Source: Owenia fusiformis (taxonomy: Eukaryota). From it: 64,000 bases of DNA. A program made the position numbers and the translations under genes. The notes below the pieces were generated by a model, which saw nothing but the letters and a program-made list of their open reading frames with translations, searched no databases and had not been told where the DNA came from. The first letter of the stretch is position 1; each line of letters starts with the position of its first letter. Below, in pieces: positions 1 through 64,000 of the stretch. The stretch lies in contig CAIIXF020000001.1 in the NCBI GenBank assembly GCA_903813345.2, forward strand, positions 22,444,001 to 22,508,000, in the 5' to 3' direction.

Positions 1-3000
1 CAAGTGACCTCACAATGGGGGAACTCCAAGTGGGTCAACTCTGTGCTGCGTTCTATGAGAACCTCTGGTACAGGGCTACCATACATGCAGTCCTTGGCAA
101 TATGAAGCAGGTAATGGCTTACTTATATGGGTACACATATAGAGGATATTCTTGGGGGGGATTGTATATTGGGTTTATCTTGATGAAATGTTATCTTATT
201 CATGGTAAAATTCTTGTGATCTGATTGCAGTCTACATTGGTGTCTGTCTACTTTGTGGACTATGGTGACTTTGGAGTTGTACCAAAGAAACACTTGAAAC
301 CCCTGGTGACTCAATTCAGGCAGCTACCATATCAAGCAACAAGAGTACAGTTGCAAGGTGAGTAGCTTGAGTTTTACCAATGTAAGAGTACAGTCGCAAG
401 GTGAGTAGCTTGAATTTACCCAAGAGCACAGCTGCAAGGTGAGTAGCTTGAATTTACCCAATCGTAGTGTTGTCGCGATTAATCGATACATCGCGATATA
501 CATCGCCAAAACTGATTCTGGCGATGCATCGATGTCTGAAACAAAACATCGATGTTTTTAAAAAAAATTAATTTGCGATAAATCACCCTTTCTTATCTTA
601 TTTTGACGCAAATCGCTTACCTTTCTCATGACTTATTTCATTTTCCAATGTTTTCTGATGTTCTTTCCCTTTAAAACTGTTTTCGCTAGTCGAAATGAAC
701 CATTAATCTAAAAAATTACTTTCATTTTGTTATTAGAAGTTCCCGGATGTACCACGCACTCTTATTATCCCACCGAACGAAGTTCGAGGGGGATATAGAA
801 AAGCCGTCCATAAATTCGTATACTAAGAAAGCTATAACAAGAAATAAATGGATATGTACTAAATACAATATGCAGGAGAATATCATCATGAAGCACTGGA
901 AAATTAACGAGAGAAGAGAACATTAACAAATGAATATGAAACAGTATATTCTCCGCAAAGAGGGTAAACTAAGAGGACAAATCAACATAAGACCAACAGT
1001 AAGGGGAAGGGGAGAGTTTTCCGGCCGGATTAAAACGTTTAACCCACCTATGCGCAGTCTCAAGTCTGTGGACCCTGAAGAAAGATAACTAACATCGCAA
1101 TCAAATCAAGACAAAGAAAGAAGAAAATAAATGAAGAAACCAATGCAGCAAAAACAAATGACGTCCGTCCGTTCGTCCGTCCGTCCGTTCGTGTGTCCGG
1201 GCAATAACTCAAATACCGGTTGACGGATTTCATTCAAATTTTATAGGCTTATGCCTTATGGGTGTAGGACCTCTGCTCGAGAAGGAATTTTCAATATGGC
1301 CGCTTAATTCAAAATGGCGGCCATTTTTCGGAAAAAATATAATCTTTATTAACTCAAATACTAGTGGATGGATTTGGATCAAATTTTATATGCTGTTGCA
1401 TTGGTACAAAGGAGCTTTGCTCAAGAAGACATTTTCAAGATGGCCACCAAATTTCAAAATGGCGGCCATTTTTCGTAAAAAAACGTTATCTTTGATAACT
1501 CAAAGACCATAAAATGGATTTGGTTCAAATTTTAGATGCTGATGCCTATGGAGTATGGACATTGGAGCTCTGCTCAAGAAAGGATTTTCAAGATGGCAGC
1601 TAAATTTCAAAATGGCTGCCATTTTTCATAAAAGAACGTAACCTTTGATAACTCAAATACCAGTTGACGGATTTGGTTCAAATTCTATATGCTGATGCCT
1701 AGAGACAAAGAAGTTCTGCTCAAAAATAAATTTTCAAGATGGCCACTGAATTTCAAAATGGCCGCCATTTTTCGTAAAAAACGTAATTAATGATAACTCA
1801 AATACTAGTGGATGGATTTGGTTCCAATTTTATATGCTGATGTTTAGGGGAAAAGGAGATCTGCTTCTGAAGAAATTTCAAAGGCGATAGCTGAATTTCA
1901 AAATGGCTGCCATTTTTCATTAAAAAAGTAATCTTTGATAACCCAGATACCATTGGACGGACATTCTCTGCTAAAGAAGAAATCTAAAGATGACAGCTGA
2001 ATTTCAAAATGGCAACCATGTTTCATAAAGACATAATCTTTGATAATTCAAATACCAGTGGATGAATCTGGCTCAATTTTTTTATCAAAACATGTTTTGT
2101 TCGGTGGGATTTGCTACTCCGTGGAGTTGCTGTTTTTCTAGTTAATTGTTCTGTTCGGTATTTTAGTGCATTAGCGTTCGGTATTTCAGTGCAACTTGCT
2201 CGGACTTTTTCTCGATGTACATCGCGATGTCCATCGATGTTTACTACTGAAAATTGCCGATGCATCGATGTATGATAATGGCACATCGCGACAACACTAA
2301 CCCAATGTAAGGGTACAGCTTCAAGGTGAGTAGCTTGAATTTACCCAATGTAAGGGTACAGCTGCAAGGTGAGTAGCTTGAATTTACCCAATGTAAGGGT
2401 ACAACTGCAAGGTGAGTAGCTTGAATTTCCCTAAGAGCACAGCTGCAAGGTGAGTAGCTTGAATTTCCCCAATGTAAGAGCACAGCTGAAAGGCGAATAC
2501 AATGTAATTTGAATTTCACCAATGTCAGACTACAGCTGCGAGTGGTGTATATTGAATTTCCCCAATGTTAGAGTACAGCTGTAAGGCAAGTATCTTGAAT
2601 TTCCCCTAATTTTCCTTAATCTGTCAATGACTTAGTTTATCTGTTCAAATGAAATCAAAGTTTCGTAGTTTTTCTGAATTTTCTACTACTACTAGCAGAA
2701 AATATTCAGAATGGAAAAGATTTTAAATATGATTTGCACGCCCAGTGATCGTGAATTTGGGATGGAGGGGGGAGCAGGCAATTTCTGCTAGGAAATTCAA
2801 CAAATCTGGAAGATTTATTTTTTCAAGAAAAAGTTTACTATTGAATTGGTAAATGGATAGGTGCACGGTATGGTAAAATATGTTAGGTTTTCTGGGATTT
2901 TTTCTGAAACACTACGCATCTAAGGTATGAGATCTATTAAAAAAGGCGCAAGGCCATCAACAGGCACAAATCAACGTTTTTGCTATAAATCAAGCAACAA

Positions 3001-5537
3001 TGGTCTGGACGACCTGTAATAAATACTTGTAAGTGATTTTATCATAACTAAATTAATGTCATTGCTGAATTTATAAAATAAGTTTCCATATGTGAAATAA
3101 AAAATAATCGAAAATAATGAATTTGGGACGGAGGGGGGGGAGGGGACGGAGGGGGGAGCAATATGTATATAAGACATGATTAGAGATGTTTCGCGACTTT
3201 AAGTCCTTTTACTCCAAATGTCCCCATTTTTCAGTCTCCAGGGGTAGTGGTGTCAATTAACCGCTTGAGCATTAACCGGTTAACCGGGGGTTTTTACCAG
3301 TTAAAGTCTGTTAACCGGTGGGAAATTTGAACTTATAATTTCAAATGAAATCTTCATCTTCGATCTTGAAAGTTGAAAAAATTGGAAAAATGATATATCG
3401 GCATTTATTTTTTACGTTCGTCAAGCTTTACGCTATTCTATGTAAGTAAGCGCGGGAAAGCAATGTGGCAGGGATTAAAGTTGCTGATTGGATGTTTGTA
3501 AGGAATTATTGGACCTATCACATGTATGAGTAGCTCACATGAAACTGACGCTTGAAAAACAAACAGATTAAAATGCAAAGTAAGCGCGGGAAAGCAATGT
3601 GGCAGGGATTAAAGTTGCTGATTGGATGTTTGTAAGGAGTTATGGGACTTATGACATGTATGAGTAGCTTACGTGAAACTGACACCATAAAACCAAACGG
3701 ATTAGCATGCAAAATAAGCGCAGGAAATAACAGAATTATACACGGTCAACTAACCGCCCATAAAAACTCAGACCGGTCAAGGCATTATCGGCGGTTAACC
3801 GGTTAACCGGTTAATACTTGACACCTCTATCCAGGGGTATATCATCCAGTTTCTTACTAAGTTAATGAGTTCATTTTTCAAATACAAGAATTCGTGTGAA
3901 GTTGTTTCACTTTATAGAATTATTACTCCCCCCTCTGTCCCCTCCCCCCCCCCCCTCCGTCCCATTTTAATTATTTTTGATTATATTTTATTTTACATAT
4001 GGAAACTTATTTTATAAATTCAGCAATGACATTAATTTAGTTATGATAACATCACTTACAAGTATTTATTACAGGTCGTGTAGTCCATTGTTGCTTGATT
4101 TATAGCAAAAACTTTGACTTTTGCACGTTGGTTGCGTTGCACCTTTTTTAATAGATCTTATATCTTAAAAGAGTATCGGTTGAAAAATAATCCTAGAATA
4201 CCTTACATATTTTATCATACCGTGCGCTTATTCAATTTGCAATTCAATCGTAAACTCCGTCTTGAAAAAATAATTTTACCAGATTTGTTGAATTTTCTAG
4301 CGGAAATTGCCTGCTCCCCCCCTCCGTCCCATTTTCACGATCACCGGGCGTGATTTGGGAAATGTATATATTTTTTAATTAAAAGGAATGCTACTTATTT
4401 TGTTTCTAGTTTTCACTTTGTATGATTTCTGTAATATTATTGAATACCAGTAGCTATTCTCATTATTATTTAGCAAGTTTACAATATTTCCTTGACTGCA
4501 CTTTGTGGATCAATAGAACCAAATGCAGATAGGGATGGCTTTCTTTAAATTCAGTAGTTGTTTTAATTTTAAATAGATCACATTGACCTTTATATGTTAA
4601 TCAAATATTTTTTTCATATGTGTACAAAATTGAAGTCTTCAAACATTCTTATAAAAATATATATTCAGATTCTGAGGAAAATGAAATTCAAGATCAGCTC
4701 ATCAAGCTAAAATTAACTTTCTCCCTGATATAGCTCATGATTTGATTGACAGGTCTATTTTTGCACTTTCCATATTTGGGTGAAATTGATGACCTGTGTT
4801 ATAAATTCAAGGTCAGGCTGATCTGGTCACTCTCTAAGGCAATTTTAAAACTACTTTTGACGGAAATTCATCAATTCTATCTTCATATTTCTAAGTTATA
4901 ACACATTTATAGAAAAATTGTTCTTTCAAAACATTCTTAAATTTCTTTTATCAGCTTATATGTGAAGTTTTAGTTCCAATAATTTCATTTTGAAATGAGA
5001 TTTTTGTTGCATTCTATGGGACTGTTTTGTGAAAGAATAACAAACTTTCATTCTCTTTACATCTACAAGGTTTCAATTGATTTTATTGTCTGATGGGATT
5101 AAATCACAAAAGATATTTACCTTGGTTCATGCATTTTAGAGCTTCTTTTTTCAAAATGGTACCATTTTGTTTGACATTTTTTGCTATATCTTGAATACTG
5201 CTAGGCAGATTTTGGTCAGATTTGAAATGTAATTGGATAGAATATTATATCAGACATTGGAACTCTGTAGTCATACTATAATATACACTATTGACTTTCT
5301 TTTATTCCAGGAATTAAGCCAGTTACAGGAGACACATGGACTGAGGAGTCCAAGATGAGATTTCAAGATATCGTTATGGAAAAGGACTTTGTTGCGTTAA
5401 TCAAAAAGTTTCCATCCGATGAACCAGAAGACAATAAAGTTCCTAAAGTCTCCGTCCAACTTATCGACACGAGTGGAGACTCTGATATCATCATACACAA
5501 TATTTTAGTTGAGGAAGGATATGCTGTGCTATCATAG
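1..5537 (+). CDS. 3' part of a Tudor-domain protein, TDRD7/tapas-like; exons <1-110, 231-357, 5311-5537
   Basis: Spliced translation ...GQLCAAFYENLWYRATIHAVLGNMKQ/STLVSVYFVDYGDFGVVPKKHLKPLVTQFRQLPYQATRVQLQ/GIKPVTGDTWTEESKMRFQDIVMEKDFVA...VQLIDTSGDSDIIIHNILVEEGYAVLS* has the extended Tudor motifs (WYRA, FVDYG, LPxQA, W..E...F). Donors GTAATG (111) and GTGAGT (358), acceptors TGCAG (230) and TTCCAG (5310); phases 0 and 1 are consistent. The LIDTS..D C-terminus resembles TDRD7 from memory, so orthology is not confirmed. Confidence 0.9.
810..1161 (+). mobile_element. 352-bp purine-rich non-coding insertion containing a twister-like ribozyme
   Basis: Interrupts the GTCC microsatellite of the host element (CGTCC on both sides); absent at the equivalent position of the sister element at 56614-57799; no ORF of 60 aa or more. 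Confidence 0.7.
1002..1076 (+). ncRNA. Candidate twister self-cleaving ribozyme, circularly permuted (P5-type)
   Basis: GGG-GA-GAG (1009-1016)...U^AA-CCC-AC-CUAUG-CGCAG-UCUC-AA-GU-CUGUG (1040-1070) maps onto the twister pattern UAA-P2-GC-P3-P4-UCCCAAGC-P4'...P2'-GA-GGG, with both pseudoknots kept by compensatory changes. P1 is atypical. Confidence 0.7.
2737..4352. mobile_element. Non-autonomous DNA transposon with ~430-bp TIRs, CAC...GTG ends and 5-bp TSD (Transib-like)
   Basis: CACGCCCAGTGATCGTGAA at 2737 vs TTCACGATCACCGGGCGTG ending 4352; arms ~2737-3160 and ~3925-4352 are diverged inverted copies; TSD ATTTG at 2732-2736 and 4353-4357. Confidence 0.85.
3245..3829. mobile_element. hAT-type MITE nested inside the 2737-4352 element
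   Basis: TIRs TAGTGGTGTCAA / TTGACACCTCTA, subterminal TTAACCGG repeats, perfect 8-bp TSD TCCAGGGG (3237-3244, 3830-3837), internal ~135-bp tandem duplication. Confidence 0.9.
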
Positions 5538-6868
5538 TGAAGGAAACAGAAAGTCTTAACTCTAGTCTCAAAACTGAGACAATATGTTTAACCTGATATG
5601 TCAGAGGAATTATTCTATATGTGTAATAAGAAGACTAGTTGATGTATATGTGAAGCTTTTGTGGTCATGTTAAATAATTATCAGAGGTTTCTGATCTGAA
5701 ATCCAAAGATCATGAATACACATTATATTATAAGAAAATAATTATTCATTGTTAAAATGAATTATAAACAATTTCTACACTTAAAGTGTAAATCGTAAAT
5801 AGCAATATGCAATAATAATGCTACATATTATTGTATACTAGGGAGTTTGCCTTGTGTGCACTATTCTATTACAGTATTGTAACCTAAGTTAAAACCTAAA
5901 TTGTATTCAGATCCCAAGAGACTGACTGATAAAGCAGTTATAAAACTGTTTTTGATTGATTTATCATAAAATCAAAATTCATCGATTTATTATTACGACA
6001 CGAGTGGAGACTGATATTATCTCTAATATTATTAAACCAAAATTCATCACTGTCTTGTATAAATGGTAAAAACCATCATATTTGCACAAATGATCATCAC
6101 TATGTGTTTGATTAAAAATCAATTTGAAATAAATATATTTCATTTTATATATCAATTTAATTCAGTTTTTCTTGATGTGCGTATTACTTACTATTGACAA
6201 GGATACTAGGAATGTATTGTAGTACATTAGAGATTATAGAGATTATTGGGGTGTAATATAGATGTCACTGATTTATCAATTGGGTTGAGAAAACACAAGG
6301 TCAATATCTGAACAACAAACTAAACAATCCCTTAAAATCATGGTCGACCAGTATTGAATGTCTTGAAAGAGTATTGGCCTATTTTGTGTATATGGTCTTA
6401 CTAAAGTTCTTTGACATCTTGTTTTAATAGTTCACAAATATAGATGAAAAGTATAAATTCAATTGTTTTTATTTCATAGACAAAAGAACGGGTAAGATTA
6501 TTGATGTTACTACAAACAAACTTCTTAAGTCGATTATTGGAGCAGCTGAGTTTTCAGATATCCTTTCATAGAAAATCAATTCCCATTTAGATGATAAACA
6601 CCAAAACACTTTAATTATTTCACAATATTTTATTTTCTTTATTTCAAACCATACACTACACTGTAAAGTTATTTTAAAATTGTGAATTTTCTTCATCTTC
6701 ATAACATCATTGTGTCAAGTTGACACTCGTCATAAATTATAATGTCTACTGTAGCATTCTGATTTAACATGAGGGTACACGTTGATGCTGGCTCCATGTG
6801 GCTTTCACGCACCCCCATGTACATTCAGTATCTCAAAATCTAGTGTCAAACAAATGATCATCATTGTC

Positions 6869-7015
6869 ACCTGTCTAAGTGGAACACTTTTGGTACCTCT
6901 TGGTTTCACACTTGGGAGGTGTTTCATTAAAAGAGGTTCGTTAACATTAAGTCAGTTGATCTTTGGACTCTGAAAAGTGCTCCACTAACAGAGGTGTTCC
7001 ACTTTACAAGTTTTC
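6869..7015 (-). mobile_element. Degenerate copy of the pogo/Tigger-like MITE family seen at 50241-50425
   Basis: AAGTGGAACAC / GTGTTCCACTT motifs and internal sequence match the reverse complement of 50241-50425. Confidence 0.65.
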
Positions 7016-7348
7016 GCAGGATTGTAGATTGATTATCCATGAATTGGAAATGTTTCAGCTTTCATTGTCATGAATTAAGACTAGGATCAAGGTGAACTGA
7101 GGGCACATTCGAAAGGGAGAAAAAAATTTGTCTGTCAAATCCTTAATAATAAGCAATCGAATGAGCACAGTGTGGTCAATTAAAAAGAAATTGAAAAAAT
7201 TCATTTGAAAATAAAACATTCATATTTTAGATGCATAATGTGGATTTGGAAGGCATTTGTCTCCTTTCTAATTCCTTAATCTACATTCTACAATTATATT
7301 TAGAAATATCCCCATGTATATCAGATATAAAAAACAAATTGTTAGAGA

Positions 7349-7396
7349 TTACGAATTTTCGATACAGTTACTTTGGTATATATCTTCATCAGGTAA
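7349..7396 (-). ncRNA. Minimal type I hammerhead ribozyme motif (Penelope-type)
   Basis: Minus strand reads UUAC-CUGAUGA-A-GAUAU...GUAUC-GAAA-AU-UC^-GUAA: complete core, 5-bp stem II, 4-bp stem I, palindromic AAUU stem III. Confidence 0.65.
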
Positions 7397-7427
7397 GCCT
7401 GTTTCTTCATCAGGTTTCTTCCTCTGT

Positions 7428-7472
7428 TTACCTGATGAAGATATATAATATAGACATATCGAAATTTTGTAA
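7428..7472 (+). ncRNA. Second minimal hammerhead motif, inverted relative to the first
   Basis: UUAC-CUGAUGA-A-GAUAU...AUAUC-GAAA-UU-UU-GUAA; core and stems I/II intact, stem III palindrome mutated. Confidence 0.55.
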
Positions 7473-7508
7473 TCACTCATTAACTATGACATCACATGTA
7501 TCCTATGT

Positions 7509-8359
7509 CACCCTATGCAGACAGAGCCTGTGGGAAATATTGGGTGCGGATCAAATGAGCGGAGGGTGCGGAGCTAACGGTCATTTTTGAATTTAAATTT
7601 GGGATATTTCTGAAACTAAGCCGTTTTGGGACTTCAAATATACCAAGATATGTGTATTTGACACCAAATATCAATACAATTGTGAAAATAGTAGCGCAAT
7701 TCATTCTATAGCGACGGAGTGTGCCTTAAACCTTTCCCAGACCTATATATTTTGAAATTATCCCTTTAATACTGAGTCCCCAGCATTCATAAAAAATGGT
7801 GTTCAAGGTACACTATCTATACAAATTATTTTTGCATCTTGGAAGCCAGGCAGTATCTGTGTGATTTTATAAAAATTCGGAAATGTTTTTCAGATATGAG
7901 CCCCCTCTAAATATTGGGTGCGGAGGAGCTCCATAAACGTACCTCCGCACCCAATATTTAGAGGGGGCTCATATCTGAAGAACATTTCCGAATTTTTATA
8001 AAATCACATAGATACTGCCTGGCTTCCAAGATGCAAAAATAATTTGCATGGGTAGTGTATCTTGAACACCATTTTTTATGAATGCTGGGAACGCAGTATT
8101 AAAAGGATAGTCTCAAAATATATAGGTCTGGGAAATGTTTAAGGCATACTGCGTCGCTATAAAATGAATTGCACTACTATTTTCACAATTTTATTGATAT
8201 TTGGTGTCAAATACACATATCTTGGTATATCTGAAGTCCCAAAACGGCTTAGTTTCAGAAATATCCCAATTTTAAATTCAAAAATGACCGTTAGCTCCGC
8301 ACCCTCCGCTCATTTGCGCCGCACCCAATATTTCCCACAGGCTCTGTCTGCATAGGGTG
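7509..8359. mobile_element. 851-bp near-perfect palindromic MITE, CAC...GTG ends, 5-bp TSD (Transib-like)
   Basis: CACCCTATGCAGACAGAGCCTGTGGGAAATATTGGGTGCGG from 7509 and its reverse complement ending 8359; arms ~420 bp meet at a ~14-bp spacer (7928-7941); TSD TATGT at 7504-7508 and 8360-8364. Confidence 0.92.
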
Positions 8360-9230
8360 TATGTGAATATTATTGATTACCAGGGAGTAGTCATTCCCTG
8401 GTATTGTTGAGGCAAAATATGGGACATCCAGAATGTCAGATATTTGATAGCATTATTCATGAATCATGAATTTATGTATATGTTTTGTATTCGGAAAATC
8501 ACTTTGAATTGATGCTCCATTTGTAGCACGATTTGTACTTTTGTTGAAAACAATACATAAATCTGGTATTAAATCAATAATTCACATATTGCAGTAATGC
8601 GTGATCCTGATATCCAATAGTCATCCATGTTCACAGGTTTCCACACAGACATAGATGAATTTTTGATCACTCAGGAAATCATCATCACTTAAATAAGCAT
8701 CCTGATAATAACTAAAGCATGTCAGAGGATGGAAGTTTTAATTGCATGTCACAATAGGCTATTAACTAGGGTACCATATTTGTTTCATAAGAGTAAGAGG
8801 TGGTAAAAATACCATAAGTTCCCATACATATCTCTAATACTAATCTACTAGTGTTATGATTGCTCTAGTATATCAACACAAGAATATTGATGGATACCTT
8901 GAAAATCAGTAAATAGCTGTTATTTTAATGATAAATTATACCTCCTCTTTGCTCTTAATGTATCGTAAGGTACATACCATTTATGGTGTCCATATTAAGT
9001 TGTAATACCTGTACTTGTATATTTACACCCCCAATCTGCAACATCATCTTGCAGCGCTGTAAACAGTACTGAACAGAGCTGTTTAAGCACTGCGCTGTAC
9101 AGCACTGTTTCAGAAAACAGCGATGTACAGTACTGTTTTTACAATGCTGTCCAGTACTGTTTCATAAACAATGCTCTATGGTGCTGTTTGAGATTGGCAG
9201 TGTATTGATCTCAATATTGTCTTTTATTAG

Positions 9231-12200
9231 CTAAGCAATAGAGACAAGTTCAGTGGCTGCCTCCTTTTCTTTCCGTTTCTTCTTCTTTTTCTTCTCTTCA
9301 TCAATAACAGTCTCAATAACCTCACCATTTTCCTGCTCTCCTTTCTTGTCCTTCTTCTTCTTTTTCTTCACCTTTTTCTCAGCATCTTCTTCGATGTTAT
9401 TGTTATCAATTTCTATAATTTGGTATTTTTCCTCAAGTTGTTTCTTTTTCTTCTTTTCTTTCTTACTGATAGGTGGCTCTGATGGTTGTTCAGTATTTCT
9501 TGATAGAACCATGTCATCTGGGGCCTGATGAAGCTCAACTTCTGCACGATTTCTTGTCGCTGATTTTTCTCGCTTCTGGGCTATTTTTTCTTTCATTTGC
9601 TCACGCTGCCTTTCCTGCTCTTGGACAATACTGGAATTTCAAAACAGATTTAACCCTTAATATATTTTGAAATTAGTTGCATAATGTAAAATGAATAGAT
9701 TGGATGAATGTGTCATCTTTTTATCATTGTTATGTCACCACCAAAAGTGGTGACATATTGTTATGGTCTCCGTTTTTTTGCGACGGCGTCCGGCGGTTGG
9801 TGGTTGGCGGTTGGCGTCCGGCGGTTGGCGTCTGTAACAATTTCTTACAACTTCCTATAACTTAACAAATACTGTTTAGACTGACTTCAATTTTTTTCTA
9901 AATCATCTACATGTTCTCAGAAGTTCAAATCTGACTTTAGATTTGACATTTGACCTTCAATGACCTTCTCAAGGTCAAAAAGGTCTTTTTTCAACTTGCT
10001 TCACATTGACTAAATTTTTTTTCAAAATCATCTACATGTTCTCAGAAATTCAAATCTGACTTTAGATTTGACATTTGACCTTCAAATCTGACTTTAGATT
10101 TGACATTTGACCTTCAATGACCTTCTCAAGGTCAAAAAAGGTCAAAAAGGTCTGTTTTCAACTTGCTTCAAATTGACTAAATTTTTTTTTCAAAATCATC
10201 TACGTGTTCTCAGAAATTCAAATCTGACTTAAGATTTGACATTTGACCTTCAATGACCTTCTCAAGGTCAAAAAAGGTCAAAAAGGTCTGTTTTCAACTT
10301 GCTTCAAATTGACTAAATTTTTTTTTCAAAATCATCTACATGTTCTCAGAAATTCAAATCTGACTTAAGATTTGACTTAAGATTTGACATTTGACCTTCA
10401 ATGACCTTCTCAAGGTCAAAAAAGGTCAAAAAGGTCTGTTTCCAACTTGCTTCAAATTGACTAAAAAAAATTTTCAAAATCATCTACGTGTTCTCAGAAA
10501 TTCAAATCTGACTTTAGATTTGACTTAAGATTTGACATTTGACCTTCAATGACCTTCTCAAAGTCAAAAAAGGTCAAAAAGGTCTTTTTTCAACTTGCTT
10601 CAAATTGACTAAATTTTTTTTTCAAAATCATCTACATGTTCTCAGAAATTCAAATCTGACTTTAGATTTGACATTTGACCTTCAATGACCTTCTCAATGT
10701 CAAAAAAGGTCAAAAAGGTATTTTTTCATCTTGCTTCAAATTGACTAAATTTTTTTTCAAAATCATCTACATGTTCTCAGAAATTCAAATATGACTTTAG
10801 ATTTGACATTTGACCTTCAATGACCTTCTCAAGATAAAAAAAAAGGTCAAAAAGGTCTTTTTTCAACTTGCTTCAAATTGACTAATTTTTTTTTTCAAAA
10901 TCATCTACATGTTCTCAGAAATTCAAATCTGACTTTAGATTTGACATTTGACCTTTAATGACCTTTTCAAGGTCAAAAAAGGTCAAAAAGGTCTTTTTTC
11001 AACTTGCTTCAAATTGACTAAATTTTTTTTTCAAAATCATCTACATGTTCTCAGAAATTCAAATCTGACTTTAGATTTGACATTTGACCTTCAATGACCT
11101 TCTCAATGTCAAAAAAGGTCAAAAAGGTATTTTTTCATCTTGCTTCAAATTGACTTAATTTTTTTCCAAAAATCATCTACATGTTCTCAGAAATTCAAAT
11201 CTGACTTAAGATTTGACTTTAGATTTGACATTTGACCTTCAATGACCTTCTCAAGGTCAAAAAAGGTCAAAAAGGTCTTTTTTCAACTTGCTTCAAATTG
11301 ACTAAATTTTTTTTTCAAAATCATCTACATGTTCTCAGAAATTCAAATCTGACTTTAGATTTGACATTTGACCTTCAATGACCTTCTCAATGTCAAAAAA
11401 GGTCAAAAAGGTATTTTTTCATCTTGCTTCAAATTGACTAAATTTTTTTTCAAAATCATCTACATGTTCTCAGAAATTCAAATATGACTTTAGATTTGAC
11501 ATTTGACCTTCAATGACCTTCTCAAGATAAAAAAAAAGGTCAAAAAGGTCTTTTTTCAACTTGCTTCAAATTGACTAATTTTTTTTTTCAAAATCATCTA
11601 CATGTTCTCAGAAATTCAAATCTGACTTTAGATTTGACATTTGACCTTTAATGACCTTTTCAAGGTCAAAAAAGGTCAAAAAGGTCTTTTTTCAACTTGC
11701 TTCAAATTGACTAAATTTTTTTTTCAAAATCATCTACATGTTCTCAGAAATTCAAATCTGACTTTAGATTTGACATTTGACCTTCAATGACCTTCTCAAT
11801 GTCAAAAAAGGTCAAAAAGGTATTTTTTCATCTTGCTTCAAATTGACTTAATTTTTTTCCAAAAATCATCTACATGTTCTCAGAAATTCAAATCTGACTT
11901 AAGATTTGACTTTAGATTTGACATTTGACCTTCAATGACCTTCTCAAGGTCAAAAAAGGTCAAAAAGGTCTTTTTTCAACTTGCTTCAAATTGACTAATT
12001 TTTTTTTTCAAAATCATCTACATGTTCTCAGAAATTCAAATCTGACTTTAGATTTGACATTTGACCTTTAATGACCTTCTCAAGGTCAAAAAAGGTCAAA
12101 AAGGTCTGTTTTCAACTTGCTTCAAATTGACCAAATTTTTTTTTCAAAATCATCTTCATCTTTTCAGAAGTTCAAATTTGACTTAACAAGTTATCAGAAA

Positions 12201-15200
12201 TTCAAATCTGACTTAAGTTTGAACTCATAATATTGTGAGCAACTAGGTGGTGACATTTTGTCATGTTAATGCCTTGTTAATTTAGAAAGTGTTTGTGTAG
12301 ATTTTTGTGCTGTCTCCTTGTATCTTAGGCAGAACAGAATTTTACATGGGATGATATACATGATAGTTGGTTCTACTGCTTCTTGAATTGCTATACCATG
12401 TGGTCTCTTTTGACTATATTTAACAAGCAAACAAAGAAATAAAATTTCATTTACGTATTTTCTCTCTGTGCAGCTTGATGAAGAAGTTCATAGGCCTTAT
12501 CCCTCTTTTCCTGTTTCTTGGCCCTCTTCTGTTTTATGATCTCTGCCTGCCTTTGCCTCTCATTCTCAAACTGCACATTGTGGTTGTCCAGGCTGCTCAT
12601 CATTTTGTCCCTCTCCTACGAGTACATAGATTAAATGGATAAAGTGTTTATCCTGAAGGAAATAAATTTATTTCCTCTTCATTCTCAAACTGCACATTAT
12701 GGGTGTCGAGGCTTCTCTTCCATAATTTTTCCCTCTTGTCCAAATACATTTCAGAGGAAATAAGTTTATATCCTCGGCATACATACACATTTTTCATCAT
12801 ATCTTCAGGCTGAAGTATAGTTTGAAATAGGGTTATAGACTGGCAAGTTATGGATATAGGGGTTATTCTAAGTTTGGTTGAGATAAAGATATGTACCTCA
12901 CTGCTCACTGAGATCAGCATTGCTCATTGTTTTGCCTATATGAACAAAAACCATAGTAACAGCATGAAAGCCATGTTAACTGCTATTATAGAATACTTTG
13001 ATATTGTGCTAAGAATGTTTTGGATGCAACAACGTAGCATTTTAGTCTCTTCTTGATTGTGAGTTTATTGCAGTAGTTTATTGACATGTCTTTCGTCATT
13101 AAGTTGTAAAAGGAATGTATTTATTGATCTGACCATGTTAGTTGATACGGAGCTATTGATTACTATAGCGTTGGTTCTAGAAGTTTACAGATATTCCCAG
13201 AGTTATTTATCTGTCAGTAGGTAAAATCATGGGATTTCAAGATAAAGCCCATGGTAAAATCATAATTCAGAACTGTTTTAACGCTTCTCATACAGAAAAA
13301 TTTAATGCTTTTTATTATTTTTTAATGCACCAAATAATGTTCATGTTGAATCCTACATTTTTTGATATGTATCATAAAACATATGGCCCAAAACAGTATC
13401 ATTAATTCCTTTATGCTATCTTTTTTGGCTGAGGACATTGGGTTAGAACATACAGGGCTGTCATCATGCATGTTTAATTGTGGTTTAGGAGTGCTCATAC
13501 TTCGAGAGCTTACATGTTAATATCTTATGTACTTAGAACTGCTTTGTCTACCAGTTTGACTGATGCTCCCAGGGGTGCGTTTATCTAAATTAATTCGTAA
13601 TGATCACTTTTGTATCTTTGGTATTCCAGACACATTGTTTGCCTTCAAGTTGGTATTGCACTATAAAGTTATTAGTTGGCCAGAGTTGATAGTTTAAGAT
13701 AATGCTGTTAGGGTAGAAAGGGAAAATATTGATGATGTAAATGTGAGAAAAAAGAAAACTTGGAGGTTTATTGATCCAAGCTCTTGGCTAGAAATGAGGA
13801 ATAAAAGGTCTATTATTTATAATGTTTTACTTTTGTTAGCCCTGGGCAAATAAAGCGTTAAACATTCCTTGTTTTTCCGGAATTGTTTAGGGAATGAGGC
13901 GGCTTATTTTGCATGTGGGAAATGGATCAAAGGAATGTTTTTATTTTCAATTTTTTTGACTGATTTATTGGGAAATTTTGTTGACATGCAATATGTTTGA
14001 TATACAATCTAGTTTTGGTTTGGGTATGCCTGATAAATTAGAAAGGCACCACTTTTGGTTTGGCAAAAATGTTGTGATTATGTTCTCAGATTTACATTTG
14101 AATTACTCAATTCAGAAGTTTTTCTCTCAGTTGGACTCTGTGGACTTGTTACTTCTTTTATCACATTATGGATAGCAACATCATAGACTTATTATCCACA
14201 TTGATCTGAATCTTGGTTCCAGCGCATAACAATGAGATGCATAAATGAAGTTTTATAAGATATTGATCATTTTATTGACAGGTAAATGGATCATTATTCA
14301 CTTCCGGAAGGTTCCACTGAGGACAATGGGAAATCCGGATTTGATGGATATCAGATCAATAATAAGAAAATTGTTTGTATCACTTAGACATTAGAATTAG
14401 CAAAGAAAACATTGAATTGGAATATGGAACATTATCACAAAAAATAGAGTATACTCAGCCTAAAACAGATTTAGGAAGCTTGATTGAAACATTTTTCTTT
14501 ACTGCAAAGTCATTCTCAGCTACATCATGATTTGCACTGAATTAAACGTTGGCCCTTACCTCTTCATAATATTTATTGACATCGGCAGGTGCTTTGCGTT
14601 CACCTCCAGGTATAGGTGTCCCTGGTATAGCCATCTCTAGTTCCACTGCCCTCATACTTAGATTGGTCCCGTCCCTCTGGGGCATACCATTATATGGTGA
14701 CAGCGTGTCGGCACGAAGATATTCTGGATTATGGAATGTCATTTCATTATGGCTACGACTGAGTTGCCGATTGTCTCCACGTGAAGTTGGATTTGCATTT
14801 GCACTTCCTGCATTAAATACAGCAGTGTGGGTGGAGTTAGAGGTACGATTTGGTTTACTTCCTGGTTCAGTACTTGCCCGGGCGTGACCTGGCTTAGCTT
14901 GTATAACTGGCTCGTGTATTGCATGCTCTGGTTTAGGTAGAACTGGTGTTATTGTTCGTTCTGGTTCTACTACTTCATTGTCATTTTTATTTTTTGATTT
15001 TAAAGGTTTCAACTTGCCAACCAGTTTAACAGGTGGTTCAGTTCGACTCCTAGGTCTTCTAGGACTTCTTGTTTTTGGTGATTCTTCTGATTGGACATGG
15101 AATGTGGCCGCCACCTTGTGTTCATTTTCAGCATTGCGAGAATGTCGAGCTGAGTGACGCTCATGGGGAGTCATTCTTCCAGGATATGGACGTTTAGGTT

Positions 15201-18200
15201 CTTTGCCTTGTTTAGGTGGTAGCTCCAGGCGGGAGTCTGGACGTGGGGCTGGGGACTTACCACGACTACTCATTGGGCGACTCGTCTCTGAGCCTGATGA
15301 TTTACCGCTGGAGAGTCGTTCACGGGCTGGAGGGAAAGAGTTCAAAGTTACTTGTTGAAGCATAAAATTATTAAAGTTGACTTTCATTTCATATATGTAC
15401 ATTGTACGTGTATTGATCGAATAATGACTGATACTTCATTGTTGTTGTTATTGTTATAATAACATTACCACAGTTATTTAGTCATACTATTTAAGTACAC
15501 TACTCCACTGGGGATGAACTGGAAACGAGGGAGGTTTGACTTCGTATCAAAATGGCCGCAAATGAAACAAGAGCATTTGGTAAGACCTTTCTTTTCACAA
15601 TTTCGTGCATTTATCTTTCAAATTACAACTAAATATTTGGCAGGTACATAGTTCATAAGTCCCGGTTTCAATATGATTACAACTTAGAAATCAATCCAGT
15701 CATTGCTGAGATTTTAACAAATCAATTCCCTAGCTTTGGAAACGGACACATTTTTCAATGATAAGAAGAAATGTTTAACTTGCGAAAAACTTGCCTCATG
15801 AAGGCATCAATTTGCAAATATCAAAGCAATGACTGCATTAATTTCTAACATGTAATTATATTCTGAAACCGTAACTCACAAACCACTTACTTGCCAAATA
15901 TTTAGTAATAATTTGAAGGACAAAAGCATGAAAATCGTAAAAACAAAAAATCTTTCCAAATCCTCCTTTTTCATTGCGGCCATTTTGATGCAAGGCAAAA
16001 CCTCGCTCGTTTCCAGTTGTTGCTGCTGTCTTTTCCAGACCATCTCCAGTGTATACTCACAACATTAATATAATGTATGCCTTCATCTTGACTAAATTGA
16101 TGCAATATTTTATAACATTGCTACAATCATATAATCTTGTCATGGCATTAATTCTCAATTCTTCATTCGGAAATTCATGACAGTGATCTCCTTTCTTAAA
16201 AAAGACAATCTAGCTGTTTTAAGAAATAAGATATACTGAGTATAAGGAGTTATCTACTGACACTGTTGTTGTATCCGCACATGTAGTACAAAGGAAGATT
16301 TAACCATTTATTATAATGTTAACACCACCTCAGAGGTGCTACATGCTGATATATTCATTATGGTTAATAATACTAAAATGGATTTAGAAATTTTCATTAT
16401 GGATGTCTACCCATGCAGTACACAAATGAATGATGCCTTGTACTGATTTCTCCCCTGCCTGATAATATAATGATAATGCAAACATACAGTAAAAACATTA
16501 ACATTGCACTCATTAATTTAATTAAAAGCGATAGAGATATCTCAATCATAACAATTTAGTGAATAGAAAATGAGACATTACACCATATGAAAAAATGCTG
16601 CTACTTTCACTCCAGAGCGTTACATTCGTTTGTAAACGCTGCGGAGCTAAATAAAATGGTGGGTGAATGACTGGTGGCTGTAAATATACCTATCGCTGCA
16701 GAAGTACCACGCAGTTTTTCTTGTTCGGCTCTTATCTCATTGCCAGTCATTTTTAGTTCATTCCTGCTCTCATGTATGAAGCCGAGCATCACCACACTCT
16801 CTTTGGCATATAGCTGCTCCACTGCATGTAGAAAAGCCTCCTAAAATTCAGAATTCTTTTTTTTAGTTATTGTACATGTTCTGTAGAATTATTTTACATA
16901 AAAAGGTGTTTGCAATTTAAGTATACTGTACATGTATTCGCAATTTTTTCGGTTTCATAAAAATATTTAAATGTAATAGGTGTTCAAAGAAGGTATACTT
17001 TGCATGTATTCATATTTTAAATATTTTACATCTATAATGTAATAGAATGCTTATTTCAAGGCACAACATGTACTAACCTAAGACAGATATTTCTTGAGAT
17101 TACTAAAACAAGTACTTGTAAAATTACGTATCTAGGTTTTCTGTTTCAATAGACTAGATGCGAGTAGAAATAATCTTCATTAGGCCTATTGTCATAAAGG
17201 TAACTGGTCAACTCATACCCAAGACAACTCGTACCCAAGTCAAGTCGTACCCAAGACAACTCGTACCCAAGACAACTCGTACCCAAGACAACTTGTACCC
17301 AAGTATATGTTTTGTTTTGAATCAAGTGTTGGGCTGGGAATGGGTATAGATATACATATTATAATGGTTACATACAGTTCAGAATAGTTTGAAGTATGTA
17401 GAAGAGTTTTTGGAAGAAATCGATTGAAATTTGTGACCAAATATATTGGTCACAGATTCAGATGTTCGAGGGAAGAGATTTATGTTTATTCCACATATTC
17501 ATAATCATTGTTCACAATATTAGTGGTATTTTTGTATGTTAATGATTGTTTGGAACAAGTATCAGATCTAATTCATCTTGAAATATGGTATTATCAAAAA
17601 TATAAAGATTTTCAAAACTTGCGCCTATTTCTTATTAAACAGATAATCTATTTAGGATTTCATATTATCAGATTAAAGAATGATAATTCTAAGAAGTCAC
17701 CTTCATAAAATTAAGCAATAAAAAATATTCTAAATAATATGAATATCAAATATTATTTTGATACTTATTCATACATGATATAATACACTTTGCATGCATG
17801 TGTTCAAATATAATCCAATTAAGTTCAAAATGGAAAAGAAATTAACAGATTAAAGTTCCCTTATTAATTTTCTCTGAATGCACTTAGCTAAATTAATTGT
17901 TTGATTCATTTGTTGAAAAGTTACTGTTGTAATTATATTCATTTATATATATGTATTACAAAAAAGTAGAGAACAAGCCCTTCAAAGCACTTCAAAGGTA
18001 ATCCAAGTAAAAACAAAATGCTTTGCTTAATCCATTGAGAAAAAATGTCTTCTAAATTCAGAAAAAAATATTGAGGCACATTATAACATTAAACATTTTG
18101 ACACAGACTCAGTTTGTTTTCTTATATGCACCCATAATACAGAAAATAAACGTGGGTACGAGTTGTCTTGGGTACCAGTTGACTTGGGTACGAGTTGTCT

Positions 18201-19303
18201 TGGGTACGAGTTGTCTTGGGTATGAGTTGTCTTGGGTACGAGTTGACTAGGAAGCGTCATAAAAACTCAAAAGTCAGTTTTCTTTGAAACTGTGACTTCT
18301 AGGCCGGGGAGATTCCCCATTGACCCCATGTTGTAAAATCACAAAAGTGAAATATATTTTCTTGTGTTGCGCAGATAATATTTTCTTTTACTGGACATAT
18401 TTTAATTTGTATAACTATTAGATACATAAGGGTAATATGAAACGTGAAACACTTAAACTGATGAATATATGTGTTAAAGGGAACTTCTAATACCCTGCCA
18501 TATTATTTCCCCCCGAATTAGCCACCTGGTGGCGAAACTGGTAACTACCTACTTGCATCTGAGTAATTAAATGGTGATTGAACTCATAAAATACTATTTG
18601 TCAATAATGTGTTTATAAAATGTCATAAAATGGGGCCATTGGCATATAGCTTATCTCATTATTATATTGCTTTATTCTGTTCTGCACAATCAATTGCATC
18701 ATAAAAAACTATAGTGTTTCCGACTTATGTAGAATGCCTTATTATTAATTACAAATGGAGAGATTGCCAGTGTGAAACGCATCATGATTCTGTTTGAAGG
18801 TTAACAACACATAAAATGTATTCTGAGATTTCAATCCATATTAAAAGGGTGATTTTTGTAATGAGAATTTTTTCCCTAAGGGAAAGAAAACATAACATTT
18901 TATGTATATACCTGTACATGCAGCATTTGAGGGAAAGCATTTTATCCTAATGCACTCATAAATGCTCTATACAGGTAGACCTGAGACCTAATTAACATAT
19001 TGGAACATTTCTCCTAAAGTGTATCAATGTTGAATATACCCAAAGGGCACCTAAAAACCGAATATCATGTAATATATTTTAGTGAAGAGGACAATATATT
19101 GACCGAGCAATCTTTCATTCTAAGCACTTTCACTCTTCTCATAATGTATTCATCACTCCCAGTGAACTCCTGATCATTGATCATTGCTATTTATTAAAAG
19201 GTAATCAATTGTGCTTTAAGCAACTGAGGGCACTGACCTGCATTTCTGGCTTGAGGGTCCTCATCTTTTCTATGAGTTCATCGTTCTCCCAGATGTCACT
19301 CAT
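9231..19303 (-). CDS. Uncharacterised charged/disordered protein, about 514 aa; coding exons 19303-19238, 16840-16690, 15326-14560, 12615-12455, 9630-9231
   Basis: All junctions are GT-AG with matching phases (0,1,0,2); total 1545 nt, open to TAG at 9233-9231. Translation MSDIWENDELIEKMRTLKPEMQ/EAFLHAVEQLYAKESVVMLGFIHE.../ARERLSSGKSS...YYEE/ERDKMMSSLDNHNVQFENERQRQ.../IVQEQERQREQMKEK...KKKKKRKEKEAATELVSIA*. The start codon is inferred; no domain recognised. Confidence 0.8.
9727..12278 (+). mobile_element. Helentron-associated (HINE/DINE-1-type) element, family B, carrying a ~136-bp satellite (~17 monomers)
   Basis: 5' ATGTCACCACC with partial hairpin, GGCGGTT/GGCGTCC microsatellite, CATCTACATGTTCTCAGAA recurring every ~135-148 bp from 9904 to 12151, 3' GGTGGTGACAT subTIR then ...TTAATGCCTTGTT. 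Confidence 0.88.
15506..16051. mobile_element. Diverged palindromic MITE with CAC...GTG ends
   Basis: CACTGGGGATGAACTGGAAACGAGGGAGGTTT...ATCAAAATGGCCGCAA mirrors TTGCGGCCATTTTGAT...AAACCTCGCTCGTTTCCAGTT...CATCTCCAGTG; TSD unclear (TACTC left, TATACTC right). Confidence 0.7.
17199..18255. mobile_element. Foldback-type element with TIRs built from 16-bp tandem repeats, 8-bp TSD
   Basis: (CAACTCGTACCCAAGA)x6 at 17209-17303 and the reverse-complement array at 18153-18247; TSD GTCATAAA at 17191-17198 and 18256-18263. Confidence 0.88.
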
Positions 19304-20145
19304 GTTGATGGAATCAAACTAGTTCAGTCAATATAACCAATATAATCAATAAACTAGTTCAATTGTTATGATTGATTTTATAATCCAGATATTATATCTA
19401 ACATCGGTCTATTTTCTACTTTTCTTGATTTAAATTACTTTTTCCAGGTTTCTTTATCAAAATGCAATTCTCGGGTTCATCTATGTACATGTAGCGTCAT
19501 TGAGTGGAAATGATTTTATAGTCCCATGCTCTGTATTCCTTTTCTTTTTATTATTGAACTTTAATCTTTCGTTAGAATCCAGGCAGTATACTTCCTTTAA
19601 TATTCGAGTTGTCAGGAGTTGTCTTCCATCTGTCTTTGCATCCTATGACTGGCTGAAAAACAGAAAAAGGAAATCATTATTCAAATAGAGAGACGTGACT
19701 GTATCACATTTTTGTGATGGAAGTGTCTGCAATTAGCAAATCCATAAATTCATAATTTATTTCGTTTGAGGCAGCAATTGAAAATTCAATACTGATGAGG
19801 AAATAAAAGAAATATAGAAATAAAAGGAATCCAGGGACGTAGAAAATATTAAGAATTTTTTTTATCACTTGATCATCTGTAATTTATTTTTTACATGTAC
19901 CAACTTTGCAACGTTCCTCAACATTATTGTCCAAGGAAATGAATAAATATTGTTGGTCAGATGTAAATATTGTTTGTCAGGCGTACACAGTGCAGTGTAC
20001 AGTGTATATCCGTGGGACATAGATCCTTCAAGATCAGATTTCAATGAGCCAGCTCATGGAAAGAATTGAAATACCCTTGGACCAAGAATGCAATTGTTTG
20101 ATTGCTTGCTTCTTGGTTCAGATCTGATCACGCACTAGCAGAATT

Positions 20146-21172
20146 TTTTTATCACACCATCGGTGGGATATAGTCGTCATACTGGTCGTGATCGTGGTCG
20201 TGATCGTGGTCATGGTGATCGTGATCGTCCCGCTTTTGTCATCGCCGTTTAAGGAAAACTGCTCATCAGATTTTCTCCAAATTCGCAGAGATGATAGAGC
20301 ATATGAAGTACTAGAGCTGATTAACTTTTGGGTGGCCATTTTGTTTTCTGGCGGCCATTTTGAAGGTTTTCGAAAAATCTTGTCATCGCCATTTCAGGAA
20401 AACCGCTCATCGGATTTCCTTCAAATTTACACAAATGATAGAGGATATCAAGTACTAGAGCTGATTAACTTTTGAGTGGCCATCTTGTTTTCTGGCAGCC
20501 ATTTTGAAGATTTTTCAAAAAATCTTATTATCGCCATTTCAGAAAATCCGCTCATCGGATTTCCTTCAAATTTACACACATGATAGAGGATATCAAGTAC
20601 TAGAGCTGATTAACTTTTGGGCGGCCATCTTGTTTTCTGGTGGCCATTTTGAAGGTTTTTCGAAAAATCTTGTCATCGCCATTTTAGGAAAACCGTTCAT
20701 CGGATTTCCTTCAAATTTACACAAATGATAGAGGATATCAAGTACTAGAGCTGATTAACTTTTGGGCGGCCATCTTGTTTTCTGGCAGCCATTTTGAAGA
20801 TTTTTCGAAAAATCTTGTCATCGCCATTTCAGAAAATCCGCTCATCGAATTTCCTTCAAATTTACACACATGATAGAGGATATCAAGTTCTAGAGCTGAT
20901 TAACTTTTGGGCGGCCATCTTGTTTTCTGGTGGCCATTTTGAAGGTTTTTCGAAAAATCTTGTCATCGCCATTCAGGAAAACCGCTCATCGGATTTCCTT
21001 CAAATTTACACAAATGATAGAGGATATCAAGTACTAGAGCTGATTAACTTTTGGGCGGCCATCTTGTTTTCTTGTTCTTGAAATTTGTAAACATAATAGG
21101 AGAACAGTTTTCCTGGTTCATAGTGTCTGCCTATTTGATGGTGTGATCTCGTTCACGTCCTGTGCCTTGTTT
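20146..21172 (+). mobile_element. Helentron-associated (HINE/DINE-1-type) element, family C, ~145-bp core x6
   Basis: subTIRs ATCACACCATC (20151-20161) / GATGGTGTGAT (21137-21147), (GATCGT/GGTCGT)n microsatellite, tandem cores with GGCGGCCATYTTG, 3' end ...GTGCCTTGTT like family B. Confidence 0.85.
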
Positions 21173-23842
21173 AAACATTTCGTTATGCCTCAAAAAATGG
21201 GCCTTTTTGGGTTGTAGGCCAAATTATTAAAGAATGGGCCTTAAATTTTCAAATTTGGGCCCAATTTTGGATTTTAGGGGCTAAAAATATTTTCGTAGAC
21301 ATTGAAATCTGCCCCCACCCCCTTGTAAGCTCCTGGATCCGCGAATGCCACGTCACTTTTATTTGCATTGCTGCGTCTTTATCAATCAAGATATTTAATA
21401 TTGTGACTAAAGGAATGCACTGGTTCAACAGTATGCCATTGATGCAGAATAATTGAATCTTTGTAAGGAGAGATAAAGACAGGAAAATTAGAATGTCAAC
21501 AAACGCAAGTAGCTGTAATAAAAACTTTTATGGATTAGTTGTACAATGTATTCGTTGTACTGTGTAATGTCCCTTTCTTCTATTATTTGAATCTAGCATG
21601 ATATAAGATGTGTTTTCAAAGGTTTTATGCTGAAGGATGGATCTTGAAATAATTGAAAGAGAAAGATTGGCAAATCAATTTCTATTTTTTGAATAATTCT
21701 GGCCCTCTGCGTACTCTTTTAAATTAACTACCTGTAAATATATCAATACTAACAAATAACATATATGATATATTCAAATGTAACAAACAAATCCTGGTTA
21801 TGGGCCTGGTCTCATTAAAATATTTAAAATATTACTCTCCCTTTGTTCTGCTTCATTAGAATATACCTTGTTGAATTAGCACTACAATAATAAATACATC
21901 TGTGAAAATGGCATGTGTTAACAACAATTCTATGTATATACAGTTTACACTAACACTGTGTTTACAATAATTCTACATGTAACAATAAATATTTTGTTTC
22001 GGTCTACCTCCACATTAAGTAGCATAAACAGTTATAGTGTAATGAATGTGTTGGTGATGTAATTTAATCAATTAACGAGTTTGTCAGTGACTGGAAGTTG
22101 TTCGATTGGCTGAAGTGTATTAAGTGTCTTAATCTCTGCTGTAAAATGTCCAAAGTTAGGTTTTCTGGGTTTTTTTGTGTTAAAACACATTTTATTTTAT
22201 TATCACAGAAGGTAAAAAGATACATTAACCTGTTTGGTTATTTGGGTTCAAGAGATATTAATTTGATGAATTTGTCTTTAGAATTTAGGCTACATTTTGG
22301 CAGATTTATAATAGCCTGACTCTGCTTTAGGTTCGTTCTTTACAATAACAAACTTTTTGATTCATCCTTTTACTCCAAGGAATTTATCCTTGTCCATGAT
22401 GACAAAAAAGCATGCATCCCTCCCTTTTAAACAAAACATACAACCTTTAAGTTTAATATGCAATATTTGTTGTTGTTTTTTCTTCCTCAAATACGTATAT
22501 TAGTGAAATATTGGATAGACAAGCAGATTTTTTATTATTAAGAATATTCTATTTGTCTATGTTTTCATCATATAATGATTTATACAAATTGTAGTAGTTA
22601 TAATGCATAATACAAAGGATTGAACAAGATGCAGATTTAGCTTTCCCAGCAACTGAGTTTTCTCATTTGCTATAGCAATCAAAGCCTCAGTTTACTTAAT
22701 CAAACCATTGATTGCGTTGAACATTTATCACTTTTTTCAAGCTCGTTAAGTACAATTATGATCTGAGATGAATGTCATAGTGCCATGAGGTAAGATGTTA
22801 AATCAATATAGATTACACATAGGTTCTTTTCGCCCTCCTATATTACACAAAGAATGCTTGAGGTATGGAATGGAGATCTCAATGATCCCTGTGTTGTTAG
22901 ATGCAGCTCTCTGCCGTTTTTCTGGCTGACAAGAAGAATGTTGAGTTTGTAAGCAAATATGCCAAATGGAATAATACTGAAGAAAAGGAAATTGCAAGTT
23001 TAATATTCATTAGGAAACAAACCCCAAACATCCCCAAAATTATCTAATGTGAAAAGAAAGAGTTTCTAACACCCCTATAACACATCATTCCATAACTTAA
23101 AGAAAGAACTAATAAAAACATAAAGATTGATGTCGTACTTCATAACGACTGGTTTTCCTTTTTGACGTGTGTATAAAAAATGATGCTGCATAGAGGTTTA
23201 AATTCTAAAAACCTGATGACCAGAAACATATTTATCATTGTCCTGGCCTAAGCAACAGCAAATAATGATGCAGGCAGGATTAGAATCCGGGTTCTGTTGA
23301 TTGTTTCGTACTTGTTATTTGCTATTATTAAGATGTATACAAATTACCTTGTTTCAATAATACATTTTTATATACTTGAAATTGTAAGTTAGATAAACAA
23401 CATTCTTACATTATAATACATTATTAATAAAGTATCAACGCAAGACAAATGGAGTAAAGTTGTTTTCCAATTTGTCAAACAATTGTAAATGCAATTTATC
23501 TCTTATTTCAATCAATCCATAATATCCCAAAGATATACGTTTATTAAACAGTGTATTTCCCTTCAGTTCATTATTCAATTATATCATTTTTATATTTTTA
23601 TGTACTGTGTAATATAATGTTCACATGCAGTATAACATTCATATACAACGTAATATAATTTTCATCCGTATCCTGTTCAAATAAAATTAGTGATCTGAGC
23701 AATAGAAAATGTAAATGAATGAGATGTTCAATATAATTGATACAAGATATAGACCTATATTATAAATTAATTTGTATGTAGTTAAACAGAAAACGTAATG
23801 GAATTGCAGACACAAGGAATTATGATATTTACAAAATCTTAC

Positions 23843-24060
23843 CTGAATAGATGTTATATCGATTCAATATTTGCCATATCTTTAATTTTCCACCGTGAAT
23901 TATATTCCACACTATTGTACAAAAACTAAAATAACTTCAGTTTCTCACCTTAGTTCTCCATTATTGTAGTTGTTAAATCGTTGTCCATCTCTAATAACGT
24001 TCTGTTGTCAGTTCAGTGAAGGTATTTTCCGTTTATTGTCTCGAAACGAATTATTGATCT
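23843..24060 (-). other. Putative non-coding first exon / promoter region of the 9231-19303 gene
   Basis: Strong donor CAG|GTAAGA at 23843/23842, locally raised CpG content upstream; a likely UTR exon acceptor (TTTTTCTGTTTTTCAG) lies at 19653. The upstream boundary is a guess. Confidence 0.35.
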
Positions 24061-25326
24061 CCGGATCTATATAGCGTCATACAAGTGTATCCTTTCAACA
24101 ACCTTACAATGTCACATACACGCACAACTCTAACTGTAAGCGCTATTATAAATCTCCGTTATGATGAAATACTTGTCAATATGAAATGTTATAAAAGATA
24201 AACTGATAGCGTAGATTAAGATTACATAAACCTGTATGAGAAAGAGCCGGGGAAATAGTGCAATTCTGAGTAATGAATATGAATGTGGCTAGATTTGTAA
24301 GTGTAGGGTAGAAGATGGAATAATAGGCAGTTAACATTATAGAGATGTAGACAGAGAGATTAGAATATTGGTTTGACATTTCGTTAATTACCTTCTAATG
24401 TTAAACCATTAAATCATGACACCCATCAATATACTTACTTTGAACCATTGCAGTTGATAATTTTTTCAATTGATATACCATTAGAAAGTACTTCAGTGTG
24501 ATATTATATAACATACATTCAGAGGGTATTTCAATATTTTTTACATTCTTGTTATATACCTTAAGAAAGAATATTAATGTAATATTCATATTACATACCA
24601 TCAGAAAGTACTTAAATATTTACAAAGGATGGGTATCGATATGGTGAACATTTTGAACACACGGAACTTTCTCTTAAACCAGTCATCAAAAATTTTTGAA
24701 TATTTTACACATCGTCGATTTAATGGTCATCTTTTGAATGGTAACAGTATAATTTGAAATAAATATATATACTTTTCTCTATATTGTTTTAGAAAACACA
24801 TCAGACACTTCTTTTGTTCTTGGTATCATATGTTCGGAATGAAATGAAACATCTATCCAAACTTCATTGGAACAAAATGACATAAACACAATGTTAACAA
24901 AAATGTTAAAAAACAGTTACATAAAATATATAAATAATTTTCGCATTAAATTGTTGTCAATCAGTCAAAATTACATAAAGGACCGTGTTTTTTCACACTA
25001 TGTTTTCGATAATTGGTTCAAGAGAATAACATTTTAATATGATATTCATATTTCCAGAATGATTCATTATTGTTTCCTACTTTGGTTTACTGATATGAAC
25101 CATTTTATGTATTTTGATATGGCTGGGTTGAGTAAGCAATATGTTCGTTTCTGATAATGTTTAAAACGTGTCAATAACAATTGATCAGCTTTAAGTTATT
25201 ACGGCACAACCTGTAGTATGTATGGAAACCTATTGATTTCAGATAGATGGTACAGAGAGAAAACAAGAATTGACAACTAACCCGTTTGACATTACATAGA
25301 CATAGAGAGGAGTTGGAGTTGATTTT

Positions 25327-26347
25327 GGTAGACTGTAAATCTAGTAAATCTAGTAAATCTCGTAAATCTAGTAAATCAAGTAAATCTAGTAAAATCTTGT
25401 AAAATCTTGTAAACTTTTTAGGGACCATTCATTTGATATCAATGTCAGTCTCTATGAAGAGTATTGGTGATTATGATTCCTTTTACAGCATTAGAAATAT
25501 ACCTTCTCTGCATTAAAATTCAGAGTCATTCCTTTCATCAAATAATAAATATACAAATTTTTTAACAAAATTGTGAAATATTAGAATAAAAAAGAATGTT
25601 TAAGGGGCTGATATGATATGGCTTTAAACTATTAATTACAAGGAATACAAGGAACATATCATCATCAAAATGTAAATGGAAAGCATTGTAGAAATGTCAT
25701 ACTATACTTTATGTATAGGTAAAGCAAATAGATCAATCAGTAAGTTGTCTCACTCTTCCCCTTGCTACAGCATTTGATTGTTTTTATTATTATTATTTTG
25801 GGGGGTTGGCAAAAATCAATTTTGAAATTGCCATTTATCCATTCCTCTAACATTGGAACTTCTACAAATATTGTCAATTGAACAGCATCGCCAAAAAATA
25901 AGCAATAACTAAATTATCTGATAGGCTAAGCATTATAACATTTTGTGAGGGAAAAACTAGCCTGTGTCATTTAGATGGTACGCATTGTCCCCCCAGTCCT
26001 TAAAATGTTAAATGTGTGGCTTAATTTGTTAATAGAGCATGCTTCTTGGGTGGGTTGTGTATGATGATAAAATGGGTGTACCTTTTGATAACCATTTTGT
26101 TATCCAGTACTAACATATAGTTGTTTTGTAACTAAATATAATGAAATAAAAGGTAGAATTTTTTCTACATGTTCATTTCATTCATACAAAGGCATTTTCA
26201 GTGCTTTTTCGACATTTGCACTTTATATCTTAGACATTGTATAATCAAGTTTTTACAAGATTTTACAAGATTTTACTAGATTTACTAGATTTACTAGTTT
26301 TACTAGTTTTACTAGATTTACTAGATTTACTAGATTTACAGTCTACC
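25327..26347. mobile_element. Mutator/foldback-like non-autonomous element with 9-10 bp tandem-repeat TIRs and 9-bp TSD
   Basis: GGTAGACTGTAAATCTA(GTAAATCTA)n...(TAGATTTAC)nAGTCTACC; perfect TSD GTTGATTTT at 25318-25326 and 26348-26356; GG...CC termini. Confidence 0.9.
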
Positions 26348-29310
26348 GTTGATTTTAGATGTTTTCCGGATCTCTCATCTAACATGCCTTAAGGGTAGTA
26401 CCATCATTCATTCAAAGGGCTTCATTTATTCTTCAATTTAAGAAGCTTGGACCAAGGATGGTGTTGTACATATACTTATTCTTTCCATTCATTTATTCAC
26501 AAATCAATGTCGTTGACAGCTAAACCATCCACCTTTGCAAACAAAAACAAAAGAACAAACCTTCTGGAAATGCAACAAACTTTCTCGAAAAATTGGTTAC
26601 CCATAATAGATATTGATAATTTTCACAATATTTAGTTCATATGGAATATGGGCAATCCACAAAACAAAATTGATTTTGTGTACAGTAAAAGAGGTTGGCA
26701 ACTTGGCACTGTTGAAATTCAAGCATTCATTCATTAATATTGTACGCATATAGTTCATTGATCACCACTCAACAGGATATAGACCTAGTAGGGGATGATA
26801 TAATCAAAAACCTGTAATATATGCCAGTGTTACTACAATGGCTTTGATGGAGCACAGCTTCTATAAAAGCCAGATATCCAGCACAAATAAACCTCACAAG
26901 GCGTCAAGATAGTGATGATAGCCACTTGATTTTTTGAGAATAAACTTTTAATTATACACTTTCTTAAATAAAAATGAAGATGAATATTTTATATAGGCTA
27001 TATAGGCAAGAACATGTGACAATGGGAGGAGTTTGGGAAGGAGCCTTGGCAACTAAAATATTTATAAAAAAATGATACTGCCTGAATTCTAACTAAAGAT
27101 TAAAATATTTCCACAAATATTAATGTTTTAAACATTTATTTTATATTATTTTATCATGGAAAAAAAGTTAGCATTTGAAATACAAGACATGCAATATGCC
27201 CCAGCTAGGTTTATCAAACAAAAAATAATTGGCAGCCTAAATAAGTTAATATTGATTGATAAGCTAATCCATTTGCATGCTTTATCTTTAGTTTATATTT
27301 TTCATACTCTGAAACAAAGTGTTATCAGATTAAGGTAGGAACGGGTGAATAACTTTGGTACCTGAATGTGTACACAAGCCTTTAGACACATTAGATAACC
27401 TATTCTCCTCTAGCTACCTTAATTGTACTACGAGTTTCAGGGCATAGTACATCTTAGATGAAGTTCTCATGAAGAGAAGGAAAACTTTTTGAAAGGGTCT
27501 CTAAATGAAGATTGATGATATAAAAACTATGACAACAGGATAGCATGAGATTTGTAATATATTTCTGTAACAGATTATGATTTACTACAATATAACGTGA
27601 AAGTTTGATGATGAGCTGATATTCATGTAGGCCTATAACATGTATAAAGTTTATGAACATAATTTGATACATCTTTAAAAGGTGTCTCCTGATTATATGT
27701 ATAAGTTTCACTACAATAATAGGTGTTGTGCATGGGTTTAGTTATTTAGCTTTTAAGATCAATGTTATGGTAAAGTCATGTCCTCGTATTAGATTCTTGT
27801 ACTTATTCCGATTGTGAGGTGAAGTGTTTCTCAAAAATCAATTCTTGTAATTCCTTTTGAAGCAATGGAAAACTGTTGCAATAAACACAGGCATTAAAGC
27901 AGTTTAAGTATTTCACCCAGAAGTTGTTTCGATTATCCTTGGAACACTCACATTTTTGATCAATGGTAATATAGAGAATGGATAACTTTGAAGTGTGGAA
28001 TGTTATTATTCCTTGTTTATCTATACATTCACAACATAAAATAAAGAGTCTGGTTATTATTGACTACCAAAGTATTATTTTTTCATTATGAATAACTGTA
28101 ATATCTTGAAATTATTACTTGCTTATTCCACATATTCTTCATGGCTTTTCATGCTTTTTCAGAAATATGAATTGTGTAATGCCATATTATCAAGGTATGT
28201 ATTGTAACAGGGTCACCACAGTTCGTCAAGTGGAAACTAACAAGACTTTGTGTTGCCATGACAGGATTAATGCCCTATTGTTAGACAATATGTCTGATCG
28301 ATCTCAGAAACAATATTCTGCAGCAAAGAATAACGAATACTTATGATGATTTACGACTGTTTGTGTTATCAAATGAAATGTGTTAATCAATCTGATTTCA
28401 TATTAATTAATTGTACAGATACAAAAAATCTGTTTGTATAATAGAGTGTTAAGAAATTGCTTTCTAAAAAAGGAAAAATGTGCTTCTATCAGAAAAGCAG
28501 GACAATACCATTGAAGTCCAATGATGGTGCAACCTAGTGGGCATTATAAATCAAGAAATATATTTTGGGTTAATTTGGGATTTTAGAATTACAGATGCTG
28601 CCCTTCAAAGGAGAAAGATTTTATGACATATCTGAATTCTGTGTATACTTTTTTTACAAGAACTGTGATACCATCAACAATAAATGTAAACAGGACTTTG
28701 AAAGAATGTAAGAATAGAAGCCCCAGTTTTCACCGACCTTTTTATTTCTTTTCTTAAAATTTTGAAAAGTTAACAATTTTTTTTTACTTGACGCAGTGAA
28801 ACAGTGTAATTTTGGGTACTACAGTAATTTGCTATTTTGTTGTTATAGCACAAAATAAATAAATGTCATAATATTATTTTAAACAAGATATATTCTTTAT
28901 ATTATAAGAAACAGCAGATATAAAACATGAAATAATATACCAGTTGCCTATACACTAAGCTATATATAAAGATAGAATAGATATATACAAATAATTTAAG
29001 TTGGGATTCTTAAATTGTTTTACAAAAAATCACACTAAATTTCTATTTACTGAAAAATTTGCACATTCTAGTATCCCATTTGGAAAGGTATCTAAATCAC
29101 AGCATGTTATAGCATTGTAAAATTGTTCCGAACACAAATAAAAAATGTTACTTATTCTAAATTCATGATTTTTAAATCTAATAAATAAACCTCTTTGCTA
29201 TACTCTCATATATTGTACACATAGGCTATCTTTTTCCTACAATTTCACAATTCCTAAATGAACACATATTTAAAATCAAGTCAATTAACAAATTGTAGTG
29301 GCATGGTCTA

Positions 29311-29498
29311 CAGTAAAACTTGCCAAGAGGGACACATCTGTAAGTAGAACACCTCTATAAGTGAAACACCTCTGTGAGAGGCGAACACTTCAAAATATTG
29401 TTACTCAATATCATGTGAATTGAACCTTGGGTGGAGCACACCCAAAGTGGAACATTATTTTAGGGCACCAAGGCATTTCACTTTCACAAGTTTTAATG
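29311..29498 (+). mobile_element. Degenerate pogo/Tigger-like MITE (same family as 50241-50425)
   Basis: TA|CAGTAAAACTTG...CAAGTTTTAATG|TA with repeated AAGTGGAACACCTCT-like motifs. Confidence 0.65.
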
Positions 29499-29651
29499 TA
29501 TAGACATTATACATGATTGGTATATACAGGATAAACCCTTCCACAAAGTATAGCTTGTAAATTATGCATATGATTGTTGAATAAAGCCCCTTTGTCCAAT
29601 ATTACACTTTTGTTTTACATCATACCCATATATTAAAAGGTATATAAATAA

Positions 29652-29995
29652 TAGAGGTGTCACGGATACCTGATTTTGTTCTGATCTGCGTAATTACACT
29701 ACCGGAATGAAACACGGCACAAAAATTAAGCATTTCGGTTCGGTTCCGGAACAAGAATATCTTACCCCTTCACACCTTGTAGCCCTTAAATTGCCAACAT
29801 TCACAAAACAGTATTTTTCTTTCAATATTTTGAGTTCACTCTTCACTCATTCTCATTGAAGGGTTTTAAAGAGCTTTTTGCTTTTTTTAATCTTATACAC
29901 TCAGTCACTCTGTTCGAAACAGTTCCGAAGTTGTTCTGTTCCGAACAAAATGTTCCGAACCGTTCCAATTTTTTTGTTGTTCCGTGACATCTCTA
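29652..29995. mobile_element. hAT-type MITE
   Basis: TIRs TAGAGGTGTCACGGA / TCCGTGACATCTCTA, subterminal GTTCCG repeats, perfect 8-bp TSD ATAAATAA (29644-29651, 29996-30003). Confidence 0.9.
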
Positions 29996-30502
29996 ATAAA
30001 TAACATTCACATAAACATGACATAATGCAGTTGATTATAACTTAAAATGATATAATAACACATTTCATCAATACACATGTAAAATAATAATAAGTGCATA
30101 CTCTGACACCCCAGACAGTAAATTTTCTTCCATAGAAATTATGACAACTAAAAAATAAAAATTTGCAGCTGAAATAGAAATTGAAAATTGCACCTATGAT
30201 ATACTAAAAAGTGGCAGCTTTAAAATTAAAGCTGCATTAACTCAGGGTGTCAGGTAAACTGTATAGTAAGTCATGCATATTTGCTTCTATCACCAAGTAT
30301 ATAGTATTATAGTGTGTATAGAGCACCAAGGTTTTCAGATGAAGGTCCTTAATATTCATATTAATAAATGGTCTTGCATCATATTTGCCTCAACTCAGTG
30401 CATTGTAGGCCTATAATATTTATTTTATTTCATGTCCTAACTTGTCATTCATGAGGGTATTAAATTAAACAATTCTCCCTACTCTGATGTTCACAGTATT
30501 TA

Positions 30503-30688
30503 CACTCCCCAAAAAAGTTTGGAAATCACAATTTCTCTATCATGGACCACAAGTTGTAGCTGGTTTATTTGCGATGACTTTTAAAGATTCATCAAATTTC
30601 ACTGACCTATTGTTATTATAAGGGGACAACATTCAAGCTTTAACAATGGTATCCAAATGGGAGGCTTTCTAAACTTTTGGAGGGGGTG
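30503..30688. mobile_element. Tc1/mariner-type MITE
   Basis: TA|CACTCCCCAAAAAAGTTTGGAAA ... TTTCTAAACTTTTGGAGGGGGTG|TA. Confidence 0.65.
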
Positions 30689-31512
30689 TAAATTAAGCTA
30701 GAATTTCTCCCATTTCTTTTAAATTTTAATGTCCAAAGTGTAATAGAAACCAGTGCAACATACATGCAGTTTAGTAGTATAATATAATATTTTATAATAT
30801 ATATATTTATATATTGGTATAAAGACTAATAATATTCGCAAGGCACATTGGGCAAAATATGTCTTCATGTCAAAAAGATTGAGAAACAATATACGAGATT
30901 AGTGTAGTAGCAGAATAGGTGGTTTTTGACCTCGGTGGTATTTAATCCAAGTTGTATTTGACCTAGATGACATTTGACCTTGGTGGTATGTCATTTCAAT
31001 GGTATCTGACCTCTGTCATACAAGTATTTGACCTATAATAATGGTATTTGACTAATATCATATTTGACCCATATGGTATTTCAGTTAATACTCTATTCAA
31101 CAGAAAGGTAATACCACAACTGAAGTTGCATCTTTAAATCCTTCATATATGTAGGAATTGCAGACATATTTATATTTTAAAGACATCTCAACGCAGTTGT
31201 GGTCTGATCGTGTAACCTGCTAGACAGGAAATTCAGAATTGACATGACAGGCTATGGTCATTAGTAAGAGGTATCTACTGTATGTGTGCCTTATCTCCAA
31301 GCTTCTTAAGTTCATGGTTTTCTGTTTTTTGTTGTTGCTGCTGCTTGTACAATACAATGGCATTGGCATGAGTTTTAAAGTGTACATAAGAAGCGATAAC
31401 TATTGTCAAGGAAGTATACTCTAGTACAAAATTGTAACCATGAATGTCCAAGGAGCTTGGAAGTGTACAAAGATCTCTCTTGATCTCTGAAGTTAATTGA
31501 GTTTCGTGCTGA

Positions 31513-34500
31513 TCAAAATGGTACTTGTACGAGAGCAGCAATCACGATAACGAGCACCAGAACAAGGATAGATGTCACTATCAGGTAAAGGCTCAGCATA
31601 CAGCACTTGAAGCGACGACCCTGAAATTATGGGATATATTGTGTTAAATATCAAATATGATGTTTATCAAAATAATGGGGATATTCCATAGAAAACTATA
31701 GCTCTTATTCAAGACTATACTTGACCAAAATCATAACAGTTTTCATATATAATATACAGTAATAAAGTTTCAACTGTAAATATACAATTTGAAATAATAA
31801 ACTTGCCATCAGATGAAAAAGGTAGTTGCATAATACCAGAGCATGTTGCTAAGTGAAACGAGTATCAGAATGGATTTTTTGATTATTTTAAAACAGTCAT
31901 GAACATTTATTGATTCTCATATACTACAAGTCACATTACTATAACACATTTATCATGAAGAATTGGTTATTTTGGGAGCAATCTATTCATTCTGTGAATG
32001 GAGATCAATATGGCATTGAAGCTCAGACTGTTATACTACTCAGATGTCACAAGACCATTCAATAAAATACGATACAATATATAAAATACAAATCAATAAA
32101 ATACAATACAATTTAGCAATTTAACCATTAAACCAAAGTTAATCTACTTAATAATTGGCAAAATCATGATCAGTGTGTAATATAGTTATTTTCCTTGAAA
32201 AAAGCTCCAATATGTCATTATCAATCTTTGAATAAATGGAGTGAAAACTTACAGAGTATTTGGGTTCAACGTCAGCCATTCTTGGATCTCCCTTCTTTTC
32301 CATTTCAATCTCTTCTCTCTTCTCTGTAATATAGAAATGAATTGAAAGTACAGTTTTGGGATTTAAAATGCCAAAACATGAATAAATAACATGCTAAATT
32401 GTTGAAATTTGTTTGCACCCTGCAAAAAATATTGGGATATTTTGACCAAAACAGATACCTTTAAATTCACAAAAAATGCCGCCATTTTGAATAAATATGA
32501 GGCAAAATGATGAATTATGTATTTGTGTCAGTCATACTATGAATGCCTATAATATCAATAAATTAAGACATGTTCCTTAAATATTTTTTTTGTATGTCAG
32601 AATTTTACTCTACAGGGTGTCCGGAAAGTAAAGATACAAATGCTCTTATTTTAAGAAATTTGTTTTTTTTAAAATGAAATTGCTACAGATTGTAGAGGAA
32701 CAAAATTACAATATATCTACCAACTTTCATCATATATAGTCTTAATGTGTTTAAGTTACGGTTGTTATGGTTACGGATGTGAGGGGTATGCGGAGCAGTT
32801 CCAGAACAACGCTAAAAAGTGAAAAATTGCTAAATGACAACCATTTGAAACAGTGTTTTTTGTTGTTGTATTTTCTATGTTTGTTTTTTTTTGTTCATCA
32901 TTGTATTATTGCAGCTGCCATAGTGTTTTCTATTATATAATGATGTCATTGCTACTGAACTATGTTATGTCACTTACCAGTATAATGAAAGAAATATTAT
33001 ACAAGTGCCTAGAAGAATGGTCCCTGGCAATTTGTAGGAAAGTCAATATTGCATCTCCACAATGCACCAATTCACAAAGCAAAAAACAAATCTTACAATT
33101 GAGTGCCTTGACATTAAACCTTTCTATACAATGCCCCATATTCACCTGATAAAGTCTATTTAGACTTCTACCTGAATGACCATTTGAAAGCAATATTTGT
33201 AAAAAAGGTCAACATACAAATTAGACTCAGCTGGAAGCCAATGTTATCAGCAATCTGAGAGATGGACAGCAGCGGTTTTGTCAGGTCTTTGAACCGCCGG
33301 TCAAGATGCACCAAGAATGTATAGATAAAGGGGAAAATACTGAATATTAATGATAGCAGTAAATGAAAATTAGTAAGTGAAATTATCAAATAATGTTACA
33401 TTACTAATCCCTATGCTGTTGTGCTACATAATTTGATATAATATAGGTATAGATGGTGGAGTGCCAAGATCATATGAGTAGGAAAGAGATTTGTAGAACA
33501 CAGTTGTGACGTTGCTCCACTTACCCTCGACTCCCGTTACCATAACAACCATAACTTTTTCATTTTGAAACTGAAAGTCATGACAGTTGCAGGATATATT
33601 GTTATAATGTCATTCTACATTCTGGAGCAATTTCATCTCATAACAGGTAAATCTCTTGAAATTAGAGCATTTGTATCTTTACTTTCCGGACACCCTGTAG
33701 TTTTCAAATATGTGCTCAGACTATGATAATACGGAAAATTAAAAAAGTTATTAAAGAAAAAGTGACCATTGAACAATTCTGTCCGGGCTACTAATCAATA
33801 TTTAGCACTCAGTGTGATATGGGATGCACAAAGCAATTCTGGATGTTATCCTACAATTATTAGTTATTTAGAGATCTAAATCATACATGTAATTATTTTA
33901 ATCTTCAAATGTTGTATGGTCTTATTCAAATATACTTAATGCAACTGAAAAATATCACTTTAACAAAAGTCAACAAACTTTCCCTTCGTGTTTAAAAGCA
34001 AATAACAGTGACAACTTTTTAGTTGTTTCATTAATGAGAATTCCAAATTTTTGTTTAACAAAACTACAACAAATATGAAGAAAAGAGTGATCCTCTCTAG
34101 AATAACCCAATTAACAAGACATATGATAGATATTACAATATATACATGTATATATATAATAAATAAATATGATTAACATAACAAAATGTCACCACCTAGT
34201 TGCTCATAATATTATTAGTTCAATCTTAAGTCAGATTTGAATTTCTAAGAACTCAGTATATGATTTTGAAAAAATATTTGGTCAATTGAAGCATGTTTTT
34301 TTACCCTGAGAAGGTCAAATCTCAAATCTAAAGTCAGATGTGAACTTCTGAGAACTTGTAGATGATTTTGAATAAATACCTTTTTGACCTTGAGAAAGTC
34401 ATTGAAGGTCAAATCTTTTTTGACCTTGAGAATGTCATTGAAGGTCGACTCTAAAGTCAGATTTGAACTTCTGATAACTTATAGATGATTTTGAAAAAAC

Positions 34501-37500
34501 ATTATGGGTCAATTTGTAGCAAGTTGAAAAATACCTTTTTGACCTTTTTAACCTTTTTTGACCTTGAGAAAACATGTAGACAATTTGGAAAAAAATTGAA
34601 GTCAGTCGAAACAGCATTTGTTAAGTTATTGAAAATTTTAAGAATTTGTTACAGACAGTGAGACACCAACTGCCGATCGGCAACCACCAACTGCCACCAC
34701 AAAAATAAAGACCATAACAAATGTCACCATTTCTTAGTGGTGACATAACAATCAAAATTCAATAAAATCCACGAAGAACAAGAGTATACAGGATGTAAAT
34801 ACTAACAGATATCAAAACAATTAACAACCTTATGAGAATAAGTGCAACTTACAAAGTGATATACCATGGTACATGTGAACTAGGAGTCCAGAGACCAGTC
34901 ATTTTTAGTGCCAGTAAAAAGAGCCTCATGTGTAATTATTATTACAATACTGTTTTAGCAGAATAAAATAAAATTATAAGAAAGACATTGACGCGCATTT
35001 TGAAAGAATGCTTCCTTCTTTTAAGTAATGTTACAAATTACTGTCTATAAAACAAATACACAACATGGCTCTGGGGCCTGGGGGCAGTGTATTAACAGAT
35101 ACCAGTTAGACAAAACAATAATCAAAACAATACCTTTCTTTTGCCTGGCTAGAGAAATGAAAAGAAACTACTTACAGAGATAGATACAAGCAGATGGAAA
35201 TATCTCACATTGCATAATAGTTTTAGTAAAAAGGGATTGAGAAGAGCAATGACAATACTGGAGATATTTGCTAACAAAACATCAAGAGAAAAGAACAAAA
35301 TTTTTGAAGGTTTCACCAGGAGATTTATAGAATGAAAATAAACGATTTTCATATGTATAGATGAAAATAAACGATTTCCATATGTATAACTGAGTGGATG
35401 ATTTAGAGATTTTTACATGTGAAAATCATATCTAATGGTCTTAAGGTAGACAAAGTAATTTAGTTAATATAATGGGCATTTTATGCCATCAACCAACTTG
35501 GTCCACCTTAATCATAACACAGGCATTAACACTACCTGCCATTTATTACACTTACCAAACTCCAAACACTTAACGCCAACATTTGAACACCAACCGCCAA
35601 ACATGTTCACAAAAAAGTCTTGAGACTAAAACAATATAATATAATATAACATAATGATACCAGGCAGGTAGTGTTTGTACGTATATGTCATTATTACCTT
35701 TGTTCCTTCTGTTCATACAGCACTGGTGGATCTCCAAGATAAGCTCACAGACGACATGGAAGATCACCCAAGCCACCATGATCCATGTAGCCCACCATGG
35801 CACAAACACCTTTGGGAAACCCATTCCAAGGAAAATTGTTGGAGCTGGAAGCAATTTTCATAAAAATAGAGGCTTTCTTTTAAATATTAAACCGCAACGA
35901 GCATTTTTTAGAAGAACTATTCAGCTAATAAGTCCTGACTGATTGACATATTTGTAGCGTCCTTAATGTTCAATGATATACATATCATTATGTTCCTTAT
36001 TTATGCCTGTAAAACGTACTATTCCAAGAAAACATCATTTATTAAATAAATAAAGTGACTGATAAATTTAATTCAAACATTAGACCCTAAACCAGCGTTA
36101 CCATGCATTACCAAAACACTCCCAACATGCCTACACGTATCTATATATACAGTAAAAGCTAGTCAGATGACTCAGTCAAATGTTGAATTCTGAACAGTTG
36201 TACATGTATTCAATGTAGACAGGTTTGACAGTACATAATTATTATATCCAATTCCAACTCACCAGACAACACATGGCCAACTGTACCTACTCCCCAATGA
36301 ACCCAGTTAAAAATTGGACGATTAGGCGTATCAGGATGAGGGCGGAATAATGCAAGTATAGGCTGAAACACATGCAAGCATTACACATACATTAAGGGGT
36401 TCAAGCTAAAGGTTCACAAACAATGGGTTCATAAGCTGAGCATGGTTGAATCTTATACACCTCTGGTATCCTGCAATGGAAGAAGCCCTTTATTAATAAA
36501 AATCTAAGGTTACCAATCTAAACATGCGCTTCAAATCCAATGTAATTTAACATCACCACATGCATACTGTAAATTGGGTTACTTTTGGTGCCTGATTAAT
36601 TTTGATAAAAGCAATTCGAAAAATTCACCATTTTAAATCTTCCCAAAATATGACATTGGTCCCTTGAAAGATTGTTGTTTTTGTAGCATATATACATAAA
36701 GAGAGACCGCCTTCTGGTACAACAATTTTAGGAAGTAATGTCCATTGCCATAACTGAGAAACAGCAAAACAGAACCAACTTGGCTCAGCCAAGAACAGGA
36801 ACAAGAAAGGATTGTAATGCCAGCATCAGCATTAAAATCATGAAAACATCATTGAAAACACGTTCTCACTCAATACATACGCAGAAAATTAGCTAAGCCT
36901 AAATCCTCTATTGAAAATATCAACAAGGCATCAACATGCAAAATGTCAACACCAGTTATTGAAAGCTCCAACCATCAAACACAAAAAAAGTTGGACACTA
37001 AAACAATATGGGTGGTGAAGGAAAAACTGAAAAATTCCTAAAATGAAATACAATAACATTTGATAGGCAAGACTACAAGTATTCATGAACCGAATGACGG
37101 ACAACCTGGACACCCATATTAAATAATAATAATAAAAAAATGACAGGATGATAAAGGTGACATATATACTATTTACTTCATGGACTGTGACTTTTGTGAC
37201 ATCCTGTAGAAAGCAACGATTTGAATAGAAAAGAATATTCAATGAATGCTACAGATGGCCTTAATTATTCAGTGCTCTGCATCCACCCGTCCGGCTCAGC
37301 GGTAGCACAGGTACCTCTTACGCAATAGGTACCGGATTCGATCCCCAGTTCTGGCAAGACTTAATTTGCTTGTTTGCGTAAAGTACTTCAGGGTGTTTGA
37401 CAGAGTGGTCCACAACTCGTACAAAACGCTGAGGTGTGTACTTGTATGTCTATGTATGGGTGCACATAAAATAACACAGGGCTCCTTTGAGGAGGGGTTT

Positions 37501-40500
37501 CTGGGTCTATCTTCCAGGCTAATTATGTTAATTATGACTGTATATATATATGGGATATACCCAAGAGGTATTGCTCACCTTTATTGGTGGTAAACATAAT
37601 ACAATACAATACAAATCACACTCAGGGACAAGCAAATGGGACACTCATCACAAGCAAATAAGTGAAAAAAAACATTGATCCAGAGAGATTCAGAGTGCCA
37701 CTTATTGAGCAATAGCTGAAGCTACAAAAGCTAGGGGAAATAGCAACAGACATAGCCTACTACTATAAAGGACCATGTCAAAGAAATCAACTTTGTTTCA
37801 AAATTAATTTTTAATAATTTCTAAAATTATATTTTAGACCAACTGACCAGCAAGTCACCAACTGACCAACAAGTCATATTTAGAATTTTTGTTTTCACTG
37901 CCACCTCCAAAAATCTCTTTTTAAATGATCCATTTTATTTCCTCAACAAATAAAACAAATAAGTTATGTTTTAAGGCCAATTTATTATACATAATGACCT
38001 TATCTCATGCTCTTAACACCTGTCAGGCCAAAGCTGTCAAATGTGAAACCCTGGAACCTTTTGAAAAGTGAACCAATTGGCAAAGTGAACCCATTGGCAA
38101 ATGCTGGCTATGGGCCTCCCTGTGGAACCAGTCAATAACCAAGGTTCAGAAAAGAAAGTTCACATAAAGTTTTGACAAATAGAGGTTTGAGGCCTATATC
38201 ATGTTTAACAGTAGCAGCATCGGCATCAATATAAATAAGACCCCTTCATAAGAATGTTCACATGCTATTGTTACTGGGTGATTAATTCTCCATGGACGAA
38301 AACACACTCAAGGGGTTCATCGTCGTTAAAACTATAATAAAAAGCAACTGACAGGTGTAACTGCTTGTGAATACAATGATCTCATTAAAAAGTGATATCT
38401 TTTGATTCGCAATTTGTGATCCAATGAACGATAATACCTCATAGAAGGCACTGACACTGAATTAACCCCTTTGCAAGTTTTACTCCATTAGGCCCTACAT
38501 ATTTCTTTGTCATTGGTTCAATCATGAACAAATGATTCTACACAATCAACCTTCATGCAGTTGTGCTATTCTACACCAAGGGTTATGGAGTTAGTTTAGA
38601 TTACAAAGTTTTGCTGTTCGAACTTTATGTCACTATAATCGGTCTTTTAATGAATTCTTATACCCATTAAAATATTCTTTTATCTTAATACTCCATGGAA
38701 GAAGGATAGCACATAGTGGATGATGTCTGCACCTCTGTTTTAAAAGGATGCAAACTTCATATCTCTAACTATTTTCTCATTGTATGAAAGTGTCTTACGA
38801 TGGTAGGCAAATATGTCACTTTGTGATCTAAACAAACCAAGCTCCCGGGTAAATATATCATGGACAAATTGTTCAAAAACAAAAGGGAAGCTAAACAGTA
38901 GATTGCTAGGCATGCAAGTATGTGGCGCCACCTATACTTGCACTTACTGGCCAGAAAATGGGCCACTGCACCAAAGAGCCAGTGAATCCAGTTGAAGATT
39001 GGGCGGTCAGGGTCGCCGGGGTGACAACGGAAGATAGAGATTATTGGCTGAAAATGGATCAGTTAATCAATGCTGAATAAACGGTTCAGAAATTGTTAGG
39101 CCTAAATAAATAATAAACGAAGGTACAATGCATTTTATAGTGATACAAAAAAATGTTGAATGCCATTAACATGATCTTATTTATCATATATTTAGACACA
39201 TATAGAAGTTACGAGACTAGTGTTTAAAGAAAAACAAGTTAAAAGTAAAAAACTTAAAAAGTAAAAAACTTCCTTATTTTAAGAAGTGACAATTATACTG
39301 TTCTTGGACTAATAACTAAAAATTCTCCTTTTGCTGTTCAGGAGAATGGGACTCTGAACAAGTCTACTTACGTTTAGTATACAAAGTACTGTAACAATAA
39401 TTCCAAGGATTGGATGGGCGTCCCACCAGGAATAACCTCTCCACTGAAACAACACAATTGAAGAATTAAGAGAGAAACGTAAAGACCCCCTCACATATGA
39501 ACGAATCCACCAAACGAAGTTTTGCGAAGTGATAAATGCGAACAGAAGCGCATCTTTGCGCACGGTTCTGAAGTTGTTCGATGCACAACGTACATATACT
39601 AATTGGGACAAATTTTACCCAGTTCCTATTCGCAAGAATGTGTTAAGTGGATTCGTTCATATGTGAGGGGGCTTAAGATAGATTTAAACCTAAAGTCAAA
39701 AACAAATAGACTATGATTCAGTATGCCACATATGAACGAAAATAACTGTCAGGTTTCATATTGATGTGCTAGAGTACCAACATACTTTACATATGGAAAT
39801 GACTAAATCTATAACTCACATAAAATTGGCCCGTTCTTTGAGAATCTCTTACTTTAATATGAACTTTTTTTTTAAATCATTTTATTTAGCCTAGGGTTTA
39901 CAGTTTACACTATTATATCCCCTAGGGGGAAATTTTATTTAACTTACTAAGCTGTAGCCACCAACTTCCACGAAGATAATTATGAAAGCGATAATAGTGA
40001 GAGCCAATGTAGTTATCATACAAGAGCGATGTATCTGGAAATGAAGAAAAATTACAGTATACAGAATGTTCAATAAGTACTTGGTCAAACATTAAATACT
40101 GTGAAAAAACGCTGTGAATTAAAGATATCAATAGAAGAGTATAACTGTAATAATAAGTCAGTTAACCAGCATCAGATACCAGGCAATAAGAACAACTTCT
40201 GCTTATTTACAACAATGCAAAATAAAATATTTTGCAAAACATGGAGACCGACAAGAAATCTAATTAATTATCTTGGCGAAGAATCTAATATTGTTCACAA
40301 ATGTGTCTCAAATTAAGATTTATTTGAAGCTTCATTTTGAAGGAAGTTGAATCAAACACCACCCGCTATGGCTCAGTGGCAGAGTCAAGGTTACCAATAT
40401 CGCTTGGCCCCGGGTTCGATTCCCGGTTCAGACAAGTTTGTTTGTGCGTTATGTAATTCTGGGTGTTTGACTGAGTGGTTCACGACTCGTATAAAAGGCT

Positions 40501-43500
40501 GTGGTGTGTACCTGTATGTCTGTGTACCTGTGCACACAAAAGAACACAGGGCTCCTCCAAGGAGGGGTTTCTGGCTCTATCTCCGAGTGTAAAATACGTA
40601 AAATACGGAATATACCAATGAGGTATTGCTCGCCAAATATGGCGGTAACCAAGATATAATAATAAAAACACCCCTGACTGAAAGCTGGCTACACCCCTTC
40701 CAAATATACTTGCGGAAAAGGTTCCTTAAGGATAGGTTCCTCGGTGAGAGGTATTCCCTTAGACAATTTGAACTGCATTCTATTTTACTGAAACAAAAAC
40801 ATAGAAAAATGTTTTTCTATTTGCCATTCTATGAGAATTGCTTACCTGAAACCAAACTCTCTCTCCACACGCTCTAGATTTGACCCACATAGGTTTGTAA
40901 TATCTCGCCAATATAATCCCAACACTGGCTGTTAGTACCCACGCTAAGGTCATCAAGCAACCTATAAACAAACAATTTGTATGATTAACATACAACCTAT
41001 AGGCTACAATATAAACTTGAAAATATGTTCATTTTTGCTTGTAAAGGAGAAGTGAAAGTATCGCAACAGATTTCAGACAGTGAAATATTGGATTTTGGCT
41101 ATTTTCTGAGGATTTAAACAGGTGCTTATGTTAGGACTATGCATTGCCTACAGAAAATATATTCATAGAGATGCAGTGATCTCCCCAGCATTAAAGCAAG
41201 TGGGCGCAACACTCATCTGAGATTTTTAAATAGGCTAGTACCCACCTGAAAATCCATTTGCACCCACTTGAAAATGAGAAGAAATTATGAAAATGGGCAT
41301 AATTTAACCAATTTTGGTCTGAATTGGAAAAATGAGAATTATGGCCCCACTTCAGAAAAAAACCTGTGGAGATCAGTTTGTAACATAAAAATCACAGTGG
41401 AGATCAGTGAGGTGAGAAAATATTTTCGACTTTGAGACAGGGAAGATGCAAATGACCCACCCACATGTTTTTTCTGAAATGTTTCCCTGATTTTCAACCC
41501 CTTCTACCTCTGCTTTTTCACCAATTTGTTGCACTAATATGTTGCATTTTGACACAAAACGAACCCCTTTAAAGGAAATGCGACACTTTCCCTCCTCTTT
41601 TAACTAGAGGACAATTTCTGATTTTGCAAAGCTGCATGTTGAAAATTAATGATTCACTTGTTGTTTCAGAACTCAATATTATATCTAAAAAAATCTAAAT
41701 CTTTTAGTAATTCAATAAACCAAGGGTATCTAAATCCTCCTATGGTATAACCAATTCCTTAAACATTATAATTACTTTTTAAAGTAATAATTAATAATAC
41801 TAGACTAGTGAAACACAAAATAAACACCCGACAAAACTTACCATGAACTTTCATCAGAGGATAGGTGGCTCTGCCGGTCAGTGATGGTTTACTACCACTA
41901 CCTGAGAAATCCACCATAGCAGGCGAAACAAGAGGAAATTGGCCATCAGTCATGACCTGATGTTTCTTGATGGCTCCAGTTGGTGCAGCAAAACCCTGGG
42001 CCACTAGTAGGTAGTACATTTTATCAAGGTTAAAGATTTGGTCCGCATCAATCATTTTCTTGCGATCAAACCTGCAGCTTATTCTTGAGCCACCAAGATA
42101 GCCACTTCCTCTAGTGAGTCCCGTGCTAGACTGGAATTAAGTGGCCCTCTAATTACTTATTTCATGAATATATGACAAAGGACATGTCTCAGTTTGGAGA
42201 ACAGTCTACTGGGCTAATAATTCTTTTGTGGAAAATGTAGAAATAACACCCAAATTAAATAATGAATATTCAAAGAGGACATTTAAATCTTCAAGATATA
42301 AAAATATCAAAATTGTCGGAAGTAGACGTAACGTGCAGTAGACCGATTCAATAAAATACAAGTCTCAATATGGAGGAAGAAGTTCATCAGTGTACTGCGC
42401 AAAGAGGTTTTTTATGAAAAATATAGAAATATCACCCAAATTAAATGGATATTCAAAAGAGGACATTTAAACCAACAATATGTAAAAATATCAAACTGTC
42501 CAAGCAGGCGTAACATGCAGTAGACTGATGAACTTCGTTCTCCAAATTGAGACTACAAGAGAGCTGCTCAAAATTAACAAGAAAAGTTCACATGTCATAT
42601 CTTTTGCATATAGTCAATATAATTGGGTGAAGTAGTTTCAGTTTTATATATAGGATCTGTACAGTTTACTTGAAGGTAGATACATTCTTTATATAGTTTA
42701 TCTTTTCCATAGTCATTTTTACTTAGTCTCTTCACTTCACATGACATCCAAGACTAATATTATCTTTTATGGCTAAATATTGAAAGGGAGTCCTATTTTA
42801 GCCATCAGTAAACATATTTGCTGACTCTAAAATTCCCTACATGAGTGTTTTTCGAACCAGAGATTTGTTCTTTTTCTCTCAACATTATGCACAATTCTGT
42901 TTTTTAATCAGTACTCTTTATTTCATAAAAATCATGAATAAATCTATAGTTAAATCACGGGGCAATCACCCAGAAAGGGCATTTCTACTGCCGCTTAAAG
43001 TGAATTTAAATTACAATATCTGTAATAATATACACAGATTGAAATCATTTGTTTATGTGGGCCATCATTTACTGCACCTAGCTAGTTTCTCAGAGAAATA
43101 TGAAAATGAATTTAAATGTGATCCAAACCCATATAGTGTTTATGTACATGCCAATCCATATAATCATCTACTTGGTTAAAAACCTCTAGGGTCACAATTA
43201 ATTATCTAAACCCAAAGAAATATATATACAGTATATATAACTTTTATTGACATCTTGTATCATTACATATTTACATTAGTCATAAATGTTTTACTTACAA
43301 CTCGTCCACTTCCCTTTCCTTCATTATAGTAGTTTTGTATGACAACAGTTCCCGTAATGTTAGAGTATGCACAGACAACAACACTGTCATCGCCCTGGAA
43401 ACATTCAAGTGAAATATAGTTGTGCAATGGCATTTTTTATGGCTTTTTTATTTAATTTAACGGAAAATGATGATTCAGATGAAAAAGTTTTCCAAACAAT

Positions 43501-46500
43501 GTCAGAGTGTATTCTGTATCTCACAGCATGAAAAATTCACCATCCTTGAAAAATGTAGTGAATTAAAAAGTTATTATCTGGAAGTTGAGCCAAACTGTTC
43601 ATTAATCAGACAAAAAAAACAATAATTAGCACAAGAATCAAAACAAGGCATTAACATGCAAAATCACCGACCACAAAAAAGTTGGAGACTGCAACAATAT
43701 GTCACTGGTTGCAGTGGTGATATAAAAATTGGATCTCATTCAGGAGAAAATGATTAAAGAACATACCATATGTTTATCCAGAGAGAACCCCAATGCAATA
43801 TATTCAGTATTGATGGAGCTCATCTCAAATGTGAAATAATCGCTATCTTGGCTACTCTCTTTCCACGTCACAAGGTATCTACAGCTGGCTTCATCACAGC
43901 CATCTGGGACACGATAACAACCTTTACCAGACCCACAGTCATTTACAGATATGGCAATGGGTGCAGCTGGCTGAAAAACAATAGAAAATCTATCAGATGA
44001 TTTTAAGCCCATACAAATGAGTCTCTGTATTTACATTTGAGGTATTTAACTTAATTTCCACTTGTGGTAAGATATTAGTTCGAACTCTTAGTTTTAGAGA
44101 AAAGGTAGTTAATGTCCTTATATGTCAATACCTTTTGCATTTGTTTTTATTTAATAATATATAGCTTCGTCTACATTGTATAAGAAAACCTCTAAACACT
44201 CCCAGCCAACCAGAACTTGTCACCAGAGGGATGATTTTGTATATAGCCTACCGTCATTTTGTCTGATGTCATTTTTGACTGATTGAGAAAATGTCAGCTC
44301 AATGGGTTTGAATTCCATTCTTTGCCATCCCCTCACATCCTGAATTTGTAAATCCTACCCCCAGGAAAACAGTCAACAAACTTATCCCTTCTAATCAATA
44401 CCCTGAATTTGTATATCCCCCTGCCCCCAGGAAAACAGTCAACAAACTTGTCTTCTAATCAACACCCTGATTTTGTATATCCCCCTGCCCCCCAAAAAAC
44501 AGTCAAAAAACATGTGTGCAAGTCAACACCCTGAATTTGTATATCCTCATGCCCACAGGAAAACAGTCAACAAACTTATGTCTTCTAATCAACACCCTGA
44601 ATTTATATATCCCCCTGTCCCCAGGAAAACAGTCAACAAACTTATGTCTTCTAATCAACACCTGAATTTATATATCCCCCTGCTGATGCAGCAACTGGCA
44701 AAGTTTATCTGGTCATTCTTGTAAATATATCATAAATGTAACTGTTACTTACAGAGGGTGGTGGAGGTGTGGTTGGTAAAGGTCCACCAGCGCCATCTAT
44801 CAGGTTAGCTGAAGGCTCCTGTACCCAAATTGTTGCGGTCTCTTTCACAAATGTACAACTAAAAATTCGAACAAAACATTACAGAAATGACCATATACAT
44901 ATGGAATTTATACTTAAAAATGTACTTCATAATCCATGATATATTTAATAACATACATAATTTGAATAAGAAAGAAATTAATTTTGACACTTTAAACTAG
45001 TTACACAATAAAGCCAAAAATGCAGCAAATGGAAATAAAAGGTGGTAAAATGAAATTGTTTAAACCATTTGTTATGATTTATGGAGCTCAACCAGGACCT
45101 AATCATAATTCACTTTGACTGTAAAGTGTAATGGCAAAACAGTAGCACAAATGAATTCACATGCATTTGTTCTACATCAGATTATCACAGCGATGATTAA
45201 GATAAGGTCAAAAACTGGTAGCAAATAAAAAAAAATTGTTAAACAATGAATGAGGAGAGAACAACATTCAGGAACCCCACCCCCACACACAAAACATGAA
45301 TCTACAAGGCATTAACACGCAAAATGTCACCACCTGGCATTTCTTACAGATGCCAAATGCTAAACCCCGAACACCAACTGACTTCAGAAAAAAGTTGGAG
45401 ACCATAACAAAATTGTCACCACTTGTGGTGGCGACATAAAAATTACTCTTATATTATAGCGTAAATAACACTTACTAGATTCTGACGTGAGCTGAACTGG
45501 GGTTTGGTGCCGTCCATTTTAGTGTTACACTTGTCTTAAGAGAATTTGAAGAGTGTGTCACACCGTTCTACAAAAAAGTACAAGAGTTTACTCTAATATG
45601 TTTATACATATTTGTTTTATCAAGGAATTTATAATTTATGATTTTTACTCTAAGTTAATGCATAAATCCAACCATTAAGCCCTTATTTGTCATTGTCCCG
45701 TTCAATCTGGAATGTGTCTTTGGCATCATTTTCAGAAAATATCTATTGGTTTGATAAAAGACAAGCGCAGAATTTCATCCGCATGTTTTCATTTAAGGCA
45801 CACTGTACTTCACAGCCAATAAAATGGTTCAAAATTTTTTTTTCTGACTTTAGAGTCGCTTTCATTGGTTAAAACCTTCTCTGATTGTTCTATTTTTGAA
45901 CTATGCATGAAGGTCCATTCAAAGTCGGCTATTGAACCTTAAAAAGCTATATTTACTAGACTGAGGATTGAAAGTTGTTCACGACAACTTTCAGCTCATC
46001 TTTATTGAGACGAACCAGAAGTGAATTTTTGTGTCGAGTAAATGGTGATAATGTTGTTTTTATGAAGCGAAGAAATCGAAACATTACAAATAGAAATCAT
46101 AGTAAGCATCTGAAGATCATTTAGAAGCATTTAAAATTGAATCTTCGGCAAAATTTGAAATTATTAAAATATTCCCACACCAACCTCAGAGAAAACACTT
46201 CCAGTTTTATAATCAATATTCTTATCGATCAAAAATTATTTTTATGAATTTTTTCGATATCCGATTGTTATTTTACAAAATAGGTAGGGTAAAGAATATG
46301 TCAAAGTCGTTTGATTTTGTCCCAGAAGCAATATATTGTTATTTTTATTGCCCAGAATGCCTTTAACTAAGCCGTGTCGTGGGTCACATGGTTTTACATA
46401 ATAGAACAATAAAAATTACATACAATTTTCAAAATTGTTTAAATATTGGCCCATTTTTCTTCACTGGGTCAGGTTTACTTACCCCCATAGCCCCCGAACA

Positions 46501-47610
46501 TTCTTGCTTAGCTCCTGCAGGTGCATCAAAAGATCCAACTGCTATTTCTTGGTTCATGCTAGCATCGAGATAACGTCCCTGGCACAGGTAACCCTTGAAC
46601 TGTTCTCCAGAGGAGCTAGCCAGGGTAACTACAAAAAAAGAGGGGGAAATATCTAAGGGACTTTAAAGGTAGAGACTCCATTTTTATGGCTCAATGTATG
46701 ACAAAATCTCCTGCCTTTTAGTATCGAGAACAAAAAATGCACTGAACTGATTGAAAATTTCCTGAAACATGTCGTAAAATGAAAATTAAAGTACTTTCCC
46801 CCAGAATTACTATTATGACTACAGTTGAATTTAGTTTATTAAGGACACCTAAAGGTGGGTCATTCCCAGGATTGGAAATATGACTATGGTTTTAGTTTAA
46901 ATCAAGGACTCCTTAAGGTGGGTCATTCCATGGTATTATGACTATGGTTTTAGTTTATCAAGGACTCCTTAAGATGGGTCATTCCCAGGATTGGAATTAT
47001 GACTATGGTTTTAGTTTAAATCAAGGACTCCTTAAGGTGGGTCATTCCCAGGAATTATGACTATGGTTTTAGTTTATCAAGGACTTCTTAAGGTGGGTCA
47101 TTCCCAGAAACTATCATGACTAAGGTTTTAGTTTATCAAGGACTCCTTAAGGTGGGTCATTCCCAGGAATGATGTCTATTGTTTTAGTTTATCAAGGACT
47201 CCTTAAGGTGGGTCATTCCATGGTATTATGACTATGGTTTTAGTTTACCAATGAGTCCTTAAGATGGGCCATTCCAGGAATTATGACAACGGTTTTAGTT
47301 TACCAAGGACTCTTTAAGGTGGGTCATTCCAAGGAATGATGCCTATTGTTTTAGTTCATCAAGGACTCCTTAAGGTGGGTCATTCCCAGTAGGTATATAT
47401 AACACTTTAAGACAAACCTGTGATTTCATCTCCAGATGTGAAGTTTGTTTTACTAAGCGTAATTTGGTACGGTGAAGGCATGGTCTGTGGGTTCACACCA
47501 TGATTCGGAAACATGCTGATGCATGCACCACTGGGAGCCCCAGTAGGATATCCAGATGTAAGAGACAGCAGGGTCAGGCAGAGGCCCACTGTCAACAACA
47601 GGCTTCTCAT
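31513..47610 (-). CDS. FRRS1: Ferric-chelate reductase 1 homolog (signal peptide-Reeler-DOMON-cytochrome b561), about 608 aa
   Basis: Exons 47610-47418, 46628-46483, 45567-45476, 44858-44753, 43970-43767, 43394-43299, 42130-41842, 40961-40846, 40034-39948, 39443-39372, [39047-38948 or 36362-36263], 35844-35698, 32323-32253, 31620-31513; all GT-AG, phases consistent, 1827 nt. Motifs: Reeler YPTGAPSGACISMFPNHG, FKGYLCQGR, VTHSS, WTAP; DOMON YIALGFSLDKHMGDDSVVVC; b561 heme His motifs KVHGCLM..AW, WFQIHR, AHPILG, FNWxHW. Confidence 0.95.
32613..33697 (+). mobile_element. Decayed Tc1/mariner-superfamily transposon (DD37D/maT-like) in the last FRRS1 introns
   Basis: Perfect 33-bp TIRs CAGGGTGTCCGGAAAGTAAAGATACAAATGCTC, TA TSDs; relic transposase motif PYSPDKVYLDFYLNDHLK at ~33136-33190 (cf. 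PxSPDLxPLDFxLWGxLK). Confidence 0.85.
34172..34751 (-). mobile_element. HINE family B copy with about 3 decayed cores
   Basis: Reverse complement of both ends and of the core of 9727-12278 (ATGTCACCACCTAGTTGCTC...GGTGACATAACAA). Confidence 0.85.
35134..35148 (-). CDS. Candidate 15-nt cassette microexon of FRRS1 (adds ARQKK)
   Basis: TTTCTTTTCATTTCTCTAG|CCAGGCAAAAGAAAG|GTATTG; phase 1-1, frame-preserving, no stop. Confidence 0.45.
36263..36362 (-). CDS. FRRS1: FRRS1 alternative exon 11B (PILALFRPHPDTPNRPIFNWVHWGVGTVGHVLS)
   Basis: TGTGTTTCAG acceptor, G|GTGAGT donor, 100 nt, phase 0-1. Confidence 0.88.
37285..37616 (+). mobile_element. tRNA-derived SINE (Nin/Deu-domain-like core)
   Basis: A box GGCTCAGCGG, B box GGATTCGATCCC, body homologous to 40361-40665, (AATAC)n tail. 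Confidence 0.8.
38948..39047 (-). CDS. FRRS1: FRRS1 alternative exon 11A (PIISIFRCHPGDPDRPIFNWIHWLFGAVAHFLA)
   Basis: CCATTTTCAG acceptor, A|GTAAGT donor, 100 nt, phase 0-1. Confidence 0.88.
39483..39673. mobile_element. PIF/Harbinger (Tourist-like) MITE
   Basis: TIR core CCCCCTCACATATGAACGAATCCAC and its perfect reverse complement; TAA on both flanks. Confidence 0.8.
40361..40665 (+). mobile_element. tRNA-derived SINE (Nin/Deu-domain-like core)
   Basis: A box TGGCTCAGTGG, B box GGTTCGATTCC, central AAAGGCTGTGGTGTGTACCTGTATGTCTGTG...GTGCACACAAAAGAAC, (TAA)n tail, TSD AAACACC (40354-40360, 40666-40672). The Nin/Deu assignment is from recalled similarity. Confidence 0.85.
42187..42553. repeat. 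Tandem pair of ~175-190 bp MITE-like units
   Basis: GTCTCAGTTTGGAGAAC (42187) and GTCTCAATATGGAGG...AAGTTCATCAGT (42362) vs terminal ACTGATGAACTTCGTTCTCCAAATTGAGAC; internal CACCCAAATTAAAT...GAGGACATTTAAA is duplicated. Confidence 0.55.
44338..44683. repeat. ~62-bp minisatellite, about 5.5 copies
   Basis: Unit CCCTGAATTTGTATATCCCCCTGCCCCCAGGAAAACAGTCAACAAACTTATGTCTTCTAATCAACA. Confidence 0.9.
45304..45442 (-). mobile_element. Core-less miniature HINE family B copy (similar relics at 43642-43728 and 36922-37026)
   Basis: ACAAGGCATTAACACGCAAAATGTCACCACC...GAGACCATAACAAAATTGTCACCACTTGTGGTGGCGACATAAAAA matches both ends of 9727-12278 with no satellite between. Confidence 0.75.
46812..47389. repeat. 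~56-63 bp minisatellite, 10 copies
   Basis: Unit ATTATGACTATGGTTTTAGTTTATCAAGGACTCCTTAAGGTGGGTCATTCCCAGGA; fills most of the first coding intron of FRRS1. Confidence 0.92.
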
Positions 47611-47799
47611 GGTCACCTAAAATATAGCATAACAATGAACAGTTTCATTTCAAGGTAAATTGTCAAATCAGAATTCATGTTTTATGTTTCTTGAGGAGCA
47701 AGAGTTTGGCGCTAATAGATCTCACATATCAAGAATATGCTCCAAAATAAAAATTCAATTACTTACATCAACAACTCTTGACAATTTTTTTAGGTTTAA

Positions 47800-48090
47800 C
47801 CTCTTGACTACCCAGAGTGATGAGATTTCTTGTCACCTCAGAAATGACCTTGAAACCCAGAGTGACGAGATATTCCATCACAAAATTTCTCACTAAAATT
47901 GCTCTTATTTGAATAATTTTCATCTAATTTACACAACAAAAAAATATTTTTAAAATATGAAGAAATGATCTCTACTGTCAATTTTACTAAAATAAGCATA
48001 CTTGACACCTGTTGTAATAAAATGTCAAAAGCTGGCAAAAATGAAAAATTCTCTGGTTTTAACCGAATTTAGAACCTGGGATTCAAGAGG
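47800..48090. mobile_element. piggyBac-like MITE
   Basis: TTAA|CCTCTTGACTACCCAG ... CTGGGATTCAAGAGG|TTTAA. Confidence 0.55.
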
Positions 48091-49528
48091 TTTAACTTTT
48101 TTGCTTATTATATAAGGTCTAAAATATTTTTTCGTATCTGTGTTTGCTATTCCACTTGTACTTGGAATTCTTTTGAATGGTAGAAAACAAAAAAGTACAA
48201 TCATCCATAAAATTGACCATTTTCATTTCTACTTCAAACTAATGAATGAAAACTCATGCCCATTGGCCAGGGGAGGGTTTTCCGGTCTAAACATTCTTTC
48301 AAAATCATGTAGTTTTTCACCATTCTGAGCACTCCTTTGGAGATTCTGGGCCAAAGCTGTTAAAGATGAACCCCTTATAATGTTTTGAAAAGTGACCCCT
48401 CCATTGGCAAAATTTTGCTACTGAAACTAATATTACTTAGCATTAATTACAATGAGCAACAAACACAGGAATGTAGACTAAGTGATTAATTTGCTTAAAT
48501 GCATTTCCCATGAGTAGTAAACAAGGGTACTTGGTACATACATGGTACTTTGCTTTTAGATACTGTGAGTAGCTAAAGTTTTTCTATTTCCATGTCAGGT
48601 TAACTTCAAATTACTATGATACTCATATTATAAAAATTAACCACATATCTCAAACTGAACTTGGCATCAACAAGAACATTCATCTCTAGGATATAAAGGC
48701 TGATATGGATTATACATTGTATTATACATTGATTATACATTGTATATTGTACTGATATGCACAATACACTCTTATTTCCTTACCCCGAGACTCAGACCCA
48801 AGTACCTTAGGTTCTGAATGGAAAAATAAAAAAAATATACAGTTTTAACTCTGATACTATCTAAATGACCTTAAGAGTACCAGTTGCAGCATTTAATGAA
48901 GGTTACATTACAAAACCAATGCCAGGTACCATGACAGAATATCTAATAAATGCTATTTTGACAGAATCGTTATCGACCATATTGTCAATGATTGGTTAGA
49001 GCTACATCAAAGGAATGTCTCTCCCTTCAAGAATGTAGACGAAGCTCTCTTTTAAAGAAACAGACTCAAACTATTGGAAATGTATAATTTTCTTTTCACA
49101 ACAGACGAAACTCCTACATGTTTTTGACTGTCTCAAACTAACCAAACTGAATTCCATCCACTAAGGGCCAAATAGAACTTATAAGTATCAATTTCAAAAG
49201 TTTTTTTTAACTCAAGGCACATAGATTGCTTTTACTCAGAATGATTTCTATTTGCAACAATAACACTGATGTTGATTATATTTCTTTTTATGTCATATTC
49301 ATATGCCAATATCTGATCGAACTACAAGCTTTGTCTCCTCAGATTTTTTTTGATATGTGTGAGTTGGCAATACCAAGCCAATACTTCACAAAAAATAATA
49401 AAATAAATTCTTGGAGCTTTGTGAACAACTCTTCAACATCCTTTTGTCACAGCTACAGTAGAATATCATTATATTGAATATATTTCATTGAAAAGTATTG
49501 AATTTCCGAGTTTACTTTGAAATCCTAC

Positions 49529-51890
49529 CTGTAAAGATGGCAATCTGCTGGTTGTTGATAGTTGATAATCCAACTCAAATCTGCAGTCCCTTGTTGTTTA
49601 ACAGACTTTATGGGTCAGTCAGAAGTGACACACTGAATACCTGAAACACATATCATTCTAATATACTTCAAGGGATTAAATATGGCTTTTATTTCATGGG
49701 ACAAGATATGAACATCATATCAATTCAAGGGACAAACCCATTTACAAGAAAACAGTTCAAAAAATATGTTTTTTATACCTTATACATTTATAAAGAGTTC
49801 CTAAAAAGCAATATTTAAAAGTTCAGTAATTTTTCACTTACATATATTTTGGTACTAGATATCTATTCTCCAGCTATGTTAAAGTAAAATATGCGATGTC
49901 CGTACTAGTTGACTTTACAAACCTTAAAAAGCTGACTTTTATTTCCTTGACTGAAACAATATCCCTCCGTTTCTTCAATTAAACTCCCTAATAACAAATC
50001 CTGATGTTAACCACATAAATGATGAACTCTTTTATGATACTGATATCAACGAAAAACTAAAATGTCGTGATGAATATGGAATTACTTGTGTTGATTTATG
50101 ATTTAACATCTACATCAACACCTCTACATAAAAACTTTTTTAGATTACGAAAATGTTATGATACTATCCACAATATTATGGTGAATAATAAAATTGCTTT
50201 TTACATCTAAAGTACATTTTCAGCATCAGTTTTTATAATACAGTGAAACCTGTAAAGTGGAACACCTCTATAAGTGGAACACCTGACACCTCTGTTAGAA
50301 GAGCACTTTTCAGAGTCCCAAGACCAACTGACTTCATGTTAAATGAACCTCTATAAGTGGAACACCTCCCAAGTGGAACACTTTTTAGGGGTGCCAAAGG
50401 TGTTCCACTTAGACATGTTTTACTGTATTACATTAATTCTCATGACCCCAATGCCCCCAAATATAACAGACTCCTGAAAGGGCATGTTTTACTTGTCCAG
50501 GTAATTCACTGTGAACAAGTTTTATGTGATTCGTGATATTTTTTGAAAAGAAATCCAAATAGTACACATAGTTGATCAATACAGACTGCTGGTACACGAT
50601 TCATGTTTTACATTCATGAAAACGTAATAACAAATAACTTTTGTTGTTTATAGAAAGCTATGAAAAGTCTACTTTCAATGCAATAGAAACACTTAAGTTC
50701 AGCTGTGGTAGATTAATGATCTGATTCTGGATTTGAAATAGAACATTGTGTTGAAGCAATTCGAAATGAGGCATAATAGCATGACAAAATATCACAATTT
50801 CAATCTTTTTGTATATTAATCAATATCTGGCCATTCCTCAATTTTCCTTGCACTTTAAGAGGCAGGGTGGGTGCTTCTAAGGGGGTGGGCCCTTATCACA
50901 TGGTATCTGTTTTTCAATAAACATTTAGACAGAGTGACTTATACTAGTGTAAGCTTAGATTTCTTCTAATGATTTCTGCATATTTTGATACCAAATGACA
51001 AGATAATGAACAACTTATAAATATACTGGTACATGTTTTATATCAAAATATAAAAAATGAAATAAAGATCTTTATAGCAAAAGTATAATGTGACCCAGAA
51101 AATTGGTGAAATCAAATTGATCAAAATACTATTAAGTGCTCATTCATACTTAGACACAGACTTTTTATGATTTTTATGATTTGTCAAATAATTGACTGGG
51201 TTAGTTTGAACCTTTTCAGAATATCTTTAATATCCTATTTTATTTATCAAGTAATAATTTATATTGCAAAGTACTAAATAACAAGAGTGACATATCTCTT
51301 AGTTATTACTACAATCTATTCTTTTTAGTTAAAAAATATTTTATCAGAAAATTGAAAAACTAATCAGAATAAAATTATTAAAAACTCACAAGCTCAAAAA
51401 TGAAACATTACATTTTAAGATCATAACAGAGACTTTATTGAATGAGTTTTGAGGTCATGGCTAAGTTAATAGAAAAAATTGCTCTCATGAGACACAACAG
51501 ATTGCCCCTTGTAATGCTAAAGGACCTCAAATCACCAAAGTTCCAGAGGAAGAATTCATATATAAAGTAACAACACAGAATGACTTTGCCAAAATAATCT
51601 CACATAACTCTTAAAATACAAAAAATGATGTTTTTCATGATTATCATCATTTCTATGATAAAATGGTCCATCAGTCTTATTTATTTAAATTTCTGAACAA
51701 ACAGAAACTGAGAAACACCTTAAGTTTACATTAAAGAAGGAAACTAGGTCAATCTACATGTACATAATATCCTAAGATGACAAGAAAGTACCATAGTGCC
51801 ATATCAATATGCTTATACTTACAGAATCCCGAATCAATGTAGTGGAGTCAAACTGCAAGCTCTGAACGCGAGTTCTGATGTTTATTTATA
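49529..51890 (-). promoter_or_regulatory. Putative FRRS1 5' UTR exons (~51857-51823 and 49640-49529) and TATA box (51890-51883)
   Basis: The first coding exon begins with an acceptor, so upstream exons must exist. Candidates: TATAAATA followed ~60 nt later by a GTAAGT donor (51822); TGTGTTTCAG acceptor (49641) with CAG|GTAGGA donor (49528). Signals only. Confidence 0.35.
50241..50425 (+). mobile_element. pogo/Tigger-like MITE
   Basis: TA|CAGTGAAACCTGTAAAGTGGAACACCT ... AGGTGTTCCACTTAGACATGTTTTACTG|TA. Confidence 0.85.
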
Positions 51891-54800
51891 TTCTTATGTA
51901 TGGTTTAGAAAAGTTGATAAAAATGGGCAATCAACATTCATACAATGACCAGCTATTTCTAGACAAATATTTGAAGTATCCCGTTTAACTAAAGATTTCT
52001 GCTAAGTCATACTTCGTGACTGGCCTACATTATATTTCCTTTCACCATTATACATAAACTAAAACGTATTCAGCAAAAACTATGTCAATATAAGAAAGGG
52101 TCAACAAATGTAAACATGCAGGTCGAGGATATTACATGGGGGACTCACAGAACCTCATCATTCTTGGAGGATTTTAGACTATGGATCAAGTTCCCTAATA
52201 CACACCCCCATATCCTAGATATGATACTGCTGAGCGATGGGTGGCTCAATTTTCATCTCCCTAACAGGATTGGGTAAGGCTAGATCCAAAGGATTACCTC
52301 AAATTCATCTATTTACAAAAACACAATAAGTTGATTGAAAAGGGTTTCATACTTTTACTTATCTCATGTTTTATGATAAGTCTACTTAAAATTGCTTGTT
52401 AAGAGTACTATTAACAATATTGGATGCTTACAATCAACCTCTAACATTATTTCAAATTGATAACTCAAAAAGCTGAAAATTAAACTGACCCTGACAATTA
52501 AAGTACAATAAACTGTGAATTGGAGAAAATATAGTTTTGATGTTTTAAACGTAAAAAGTAGCTGTTATTGCCTTTGAAATTCAATGTATGCTGTTTTGAT
52601 TATACAGCTAGATATTCTAAAATTCTGATTATGTGAGGCACTGAGGCTTACACTTGCAGTTGTGTGTATATGAAGCCTTCTTTTAAAGAATCAAATCATG
52701 AACTATTAGAGAGGGTAAACCAAACCAAGGTCTTTTTGCAATTCTTGATTGTGCAAATGAAGAATATTGAAAATACTATACAAATACTATTTATGTTGAA
52801 TATCCACAGAATAAAAATACTTGGCATGAAACGGGGGATTACAGAGGGGCTATAGAATTACACATTGGTGTGAATCAATTCCATTTATAGCACAGACTTC
52901 CATAGCTTCCTCTAGTGCAGGCTGCCACTGTAAGATAACAGAAAAGCCGAAGAATCACAAATAACAAATAACACAGACTTGTTTGCTTCTTATCTATGTA
53001 TGCATTAAAATGATGAGGAATTGTTAGCACAGATCTAAAATAATTACCCTTTTTAATCTATCTACACACCTATACTCTTTCAATAAGAGAGAATTATTTG
53101 ACCCAGTCTTACCTTAACCAATCAGGTGAGGTCAATAAAAACTGAGCTACCAAATCAGCTAATTGCAGTCTCAGAATTGTATGCCTTCATACGTAGCAGA
53201 CATTTATCAATATTCAAACTTCAATGAAAGGCCATTATAGCTGAATTTGGGCCCTATCAAATTTTTATCGGCCTCAGATTGCTAGAGGATGGAAAATTAC
53301 AATCTACATCTGGGGTTTGGGTATTTTTAATGCATTAACATTGTTATGGCTCTAGAGATAAGTCCATGTTCAATACACCAAAATATACAATGTAGTTCAC
53401 TCCTTCTGAGGAAATATGTACATACTGTAGCTCTACATACATGTAAAAAAATACAAATACATTATTTGACATAACAATCCAAAAAGTACAAAGTAAGATC
53501 AATAAGTAATTGTTTCTCAAAGACCCTCACGATATTCAATTCTCAAGTAATGTAAATAATATGTTAACCATCCATTAATTCTAGAAAATGCAAGGTAAAT
53601 CATAAAATAGGTTGTTTGTTATATATCTTCAGTAGCCTCTATGAGTCAAAATTGAGTGGTGATACCATCAGTCTGAAACATGTTGCACCACCTTGTTATA
53701 CACTCTAATTTTACAACTTTTTGAACAACACTCAAAAATGTTTTGGGAACGTGAAAAAATCCTGATATTCACAAAGTGCCAACAGCTACTAGACAGACAC
53801 TGTTGATATAACATGCTACATTTATATTTTCAATGGCTCATTAGAAATGAAATTTATACAACAATTAATAGCTTATGTAGAAAAATATGTCTATAATATA
53901 ATGAGCAGCATTTTCATTATAAGGACATTGGTTAATTATATTCATTAAACATTGACTTTTTTATAATACTTGTACTGTAGTTGGAATTCATCAAAACATA
54001 ATTTTCAATTCTAGAATGTGTCTGAATCTCAAAAAATGAAAAAATATCTAATAAGCTAAACAGCCTTTGGATGTTAAGAATCGGGTCATTAGATAAAGTA
54101 TCATTGGAGGAAAAAATAACTTAACATTTAATAAAGATCTGTGTAAACAAGCATCTATGGTTTAGCGACCTCTAACCTTTTAACATTAAACTAAGGCAGA
54201 AAACATGTCTTGAGTGACTCAGCATCCTCTAGAAGTACACTGTAGATTTATACAAAGGTTCACCTTTGATAAGTCATCATAAAACAACCATTGTCTCAAT
54301 GTCTTATCTTAATTCATTAGTTACTACATGTATTAAGTTCTATTACACAAAGCTACTAGGTGTACTTGTACCATAGTAGAGTATATGCTCAGTTGAGGTT
54401 CTGAGGCACTTAGCCTGGGGTGGGGGTTCTGCTTGAACTACCTTTAAAACAGCATTTATATATTCAAAAGCGTCGAGCAATGCAATGATTCCCAGCCCTC
54501 TGAAGTTTGAAAAATAAAAATACCTGGGTGTTAATCCATGGATAATCCTTTAAAATGAGAAATGATTTTTTGGATTATATTGTGCAATCTTATAGTCAAT
54601 AAAATGTTTTAAAGTGTATTCCTGTTTTTAAGATGAAAAACATAAGCGAAATGCAAGAAAAAACTCTCCCAATTTATTCTACAAACAACTCGCGCCCCTT
54701 TAAGGAACATTAGTGCCAAGTTAAGTTGAGATTGGTCAAAACTCAAAACCATAAGAAATTGATCCAGCATTTGTGTTGTAATTGTAATTAGATTTTGTGG

Positions 54801-55589
54801 ACACGTACAATTCGATAATCTAATCATAGTACTGTCAGACATTGCTTCATGGGTAGTTATCCTACCAGGCAATGCTCAAGTTAGAATATTATCTCAGTTG
54901 TTCTAAGACATATCTAAAATTAAAATGCGTTACAGTAACAACCTTTTATCTAGATGTCCAAGCACCATCTCCATAATATTAAATGGCAGGTTTATCTTTG
55001 AAGTTTTTGCTTCAATGAGCATTTCTCAAACAAGAAATTAATATGGTCAATGGATATCTAATTAACAAACTCATATTTCATGTTTGTTTGAATATTGAAT
55101 ATTCAAGAGCTAAAATTAAGAAATAAAGCCCATCTTACTACCATGGCAGCGCAGAATATACAAAGTGTAAAATGCTAAACATAATATTTCCAATAAACGT
55201 GGCTAAACGGGGAATCGATTTCACTCAATAATCAAACATCTACACATTACTGTCATGTAATTGTCAGATTGTATTGTCGGGCTGGCAAGTCATAATTATT
55301 TTGTGTTACGTCATTCTGTACTTAGGCCGAGGCTTTCGCCACATTGAAATAAACTGTACAAAGTCAGCCAAGATATCTCTTAGTGTTATTCGAAATATAA
55401 CGTAACAGAACAATTACACATTCTTACATTTTCTTGAATCATCATCTTGATATGAAAATTAAACGTTACAGGGTGAGATTCAGACCAATGGGATCGGACA
55501 ATTGGGATTCACACCATAGGGGTTCGGACGATTGGGATTTGGAAAAATGGAATACAGACGATTGAGATTCGGACCATTGGGACATCCCC

Positions 55590-58360
55590 AGAATAACTCC
55601 CAGATCAACCCAAACCTTGGAAACTATAGAATTTACAGAGGAACTAGTCCTACATAAACTCAAAAAGCTCAAAGCCTGCAAATCCCCCGGCCCCGACAAT
55701 ATTCCCGCAAGATTTCTACTGGAATGTTCACATGAACTAGCCCTCCCTCTCAGTCTGCTTTTTACCAAATCCCTAGATTCAGGAACATTACCATCAATCT
55801 GGAAAGATGGCGAGATAACACCCATCCACAAAAAGGGTAAAAGAACAGCTCCCAGCAACTACCGTCCAATATCGCTAACTTGTATCCTGTGTAAGACCAT
55901 GGAATCCATAATTAGGGACGCAATGGTAAACCACATGGTGACACTGGGCTTATTAACAGATGCCCAACACGGGTTTGTACCCGGGCGTTCATGTAGCACC
56001 CAGTTGCTTACAGTACTTGAGGATTGGACAAGTCTACTCGATACTGGCAACCCAATAGACGTAATATATTTTGACTTTTCCCGGGCGCTTGACAGCGTAC
56101 CGCACTGCAGACTACTTGAAAAACTAAACAGCTATGGCTTCAAGGGGAACCTTCTAAAGTGGCTGACTGCATTCCTGACTAAACGAAGACAGAGAGTCAA
56201 AGTCAATGGTAGCCTCTCAAGCTGGACTGAAGTCACCAGTGGTATCCCTCAAGGCTCGAGCCTCGGACCACTGGCCTTCATAATCTACATAAACGATCTT
56301 CCCGAGAAAGTTAAAAGCACTTTGAAAATCTTCGCTGATGACACGAAGCTGTACAATGCCATTCCCAGACAAGACAACATCACTAAACTACAAGAAGACA
56401 TTAACGAACTTGTCAAGTGGTCCGAAAAATGGCTGCTCAAATTCAACTCCAGCAAATGTAAAGTTCTTCATCTGGGGAACAATAACAACAACCACAAATA
56501 CACACTAGATAACCAACCACTGGAAGATGTCACCAAAGAACGTGACCTTGGCGTGACCATTGACCAGGATTTAAAGTTCCATGACCATGTCTCCAACTGT
56601 GTAAACAAAGCAAACCAGAACAACGGCAACGCCAAAGCGTAGCGAATCCCATCGAACAGAAATGGCTGGCATTTTTACAAACGAAGCGCAAATATCATTA
56701 AAACAACACACCAGAAAGGCCACCATCATCAGAAGAAATAATATGCTTTTAAGTAAAGCCACCTCTAAAATTTTTGAAAAATCGCACACATACTTGTAAA
56801 ATAACACACATAAAAATGGTGGCCATTTTTCAAAATGACCGACTACTCCCTAAAGTTTTATTAGACAATGTGCCATGCTTAAAGTATTCACATATCAAAT
56901 ATGAACAAAATCGCTCCACTACTTTTCGAGTTATAGTAAAATACGTTAAAATGGCGGCCATTTTTCAAAACTGTTTTCAAAATGGCCGCCTTCTACCAAA
57001 AGTGTCATAGGACAGTGTGCTGTGCTTATAGTATTCACATACTAAATATTAACAAAATCGCTCCACTACTTTTCAAGTTATAGTAAAATATGTTAAAATG
57101 GCGGCCATTTTTCAAATTTTTTTTCAAAATGGCCGCCTTCTACCAAAAGTGTCATAGGACAGTGTGCCATGCTTATAGTATTCACATACCAAATATGAAC
57201 AAAAACGCTCCACTACTTTTCGAGTTATAGTAAAATACGTTAAAATGGCGGCCATTTTTCAAAATGGCCGCCTTCTACCAAAAGTGTCTTAAGACAGTGT
57301 GCAATGCTTATATTATTCACATACCAAATATGAACAAAATCGCTCCACTACTTTTTGAGTTACAGCAAAAATCGTAAAATGACGAGTAAAGGCCGCCATT
57401 TTTCAAGATGGCTGCCATGTGCTTCTTTAATATCTACATTTGTAGCATTATTAATGTCCTTTATAATTTTTTTACATTTAAAACATATTGCTATTACAGT
57501 TTTACATATTGCACCTAAATTACTGTAAAATCGTCACTAAAATGGCTGCCATTTTGAAATGAGCGGCCATTTTGGAAATCGGCTTTTGAGCAGAACTTCT
57601 ACCCCCATAGGGTATATGTGTACAAAATATGAACAAAATCGGGCCAATGGTATTTGAGTTATTGCCCGGACGGACGGACGGACGGACGGACGGACGGACG
57701 TACGTACGGACGTACGTACGGACGGACGGACGGACGGACGGACGGACGGACGGACGGAGGCGTTCCCTATATCCCTCCGAACTTCGTTCGATGGGATAAT
57801 AAGATTTTGGGTGCAATCAAAAGAACATTCTCAAACTAAGATGCAGATATTTTCCTCCCCCTATACACAACCCTAGTCCGCCCCCACCTGGAATACTGCA
57901 CCGTAGCCTGGAATCCCAGATATCAATTGGACATTAATAAGATTGAGAAAATACAAAGGAGAGCCACCAAACTCATCACCGGCATGACCGACCTACCCTA
58001 CGAAGAACGACTAAAGCAGCTTCACCTATTTCCGATGACATACAGGAGGAAAAGAGGAGACTTAATTCAAGTATATAAAATCATGAATGAGATAGACAAG
58101 ATAGAGCCATCCCACTTCTTTACCCCAAGTCACACCAACACAAGAGGCCACAGCCAGAAATTCTACAAACCCAGATGTAACCTTGCCCTGAGACGAGGGT
58201 TCTTCAGTCAGCGTACCATAGACGACTGGAACAACCTCCCAGAGAATGTAGTTACAGCCTTAACATTAGATGATTTCAAGGTAAAGGTCGATACCTACTA
58301 CTACCCAGACATGTAGAAGATCACAAGAGACCCAGGATGACCAGTTCACACTACACTAGT
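55590..58360 (+). mobile_element. 5'-truncated CR1/L2-group LINE (RT pseudogene), interrupted by a HINE at 56614-57799
   Basis: RT motifs KSPGPD, YRPISL, QHGFVPGRSC, GIPQGS, FADD, WLLKFNSSKCKVLH, ERDLGV; resumes at 57800 with KILGAIKRTFSN*...LVRPHLEYC...IQRRATK...RGDLIQVYKI...TRGH...FFSQR..WNNLP. In-frame stop at 57837-57839. Confidence 0.93.
56614..57799 (-). mobile_element. HINE family A-related copy inserted into the LINE
   Basis: subTIRs ATCCCATCGAAC (56646-56657) / GTTCGATGGGAT (57786-57797), (GGAC)n microsatellite 57668-57757, tandem cores with AAAATGGCGGCCATTTT. Confidence 0.88.
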
Positions 58361-58419
58361 TTTTTGCCCATGTTCAACATAATTTTAGTGCAATCAAAAT
58401 TGTCTTACAGAATAAGGAG

Positions 58420-58665
58420 TTGCTGGTGCAAGCCATAACCACAGCTAAACATAAAATTACAAGGTGTTTTCACTGCCAATCTTTCGGACACGTGGCTAGG
58501 GGTTGCTCCAGCAAAGCTAAGTGTGAGAATTGTGCTGGAGCCCACAAAGGTAAATGCTCAAATCCCACAAAGTGCTCAAACTGTGGTGAAAAACATAAGG
58601 CAAGCTCTATAAATTGCTCCATATACAAAGAAATAAAACTCCAAAGGAGTAAATATGAAATATAA
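58420..58665 (+). CDS. C-terminal part of LINE ORF1 (gag-like, three CCHC zinc knuckles)
   Basis: CFHCQSFGHVARGC, CENCAGAHKGKC, CSNCGEKHKASSINC; overlaps the start of ORF2. Confidence 0.85.
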   Translation: MLVQAITTAKHKITRCFHCQSFGHVARGCSSKAKCENCAGAHKGKCSNPTKCSNCGEKHKASSINCSIYKEIKLQRSKYEI

Positions 58666-61600
58666 TTGCATGATTTACACTATACTGACTGCATTAACCA
58701 CCCTCATACCAACCCCCAAAATGAACATTTTTCAAGCCAATATACAATCCATTAATACCTCTGCCAAATATATAAAAAACCTATCCCCAAATGCTTCAAT
58801 ATTCTGTCTTACGGAAATTTGGCACCCAAAATCTGAAAACATTGTATCAGCCGGTCTTAAAGACTGGTCTTGGATTAAATCTGTTCGGCAAAATAGGGAG
58901 GGCGGGGGTGCAGCCATTATAGCCTCTCCCAATACCAAAATTGTAAAGCGCGATGATCTCATGAGGGATGATGTTGAAGCAGCATGGGCCAATATTTACA
59001 CCAAAGACCTTGCAATCCTTTTATGCTCAGTATACATCCCTCCGGAGAACATCACAGCCTGGGAGAAATTTATTGTAATAGCCCACAAAGTTTTCAATGA
59101 TGGCATCCCAATACTTTTCACCGGTGATTTCAATGCTAGACATCCCCTTTGGCATGACAGCGCCACAAATAAACTTGGGGACCAAGTTGCCAATTTTATT
59201 CTGGCACATAATGCACATATCTTCAATAATAGACAACACACCCGCAAAGATACCATCATTGATTTAACTTTTGGTTCGGGTTCTTTGTCATCCAGGATTC
59301 AGGACTGGCGGGTGCGGGAGGAGGTCTACCTGAGATCTGATCACAGGCTGATTTCCTTCAGGATTGGCAGGTCGGAATCAGAGGTGAAAAGAGAATACTT
59401 AGATCTTAAGAATACCAATTGGAAAATTTTTGAAAGGGAATGCGATATAAAATGTTCTGATTGGTTGCAGGATACCCTCCCCAACTCTAACGTGGAGGAA
59501 TGCTACACTACACTGTGCTCCCTGATACACAAGGTCGTTGAAGAGAATATACCCAAGAAAACGGTGTGTAGCAGGAGCAAAGGGTGGTGGACACATGAAC
59601 TGACCAATCAGGTAAAAAATCTCAGAAAAGCAAAACGTAATTATAATAAACGCAGTGATCCAGCCAACTGGGCTATCTACGCTGGGCTCGCTGATCAGTT
59701 TGCCTCAGATGTCAAAGAATGTGAATCTCAGTATTGGGACAAACTGTTCGGGGAGCTCTGTGTGGGCAGACCGGAAGGCATTTGGAAAACTGTCAATCAA
59801 ACTCAAAATAAAAAAGCCAAAAAGATTGTACAGCCAATAAAATCTAAAGATGGGAGCACCATATTGCACACTGATGTGGATATCGCTCAGGCGATGGTCC
59901 AACAGTACGGTAAACAAAATCTACCAGTACAAAGGTGTAAAGTATGGTACTCCCATGTTAATGACACAACCAATGACCTCATCAAATCTGAAAAAGAAAA
60001 AATGCTCGATCCCAATTATCACAAAGTATGCTCCGAGGAGAATAGGGACATCACATTCACAGAAACGATTGAGGCAATCAACAGAACCCCAACCAACACA
60101 GCCCCTAGTCCCAGAGAGAAACTTCTAGGAATCGTCATCAAAAAAGGAGGCAACATGTTACACCACTCAATCTGGAAACTAGCCCAGAAATGTTGGGAGG
60201 AGGGAGTCCTGCCCTCCGAATTCAAGATAGACCCCAAATCTATGCTTGGAAAACCCAACAAAAAAGACTACCACACTGAGAGATCATACAGGCCTATAAC
60301 ACTCGAATCTTTAATTGGGAAAATCCTGCAGAGAATAGTAAGTCCCCGGCTCTCATGGCGCTGTGAGGCTAACAACATATACTGCAGCTACCAAGACGCG
60401 TACAGAGAGCATAGGGGATGTTCTCAGACTGTCATCAGATTCGTTCAGTCTGTACAGGAGGCTCTCAATAGAGGTGAAACTGTTATAGCTGCTGTATTAG
60501 ATTATGAAAGTTGTTTTGAGCGGATATGGAGGGAAGGACTGATTTACAAAATGGCTCAAAATGGCATTGGGGGAAGACTGCTCGTATACATCTCCCAGTA
60601 CTTGTTCAACAGGCAGTTCTCCATCACTGCCAATGACCATACTACCAGCCTCATTACATCAACTGTGGGTATTCCTTAGGGATCTGTGCTGTCCCCATCC
60701 CTCTGCAACATTTATACTGCGGATTCCATGGCTAAGGTTTTGTCGCATACTGCTGGATTCGCTGACGACAACACCATTTGGTGTAGTGGTGTTGACGTAG
60801 CAGCCGTAGAGCAGAGAATTAACAAAGACCTGGAGGAAATTGCAGGTAAATGGTGTGAAAAGTGGAATATGGAAATAGCACCGGAAAAATCTGAGGTACT
60901 CATCTTCACCCCACCTGGAAAAGTGAAACCTAACATCAACATTCACTTCAGGAACAAGCAACTTCCAATAGTCCACTCAAAGAAAATCCTAGGAGTCACA
61001 GTTGACGATGAACTCAACTTCGATCAACACATAGACCTGAAAAAGAAGTCTGCAATCGGAGCACTAGCAGGTATAGCCAATTTTACCAGCTGCAACTCTG
61101 GGTGCAGTGAGGAAGTTTTCACCACGCTTTATAAGACCCTGGTGATCCCTCACTTTGAAACTGGCATAAGTGCTATTGCCACAGCCACAGACAAAGCAGC
61201 AAAAGCTTATTCAACAGTCCAACGTGCTGCTCTCCTAAAAACAACAGGATGTTTGTCGACAGTGAGCACAGAATCACTGGAGGTTATGGCAGGAGTACTT
61301 CCCATAGACATACACCTGAGAGCCAGACAAGCTCAAGAGGCTGTCAGAATATTATCACATAATATATCTGACCCCATTGCTGAAGAATATCATCGTTTGA
61401 CAGAATCTGGAAAACCAGATAGAAAGCCTACCTGTTTCAACATCTTAGCAGCTAGACTCAGACTGCACAACTGTCCAACCAAACCAACTAACTATGCTAA
61501 ACACAGCTACTACCAAGCAGACACAGAGACCTTTTTACCAGCTGATGTCATCGTGCATACTGAGGATTTCAGCAGATCCAAATCTGAGCAATCTCATCGC

Positions 61601-61723
61601 ATCAACAACTTGCTGAATGATCTTGATGGCTCAGAGACTGTGATCTTCACAGACGGGTCCGCTAATGGCAATCCAGGACCAACTGCCCTTATAAAAAATT
61701 CAACCTTGAAAGTCCGAATTTAA
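58655..61723 (+). pseudogene. ORF2 of an I/Nimb-group non-LTR retrotransposon: APE endonuclease + RT + start of RNase H; one in-frame stop; 3'-truncated
   Basis: APE motifs NIQS, TEIW, SVYIPP, GDFNA, IDLTF, SDHRLI; RT motifs YRPITL, GIP*GSVLSP (TAG at 60677-60679 in place of CAG), FADD, ILGVTVD; RNase H start IFTDGSANGNPGP at ~61643-61681, then unrelated AT-rich sequence. Confidence 0.92.
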
Positions 61724-63027
61724 ACCGTTGCACAATCATTGTACAATCATTGATCCGATCATTTATGCAACCATGCCAACCGTTACGATGCAACCATTAC
61801 AATTTTGGTTGTAAACTCATTGAAATATTTCAATCATATGTAACCATTGTAAACGCTTGACAATTTTGGTTGCATTTCTTGCAACCGTTTCAATCGAATG
61901 CAACCCTTTAAAACTATGGCAATTTTATCTCAATACAACATAAAATAATTATCTTGCTCTTTAAAAAAAATATATTTCAAATGTGTCTATTTCATGCATA
62001 CTGTACATGTCAGAATTTAAATGGTTTGATCAAAAAGATATTTAAAGTATTGAAATAGTTAAGTAAACTTGTCTTGTGAATGAAAATATATTGAACCAAA
62101 TGACTATTTTACAAAATCACTTCACTACTTTTTAAGTTATTGCAAAATCATTTGAAAAATTTTTTGATTGGGTCAAGTCTTCAAGGATTTTACACTTCAC
62201 CTTGCAATCATTGCAATTATAAAGGAAGGAAGATGTGTCTGGAAGGAAGAAATCCTTCAATGGGAAAATAATCTGTTTTGATTTGATAGAGAAAATGCAA
62301 TCAGACATTACAGGATGTGTTTTAAATAATTAAGTCGATAATCATACAGTAACTTAAAAAACTCTGATCACAGTTAGACTCAGTCTATCTAGTTTGATTA
62401 GAGTCTGCTTTGAAGGATGTGTCTAAAGAAACTTTATTAATCCATAAACAAAACAAAAATAATTCGGCAAGGCAAAACAAACCTTATTATATCAGTTTGA
62501 TTAGAGTCTGCTATAAAGAAAGCATCCTATGTAATTTAAATTATTCCATACACAGAACTTGATAAATAATTTGCCAAAGAAAATCTCCCATATTTTCCTC
62601 CAGATTTTTCCAAGTTTAGAGTTTTGAAAAATAAGCCCTGTTTTTGGTTTTTATTTTTTAATCATCAACACATATCATTTAGACTGAAAACACTTTTCAG
62701 TACAAATGCTCTGCCCTAGTGAATAAAGTAAAACCATGGACTTTCAATCTATTGAATGTCTATGGTAAAACAAACTAAATAAAAATGAAATAAAAAATTC
62801 TGAAAATATTATTTGCAGTTTCATATACTTGCTATTTGAGATTTCTCAGCACTTATTGAAGTAATTGAATAAAGAAATAAACCCTCAAAAATCTGAAAAC
62901 ACTTTTTAAATTTTAACTCCCCCCCCCTCTGCATGAAATAGATAATTAAAATAAATATATAGTATAACACAAGATGAAAATAGATATAACAGAAACTAGG
63001 ACTATGAACCCTTTTTCTGGTCAAGCA

Positions 63028-63117
63028 TTTTAATTAGCCGTTCAACCGTTTTAATTAGCTGTTCAACCGTTTTAATTAGCTGTTCAACCGTTTTAATTGG
63101 CTGTTCAAGCATTTTGA
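63028..63117. repeat. 21-bp tandem repeat, about 4 copies
   Basis: Unit TTTTAATTAGCTGTTCAACCG. Confidence 0.85.
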
Positions 63118-63242
63118 TTTTCTTAAACCCATGAGAATATCAATATGTAGTAGGTATTGTTGTGTTGAGCATTGTTATAAAAAATATTTGCCAAGAAAGA
63201 ACATGGTAATTAAATCTGTTGTGAAAATGTGTTTCACACATA

Positions 63243-64000
63243 CAGGGTGTTCCAAAAGTAACAGGACTGGTGCTGGTATTTTGTCAATTTTGCACCGAGT
63301 GTTTTCAAATTTTTACAAATCGTACTTTGAAGTATTGCAACTAAAATTGTATAGTTTCAGAAAAAATGATGAAATGCGGCTAGAGTTGTGGTTACTATAG
63401 CAACATGACATCACAATACCCGGGGCAACTTTTTTCTGAAAATGTGATATCTAACATTTTTGTATTACTGAAGGAAGTATCCATTTCACCTATTATAATA
63501 CAACATTTCTTATTTATTTTATTAGTTGCTTTGTTGTAAAGGTGTTGCTATAAAACTCAGATTCAAGTCTAATTTCATTATAATAATATTTATTCAATTT
63601 CCTGGAATATCACTATGAATTACAGTCTGAACAATTTGTGGTTGAGTATTTGAAAAGACCCAATTTGAAGCCAGTCATCCACCTTGATAAGGCGCCTGCC
63701 CGCAGGTCACCATTAAAGACCATGCAGCTATAGAGAAGCTAGGTCTTGAGTTCTAAAAAAATGTACCATACTCTTCTGATCATGCAACATCCAATTTTTA
63801 CTTACATGGGAAATGGAATGCTAATCAGTGCTGTAAGATCTTTAAAGATGAGAATGACCTTCTCCAAGTTGTTCAATCGACCATGCGTGACATGTTCTCA
63901 AATGGGTTCACTCATGTGTCATGGATACAGAGTGTTACTCTTCTACTGACCAAATAGGAGCCTATTTTTCAAAGTACATAGGATACATAGGAATATCAAA
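63243..64000 (+). mobile_element. Left part of a decayed Tc1/mariner (DD37D-like) transposon running off the window
   Basis: TA|CAGGGTGTTCCAAAAGTAAC resembles the TIR at 32613; weak relic transposase-like peptides (NFYLHG at ~63794, IGAYF at ~63955). Confidence 0.55.

What the first reader, a model, noticed from the sequence alone, without database searches (positions are those of the whole stretch)
810..1161. Candidate twister-ribozyme mobile RNA (retrozyme-like) with a permuted twister fold
Seen: P2 C1043-1045 with G1009-1011; conserved GA at 1012-1013; pseudoknot T1 CUC1059-1061 with GAG1014-1016 (canonical CCC/GGG); pseudoknot T2 AC1046-1047 with GU1064-1065 (canonical GC/GC); P4 CGCAG1053-1057 with CUGUG1066-1070; loop U-CUC-AA-GU; closing P5 AGGG1002-1005 with CCCU1073-1076; predicted scissile U1040^A1041 in UAA. 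A separate 9-bp stem GGAGAATAT875-883/ATATTCTCC946-954 lies upstream. Established: this is the twister consensus arrangement; eukaryotic twisters are described from RTE-type LINEs, while described small non-coding metazoan retrozymes use hammerheads. Inference: a ~350-nt ORF-less insertion with an internal self-cleavage site is what a retrotransposed, permuted monomer of a twister-processed (possibly circular) RNA would look like. Caveats: P2 has only 3 bp and the P1 region (1017-1039) is non-canonical.
Basis: partly seen in the sequence, partly recalled or inferred. Interest (0 to 1): 0.85.

Follow-up and report, generated by a model that had tools for sequence, protein, structure and literature searches.

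The report
Twister-like motif in a retroelement insertion
A 352-base mobile-element copy that landed inside another repeat carries a stretch that fits the self-cutting "twister" RNA pattern well, but nothing yet shows that it cuts, and it does not look like a circular-RNA element.

Summary
Window 810-1161 is a true 352-nt insertion. A paralogous copy of the host repeat (57590-57850, minus strand) and many reads and contigs join 809 directly to 1162.

The host is a Helentron-type HINE/Pearl-like repeat, and the insertion sits in its (GTCC)n microsatellite.

The insert belongs to a multi-copy, sense-transcribed family whose DNA depth rises about 6-fold from 5' to 3'. That is the pattern of 5'-truncated retroelement copies, not of permuted circle monomers.

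The twister-like motif at 1002-1076 keeps the following:
- the nested helices P5, P2, P1 and P4
- both pseudoknots, fully Watson-Crick
- the UAA site, the GA and the L4 AA

Support from the covariance model is weak. Rfam gives 19.7 bits against a gathering score of 37.6. A match this good is expected about 7e-4 times per window, or roughly 10 times per 2 Gb.

Stranded RNA reads cross 1040/1041 with no pile of ends. None of the 15 joints shown (212 hidden) is a back-joint of the insert.

Verdict: the ribozyme is plausible (about 45%) but unproven. The retrozyme reading is not supported.

The parts
810..1161 (+). 352-nt inserted copy of a dispersed, A-rich (163 of 352 A), non-coding repeat family. 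Probably a 5'-truncated retroelement 3' region.
   Evidence: Empty-site joints 809->1162 in reads and contigs. Paralog without the insert. Base composition. No long ORF. DNA depth gradient 5'->3'.
1002..1076 (+). Twister-like motif, type-P5 permutation, taken as a whole.
   Evidence: Rfam Twister-P5 19.7 bits, E 0.11, at 1003-1069. Only descriptor hit in the window. MFE and centroid folds reproduce the nested helices.
1002..1005 (+). P5 5' strand, pairs with 1073-1076.
   Evidence: Sequence. Pair probabilities 0.73-0.78 in the isolated motif but 0.01 in the whole insert.
1009..1011 (+). P2 3' strand (GGG), pairs with C1043-1045. Preceded by AA at 1007-1008.
   Evidence: Pair probability 0.58, rising to 0.80 with the family-majority C1031.
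1012..1013 (+). Conserved GA of L1. G1012 is the predicted general base.
   Evidence: Sequence. Role taken from PMC11662667 and the module table in PMC8501958.
1014..1016 (+). Pseudoknot T1 strand GAG, pairs with CUC 1059-1061. The middle pair is A-U where the consensus has G-C.
   Evidence: Sequence. Required by the descriptor.
1017..1036 (+). Non-canonical P1 hairpin (U1017-1019 with A1033-1035; C1021-1022 with G1027-1028) holding the palindrome CCGGCCGG. It leaves 3-4 unpaired bases before U1040.
   Evidence: Strong homodimer potential: -26.3 against -7.4 kcal/mol.
1040..1042 (+). UAA of L1. Predicted scissile bond U1040^A1041.
   Evidence: Sequence and Rfam alignment. RNA reads show no ends here.
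1043..1047 (+). P2 5' strand CCC (1043-1045), then T2 strand AC (1046-1047), which pairs with GU 1064-1065.
   Evidence: Sequence. Descriptor.
1053..1070 (+). P4 hairpin (1053-1057 with 1066-1070) and the 8-nt loop L4 UCUCAAGU. The loop is in register with the published L4 (U, T1, AA, T2).
   Evidence: Pair probability 0.97-0.99 in isolation and about 0.3 in longer context. Published L4 from the table read.
875..954 (+). 9-bp stem 875-883/946-954 upstream of the motif. Probably not functional.
   Evidence: Present in the MFE fold. However 948 A>C holds 15492 of 25418 of the DNA depth, and no partner change is listed.
757..809 (+). Left part of the host repeat (hairpin and start of the microsatellite): a Helentron-type HINE/Pearl-like element.
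   Evidence: Aligns to 57850-57760 on the minus strand. Architecture as described for Cg_HINE (PMC7492417 passages).
1162..2095 (+). Rest of the host repeat: (GTCC)n up to about 1199, then tandem repeats of about 145-153 bp.
   Evidence: families D9-D11, inverted pair I4..
57590..57850 (-). Paralogous host repeat without the insertion (the 'empty site').

Best explanation
Window 810-1161 is a 5'-truncated copy of a dispersed, sense-transcribed retroelement family. It inserted into the (GTCC)n microsatellite of a Helentron-type HINE repeat. The family's best-kept segment (about 997-1088) holds a circularly permuted (type-P5) twister-class ribozyme or its recent relic.

Proposed mechanism (inferred): in element transcripts the motif folds into P2/P4/P5 with pseudoknots T1 and T2. 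G1012 acts as general base and A1041 as general acid, cutting between U1040 and A1041. This would serve transcript processing, by analogy with twisters at the 5' end of RTE elements and hammerheads in the terminal repeats of Penelope-like elements.

Shown:
- the insertion and its exact ends
- the multi-copy family
- sense transcripts
- the fit to the motif

Inferred:
- the retroelement nature
- the 5' truncation
- any cleavage

The confidence given is for the whole statement, including a genuine twister. The insertion and truncated-retroelement part alone I hold at about 0.8.
For: Insertion:
- The joint 809->1162 is seen in 61 (X21) and 55 (X22) RNA reads and in DNA contigs.
- A paralog in the window lacks the insert.

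Family and truncation:
- Summed DNA contig depth is 12-21k over 826-930, 26-33k over 931-993, about 70k over 994-1056, and 84-135k over 1057-1161.
- A 3185-nt contig matches 811-917 at its 3' end and continues 3078 nt upstream with sequence unlike the window.
- RNA reads are mostly first-mate-on-minus: 5-46 against 0-12 in X21.

Motif:
- Twister-P5 is the best of the 4 Rfam matches with E<=10 in 700-1300, and it covers the full model.
- The descriptor finds it as the sole hit in the window.
- A match of equal quality occurred once in 192 Mb of Markov sequence.
- Both departures from the consensus in L4 (C->U in T1, C->U in T2) are matched by complementary changes in the partner strands (compared with the table).
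- A1041, A1042, G1012 and the first L4 A, the positions whose mutation kills activity in CHiTA, are all present.
- Its faults lie where CHiTA found tolerance: P1, P2 length, and extra bases 5' of the site.
- MFE and centroid folds reproduce the nested fold.
- The family-majority C1031 raises P1 and P2 pair probabilities from 0.58-0.70 to 0.80-0.96.
- The only 2 family variants listed inside 1002-1076 fall in the P1 loop (1031) and the P2-P4 joiner (1051).
- Bivalves are among the groups with predicted twisters (PMC11662667, section read).
Against: - Rfam score is 19.7 bits, far below the gathering score of 37.6. There are no gathering-level hits, and the match is absent from the whole-window E<=10 list of 10 matches.
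- Infernal chose a different register (P2 = 1003-1005) from the one that gives the pseudoknots.
- About 10 equally good chance matches are expected per 2 Gb, and this scan covers many windows (the arithmetic is mine).
- There is no covariation. No variant is listed in any paired position (71 rows hidden). The variant density of 2 of 75 inside against 17 of 277 outside is not significant (p = 0.39).
- Stranded RNA depth is continuous over the site: bins 14.1, 17.9, 19.7 in X21 and 12.3, 13.3, 20.6 in X22. The table of places where molecules begin or end is empty.
- The fold is no more stable than shuffles: z = +1.14, with 180 of 200 shuffles folding at least as well.
- In longer context P5 vanishes (0.01) and P4 drops to about 0.3.
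- A cut 120 nt before the 3' end would sever the template from its 3' end, an awkward place for a LINE-type element.
- No parent element was identified. The 38-codon frame at the 5' edge has 0 hits in 1.84 billion proteins.
Confidence: 0.45

Rival explanations
1. Same insertion (a truncated copy of an ordinary LINE/SINE-type family), but the twister resemblance is a chance look-alike. At most it is a structured 3'-region element, for example a stem-loop bound by the reverse transcriptase, and the RNA never cleaves itself.
For: - The covariance-model score is sub-threshold.
- Chance expectation is about 0.02-0.08 per window for the core descriptor, and about 10 per 2 Gb at full quality.
- P1 is non-canonical, P2 has only 3 bp, and T2 is A-U/C-G where the consensus is G-C/C-G.
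- RNA reads show no ends at 1040/1041 and no dip in depth.
- The fold has no thermodynamic signal.
- No covariation is seen.
- The position, 120 nt from the 3' end, is bad for a self-cleaver.
Against: - All catalytic and pseudoknot requirements are met at once, in exact L4 register, with both departures from the consensus compensated.
- A match of equal quality occurred once in 192 Mb of random sequence.
- The motif sits in a mobile element, the usual home of eukaryotic twisters (PMC8501958; PMC7761336 passage).
- 94% of descriptor-level natural candidates cleaved in CHiTA (PMC11662667 abstract).
Confidence: 0.42
2. One reading: a retrozyme-like element. A twister-processed, possibly circular, small RNA was reverse-transcribed, and one permuted monomer was inserted here.
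For: - The size (352 nt), low GC content, lack of an ORF and an internal ribozyme-like site resemble metazoan retrozyme monomers of 150-450 bp (PMC7229834 passages).
- The helix next to the site is weak and has a palindromic loop, as in hammerheads that act as dimers in tandem repeats (PMC4209133 passages).
Against: - The locus is a single monomer. No second copy or tandem lies in the window.
- The 5'->3' depth gradient and the 3185-nt contig running on upstream argue for a fixed 3' end and a longer parent.
- No back-joint 1161->810 is among the 15 joints shown, though 212 are hidden.
- The insert is not self-paired (z = +1.87), unlike retrozyme circles.
- RNA depth is low, 5-46 at about 6% sampling of each run, not the high expression described for retrozymes.
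- The insert ends are not at the cleavage site.
Confidence: 0.06

Closest known systems
Twister ribozyme, type P5 permutation (Rfam RF02684, clan CL00120)
   Same: - Order of elements: P5 - P2' - GA - T1' - P1 hairpin - UAA - P2 - T2 - joiner - P4/L4 (U, T1, AA, T2) - P5'.
- Both pseudoknots can form.
- The catalytic A, A and G are present.
- The match covers the full model.
   Different: - Score is 19.7 bits against a gathering score of 37.6.
- P2 has 3 bp instead of 4.
- T2 is A-U/C-G, and the middle pair of T1 is A-U.
- P1 does not abut the cleavage site.
- Cleavage has not been shown.
Twister 'T-variants' at the 5' end of the RTE-clade element Perere-3 of Schistosoma mansoni (PMC8501958)
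   Same: A twister-class motif carried by a non-LTR-type retroelement, with a relaxed or imperfect P1. The proposed role is processing of element transcripts.
   Different: - Those are type P1, lie at the very 5' end and cut at the element boundary, with the target-site duplication forming part of P1.
- Here the motif is P5-permuted, internal, and about 120 nt from the 3' end.
- No RT-coding parent was identified here.
Hammerheads in the terminal repeats (pLTRs) of Penelope-like elements, and metazoan non-LTR retrozymes (PMC4209133, PMC7229834, bioRxiv 10.64898/2026.07.22.740005)
   Same: - A ribozyme-like motif in the terminal region of a retroelement, mostly met as single motifs in truncated copies.
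- The helix next to the cut is weak and has a palindromic loop, which suggests action as a dimer.
   Different: - A different ribozyme class.
- No tandem repeat and no evidence of circles.
- The insert is not self-paired.
- No PLE reading frame is linked to it.
Helentron-associated interspersed elements (HINE; Pearl, Cg_HINE) of bivalves (PMC7492417). This concerns the host of the insertion only.
   Same: A hairpin-forming left flank, a GTCC-type microsatellite, then short arrays of tandem repeats of about 145-160 bp.
   Different: The termini and right-flank palindrome were not examined. The assignment rests on architecture, not on sequence identity to a named element.

Membership tests
Twister ribozyme (Rfam RF02684 / CL00120) | Reaches the curated covariance-model gathering score | tested here: not met
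   0 gathering-level hits in the window. Twister-P5 scores 19.7 bits against 37.6, E 0.11 on 601 nt. It is not among the 10 matches with E<=10 on the whole window.
Twister ribozyme (Rfam RF02684 / CL00120) | Nested helices P2 and P4 (with P1 and optional P5) in consensus order | tested here: met
   Sequence. MFE and centroid folds of 998-1080. Descriptor hit. P2 has only 3 bp.
Twister ribozyme (Rfam RF02684 / CL00120) | Two pseudoknots, between L4 and L1 (T1) and between L4 and L2 (T2) | tested here: met
   GAG1014-1016 with CUC1059-1061, and AC1046-1047 with GU1064-1065, all Watson-Crick. This shows complementarity only, not that the pairs form.
Twister ribozyme (Rfam RF02684 / CL00120) | Catalytic and conserved residues: A+1, A+2, the general-base G of GA, and the L4 AA | tested here: met
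   A1041, A1042, G1012-A1013 and A1062-A1063. Criteria from PMC11662667 and the table in PMC8501958.
Twister ribozyme (Rfam RF02684 / CL00120) | P1 ends one nucleotide before the scissile bond | tested here: not met
   The P1 hairpin spans 1016/1017-1036 and leaves 3-4 unpaired bases before U1040. CHiTA reports that P1 is dispensable and that insertions here are tolerated.
Twister ribozyme (Rfam RF02684 / CL00120) | Covariation that supports the pairs among homologs | tested here: inconclusive
   Only read and contig variants were available. None is listed in a paired position, and 71 rows are hidden. No homologous loci could be fetched.
Twister ribozyme (Rfam RF02684 / CL00120) | Site-specific self-cleavage | tested here: inconclusive
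   This needs a bench assay. Two stranded RNA runs show no pile of ends at 1040/1041 and no dip, at depth of about 12-20. That argues against efficient cleavage in vivo but does not test activity.
Metazoan non-LTR retrozyme | Tandem repeats (dimer or more) of a 150-450 bp unit, each with a ribozyme | tested here: not met
   One monomer only, with no other copy in the window. No back-joint is among the 15 joints shown.
Metazoan non-LTR retrozyme | Type I hammerhead ribozyme | tested here: not met
   No hammerhead match at E<=10 in 700-1300 or in the whole window.
Metazoan non-LTR retrozyme | Highly self-paired monomer expressed as abundant circular RNA | tested here: not met
   MFE -40.4 kcal/mol, z = +1.87, and 95 of 100 shuffles fold at least as well. 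RNA depth is low and no circle joint is shown. The joint list is cut short, so circles are not excluded.
5'-truncated non-LTR-type retroelement copy | Precise insertion compared with an empty site | tested here: met
   Joint 809->1162. Paralog alignment.
5'-truncated non-LTR-type retroelement copy | Common 3' end with variable 5' ends across copies | tested here: inconclusive
   Depth rises about 6-fold from 5' to 3', and one contig runs on upstream of 811. Summed contig depth is not a copy count, and individual copies could not be seen.
5'-truncated non-LTR-type retroelement copy | Target-site duplication and a 3' tail (poly-A or simple repeat) | tested here: inconclusive
   The target is a microsatellite, so a duplication cannot be called. 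The 3' end is A-rich but has no tail.
5'-truncated non-LTR-type retroelement copy | RT-encoding parent, or a partner sharing the 3' end | tested here: not met
   The LINE ORFs in the window (58637-61723) share no sequence with the insert. The frame 810-923 has 0 protein hits. The genome is not held.
HINE / Pearl (host repeat) | Left flank with an inverted repeat, a microsatellite (GTCC type), then short tandem-repeat arrays | tested here: met
   compared with the description in PMC7492417.

The most novel reading that the evidence does not exclude
The family is a twister-bearing counterpart of the hammerhead-bearing Penelope-like elements and retrozymes. A P5-permuted twister sits in the terminal region of a retroelement. 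Its weak P1 carries a palindromic CCGGCCGG loop, so it would be active only as a dimer: between neighbouring copies, or during synthesis of multimeric RNA. Monomeric transcripts, such as those seen in RNA-seq, would stay uncut. This would be the first twister used in this way in animals, and the first natural dimer-dependent twister.
Probability: 0.1. Interest if true: 0.75.

Novelty: new member of a known kind. Interest (0 to 1): 0.35.

Why it matters
If the motif cleaves, it adds a permuted twister in the 3'-terminal part of a mollusc-type retroelement to the two known animal settings of small ribozymes in retroelements: twisters at RTE 5' ends, and hammerheads in Penelope-like elements and retrozymes. 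It would also show that the Rfam twister models miss such variants by a wide margin.

If it does not cleave, it is a useful caution. A descriptor-perfect twister with compensated pseudoknots can arise in an ordinary repeat, and is expected roughly ten times per 2 Gb.

Either way, the retrozyme/circular RNA claim, which drove the high first-stage score, is not borne out.

Tried and rejected
- **Whole genome:** none is held for this window, so no census of copies was possible.
- **Earlier notes of this scan:** nothing by sequence, nothing for this genome, and only unrelated phage cases by words.
- **Exact-pattern scans:** 0 loci in each scan, with the P4/L4 core in metagenome contigs, in viral contigs, and a gapped core pattern in metagenome contigs.
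- **Second copy in the window:** blastn at word size 7 finds none. The best other match is 17 nt at 48269-48285. On reading it has no twister parts downstream, so I take it as chance.
- **tRNA-like head:** none in 1-3000.
- **Coding 5' edge:** the 38-codon open frame 810-923 has 0 hits with E<=0.001 in 1.84 billion representatives.
- **Thermodynamic signal:** none, with z = +1.14 for the motif and +1.87 for the insert.
- **Extra conservation of the motif:** 2 of 75 against 17 of 277 listed variant places, p = 0.39. The list is cut short.
- **Poly(A) signal:** AATAAA at 1126-1131 was considered as the 3'-end signal. It was rejected because most family members read G at 1129 (28 of 30 first-mate-on-minus reads in X21; 44667 of 58632 DNA depth in X2).
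- **The 9-bp stem 875-883/946-954:** not kept in the family (948 A>C).
- **Run index:** no RNA holder is listed.
- **Supplements:** I could not check whether this family is already catalogued.
Full report
**Observation.**
- P2: G1009-1011 with C1043-1045
- GA at 1012-1013
- T1: GAG1014-1016 with CUC1059-1061
- T2: AC1046-1047 with GU1064-1065
- P4: 1053-1057 with 1066-1070, with the 8-nt loop UCUCAAGU
- P5: 1002-1005 with 1073-1076
- UAA at 1040-1042
- the 9-bp stem 875-883/946-954

The minimum-free-energy and centroid folds of 998-1080 give exactly these nested helices plus a P1 hairpin at 1016-1036.

**The insertion is real and its ends are exact.**
- An inverted paralog of the flanking repeat lies at 57590-57850 and runs straight from the left flank into the (GTCC)n microsatellite, without the 352 nt.
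- Two raw RNA runs and two contig sets of the same species were laid on 700-1300. The best-supported joint is 809->1162 (skips 352): 61 reads in X21, 55 in X22, 1 contig in X3 and 5 in X2.
- The host repeat has a hairpin-forming left flank, a GTCC microsatellite and tandem repeats of about 145-153 bp (1204-2095). This is the architecture described for Helentron-associated HINE/Pearl elements of bivalves (PMC7492417, passages).
- The insert is 46% A (163 of 352), has no frame over 75 codons and no tRNA-like part.

**What kind of element is it?** No genome is held and there is no second copy in the window.
- Summed DNA contig depth (X2) is 12-21k over 826-930, 26-33k over 931-993, 68-74k over 994-1056, 135k over 1057-1077 and 84-95k over 1078-1161.
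- RNA depth rises likewise, from 5 to 46 in X21.
- One 3185-nt contig of X3 matches 811-917 with its last 107 bases and carries 3078 nt of other sequence upstream.
- This is the pattern of a family with a fixed 3' end and 5'-truncated copies of a longer parent. It is not the pattern of permuted monomers copied from circles. Summed contig depth is not a copy number, so this step is inference.
- RNA reads over the insert are about 10:1 first-mate-on-minus. In the usual stranded library that means the A-rich + strand is the RNA, which is the strand that holds the motif.
- This copy differs from the family majority at several places. One is 1031 T>C, seen in all 16 reads of X21 and all 15 of X22 that cover it, and in 67726 of 68138 of the X2 depth.

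**Is the motif a twister?**

For:
- In 700-1300 the best of 4 Rfam matches with E<=10 is Twister-P5. It covers the full model 1-58 at 1003-1069, with 19.7 bits and E 0.11.
- I compared the motif with the module table of natural twisters (PMC8501958) and the Rfam consensus line. The layout is exact: AA-P2'-GA-T1'-P1-UAA-P2-T2-joiner-P4-[U, T1, AA, T2]-P4'.
- The two departures from the consensus in L4 are each matched by the complementary change in the partner strand.
- The residues whose mutation abolishes activity in the CHiTA survey are all present: A+1, A+2, the general-base G and the first L4 A.
- The faults lie where that survey found tolerance: P1, P2 length and extra bases 5' of the site (PMC11662667, sections read).
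- My descriptor finds the candidate as the only hit in both strands of the window.
- In 192 Mb of Markov sequence the core descriptor hit 116 times with P4>=4, 33 times with P4>=5, and once when AA before P2' and P5>=4 bp were also required.
- The family-majority C1031 strengthens P1 and P2.

Against:
- The score is far below Rfam's gathering value of 37.6. There is no gathering-level hit, and the match drops out of the whole-window E<=10 list of 10 matches, none of them a ribozyme.
- Infernal's register differs from the one that gives the pseudoknots.
- By my arithmetic about 10 equally good chance matches are expected per 2 Gb.
- The fold is no more stable than shuffles (z = +1.14).
- In longer transcripts P5 is lost and P4 falls to about 0.3.
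- No variant is listed in a paired position, so there is no covariation. The lower variant density in the motif (2 of 75 against 17 of 277) is not significant (p = 0.39).

**RNA evidence.** In the two stranded raw-read runs, depth crosses the predicted cut without a dip: bins 1015-1035, 1036-1056 and 1057-1077 read 14.1, 17.9, 19.7 in X21 and 12.3, 13.3, 20.6 in X22. The table of places where many molecules begin or end is empty. At this modest depth, and with reads pooled from many diverged copies, this argues against efficient cleavage in vivo. It does not test activity. No back-joint of the insert is among the 15 joints shown, and 212 are hidden.

**The retrozyme reading.** Metazoan retrozymes are tandem repeats of 150-450 bp with type I hammerheads, expressed as abundant, highly self-paired circles (PMC7229834, passages). 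Here there is one monomer, no hammerhead, an insert less stable than 95 of 100 shuffles, low RNA depth, and a depth profile that points to a fixed 3' end. I put this reading at about 6%.

**A lead worth keeping.**
- The helix next to the predicted cut is weak and holds the palindrome CCGGCCGG.
- A homodimer of 1012-1042 is predicted at -26.3 kcal/mol against -7.4 for two monomers, and 0 of 300 shuffles gain as much.
- Any hairpin gains energy by dimerising, so this is only suggestive.
- It does mirror the weak, palindromic helix III of animal hammerheads, which act as dimers. Those lie in the terminal repeats of Penelope-like elements and are mostly met as single motifs in truncated copies (PMC4209133, passages).
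- A dimer-dependent twister would also explain why monomeric transcripts are uncut.

**Comparison and novelty.**
- Twisters in animal retroelements are known from the 5' end of RTE-clade Perere-3 (PMC8501958, abstract and sections 3, 17, 18) and are mentioned for the RTE superfamily (PMC7761336, passage).
- Bivalves are among the groups with predicted twisters (PMC11662667, section 35).
- If real, this is a new member of a known kind with an unusual position and permutation.
- My searches for twister together with retrozyme, with RTE and retrotransposon and with bivalve turned up no description of a twister-based retrozyme.

**Verdict.**
- The insertion and its mobile, multi-copy nature are shown.
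- The twister is plausible (about 45%) but unproven, and sits at noise level for an unbiased covariance scan.
- The retrozyme/circle interpretation is not supported.
- Interest 0.35.

Noticed in passing
window 757-809 and 1162-2095; also 56826-57850 (minus strand): Two inverted copies of a Helentron-type HINE/Pearl-like repeat. Each has a hairpin flank, a (GTCC)n microsatellite and tandem repeats of about 145-153 bp. They are heavily represented in both DNA and RNA runs, with RNA depth up to about 2300 at about 6% sampling of each run.
   Followed up: partly
window 1017-1036: The palindrome CCGGCCGG in the P1 region gives a strong predicted homodimer: -26.3 against -7.4 kcal/mol for two monomers, and 0 of 300 shuffles gain as much. 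It is reminiscent of dimer-acting hammerheads.
   Followed up: partly
window 58637-61723 (+) and 55566-56642 (+): Open frames with APE-type endonuclease and reverse-transcriptase domains (a LINE), and a second RT frame upstream. Neither shares sequence with the 810-1161 insert.
   Followed up: partly
window 7509-8359: A large inverted repeat with 418-nt arms, 95% complementary, 15 nt apart. It accounts for the two sub-threshold mir-3158-like Rfam matches at 7875-7993.
   Followed up: no
window 9875-12225 and 34172-34656: A long array of repeats of about 136-148 bp (17-21 copies, families D1, D2, D4), with inverted partial copies near 34.3 kb. It looks like another satellite-like array carried by a mobile element.
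   Followed up: no
window 1-340: Apparent exons on the + strand, with open frames ending at GT-like junctions. The insert probably lies in or beside a + strand gene, so some sense reads may be pre-mRNA.
   Followed up: no
window 17189-17318 and 18136-18265: A 16-bp tandem unit array present as an inverted pair, 85-95% complementary and about 820-880 nt apart (D14, D15, I5, I7). It may be the terminal inverted repeats of a DNA transposon.
   Followed up: no

What the first reader, a model, noticed from the sequence alone, without database searches (positions are those of the whole stretch)
36263..39047. Tandem-duplicated, apparently mutually exclusive exons swapping a heme-ligand segment of FRRS1
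Seen: two 100-nt exons (39047-38948 and 36362-36263), both phase 0-1 with good splice sites, 19/33 identical residues and many synonymous differences, both keeping FRxHP...RPIFNWxHW. Including both or neither shifts the frame, and I found no duplicates of the flanking exons. Established: the His of FNWxHW is a cytochrome b561 heme ligand, and by topology this loop faces the cytosolic electron-donor (ascorbate) side. Inference: an old, selected isoform switch (RCHPGDPD vs RPHPDTPN, acidic plus Cys vs neutral) that may tune donor binding or redox potential. I know of no description of this for FRRS1/SDR2, but have not searched.
Basis: partly seen in the sequence, partly recalled or inferred. Interest (0 to 1): 0.75.

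Follow-up and report, generated by a model that had tools for sequence, protein, structure and literature searches.

The report
Alternative exon pair in annelid FRRS1
An annelid ferric-chelate-reductase gene carries two old, homologous 100-base exons of which only one can be used per messenger, swapping the inner-face loop and haem-binding helix start of its cytochrome b561 domain; this is a real but ordinary kind of alternative splicing.

Summary
On the minus strand lie two 100-nt exons, A (39047-38948) and B (36362-36263). They share phase and AG/GT sites and are 62/100 nt and 19/33 aa identical. No other exon of the gene is duplicated in the window. The gene is a Reeler+DOMON+cytochrome b561 protein (FRRS1/SDR2 type) of Owenia fusiformis. 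The public annotation already holds both isoforms, identical except for this segment and a truncated 3' end: CAH1773709.1 has B and CAH1773710.1 has A. Synonymous sites are saturated (pS 0.77) against pN 0.25, and both exons keep 8 of 8 family-conserved residues. Both copies are therefore old and under selection. Using both exons, or neither, gives a premature stop. In three RNA-seq runs B is spliced to the next exon (10/14/19 reads), while A is unread in two runs and at most trace in the third. B looks like the default and A like a regulated minor form. The segment holds the fourth haem histidine, the ascorbate-site arginine, and a Cys/Pro switch at a site that is dimorphic across the family. 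No counterpart was seen in other species' isoforms. It is a new member of a known kind.

The parts
31516..47610 (-). FRRS1/SDR2-type gene (Reeler + DOMON + cytochrome b561), 14 coding exon positions counting A and B as one
   Evidence: tblastn of P0003 and P0059 on the window. Pfam matches for Reeler, DOMON and Cytochrom_B561 are above cut-off in both isoforms.
39372..39443 (-). Constitutive upstream exon (WRGYSWWDAHPILGIIVTVLCILN). It holds H453, the third haem histidine, and most of TM3.
38948..39047 (-). Exon A, 100 nt, phase 0 to 1, AG/GT sites. It encodes residues 468-500 of isoform CAH1773710.1 (P0003), with Cys at H3+22.
   Evidence: Read depth in the bin 38551-39000 is 0.54/0/0.01 in X13/X14/X15.
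36263..36362 (-). Exon B, 100 nt, same phase, AG/GT sites. It encodes residues 468-500 of isoform CAH1773709.1 (P0059), with Pro at H3+22. It is the exon used in the three RNA-seq runs.
   Evidence: The joint 36263|35844 has 10/14/19 reads, and depth at 36300 is 10/10/23.
35698..35844 (-). Constitutive downstream exon (rest of TM4, outer loop, TM5)
38912..38942 (-). Intron segment at +6..+36 after exon A's 5' splice site. It forms a local 9-10 bp hairpin. Its 5' arm (38942-38931) is a perfect 12-nt complement of the first 12 nt of exon B.
   Evidence: The hairpin's energy is no better than shuffles (z -0.01).
36351..36381 (-). 3' splice-site region and first 12 nt of exon B, complementary to the segment after exon A (31-nt arms, 74%; 12-nt perfect core)
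38911..38916 (-). UGCAUG hexamer (RBFOX-type element) starting at +32 downstream of exon A
36371..36376 (-). UGCAUG hexamer at -14..-9 upstream of exon B

Best explanation
An old tandem duplication of one 100-nt exon in an FRRS1/SDR2-type gene of Owenia fusiformis produced a two-member cluster of mutually exclusive exons. Each mRNA that can be translated to full length carries A or B. Because 100 is not a multiple of 3, using both or neither shifts the frame onto a premature stop that lies upstream of at least two further exon junctions. I infer that such mRNAs are removed by nonsense-mediated decay. The swapped 33 residues (468-500) are the end of TM3, the second cytoplasmic loop and the first two-thirds of TM4 of the b561 core. 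Both versions keep Arg474, Arg482 (H4-7, the ascorbate-binding arginine position of Dcytb), Phe-Asn-Trp and His489 (H4, ligand of the cytoplasmic haem). They differ at H3+22 (Cys in A, Pro in B), in loop charge (two Asp in A, one in B) and in the TM4 face after the histidine. B is close to the family consensus and is the default form in the RNA sampled. I infer that A is a regulated minor form that changes the electron-donor side of the protein without changing its fold. Shown: the anatomy, the frame logic, the constraint on both copies, the deposited isoforms and the B junction reads. Inferred: NMD enforcement, regulated use of A and a functional difference between the isoforms.
For: Anatomy and frame.

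Only this exon is duplicated in the window.

Two deposited isoforms of one gene differ only in this segment and in a truncated 3' end: P0059 = CAH1773709.1 with B, and P0003 = CAH1773710.1 with A, marked partial.

The genome paper's Methods (PMC9977687, section 18, passages read) say the final gene set came from PASA combining RNA-seq with Augustus models, giving 26,966 genes and 31,903 transcripts. A 3'-truncated second isoform is what a transcript-derived model looks like; this step is my inference.

Reads: the joint 36263|35844 with GT..AG ends on the minus strand has 10, 14 and 19 reads in X13, X14 and X15, all in the orientation of a minus-strand RNA. Depth at 36300 is 10/10/23 against 13/15/26 at 35837.

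Selection: Nei-Gojobori gives Sd 18 of S 23.3 (pS 0.77, saturated) and Nd 19 of N 75.7 (pN 0.25). Both exons keep 8 of 8 positions that are >=87% conserved in 194 distinct family segments.

Structure and sites: the model has pLDDT 91.3 with helices 452-472 and 482-508 flanking loop 473-481. H375, H416, H453 and H489 are conserved in 50/48/50/47 of 50 sequences and R482 in 47/50. Both isoforms pass Pfam Cytochrom_B561 at 28.7 and 30.3 bits against a cut-off of 23. Passages of PMC10691727 state four things: the CYBDOM core is TM1-TM4 with loops in the order cytoplasmic, non-cytoplasmic, cytoplasmic; H2 and H4 hold the cytoplasmic haem; Arg at H4-7 binds cytoplasmic ascorbate in Dcytb and is the only such residue fully conserved in CG8399; H3+22 contacts ascorbate in Dcytb.

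Position H3+22 is dimorphic across the family: Pro in 139 and Cys in 53 of 194 distinct segments.
Against: No read that I could see shows exon A spliced. The bin holding 53 nt of exon A has depth 0.54, 0 and 0.01 in X13, X14 and X15. That means zero in two runs and at most about 4-5 reads' worth in the third, and those letters could equally be intronic. Only 15 of 232 joints were printed, so A junctions and the 39372|36362 junction may be hidden. All three runs come from one study and only 6-12% of each was read.

The A isoform could stem from a hint-driven prediction rather than from a transcript; I did not see the annotation's evidence tracks.

In 13 other multi-member protein clusters (Physella X1-X3, Mytilus trossulus X1/X2, Ptychodera X1-X3, a second Owenia paralogue, Lingula, Sinanodonta, Haliotis and others), members differ by at most 2 substitutions in this segment. 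Conservation of the pair outside this species is therefore not shown. No genome of another animal could be searched.

The selection estimate rests on only 33 codons.
Confidence: 0.7

Rival explanations
1. Exon A is a relic. It is a duplicated exon that is no longer (or almost never) productively used, and the A isoform in the annotation is a by-product of prediction hints or of splicing noise. The gene in effect makes only the B protein.
For: Exon A is unread in two of three RNA-seq runs and at most trace in the third, while B has 10-23 reads of depth. B is consensus-like and A is the more divergent copy: 22 and 19 of 33 residues match the majority residues listed (my own count from that table). 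The A model is partial. No other species' isoform set shows such a swap.
Against: Synonymous sites are saturated, yet exon A keeps an open frame, both splice sites and 8 of 8 strongly conserved family residues, including Arg474, Arg482 and His489, with pN of only 0.25. A copy drifting neutrally for that long should have lost them. Its Cys at H3+22 is the second natural state of that site in the family, found in 53 of 194 distinct segments. Isoform A scores slightly higher than B on Pfam Cytochrom_B561, 30.3 against 28.7 bits.
Confidence: 0.15
2. Exon A acts mainly as a 'poison' exon. Its inclusion together with B shifts the frame and sends the mRNA to nonsense-mediated decay, so the pair regulates the amount of protein rather than its kind.
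For: A+B inclusion gives a stop 29 nt into exon B, upstream of at least three exon junctions. A 12-nt perfect complement joins the intron just after exon A to the start of exon B, which would bring A's donor and B's acceptor together. PMC5740500 passages report reads joining mutually exclusive exons for many frame-incompatible human clusters.
Against: A poison exon needs no protein-level conservation, yet A keeps every conserved residue of the family in frame, and a deposited model uses A alone. No A|B joint (38948|36362) is among the 15 printed joints, although 217 were not printed.
Confidence: 0.07
3. The pair did not arise by a local duplication inside this lineage. Either it is much older, predating the split of spiralian phyla with loss of one copy elsewhere, or exon B was copied in from a paralogue by gene conversion.
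For: Each exon is closer to some other species' proteins than to its partner. B matches P0028 and P0107 at 24/33, and A matches Tubulanus P0011 and Lingula P0101 at 22/33, against 19/33 for A with B. The motif NWVHWG is shared by exon B and the second Owenia paralogue P0094. A carries the 'HWLFG' signature of its closest full-length relatives P0005, P0016 and P0093.
Against: Thirty-three residues give no reliable tree. B is simply consensus-like, so a slowly evolving B and a faster-evolving A after a local duplication explain the same numbers. No DNA of the paralogue or of other species was available.
Confidence: 0.2

Closest known systems
Mutually exclusive exons from tandem exon duplication, with exclusivity enforced by frame incompatibility and NMD (as catalogued for human genes in PMC5740500 and PMC9741552; passages read)
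   Same: The exons are adjacent and homologous, with equal length and phase. Joint inclusion or joint skipping shifts the frame. There appears to be one ubiquitous exon plus one regulated exon. The gene encodes a membrane protein, and core functional residues are kept in both versions.
   Different: The gene family: neither paper's main text mentions FRRS1, CYB561 or b561 (supplements were closed). So far the pair is seen in one annelid only. Use of the second exon rests on a deposited model, not on reads I could inspect.
FRRS1 / SDR2 / Drosophila CG8399 (CYBDOM ferric-chelate reductases)
   Same: Reeler + DOMON + b561 architecture. DOMON Met and His are conserved (M247 48/50, H336 46/50). All four b561 histidines and Arg at H4-7 are present. 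The model has six helices after the DOMON domain.
   Different: In the passages I read of PMC10691727, the word 'alternative' does not occur and 'isoform' only names the models used. Here H3+22, described there as a well-conserved proline in the insect proteins, is switched to Cys by exon choice.
RBFOX-controlled mutually exclusive exons (C. elegans egl-15 5A/5B and unc-32 7a/7b; PMC3585155, passages read)
   Same: A UGCAUG lies 14 nt upstream of one exon (B), the position from which ASD-1/FOX-1 repress egl-15 exon 5B. Another lies 32 nt downstream of the other exon (A). Six of the ten UGCAUG in the 16-kb gene lie in the 2.9 kb around the pair.
   Different: Nothing is known about RBFOX in this animal from my calls. 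There is no conservation test and no binding or expression data. A UGCAUG also lies 157 nt downstream of exon B, which would favour B.
Docking-site/selector competing RNA structures (Dscam exon 6, 14-3-3 zeta, human ATE1; PMC6071210 and PMC7797038 seen as search listings and abstracts only)
   Same: A long-range complementarity links the two alternative exons' splice-site regions, and one arm can also pair locally, which makes a competition possible.
   Different: The pairing is between A's donor-side intron and B's own first 12 nt, not between a docking site and selectors upstream of each variant. There is a single pair, no conservation data, and the local hairpin is no more stable than shuffles.

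Membership tests
FRRS1/SDR2-type CYBDOM protein | N-terminal Reeler domain | tested here: met
   Pfam PF02014 at 107 bits against a cut-off of 21 in both isoforms. The profile of A1 hits F-spondin reeler structures at E 5e-12, and Foldseek hits 2zot at E 8.6e-8.
FRRS1/SDR2-type CYBDOM protein | DOMON domain with Met/His haem ligands in the SxDxxMGxD context | tested here: met
   PF03351 at 57 bits against a cut-off of 32.7. S242, D244, M247 and D250 are nearly invariant. M247 is present in 48/50 and H336 in 46/50. The motif is taken from PMC10691727 passages. Haem binding itself is not testable here.
FRRS1/SDR2-type CYBDOM protein | Cytochrome b561 core with four conserved histidines on four consecutive helices | tested here: met
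   PF03188 at 28.7 and 30.3 bits against a cut-off of 23, covering residues 374-511. H375, H416, H453 and H489 are present in 50/48/50/47 of 50 sequences, one at the start of each of the helices 370-396, 411-438, 452-472 and 482-508. There is a weak profile match to Dcytb 5zle, E 0.12.
FRRS1/SDR2-type CYBDOM protein | Ascorbate-dependent ferric reductase activity | not testable with these tools
   Activity is reported for fly CG8399 and mouse SDR2 in PMC10691727 passages. Nothing was measured for this protein.
Mutually exclusive exon cluster from tandem duplication | Neighbouring homologous exons of the same length and phase with canonical splice sites | tested here: met
Mutually exclusive exon cluster from tandem duplication | Each exon is found alone in mature mRNA | tested here: inconclusive
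   B is confirmed by junction reads in three runs. A is supported only by the deposited isoform CAH1773710.1; read depth is 0 in two runs and at most trace in one.
Mutually exclusive exon cluster from tandem duplication | Joint inclusion or joint skipping is not productive | tested here: met
   In silico, both give premature stops upstream of further junctions. Decay of such mRNAs was not tested.
Mutually exclusive exon cluster from tandem duplication | The pair is conserved in related species | not testable with these tools
   No animal genomes are held (the tool collections are prokaryotic, viral or metagenomic). As a proxy, 0 of 13 other multi-member protein clusters show a swapped segment.
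Docking/selector RNA-structure-controlled exon clusters | A conserved docking site that pairs alternatively with a selector next to each variant exon | tested here: inconclusive
   One 12-nt perfect complement lies between A's donor-side intron and B's start. A match of >=12 nt occurred in 4 of 3000 shuffles of six splice-site windows. No selector for exon A was found and conservation is untestable.
RBFOX-regulated alternative exons | (U)GCAUG close to the regulated exon, conserved and bound by RBFOX | tested here: inconclusive
   The motifs are present and locally enriched: 6 in 2.9 kb, Poisson P 0.0005-0.0017. Conservation and binding were not tested.

The most novel reading that the evidence does not exclude
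The choice is a wired switch. The 12-nt arm just after exon A's donor site can pair either locally, forming a hairpin whose 3' arm overlaps a UGCAUG, or with the first 12 nt of exon B. An RBFOX-type protein binding the UGCAUG at +32 after A and at -14 before B would open the hairpin, let the arm mask B's acceptor, and so select A in RBFOX-expressing cells such as nerve or muscle. The protein consequence would be a toggle of the family-wide Pro/Cys dimorphic residue (H3+22) beside the ascorbate-binding arginine. One gene would then yield two donor-side chemistries that other species encode in separate genes.
Probability: 0.12. Interest if true: 0.55.

Novelty: new member of a known kind. Interest (0 to 1): 0.35.

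Why it matters
FRRS1/SDR2/CG8399 proteins are thought to act as redox bridges from cytosolic ascorbate to extracellular haem and iron, but their in vivo role is poorly known (PMC10691727 passages). This gene is a natural experiment. The two isoforms are identical except for the cytoplasmic loop and helix start that carry the donor-side arginine and haem histidine, and they differ at a site (H3+22) that is either Pro or Cys across the whole family. Comparing the two isoforms could show what that dimorphism does. For splicing biology it adds one more frame-enforced mutually exclusive pair in a membrane protein, in a little-studied animal group. That is useful for annotation but not surprising.

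Tried and rejected
1. Whole genome: none is held for this window, so no search for paralogue DNA or for further copies was possible.

2. Index search for RNA runs: no RNA holder was listed. I used the three raw-read RNA runs of the same species label instead.

3. Run X1 (guessed to be RNA) behaves as DNA. One contig spans 38799-39599 unspliced (table 8), so it says nothing about splicing.

4. Read laying printed only 15 of 232 joints.

5. A word-index search with the exon A peptide found only the window's own protein, 1 of 1 candidate. A 'shorter' search for fragments gave 2 proteins, neither from this gene.

6. A single-sequence PDB search gave only chance-level hits, E 0.64-0.83. The profile search gave Dcytb at only E 0.12. 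Foldseek with the whole model returned reeler and Ig-like sandwiches and no b561 chain in the top 50, so the histidine mapping rests on conservation, helix order and the literature.

7. Intron flanks of A and B show no similarity above shuffles, so no duplication scars or shared intronic elements were detected that way.

8. The local hairpin after exon A is not more stable than shuffles: -17.5 kcal/mol, z -0.01, and 87 of 200 shuffles fold as well. In the duplex scan along 16 kb, B's acceptor region is the best non-self partner (-40.4), but the next is -37.9. I therefore keep the RNA pairing as a candidate only.

9. Cys407 in the first cytoplasmic loop does not covary with Cys at 475: 6 of 11 sequences with Cys475 have Cys407, against 18 of 36 with Pro475. 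I dropped the idea of a paired cysteine site.

10. Earlier notes of this scan returned nothing.

11. ARAGORN found no tRNA in the repeat that looked tRNA-like by eye.

12. Papers: no description of such an exon pair was found. The searches were 'mutually exclusive exons'+'FRRS1' (3 papers, unrelated by title and abstract); 'mutually exclusive'/'cytochrome b561'/'tandem exon duplication' (12 of 66 listed, none with b561); and 'b561'+'mutually exclusive' (17 papers, 15 listed, none relevant by title and abstract). The main texts of PMC5740500 and PMC9741552 were also checked. Supplementary tables, where gene lists would be, were closed.

Full report
**What is in the sequence**

The minus strand of 35700-39500 shows two 100-nt exons with canonical AG...GT borders: A at 39047-38948 and B at 36362-36263. 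They lie between an upstream exon, 39443-39372, and a downstream exon, 35844-35698. Both translate in the same frame to 33 residues plus one base carried over.

- The exons share 62 of 100 bases and 19 of 33 residues.
- Of the 33 codons, 9 are identical, 10 differ only synonymously and 14 differ in residue.
- tblastn of six family proteins against the whole window (E<=0.1) finds each other exon once and only this exon twice.
- The intron flanks of A and B have no similarity above shuffles.

**Which gene and organism**

Pieces of the gene hit Reeler and DOMON. A search with the exon A region returned one protein, P0003, named by NCBI as an unnamed product of Owenia fusiformis. tblastn places it at 100% identity on most window exons. 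Its 90% cluster has exactly two members from the same 62-Mb contig:

- P0003 = CAH1773710.1, 566 aa, marked partial.
- P0059 = CAH1773709.1, 608 aa.

These differ only in the 33-residue segment (P0003 has A, P0059 has B) and in P0003 lacking the last 42 residues. Both pass Pfam's cut-offs for Reeler, DOMON and Cytochrom_B561.

The genome paper's Methods (PMC9977687, section 18, passages read) say the final gene set was made by PASA from RNA-seq evidence and Augustus models, giving 31,903 transcripts for 26,966 genes. A second isoform that stops inside the penultimate exon looks like a transcript-derived model. That step is my inference; I did not see the evidence tracks.

**Is it mutually exclusive, and is it used?**

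Joining upstream+A+downstream or upstream+B+downstream keeps the frame open. A+B gives a stop 29 nt into B, and skipping both gives a stop 78 nt into the downstream exon. Two more coding exons follow, 32324-32253 and 31632-31516, so such mRNAs would be NMD substrates by the usual rule (established knowledge, not tested here).

I laid three raw RNA-seq runs of the same species label, all from one study, with 6-12% of each read. What they show:

- The joint 36263|35844 (GT..AG on the minus strand) has 10, 14 and 19 reads in X13, X14 and X15.
- All of these reads have the orientation expected for a minus-strand RNA.
- Depth at 36300 inside exon B is 10/10/23, against 13/15/26 at 35837 in the next exon.
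- The 450-nt bin holding 53 nt of exon A has mean depth 0.54, 0 and 0.01.
- Exon A is therefore unread in two runs and at most about 4-5 reads' worth in the third, and those letters may be intronic.

B is therefore shown to be used and is the major form in these samples. A's use rests on the deposited model. This fits the common pattern of one ubiquitous and one regulated exon (a section heading of PMC5740500).

**Age and selection**

Nei-Gojobori counts give 18 synonymous differences on 23.3 sites (pS 0.77, beyond saturation) and 19 non-synonymous differences on 75.7 sites (pN 0.25).

I extracted the homologous 33-mer from 219 family proteins, which gave 194 distinct segments. At the 8 positions that are >=87% conserved (Pro1, Arg7, Arg15, Phe18, Asn19, Trp20, His22, Gly26), both A and B carry the family residue, 8 of 8 each. 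A copy drifting neutrally for long enough to saturate silent sites should not look like this, so both copies have been under purifying selection. The estimate rests on 33 codons.

**What the segment is in the protein**

An AlphaFold2 model of P0059 built with 50 homologues has mean pLDDT 91.3. After the DOMON domain it has helices 370-396, 411-438, 452-472, 482-508, 517-561 and 575-602. His375, His416, His453 and His489 each sit near the start of the first four helices and are conserved in 50, 48, 50 and 47 of 50 sequences.

Passages of PMC10691727 state the following:

- In CYBDOM proteins the b561 core is TM1-TM4, with loops in the order cytoplasmic, non-cytoplasmic, cytoplasmic.
- H2 and H4 hold the cytoplasmic haem.
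- Dcytb binds cytoplasmic ascorbate through H2-7, H2-3 and H4-7 (Arg152), with contacts at H3+22 and H4-3.
- In CG8399 proteins only the Arg at H4-7 is fully conserved, and prolines at H3+22 and H3+24 are well conserved.

Mapped onto this gene, the alternative exon encodes residues 468-500: the end of TM3, the second cytoplasmic loop (473-481) and the first 19 residues of TM4. Both versions keep Arg474, Pro477 (H3+24), Arg482 (H4-7), Asn486 (H4-3) and His489 (H4). They differ in three respects:

- H3+22 is Cys in A and Pro in B.
- The loop has two Asp in A and one in B.
- The TM4 residues after the histidine differ.

Across the 194 distinct family segments, H3+22 is Pro in 139 and Cys in 53, with other residues in only 2. 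The exon choice therefore toggles a site that is dimorphic throughout the family. A functional difference between the isoforms remains an inference.

The direct structural comparison was weak. The family profile matches Dcytb 5zle only at E 0.12, and Foldseek with the whole model returned no b561 chain in its top 50.

**Other species**

I examined 13 further multi-member clusters. They include same-species isoform sets of Physella, Mytilus trossulus, Ptychodera, Sinanodonta and Lingula, and a second Owenia paralogue. In all of them, members differ by at most 2 substitutions in this segment. No animal genome could be searched (and the tool collections), so whether the pair exists elsewhere is open.

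Each exon is nearer to some foreign proteins than to its partner: B matches P0028 and P0107 at 24/33, and A matches Tubulanus P0011 and Lingula P0101 at 22/33, against 19/33 between A and B. That is compatible with an old duplication, with faster change in A, or with conversion from a paralogue. Thirty-three residues cannot decide between these.

**Possible control elements (candidates only)**

An inverted repeat links 38912-38942, which is intron +6..+36 after exon A, with 36351-36381, which is B's acceptor and first 12 nt.

- Its core is a perfect 12-nt complement, and that 12-mer occurs in the 64-kb window only at these two places.
- In 3000 shuffles of six 40-nt splice-site windows, a complement of >=12 nt between any two windows arose 4 times.
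- The same arm can form a local hairpin, but that hairpin is no more stable than shuffles.
- In a duplex scan of 1594 windows along 16 kb, B's acceptor region is the best non-self partner at -40.4, with the next at -37.9.

UGCAUG, the element recognised by RBFOX proteins in metazoans (PMC3585155 passages), occurs 10 times in the 16-kb gene. Six of these lie in the 2.9 kb around the pair (Poisson P 0.0005-0.0017 using the window's own rates). One starts at +32 after A and one at -14 before B. The latter position is the one from which ASD-1/FOX-1 repress egl-15 exon 5B. Another lies 157 nt after B and would favour B. Without orthologous introns none of this can be tested, so I report it as the novel reading at low probability.

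**Comparison with what is known, and verdict**

This is a two-exon, frame-enforced mutually exclusive cluster from tandem exon duplication. That is a well-known kind, typical of membrane proteins (PMC5740500 and PMC9741552, passages). I found no paper describing one in FRRS1 or any b561 gene (searches; main texts; supplements closed). However, the two isoforms are already deposited.

It is a new member of a known kind, real and probably functional, and of moderate interest. Its main use would be as a natural pair of variants for probing the donor side of a poorly understood reductase.

Noticed in passing
window 37375-37522 and 40445-40592: Two copies (83% identical over 148 nt) of an interspersed repeat lie in two introns of the gene. 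The bins holding them have very high depth in the RNA runs on both orientations and in the DNA-like run X1, so it is a high-copy, transcribed element. ARAGORN finds no tRNA in it.
   Followed up: partly
window 46830-47442 and 44353-44643: Tandem repeat arrays lie inside introns of the gene. The first has about 56-nt spacing (9 copies of a 107-nt reference, plus a 119-nt doublet). The second has 64-66-nt spacing and 4 copies.
   Followed up: no
proteins P0094 / P0237 (CAH1788474.1 / CAH1788473.1), not in the window: Owenia fusiformis has a second FRRS1-type gene on another chromosome-sized contig. It is also annotated with two isoforms, but these differ only at the C-terminal end (from residue 573), not in the segment studied here.
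   Followed up: partly
proteins P0032, P0033, P0036, P0037, P0102, P0118, P0233: In some homologues (Plakobranchus and Elysia, Sinanodonta, others unnamed) the fourth haem histidine is replaced by Tyr (NWFYW / NWIYW). In all, 7 of 194 distinct segments have Tyr there. These proteins may have lost or changed the cytoplasmic haem site.
   Followed up: no
window 36300: A polymorphism (A>T on the plus strand) inside exon B is seen in 3/10, 3/10 and 1/23 RNA reads and in the DNA-like run. By my reading it changes GTT to GTA on the coding strand and is synonymous.
   Followed up: partly
protein P0243 (unnamed ENA contig, 898 nt): A predicted protein from an unnamed contig reads a B-like segment (…RPHPGDPNRPIFNWVHWGVGT…HCLA). 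It then runs on into unrelated sequence exactly where exon B ends here. This suggests an unspliced genomic fragment with the same exon boundary in another organism.
   Followed up: no
proteins P0091, P0092, P0096, P0109 and others: Many family representatives are 1200-1800 aa long with 4-8 matched stretches to the query's DOMON-b561 part. These are giant multi-DOMON or tandemly repeated CYBDOM proteins.
   Followed up: no
window 34501-34950 and 45301-45750: Two further bins have very high, mostly one-orientation RNA depth (121-231) and many loose ends and back-joints, typical of high-copy repeats or low-complexity sequence rather than of this gene's exons.
   Followed up: no
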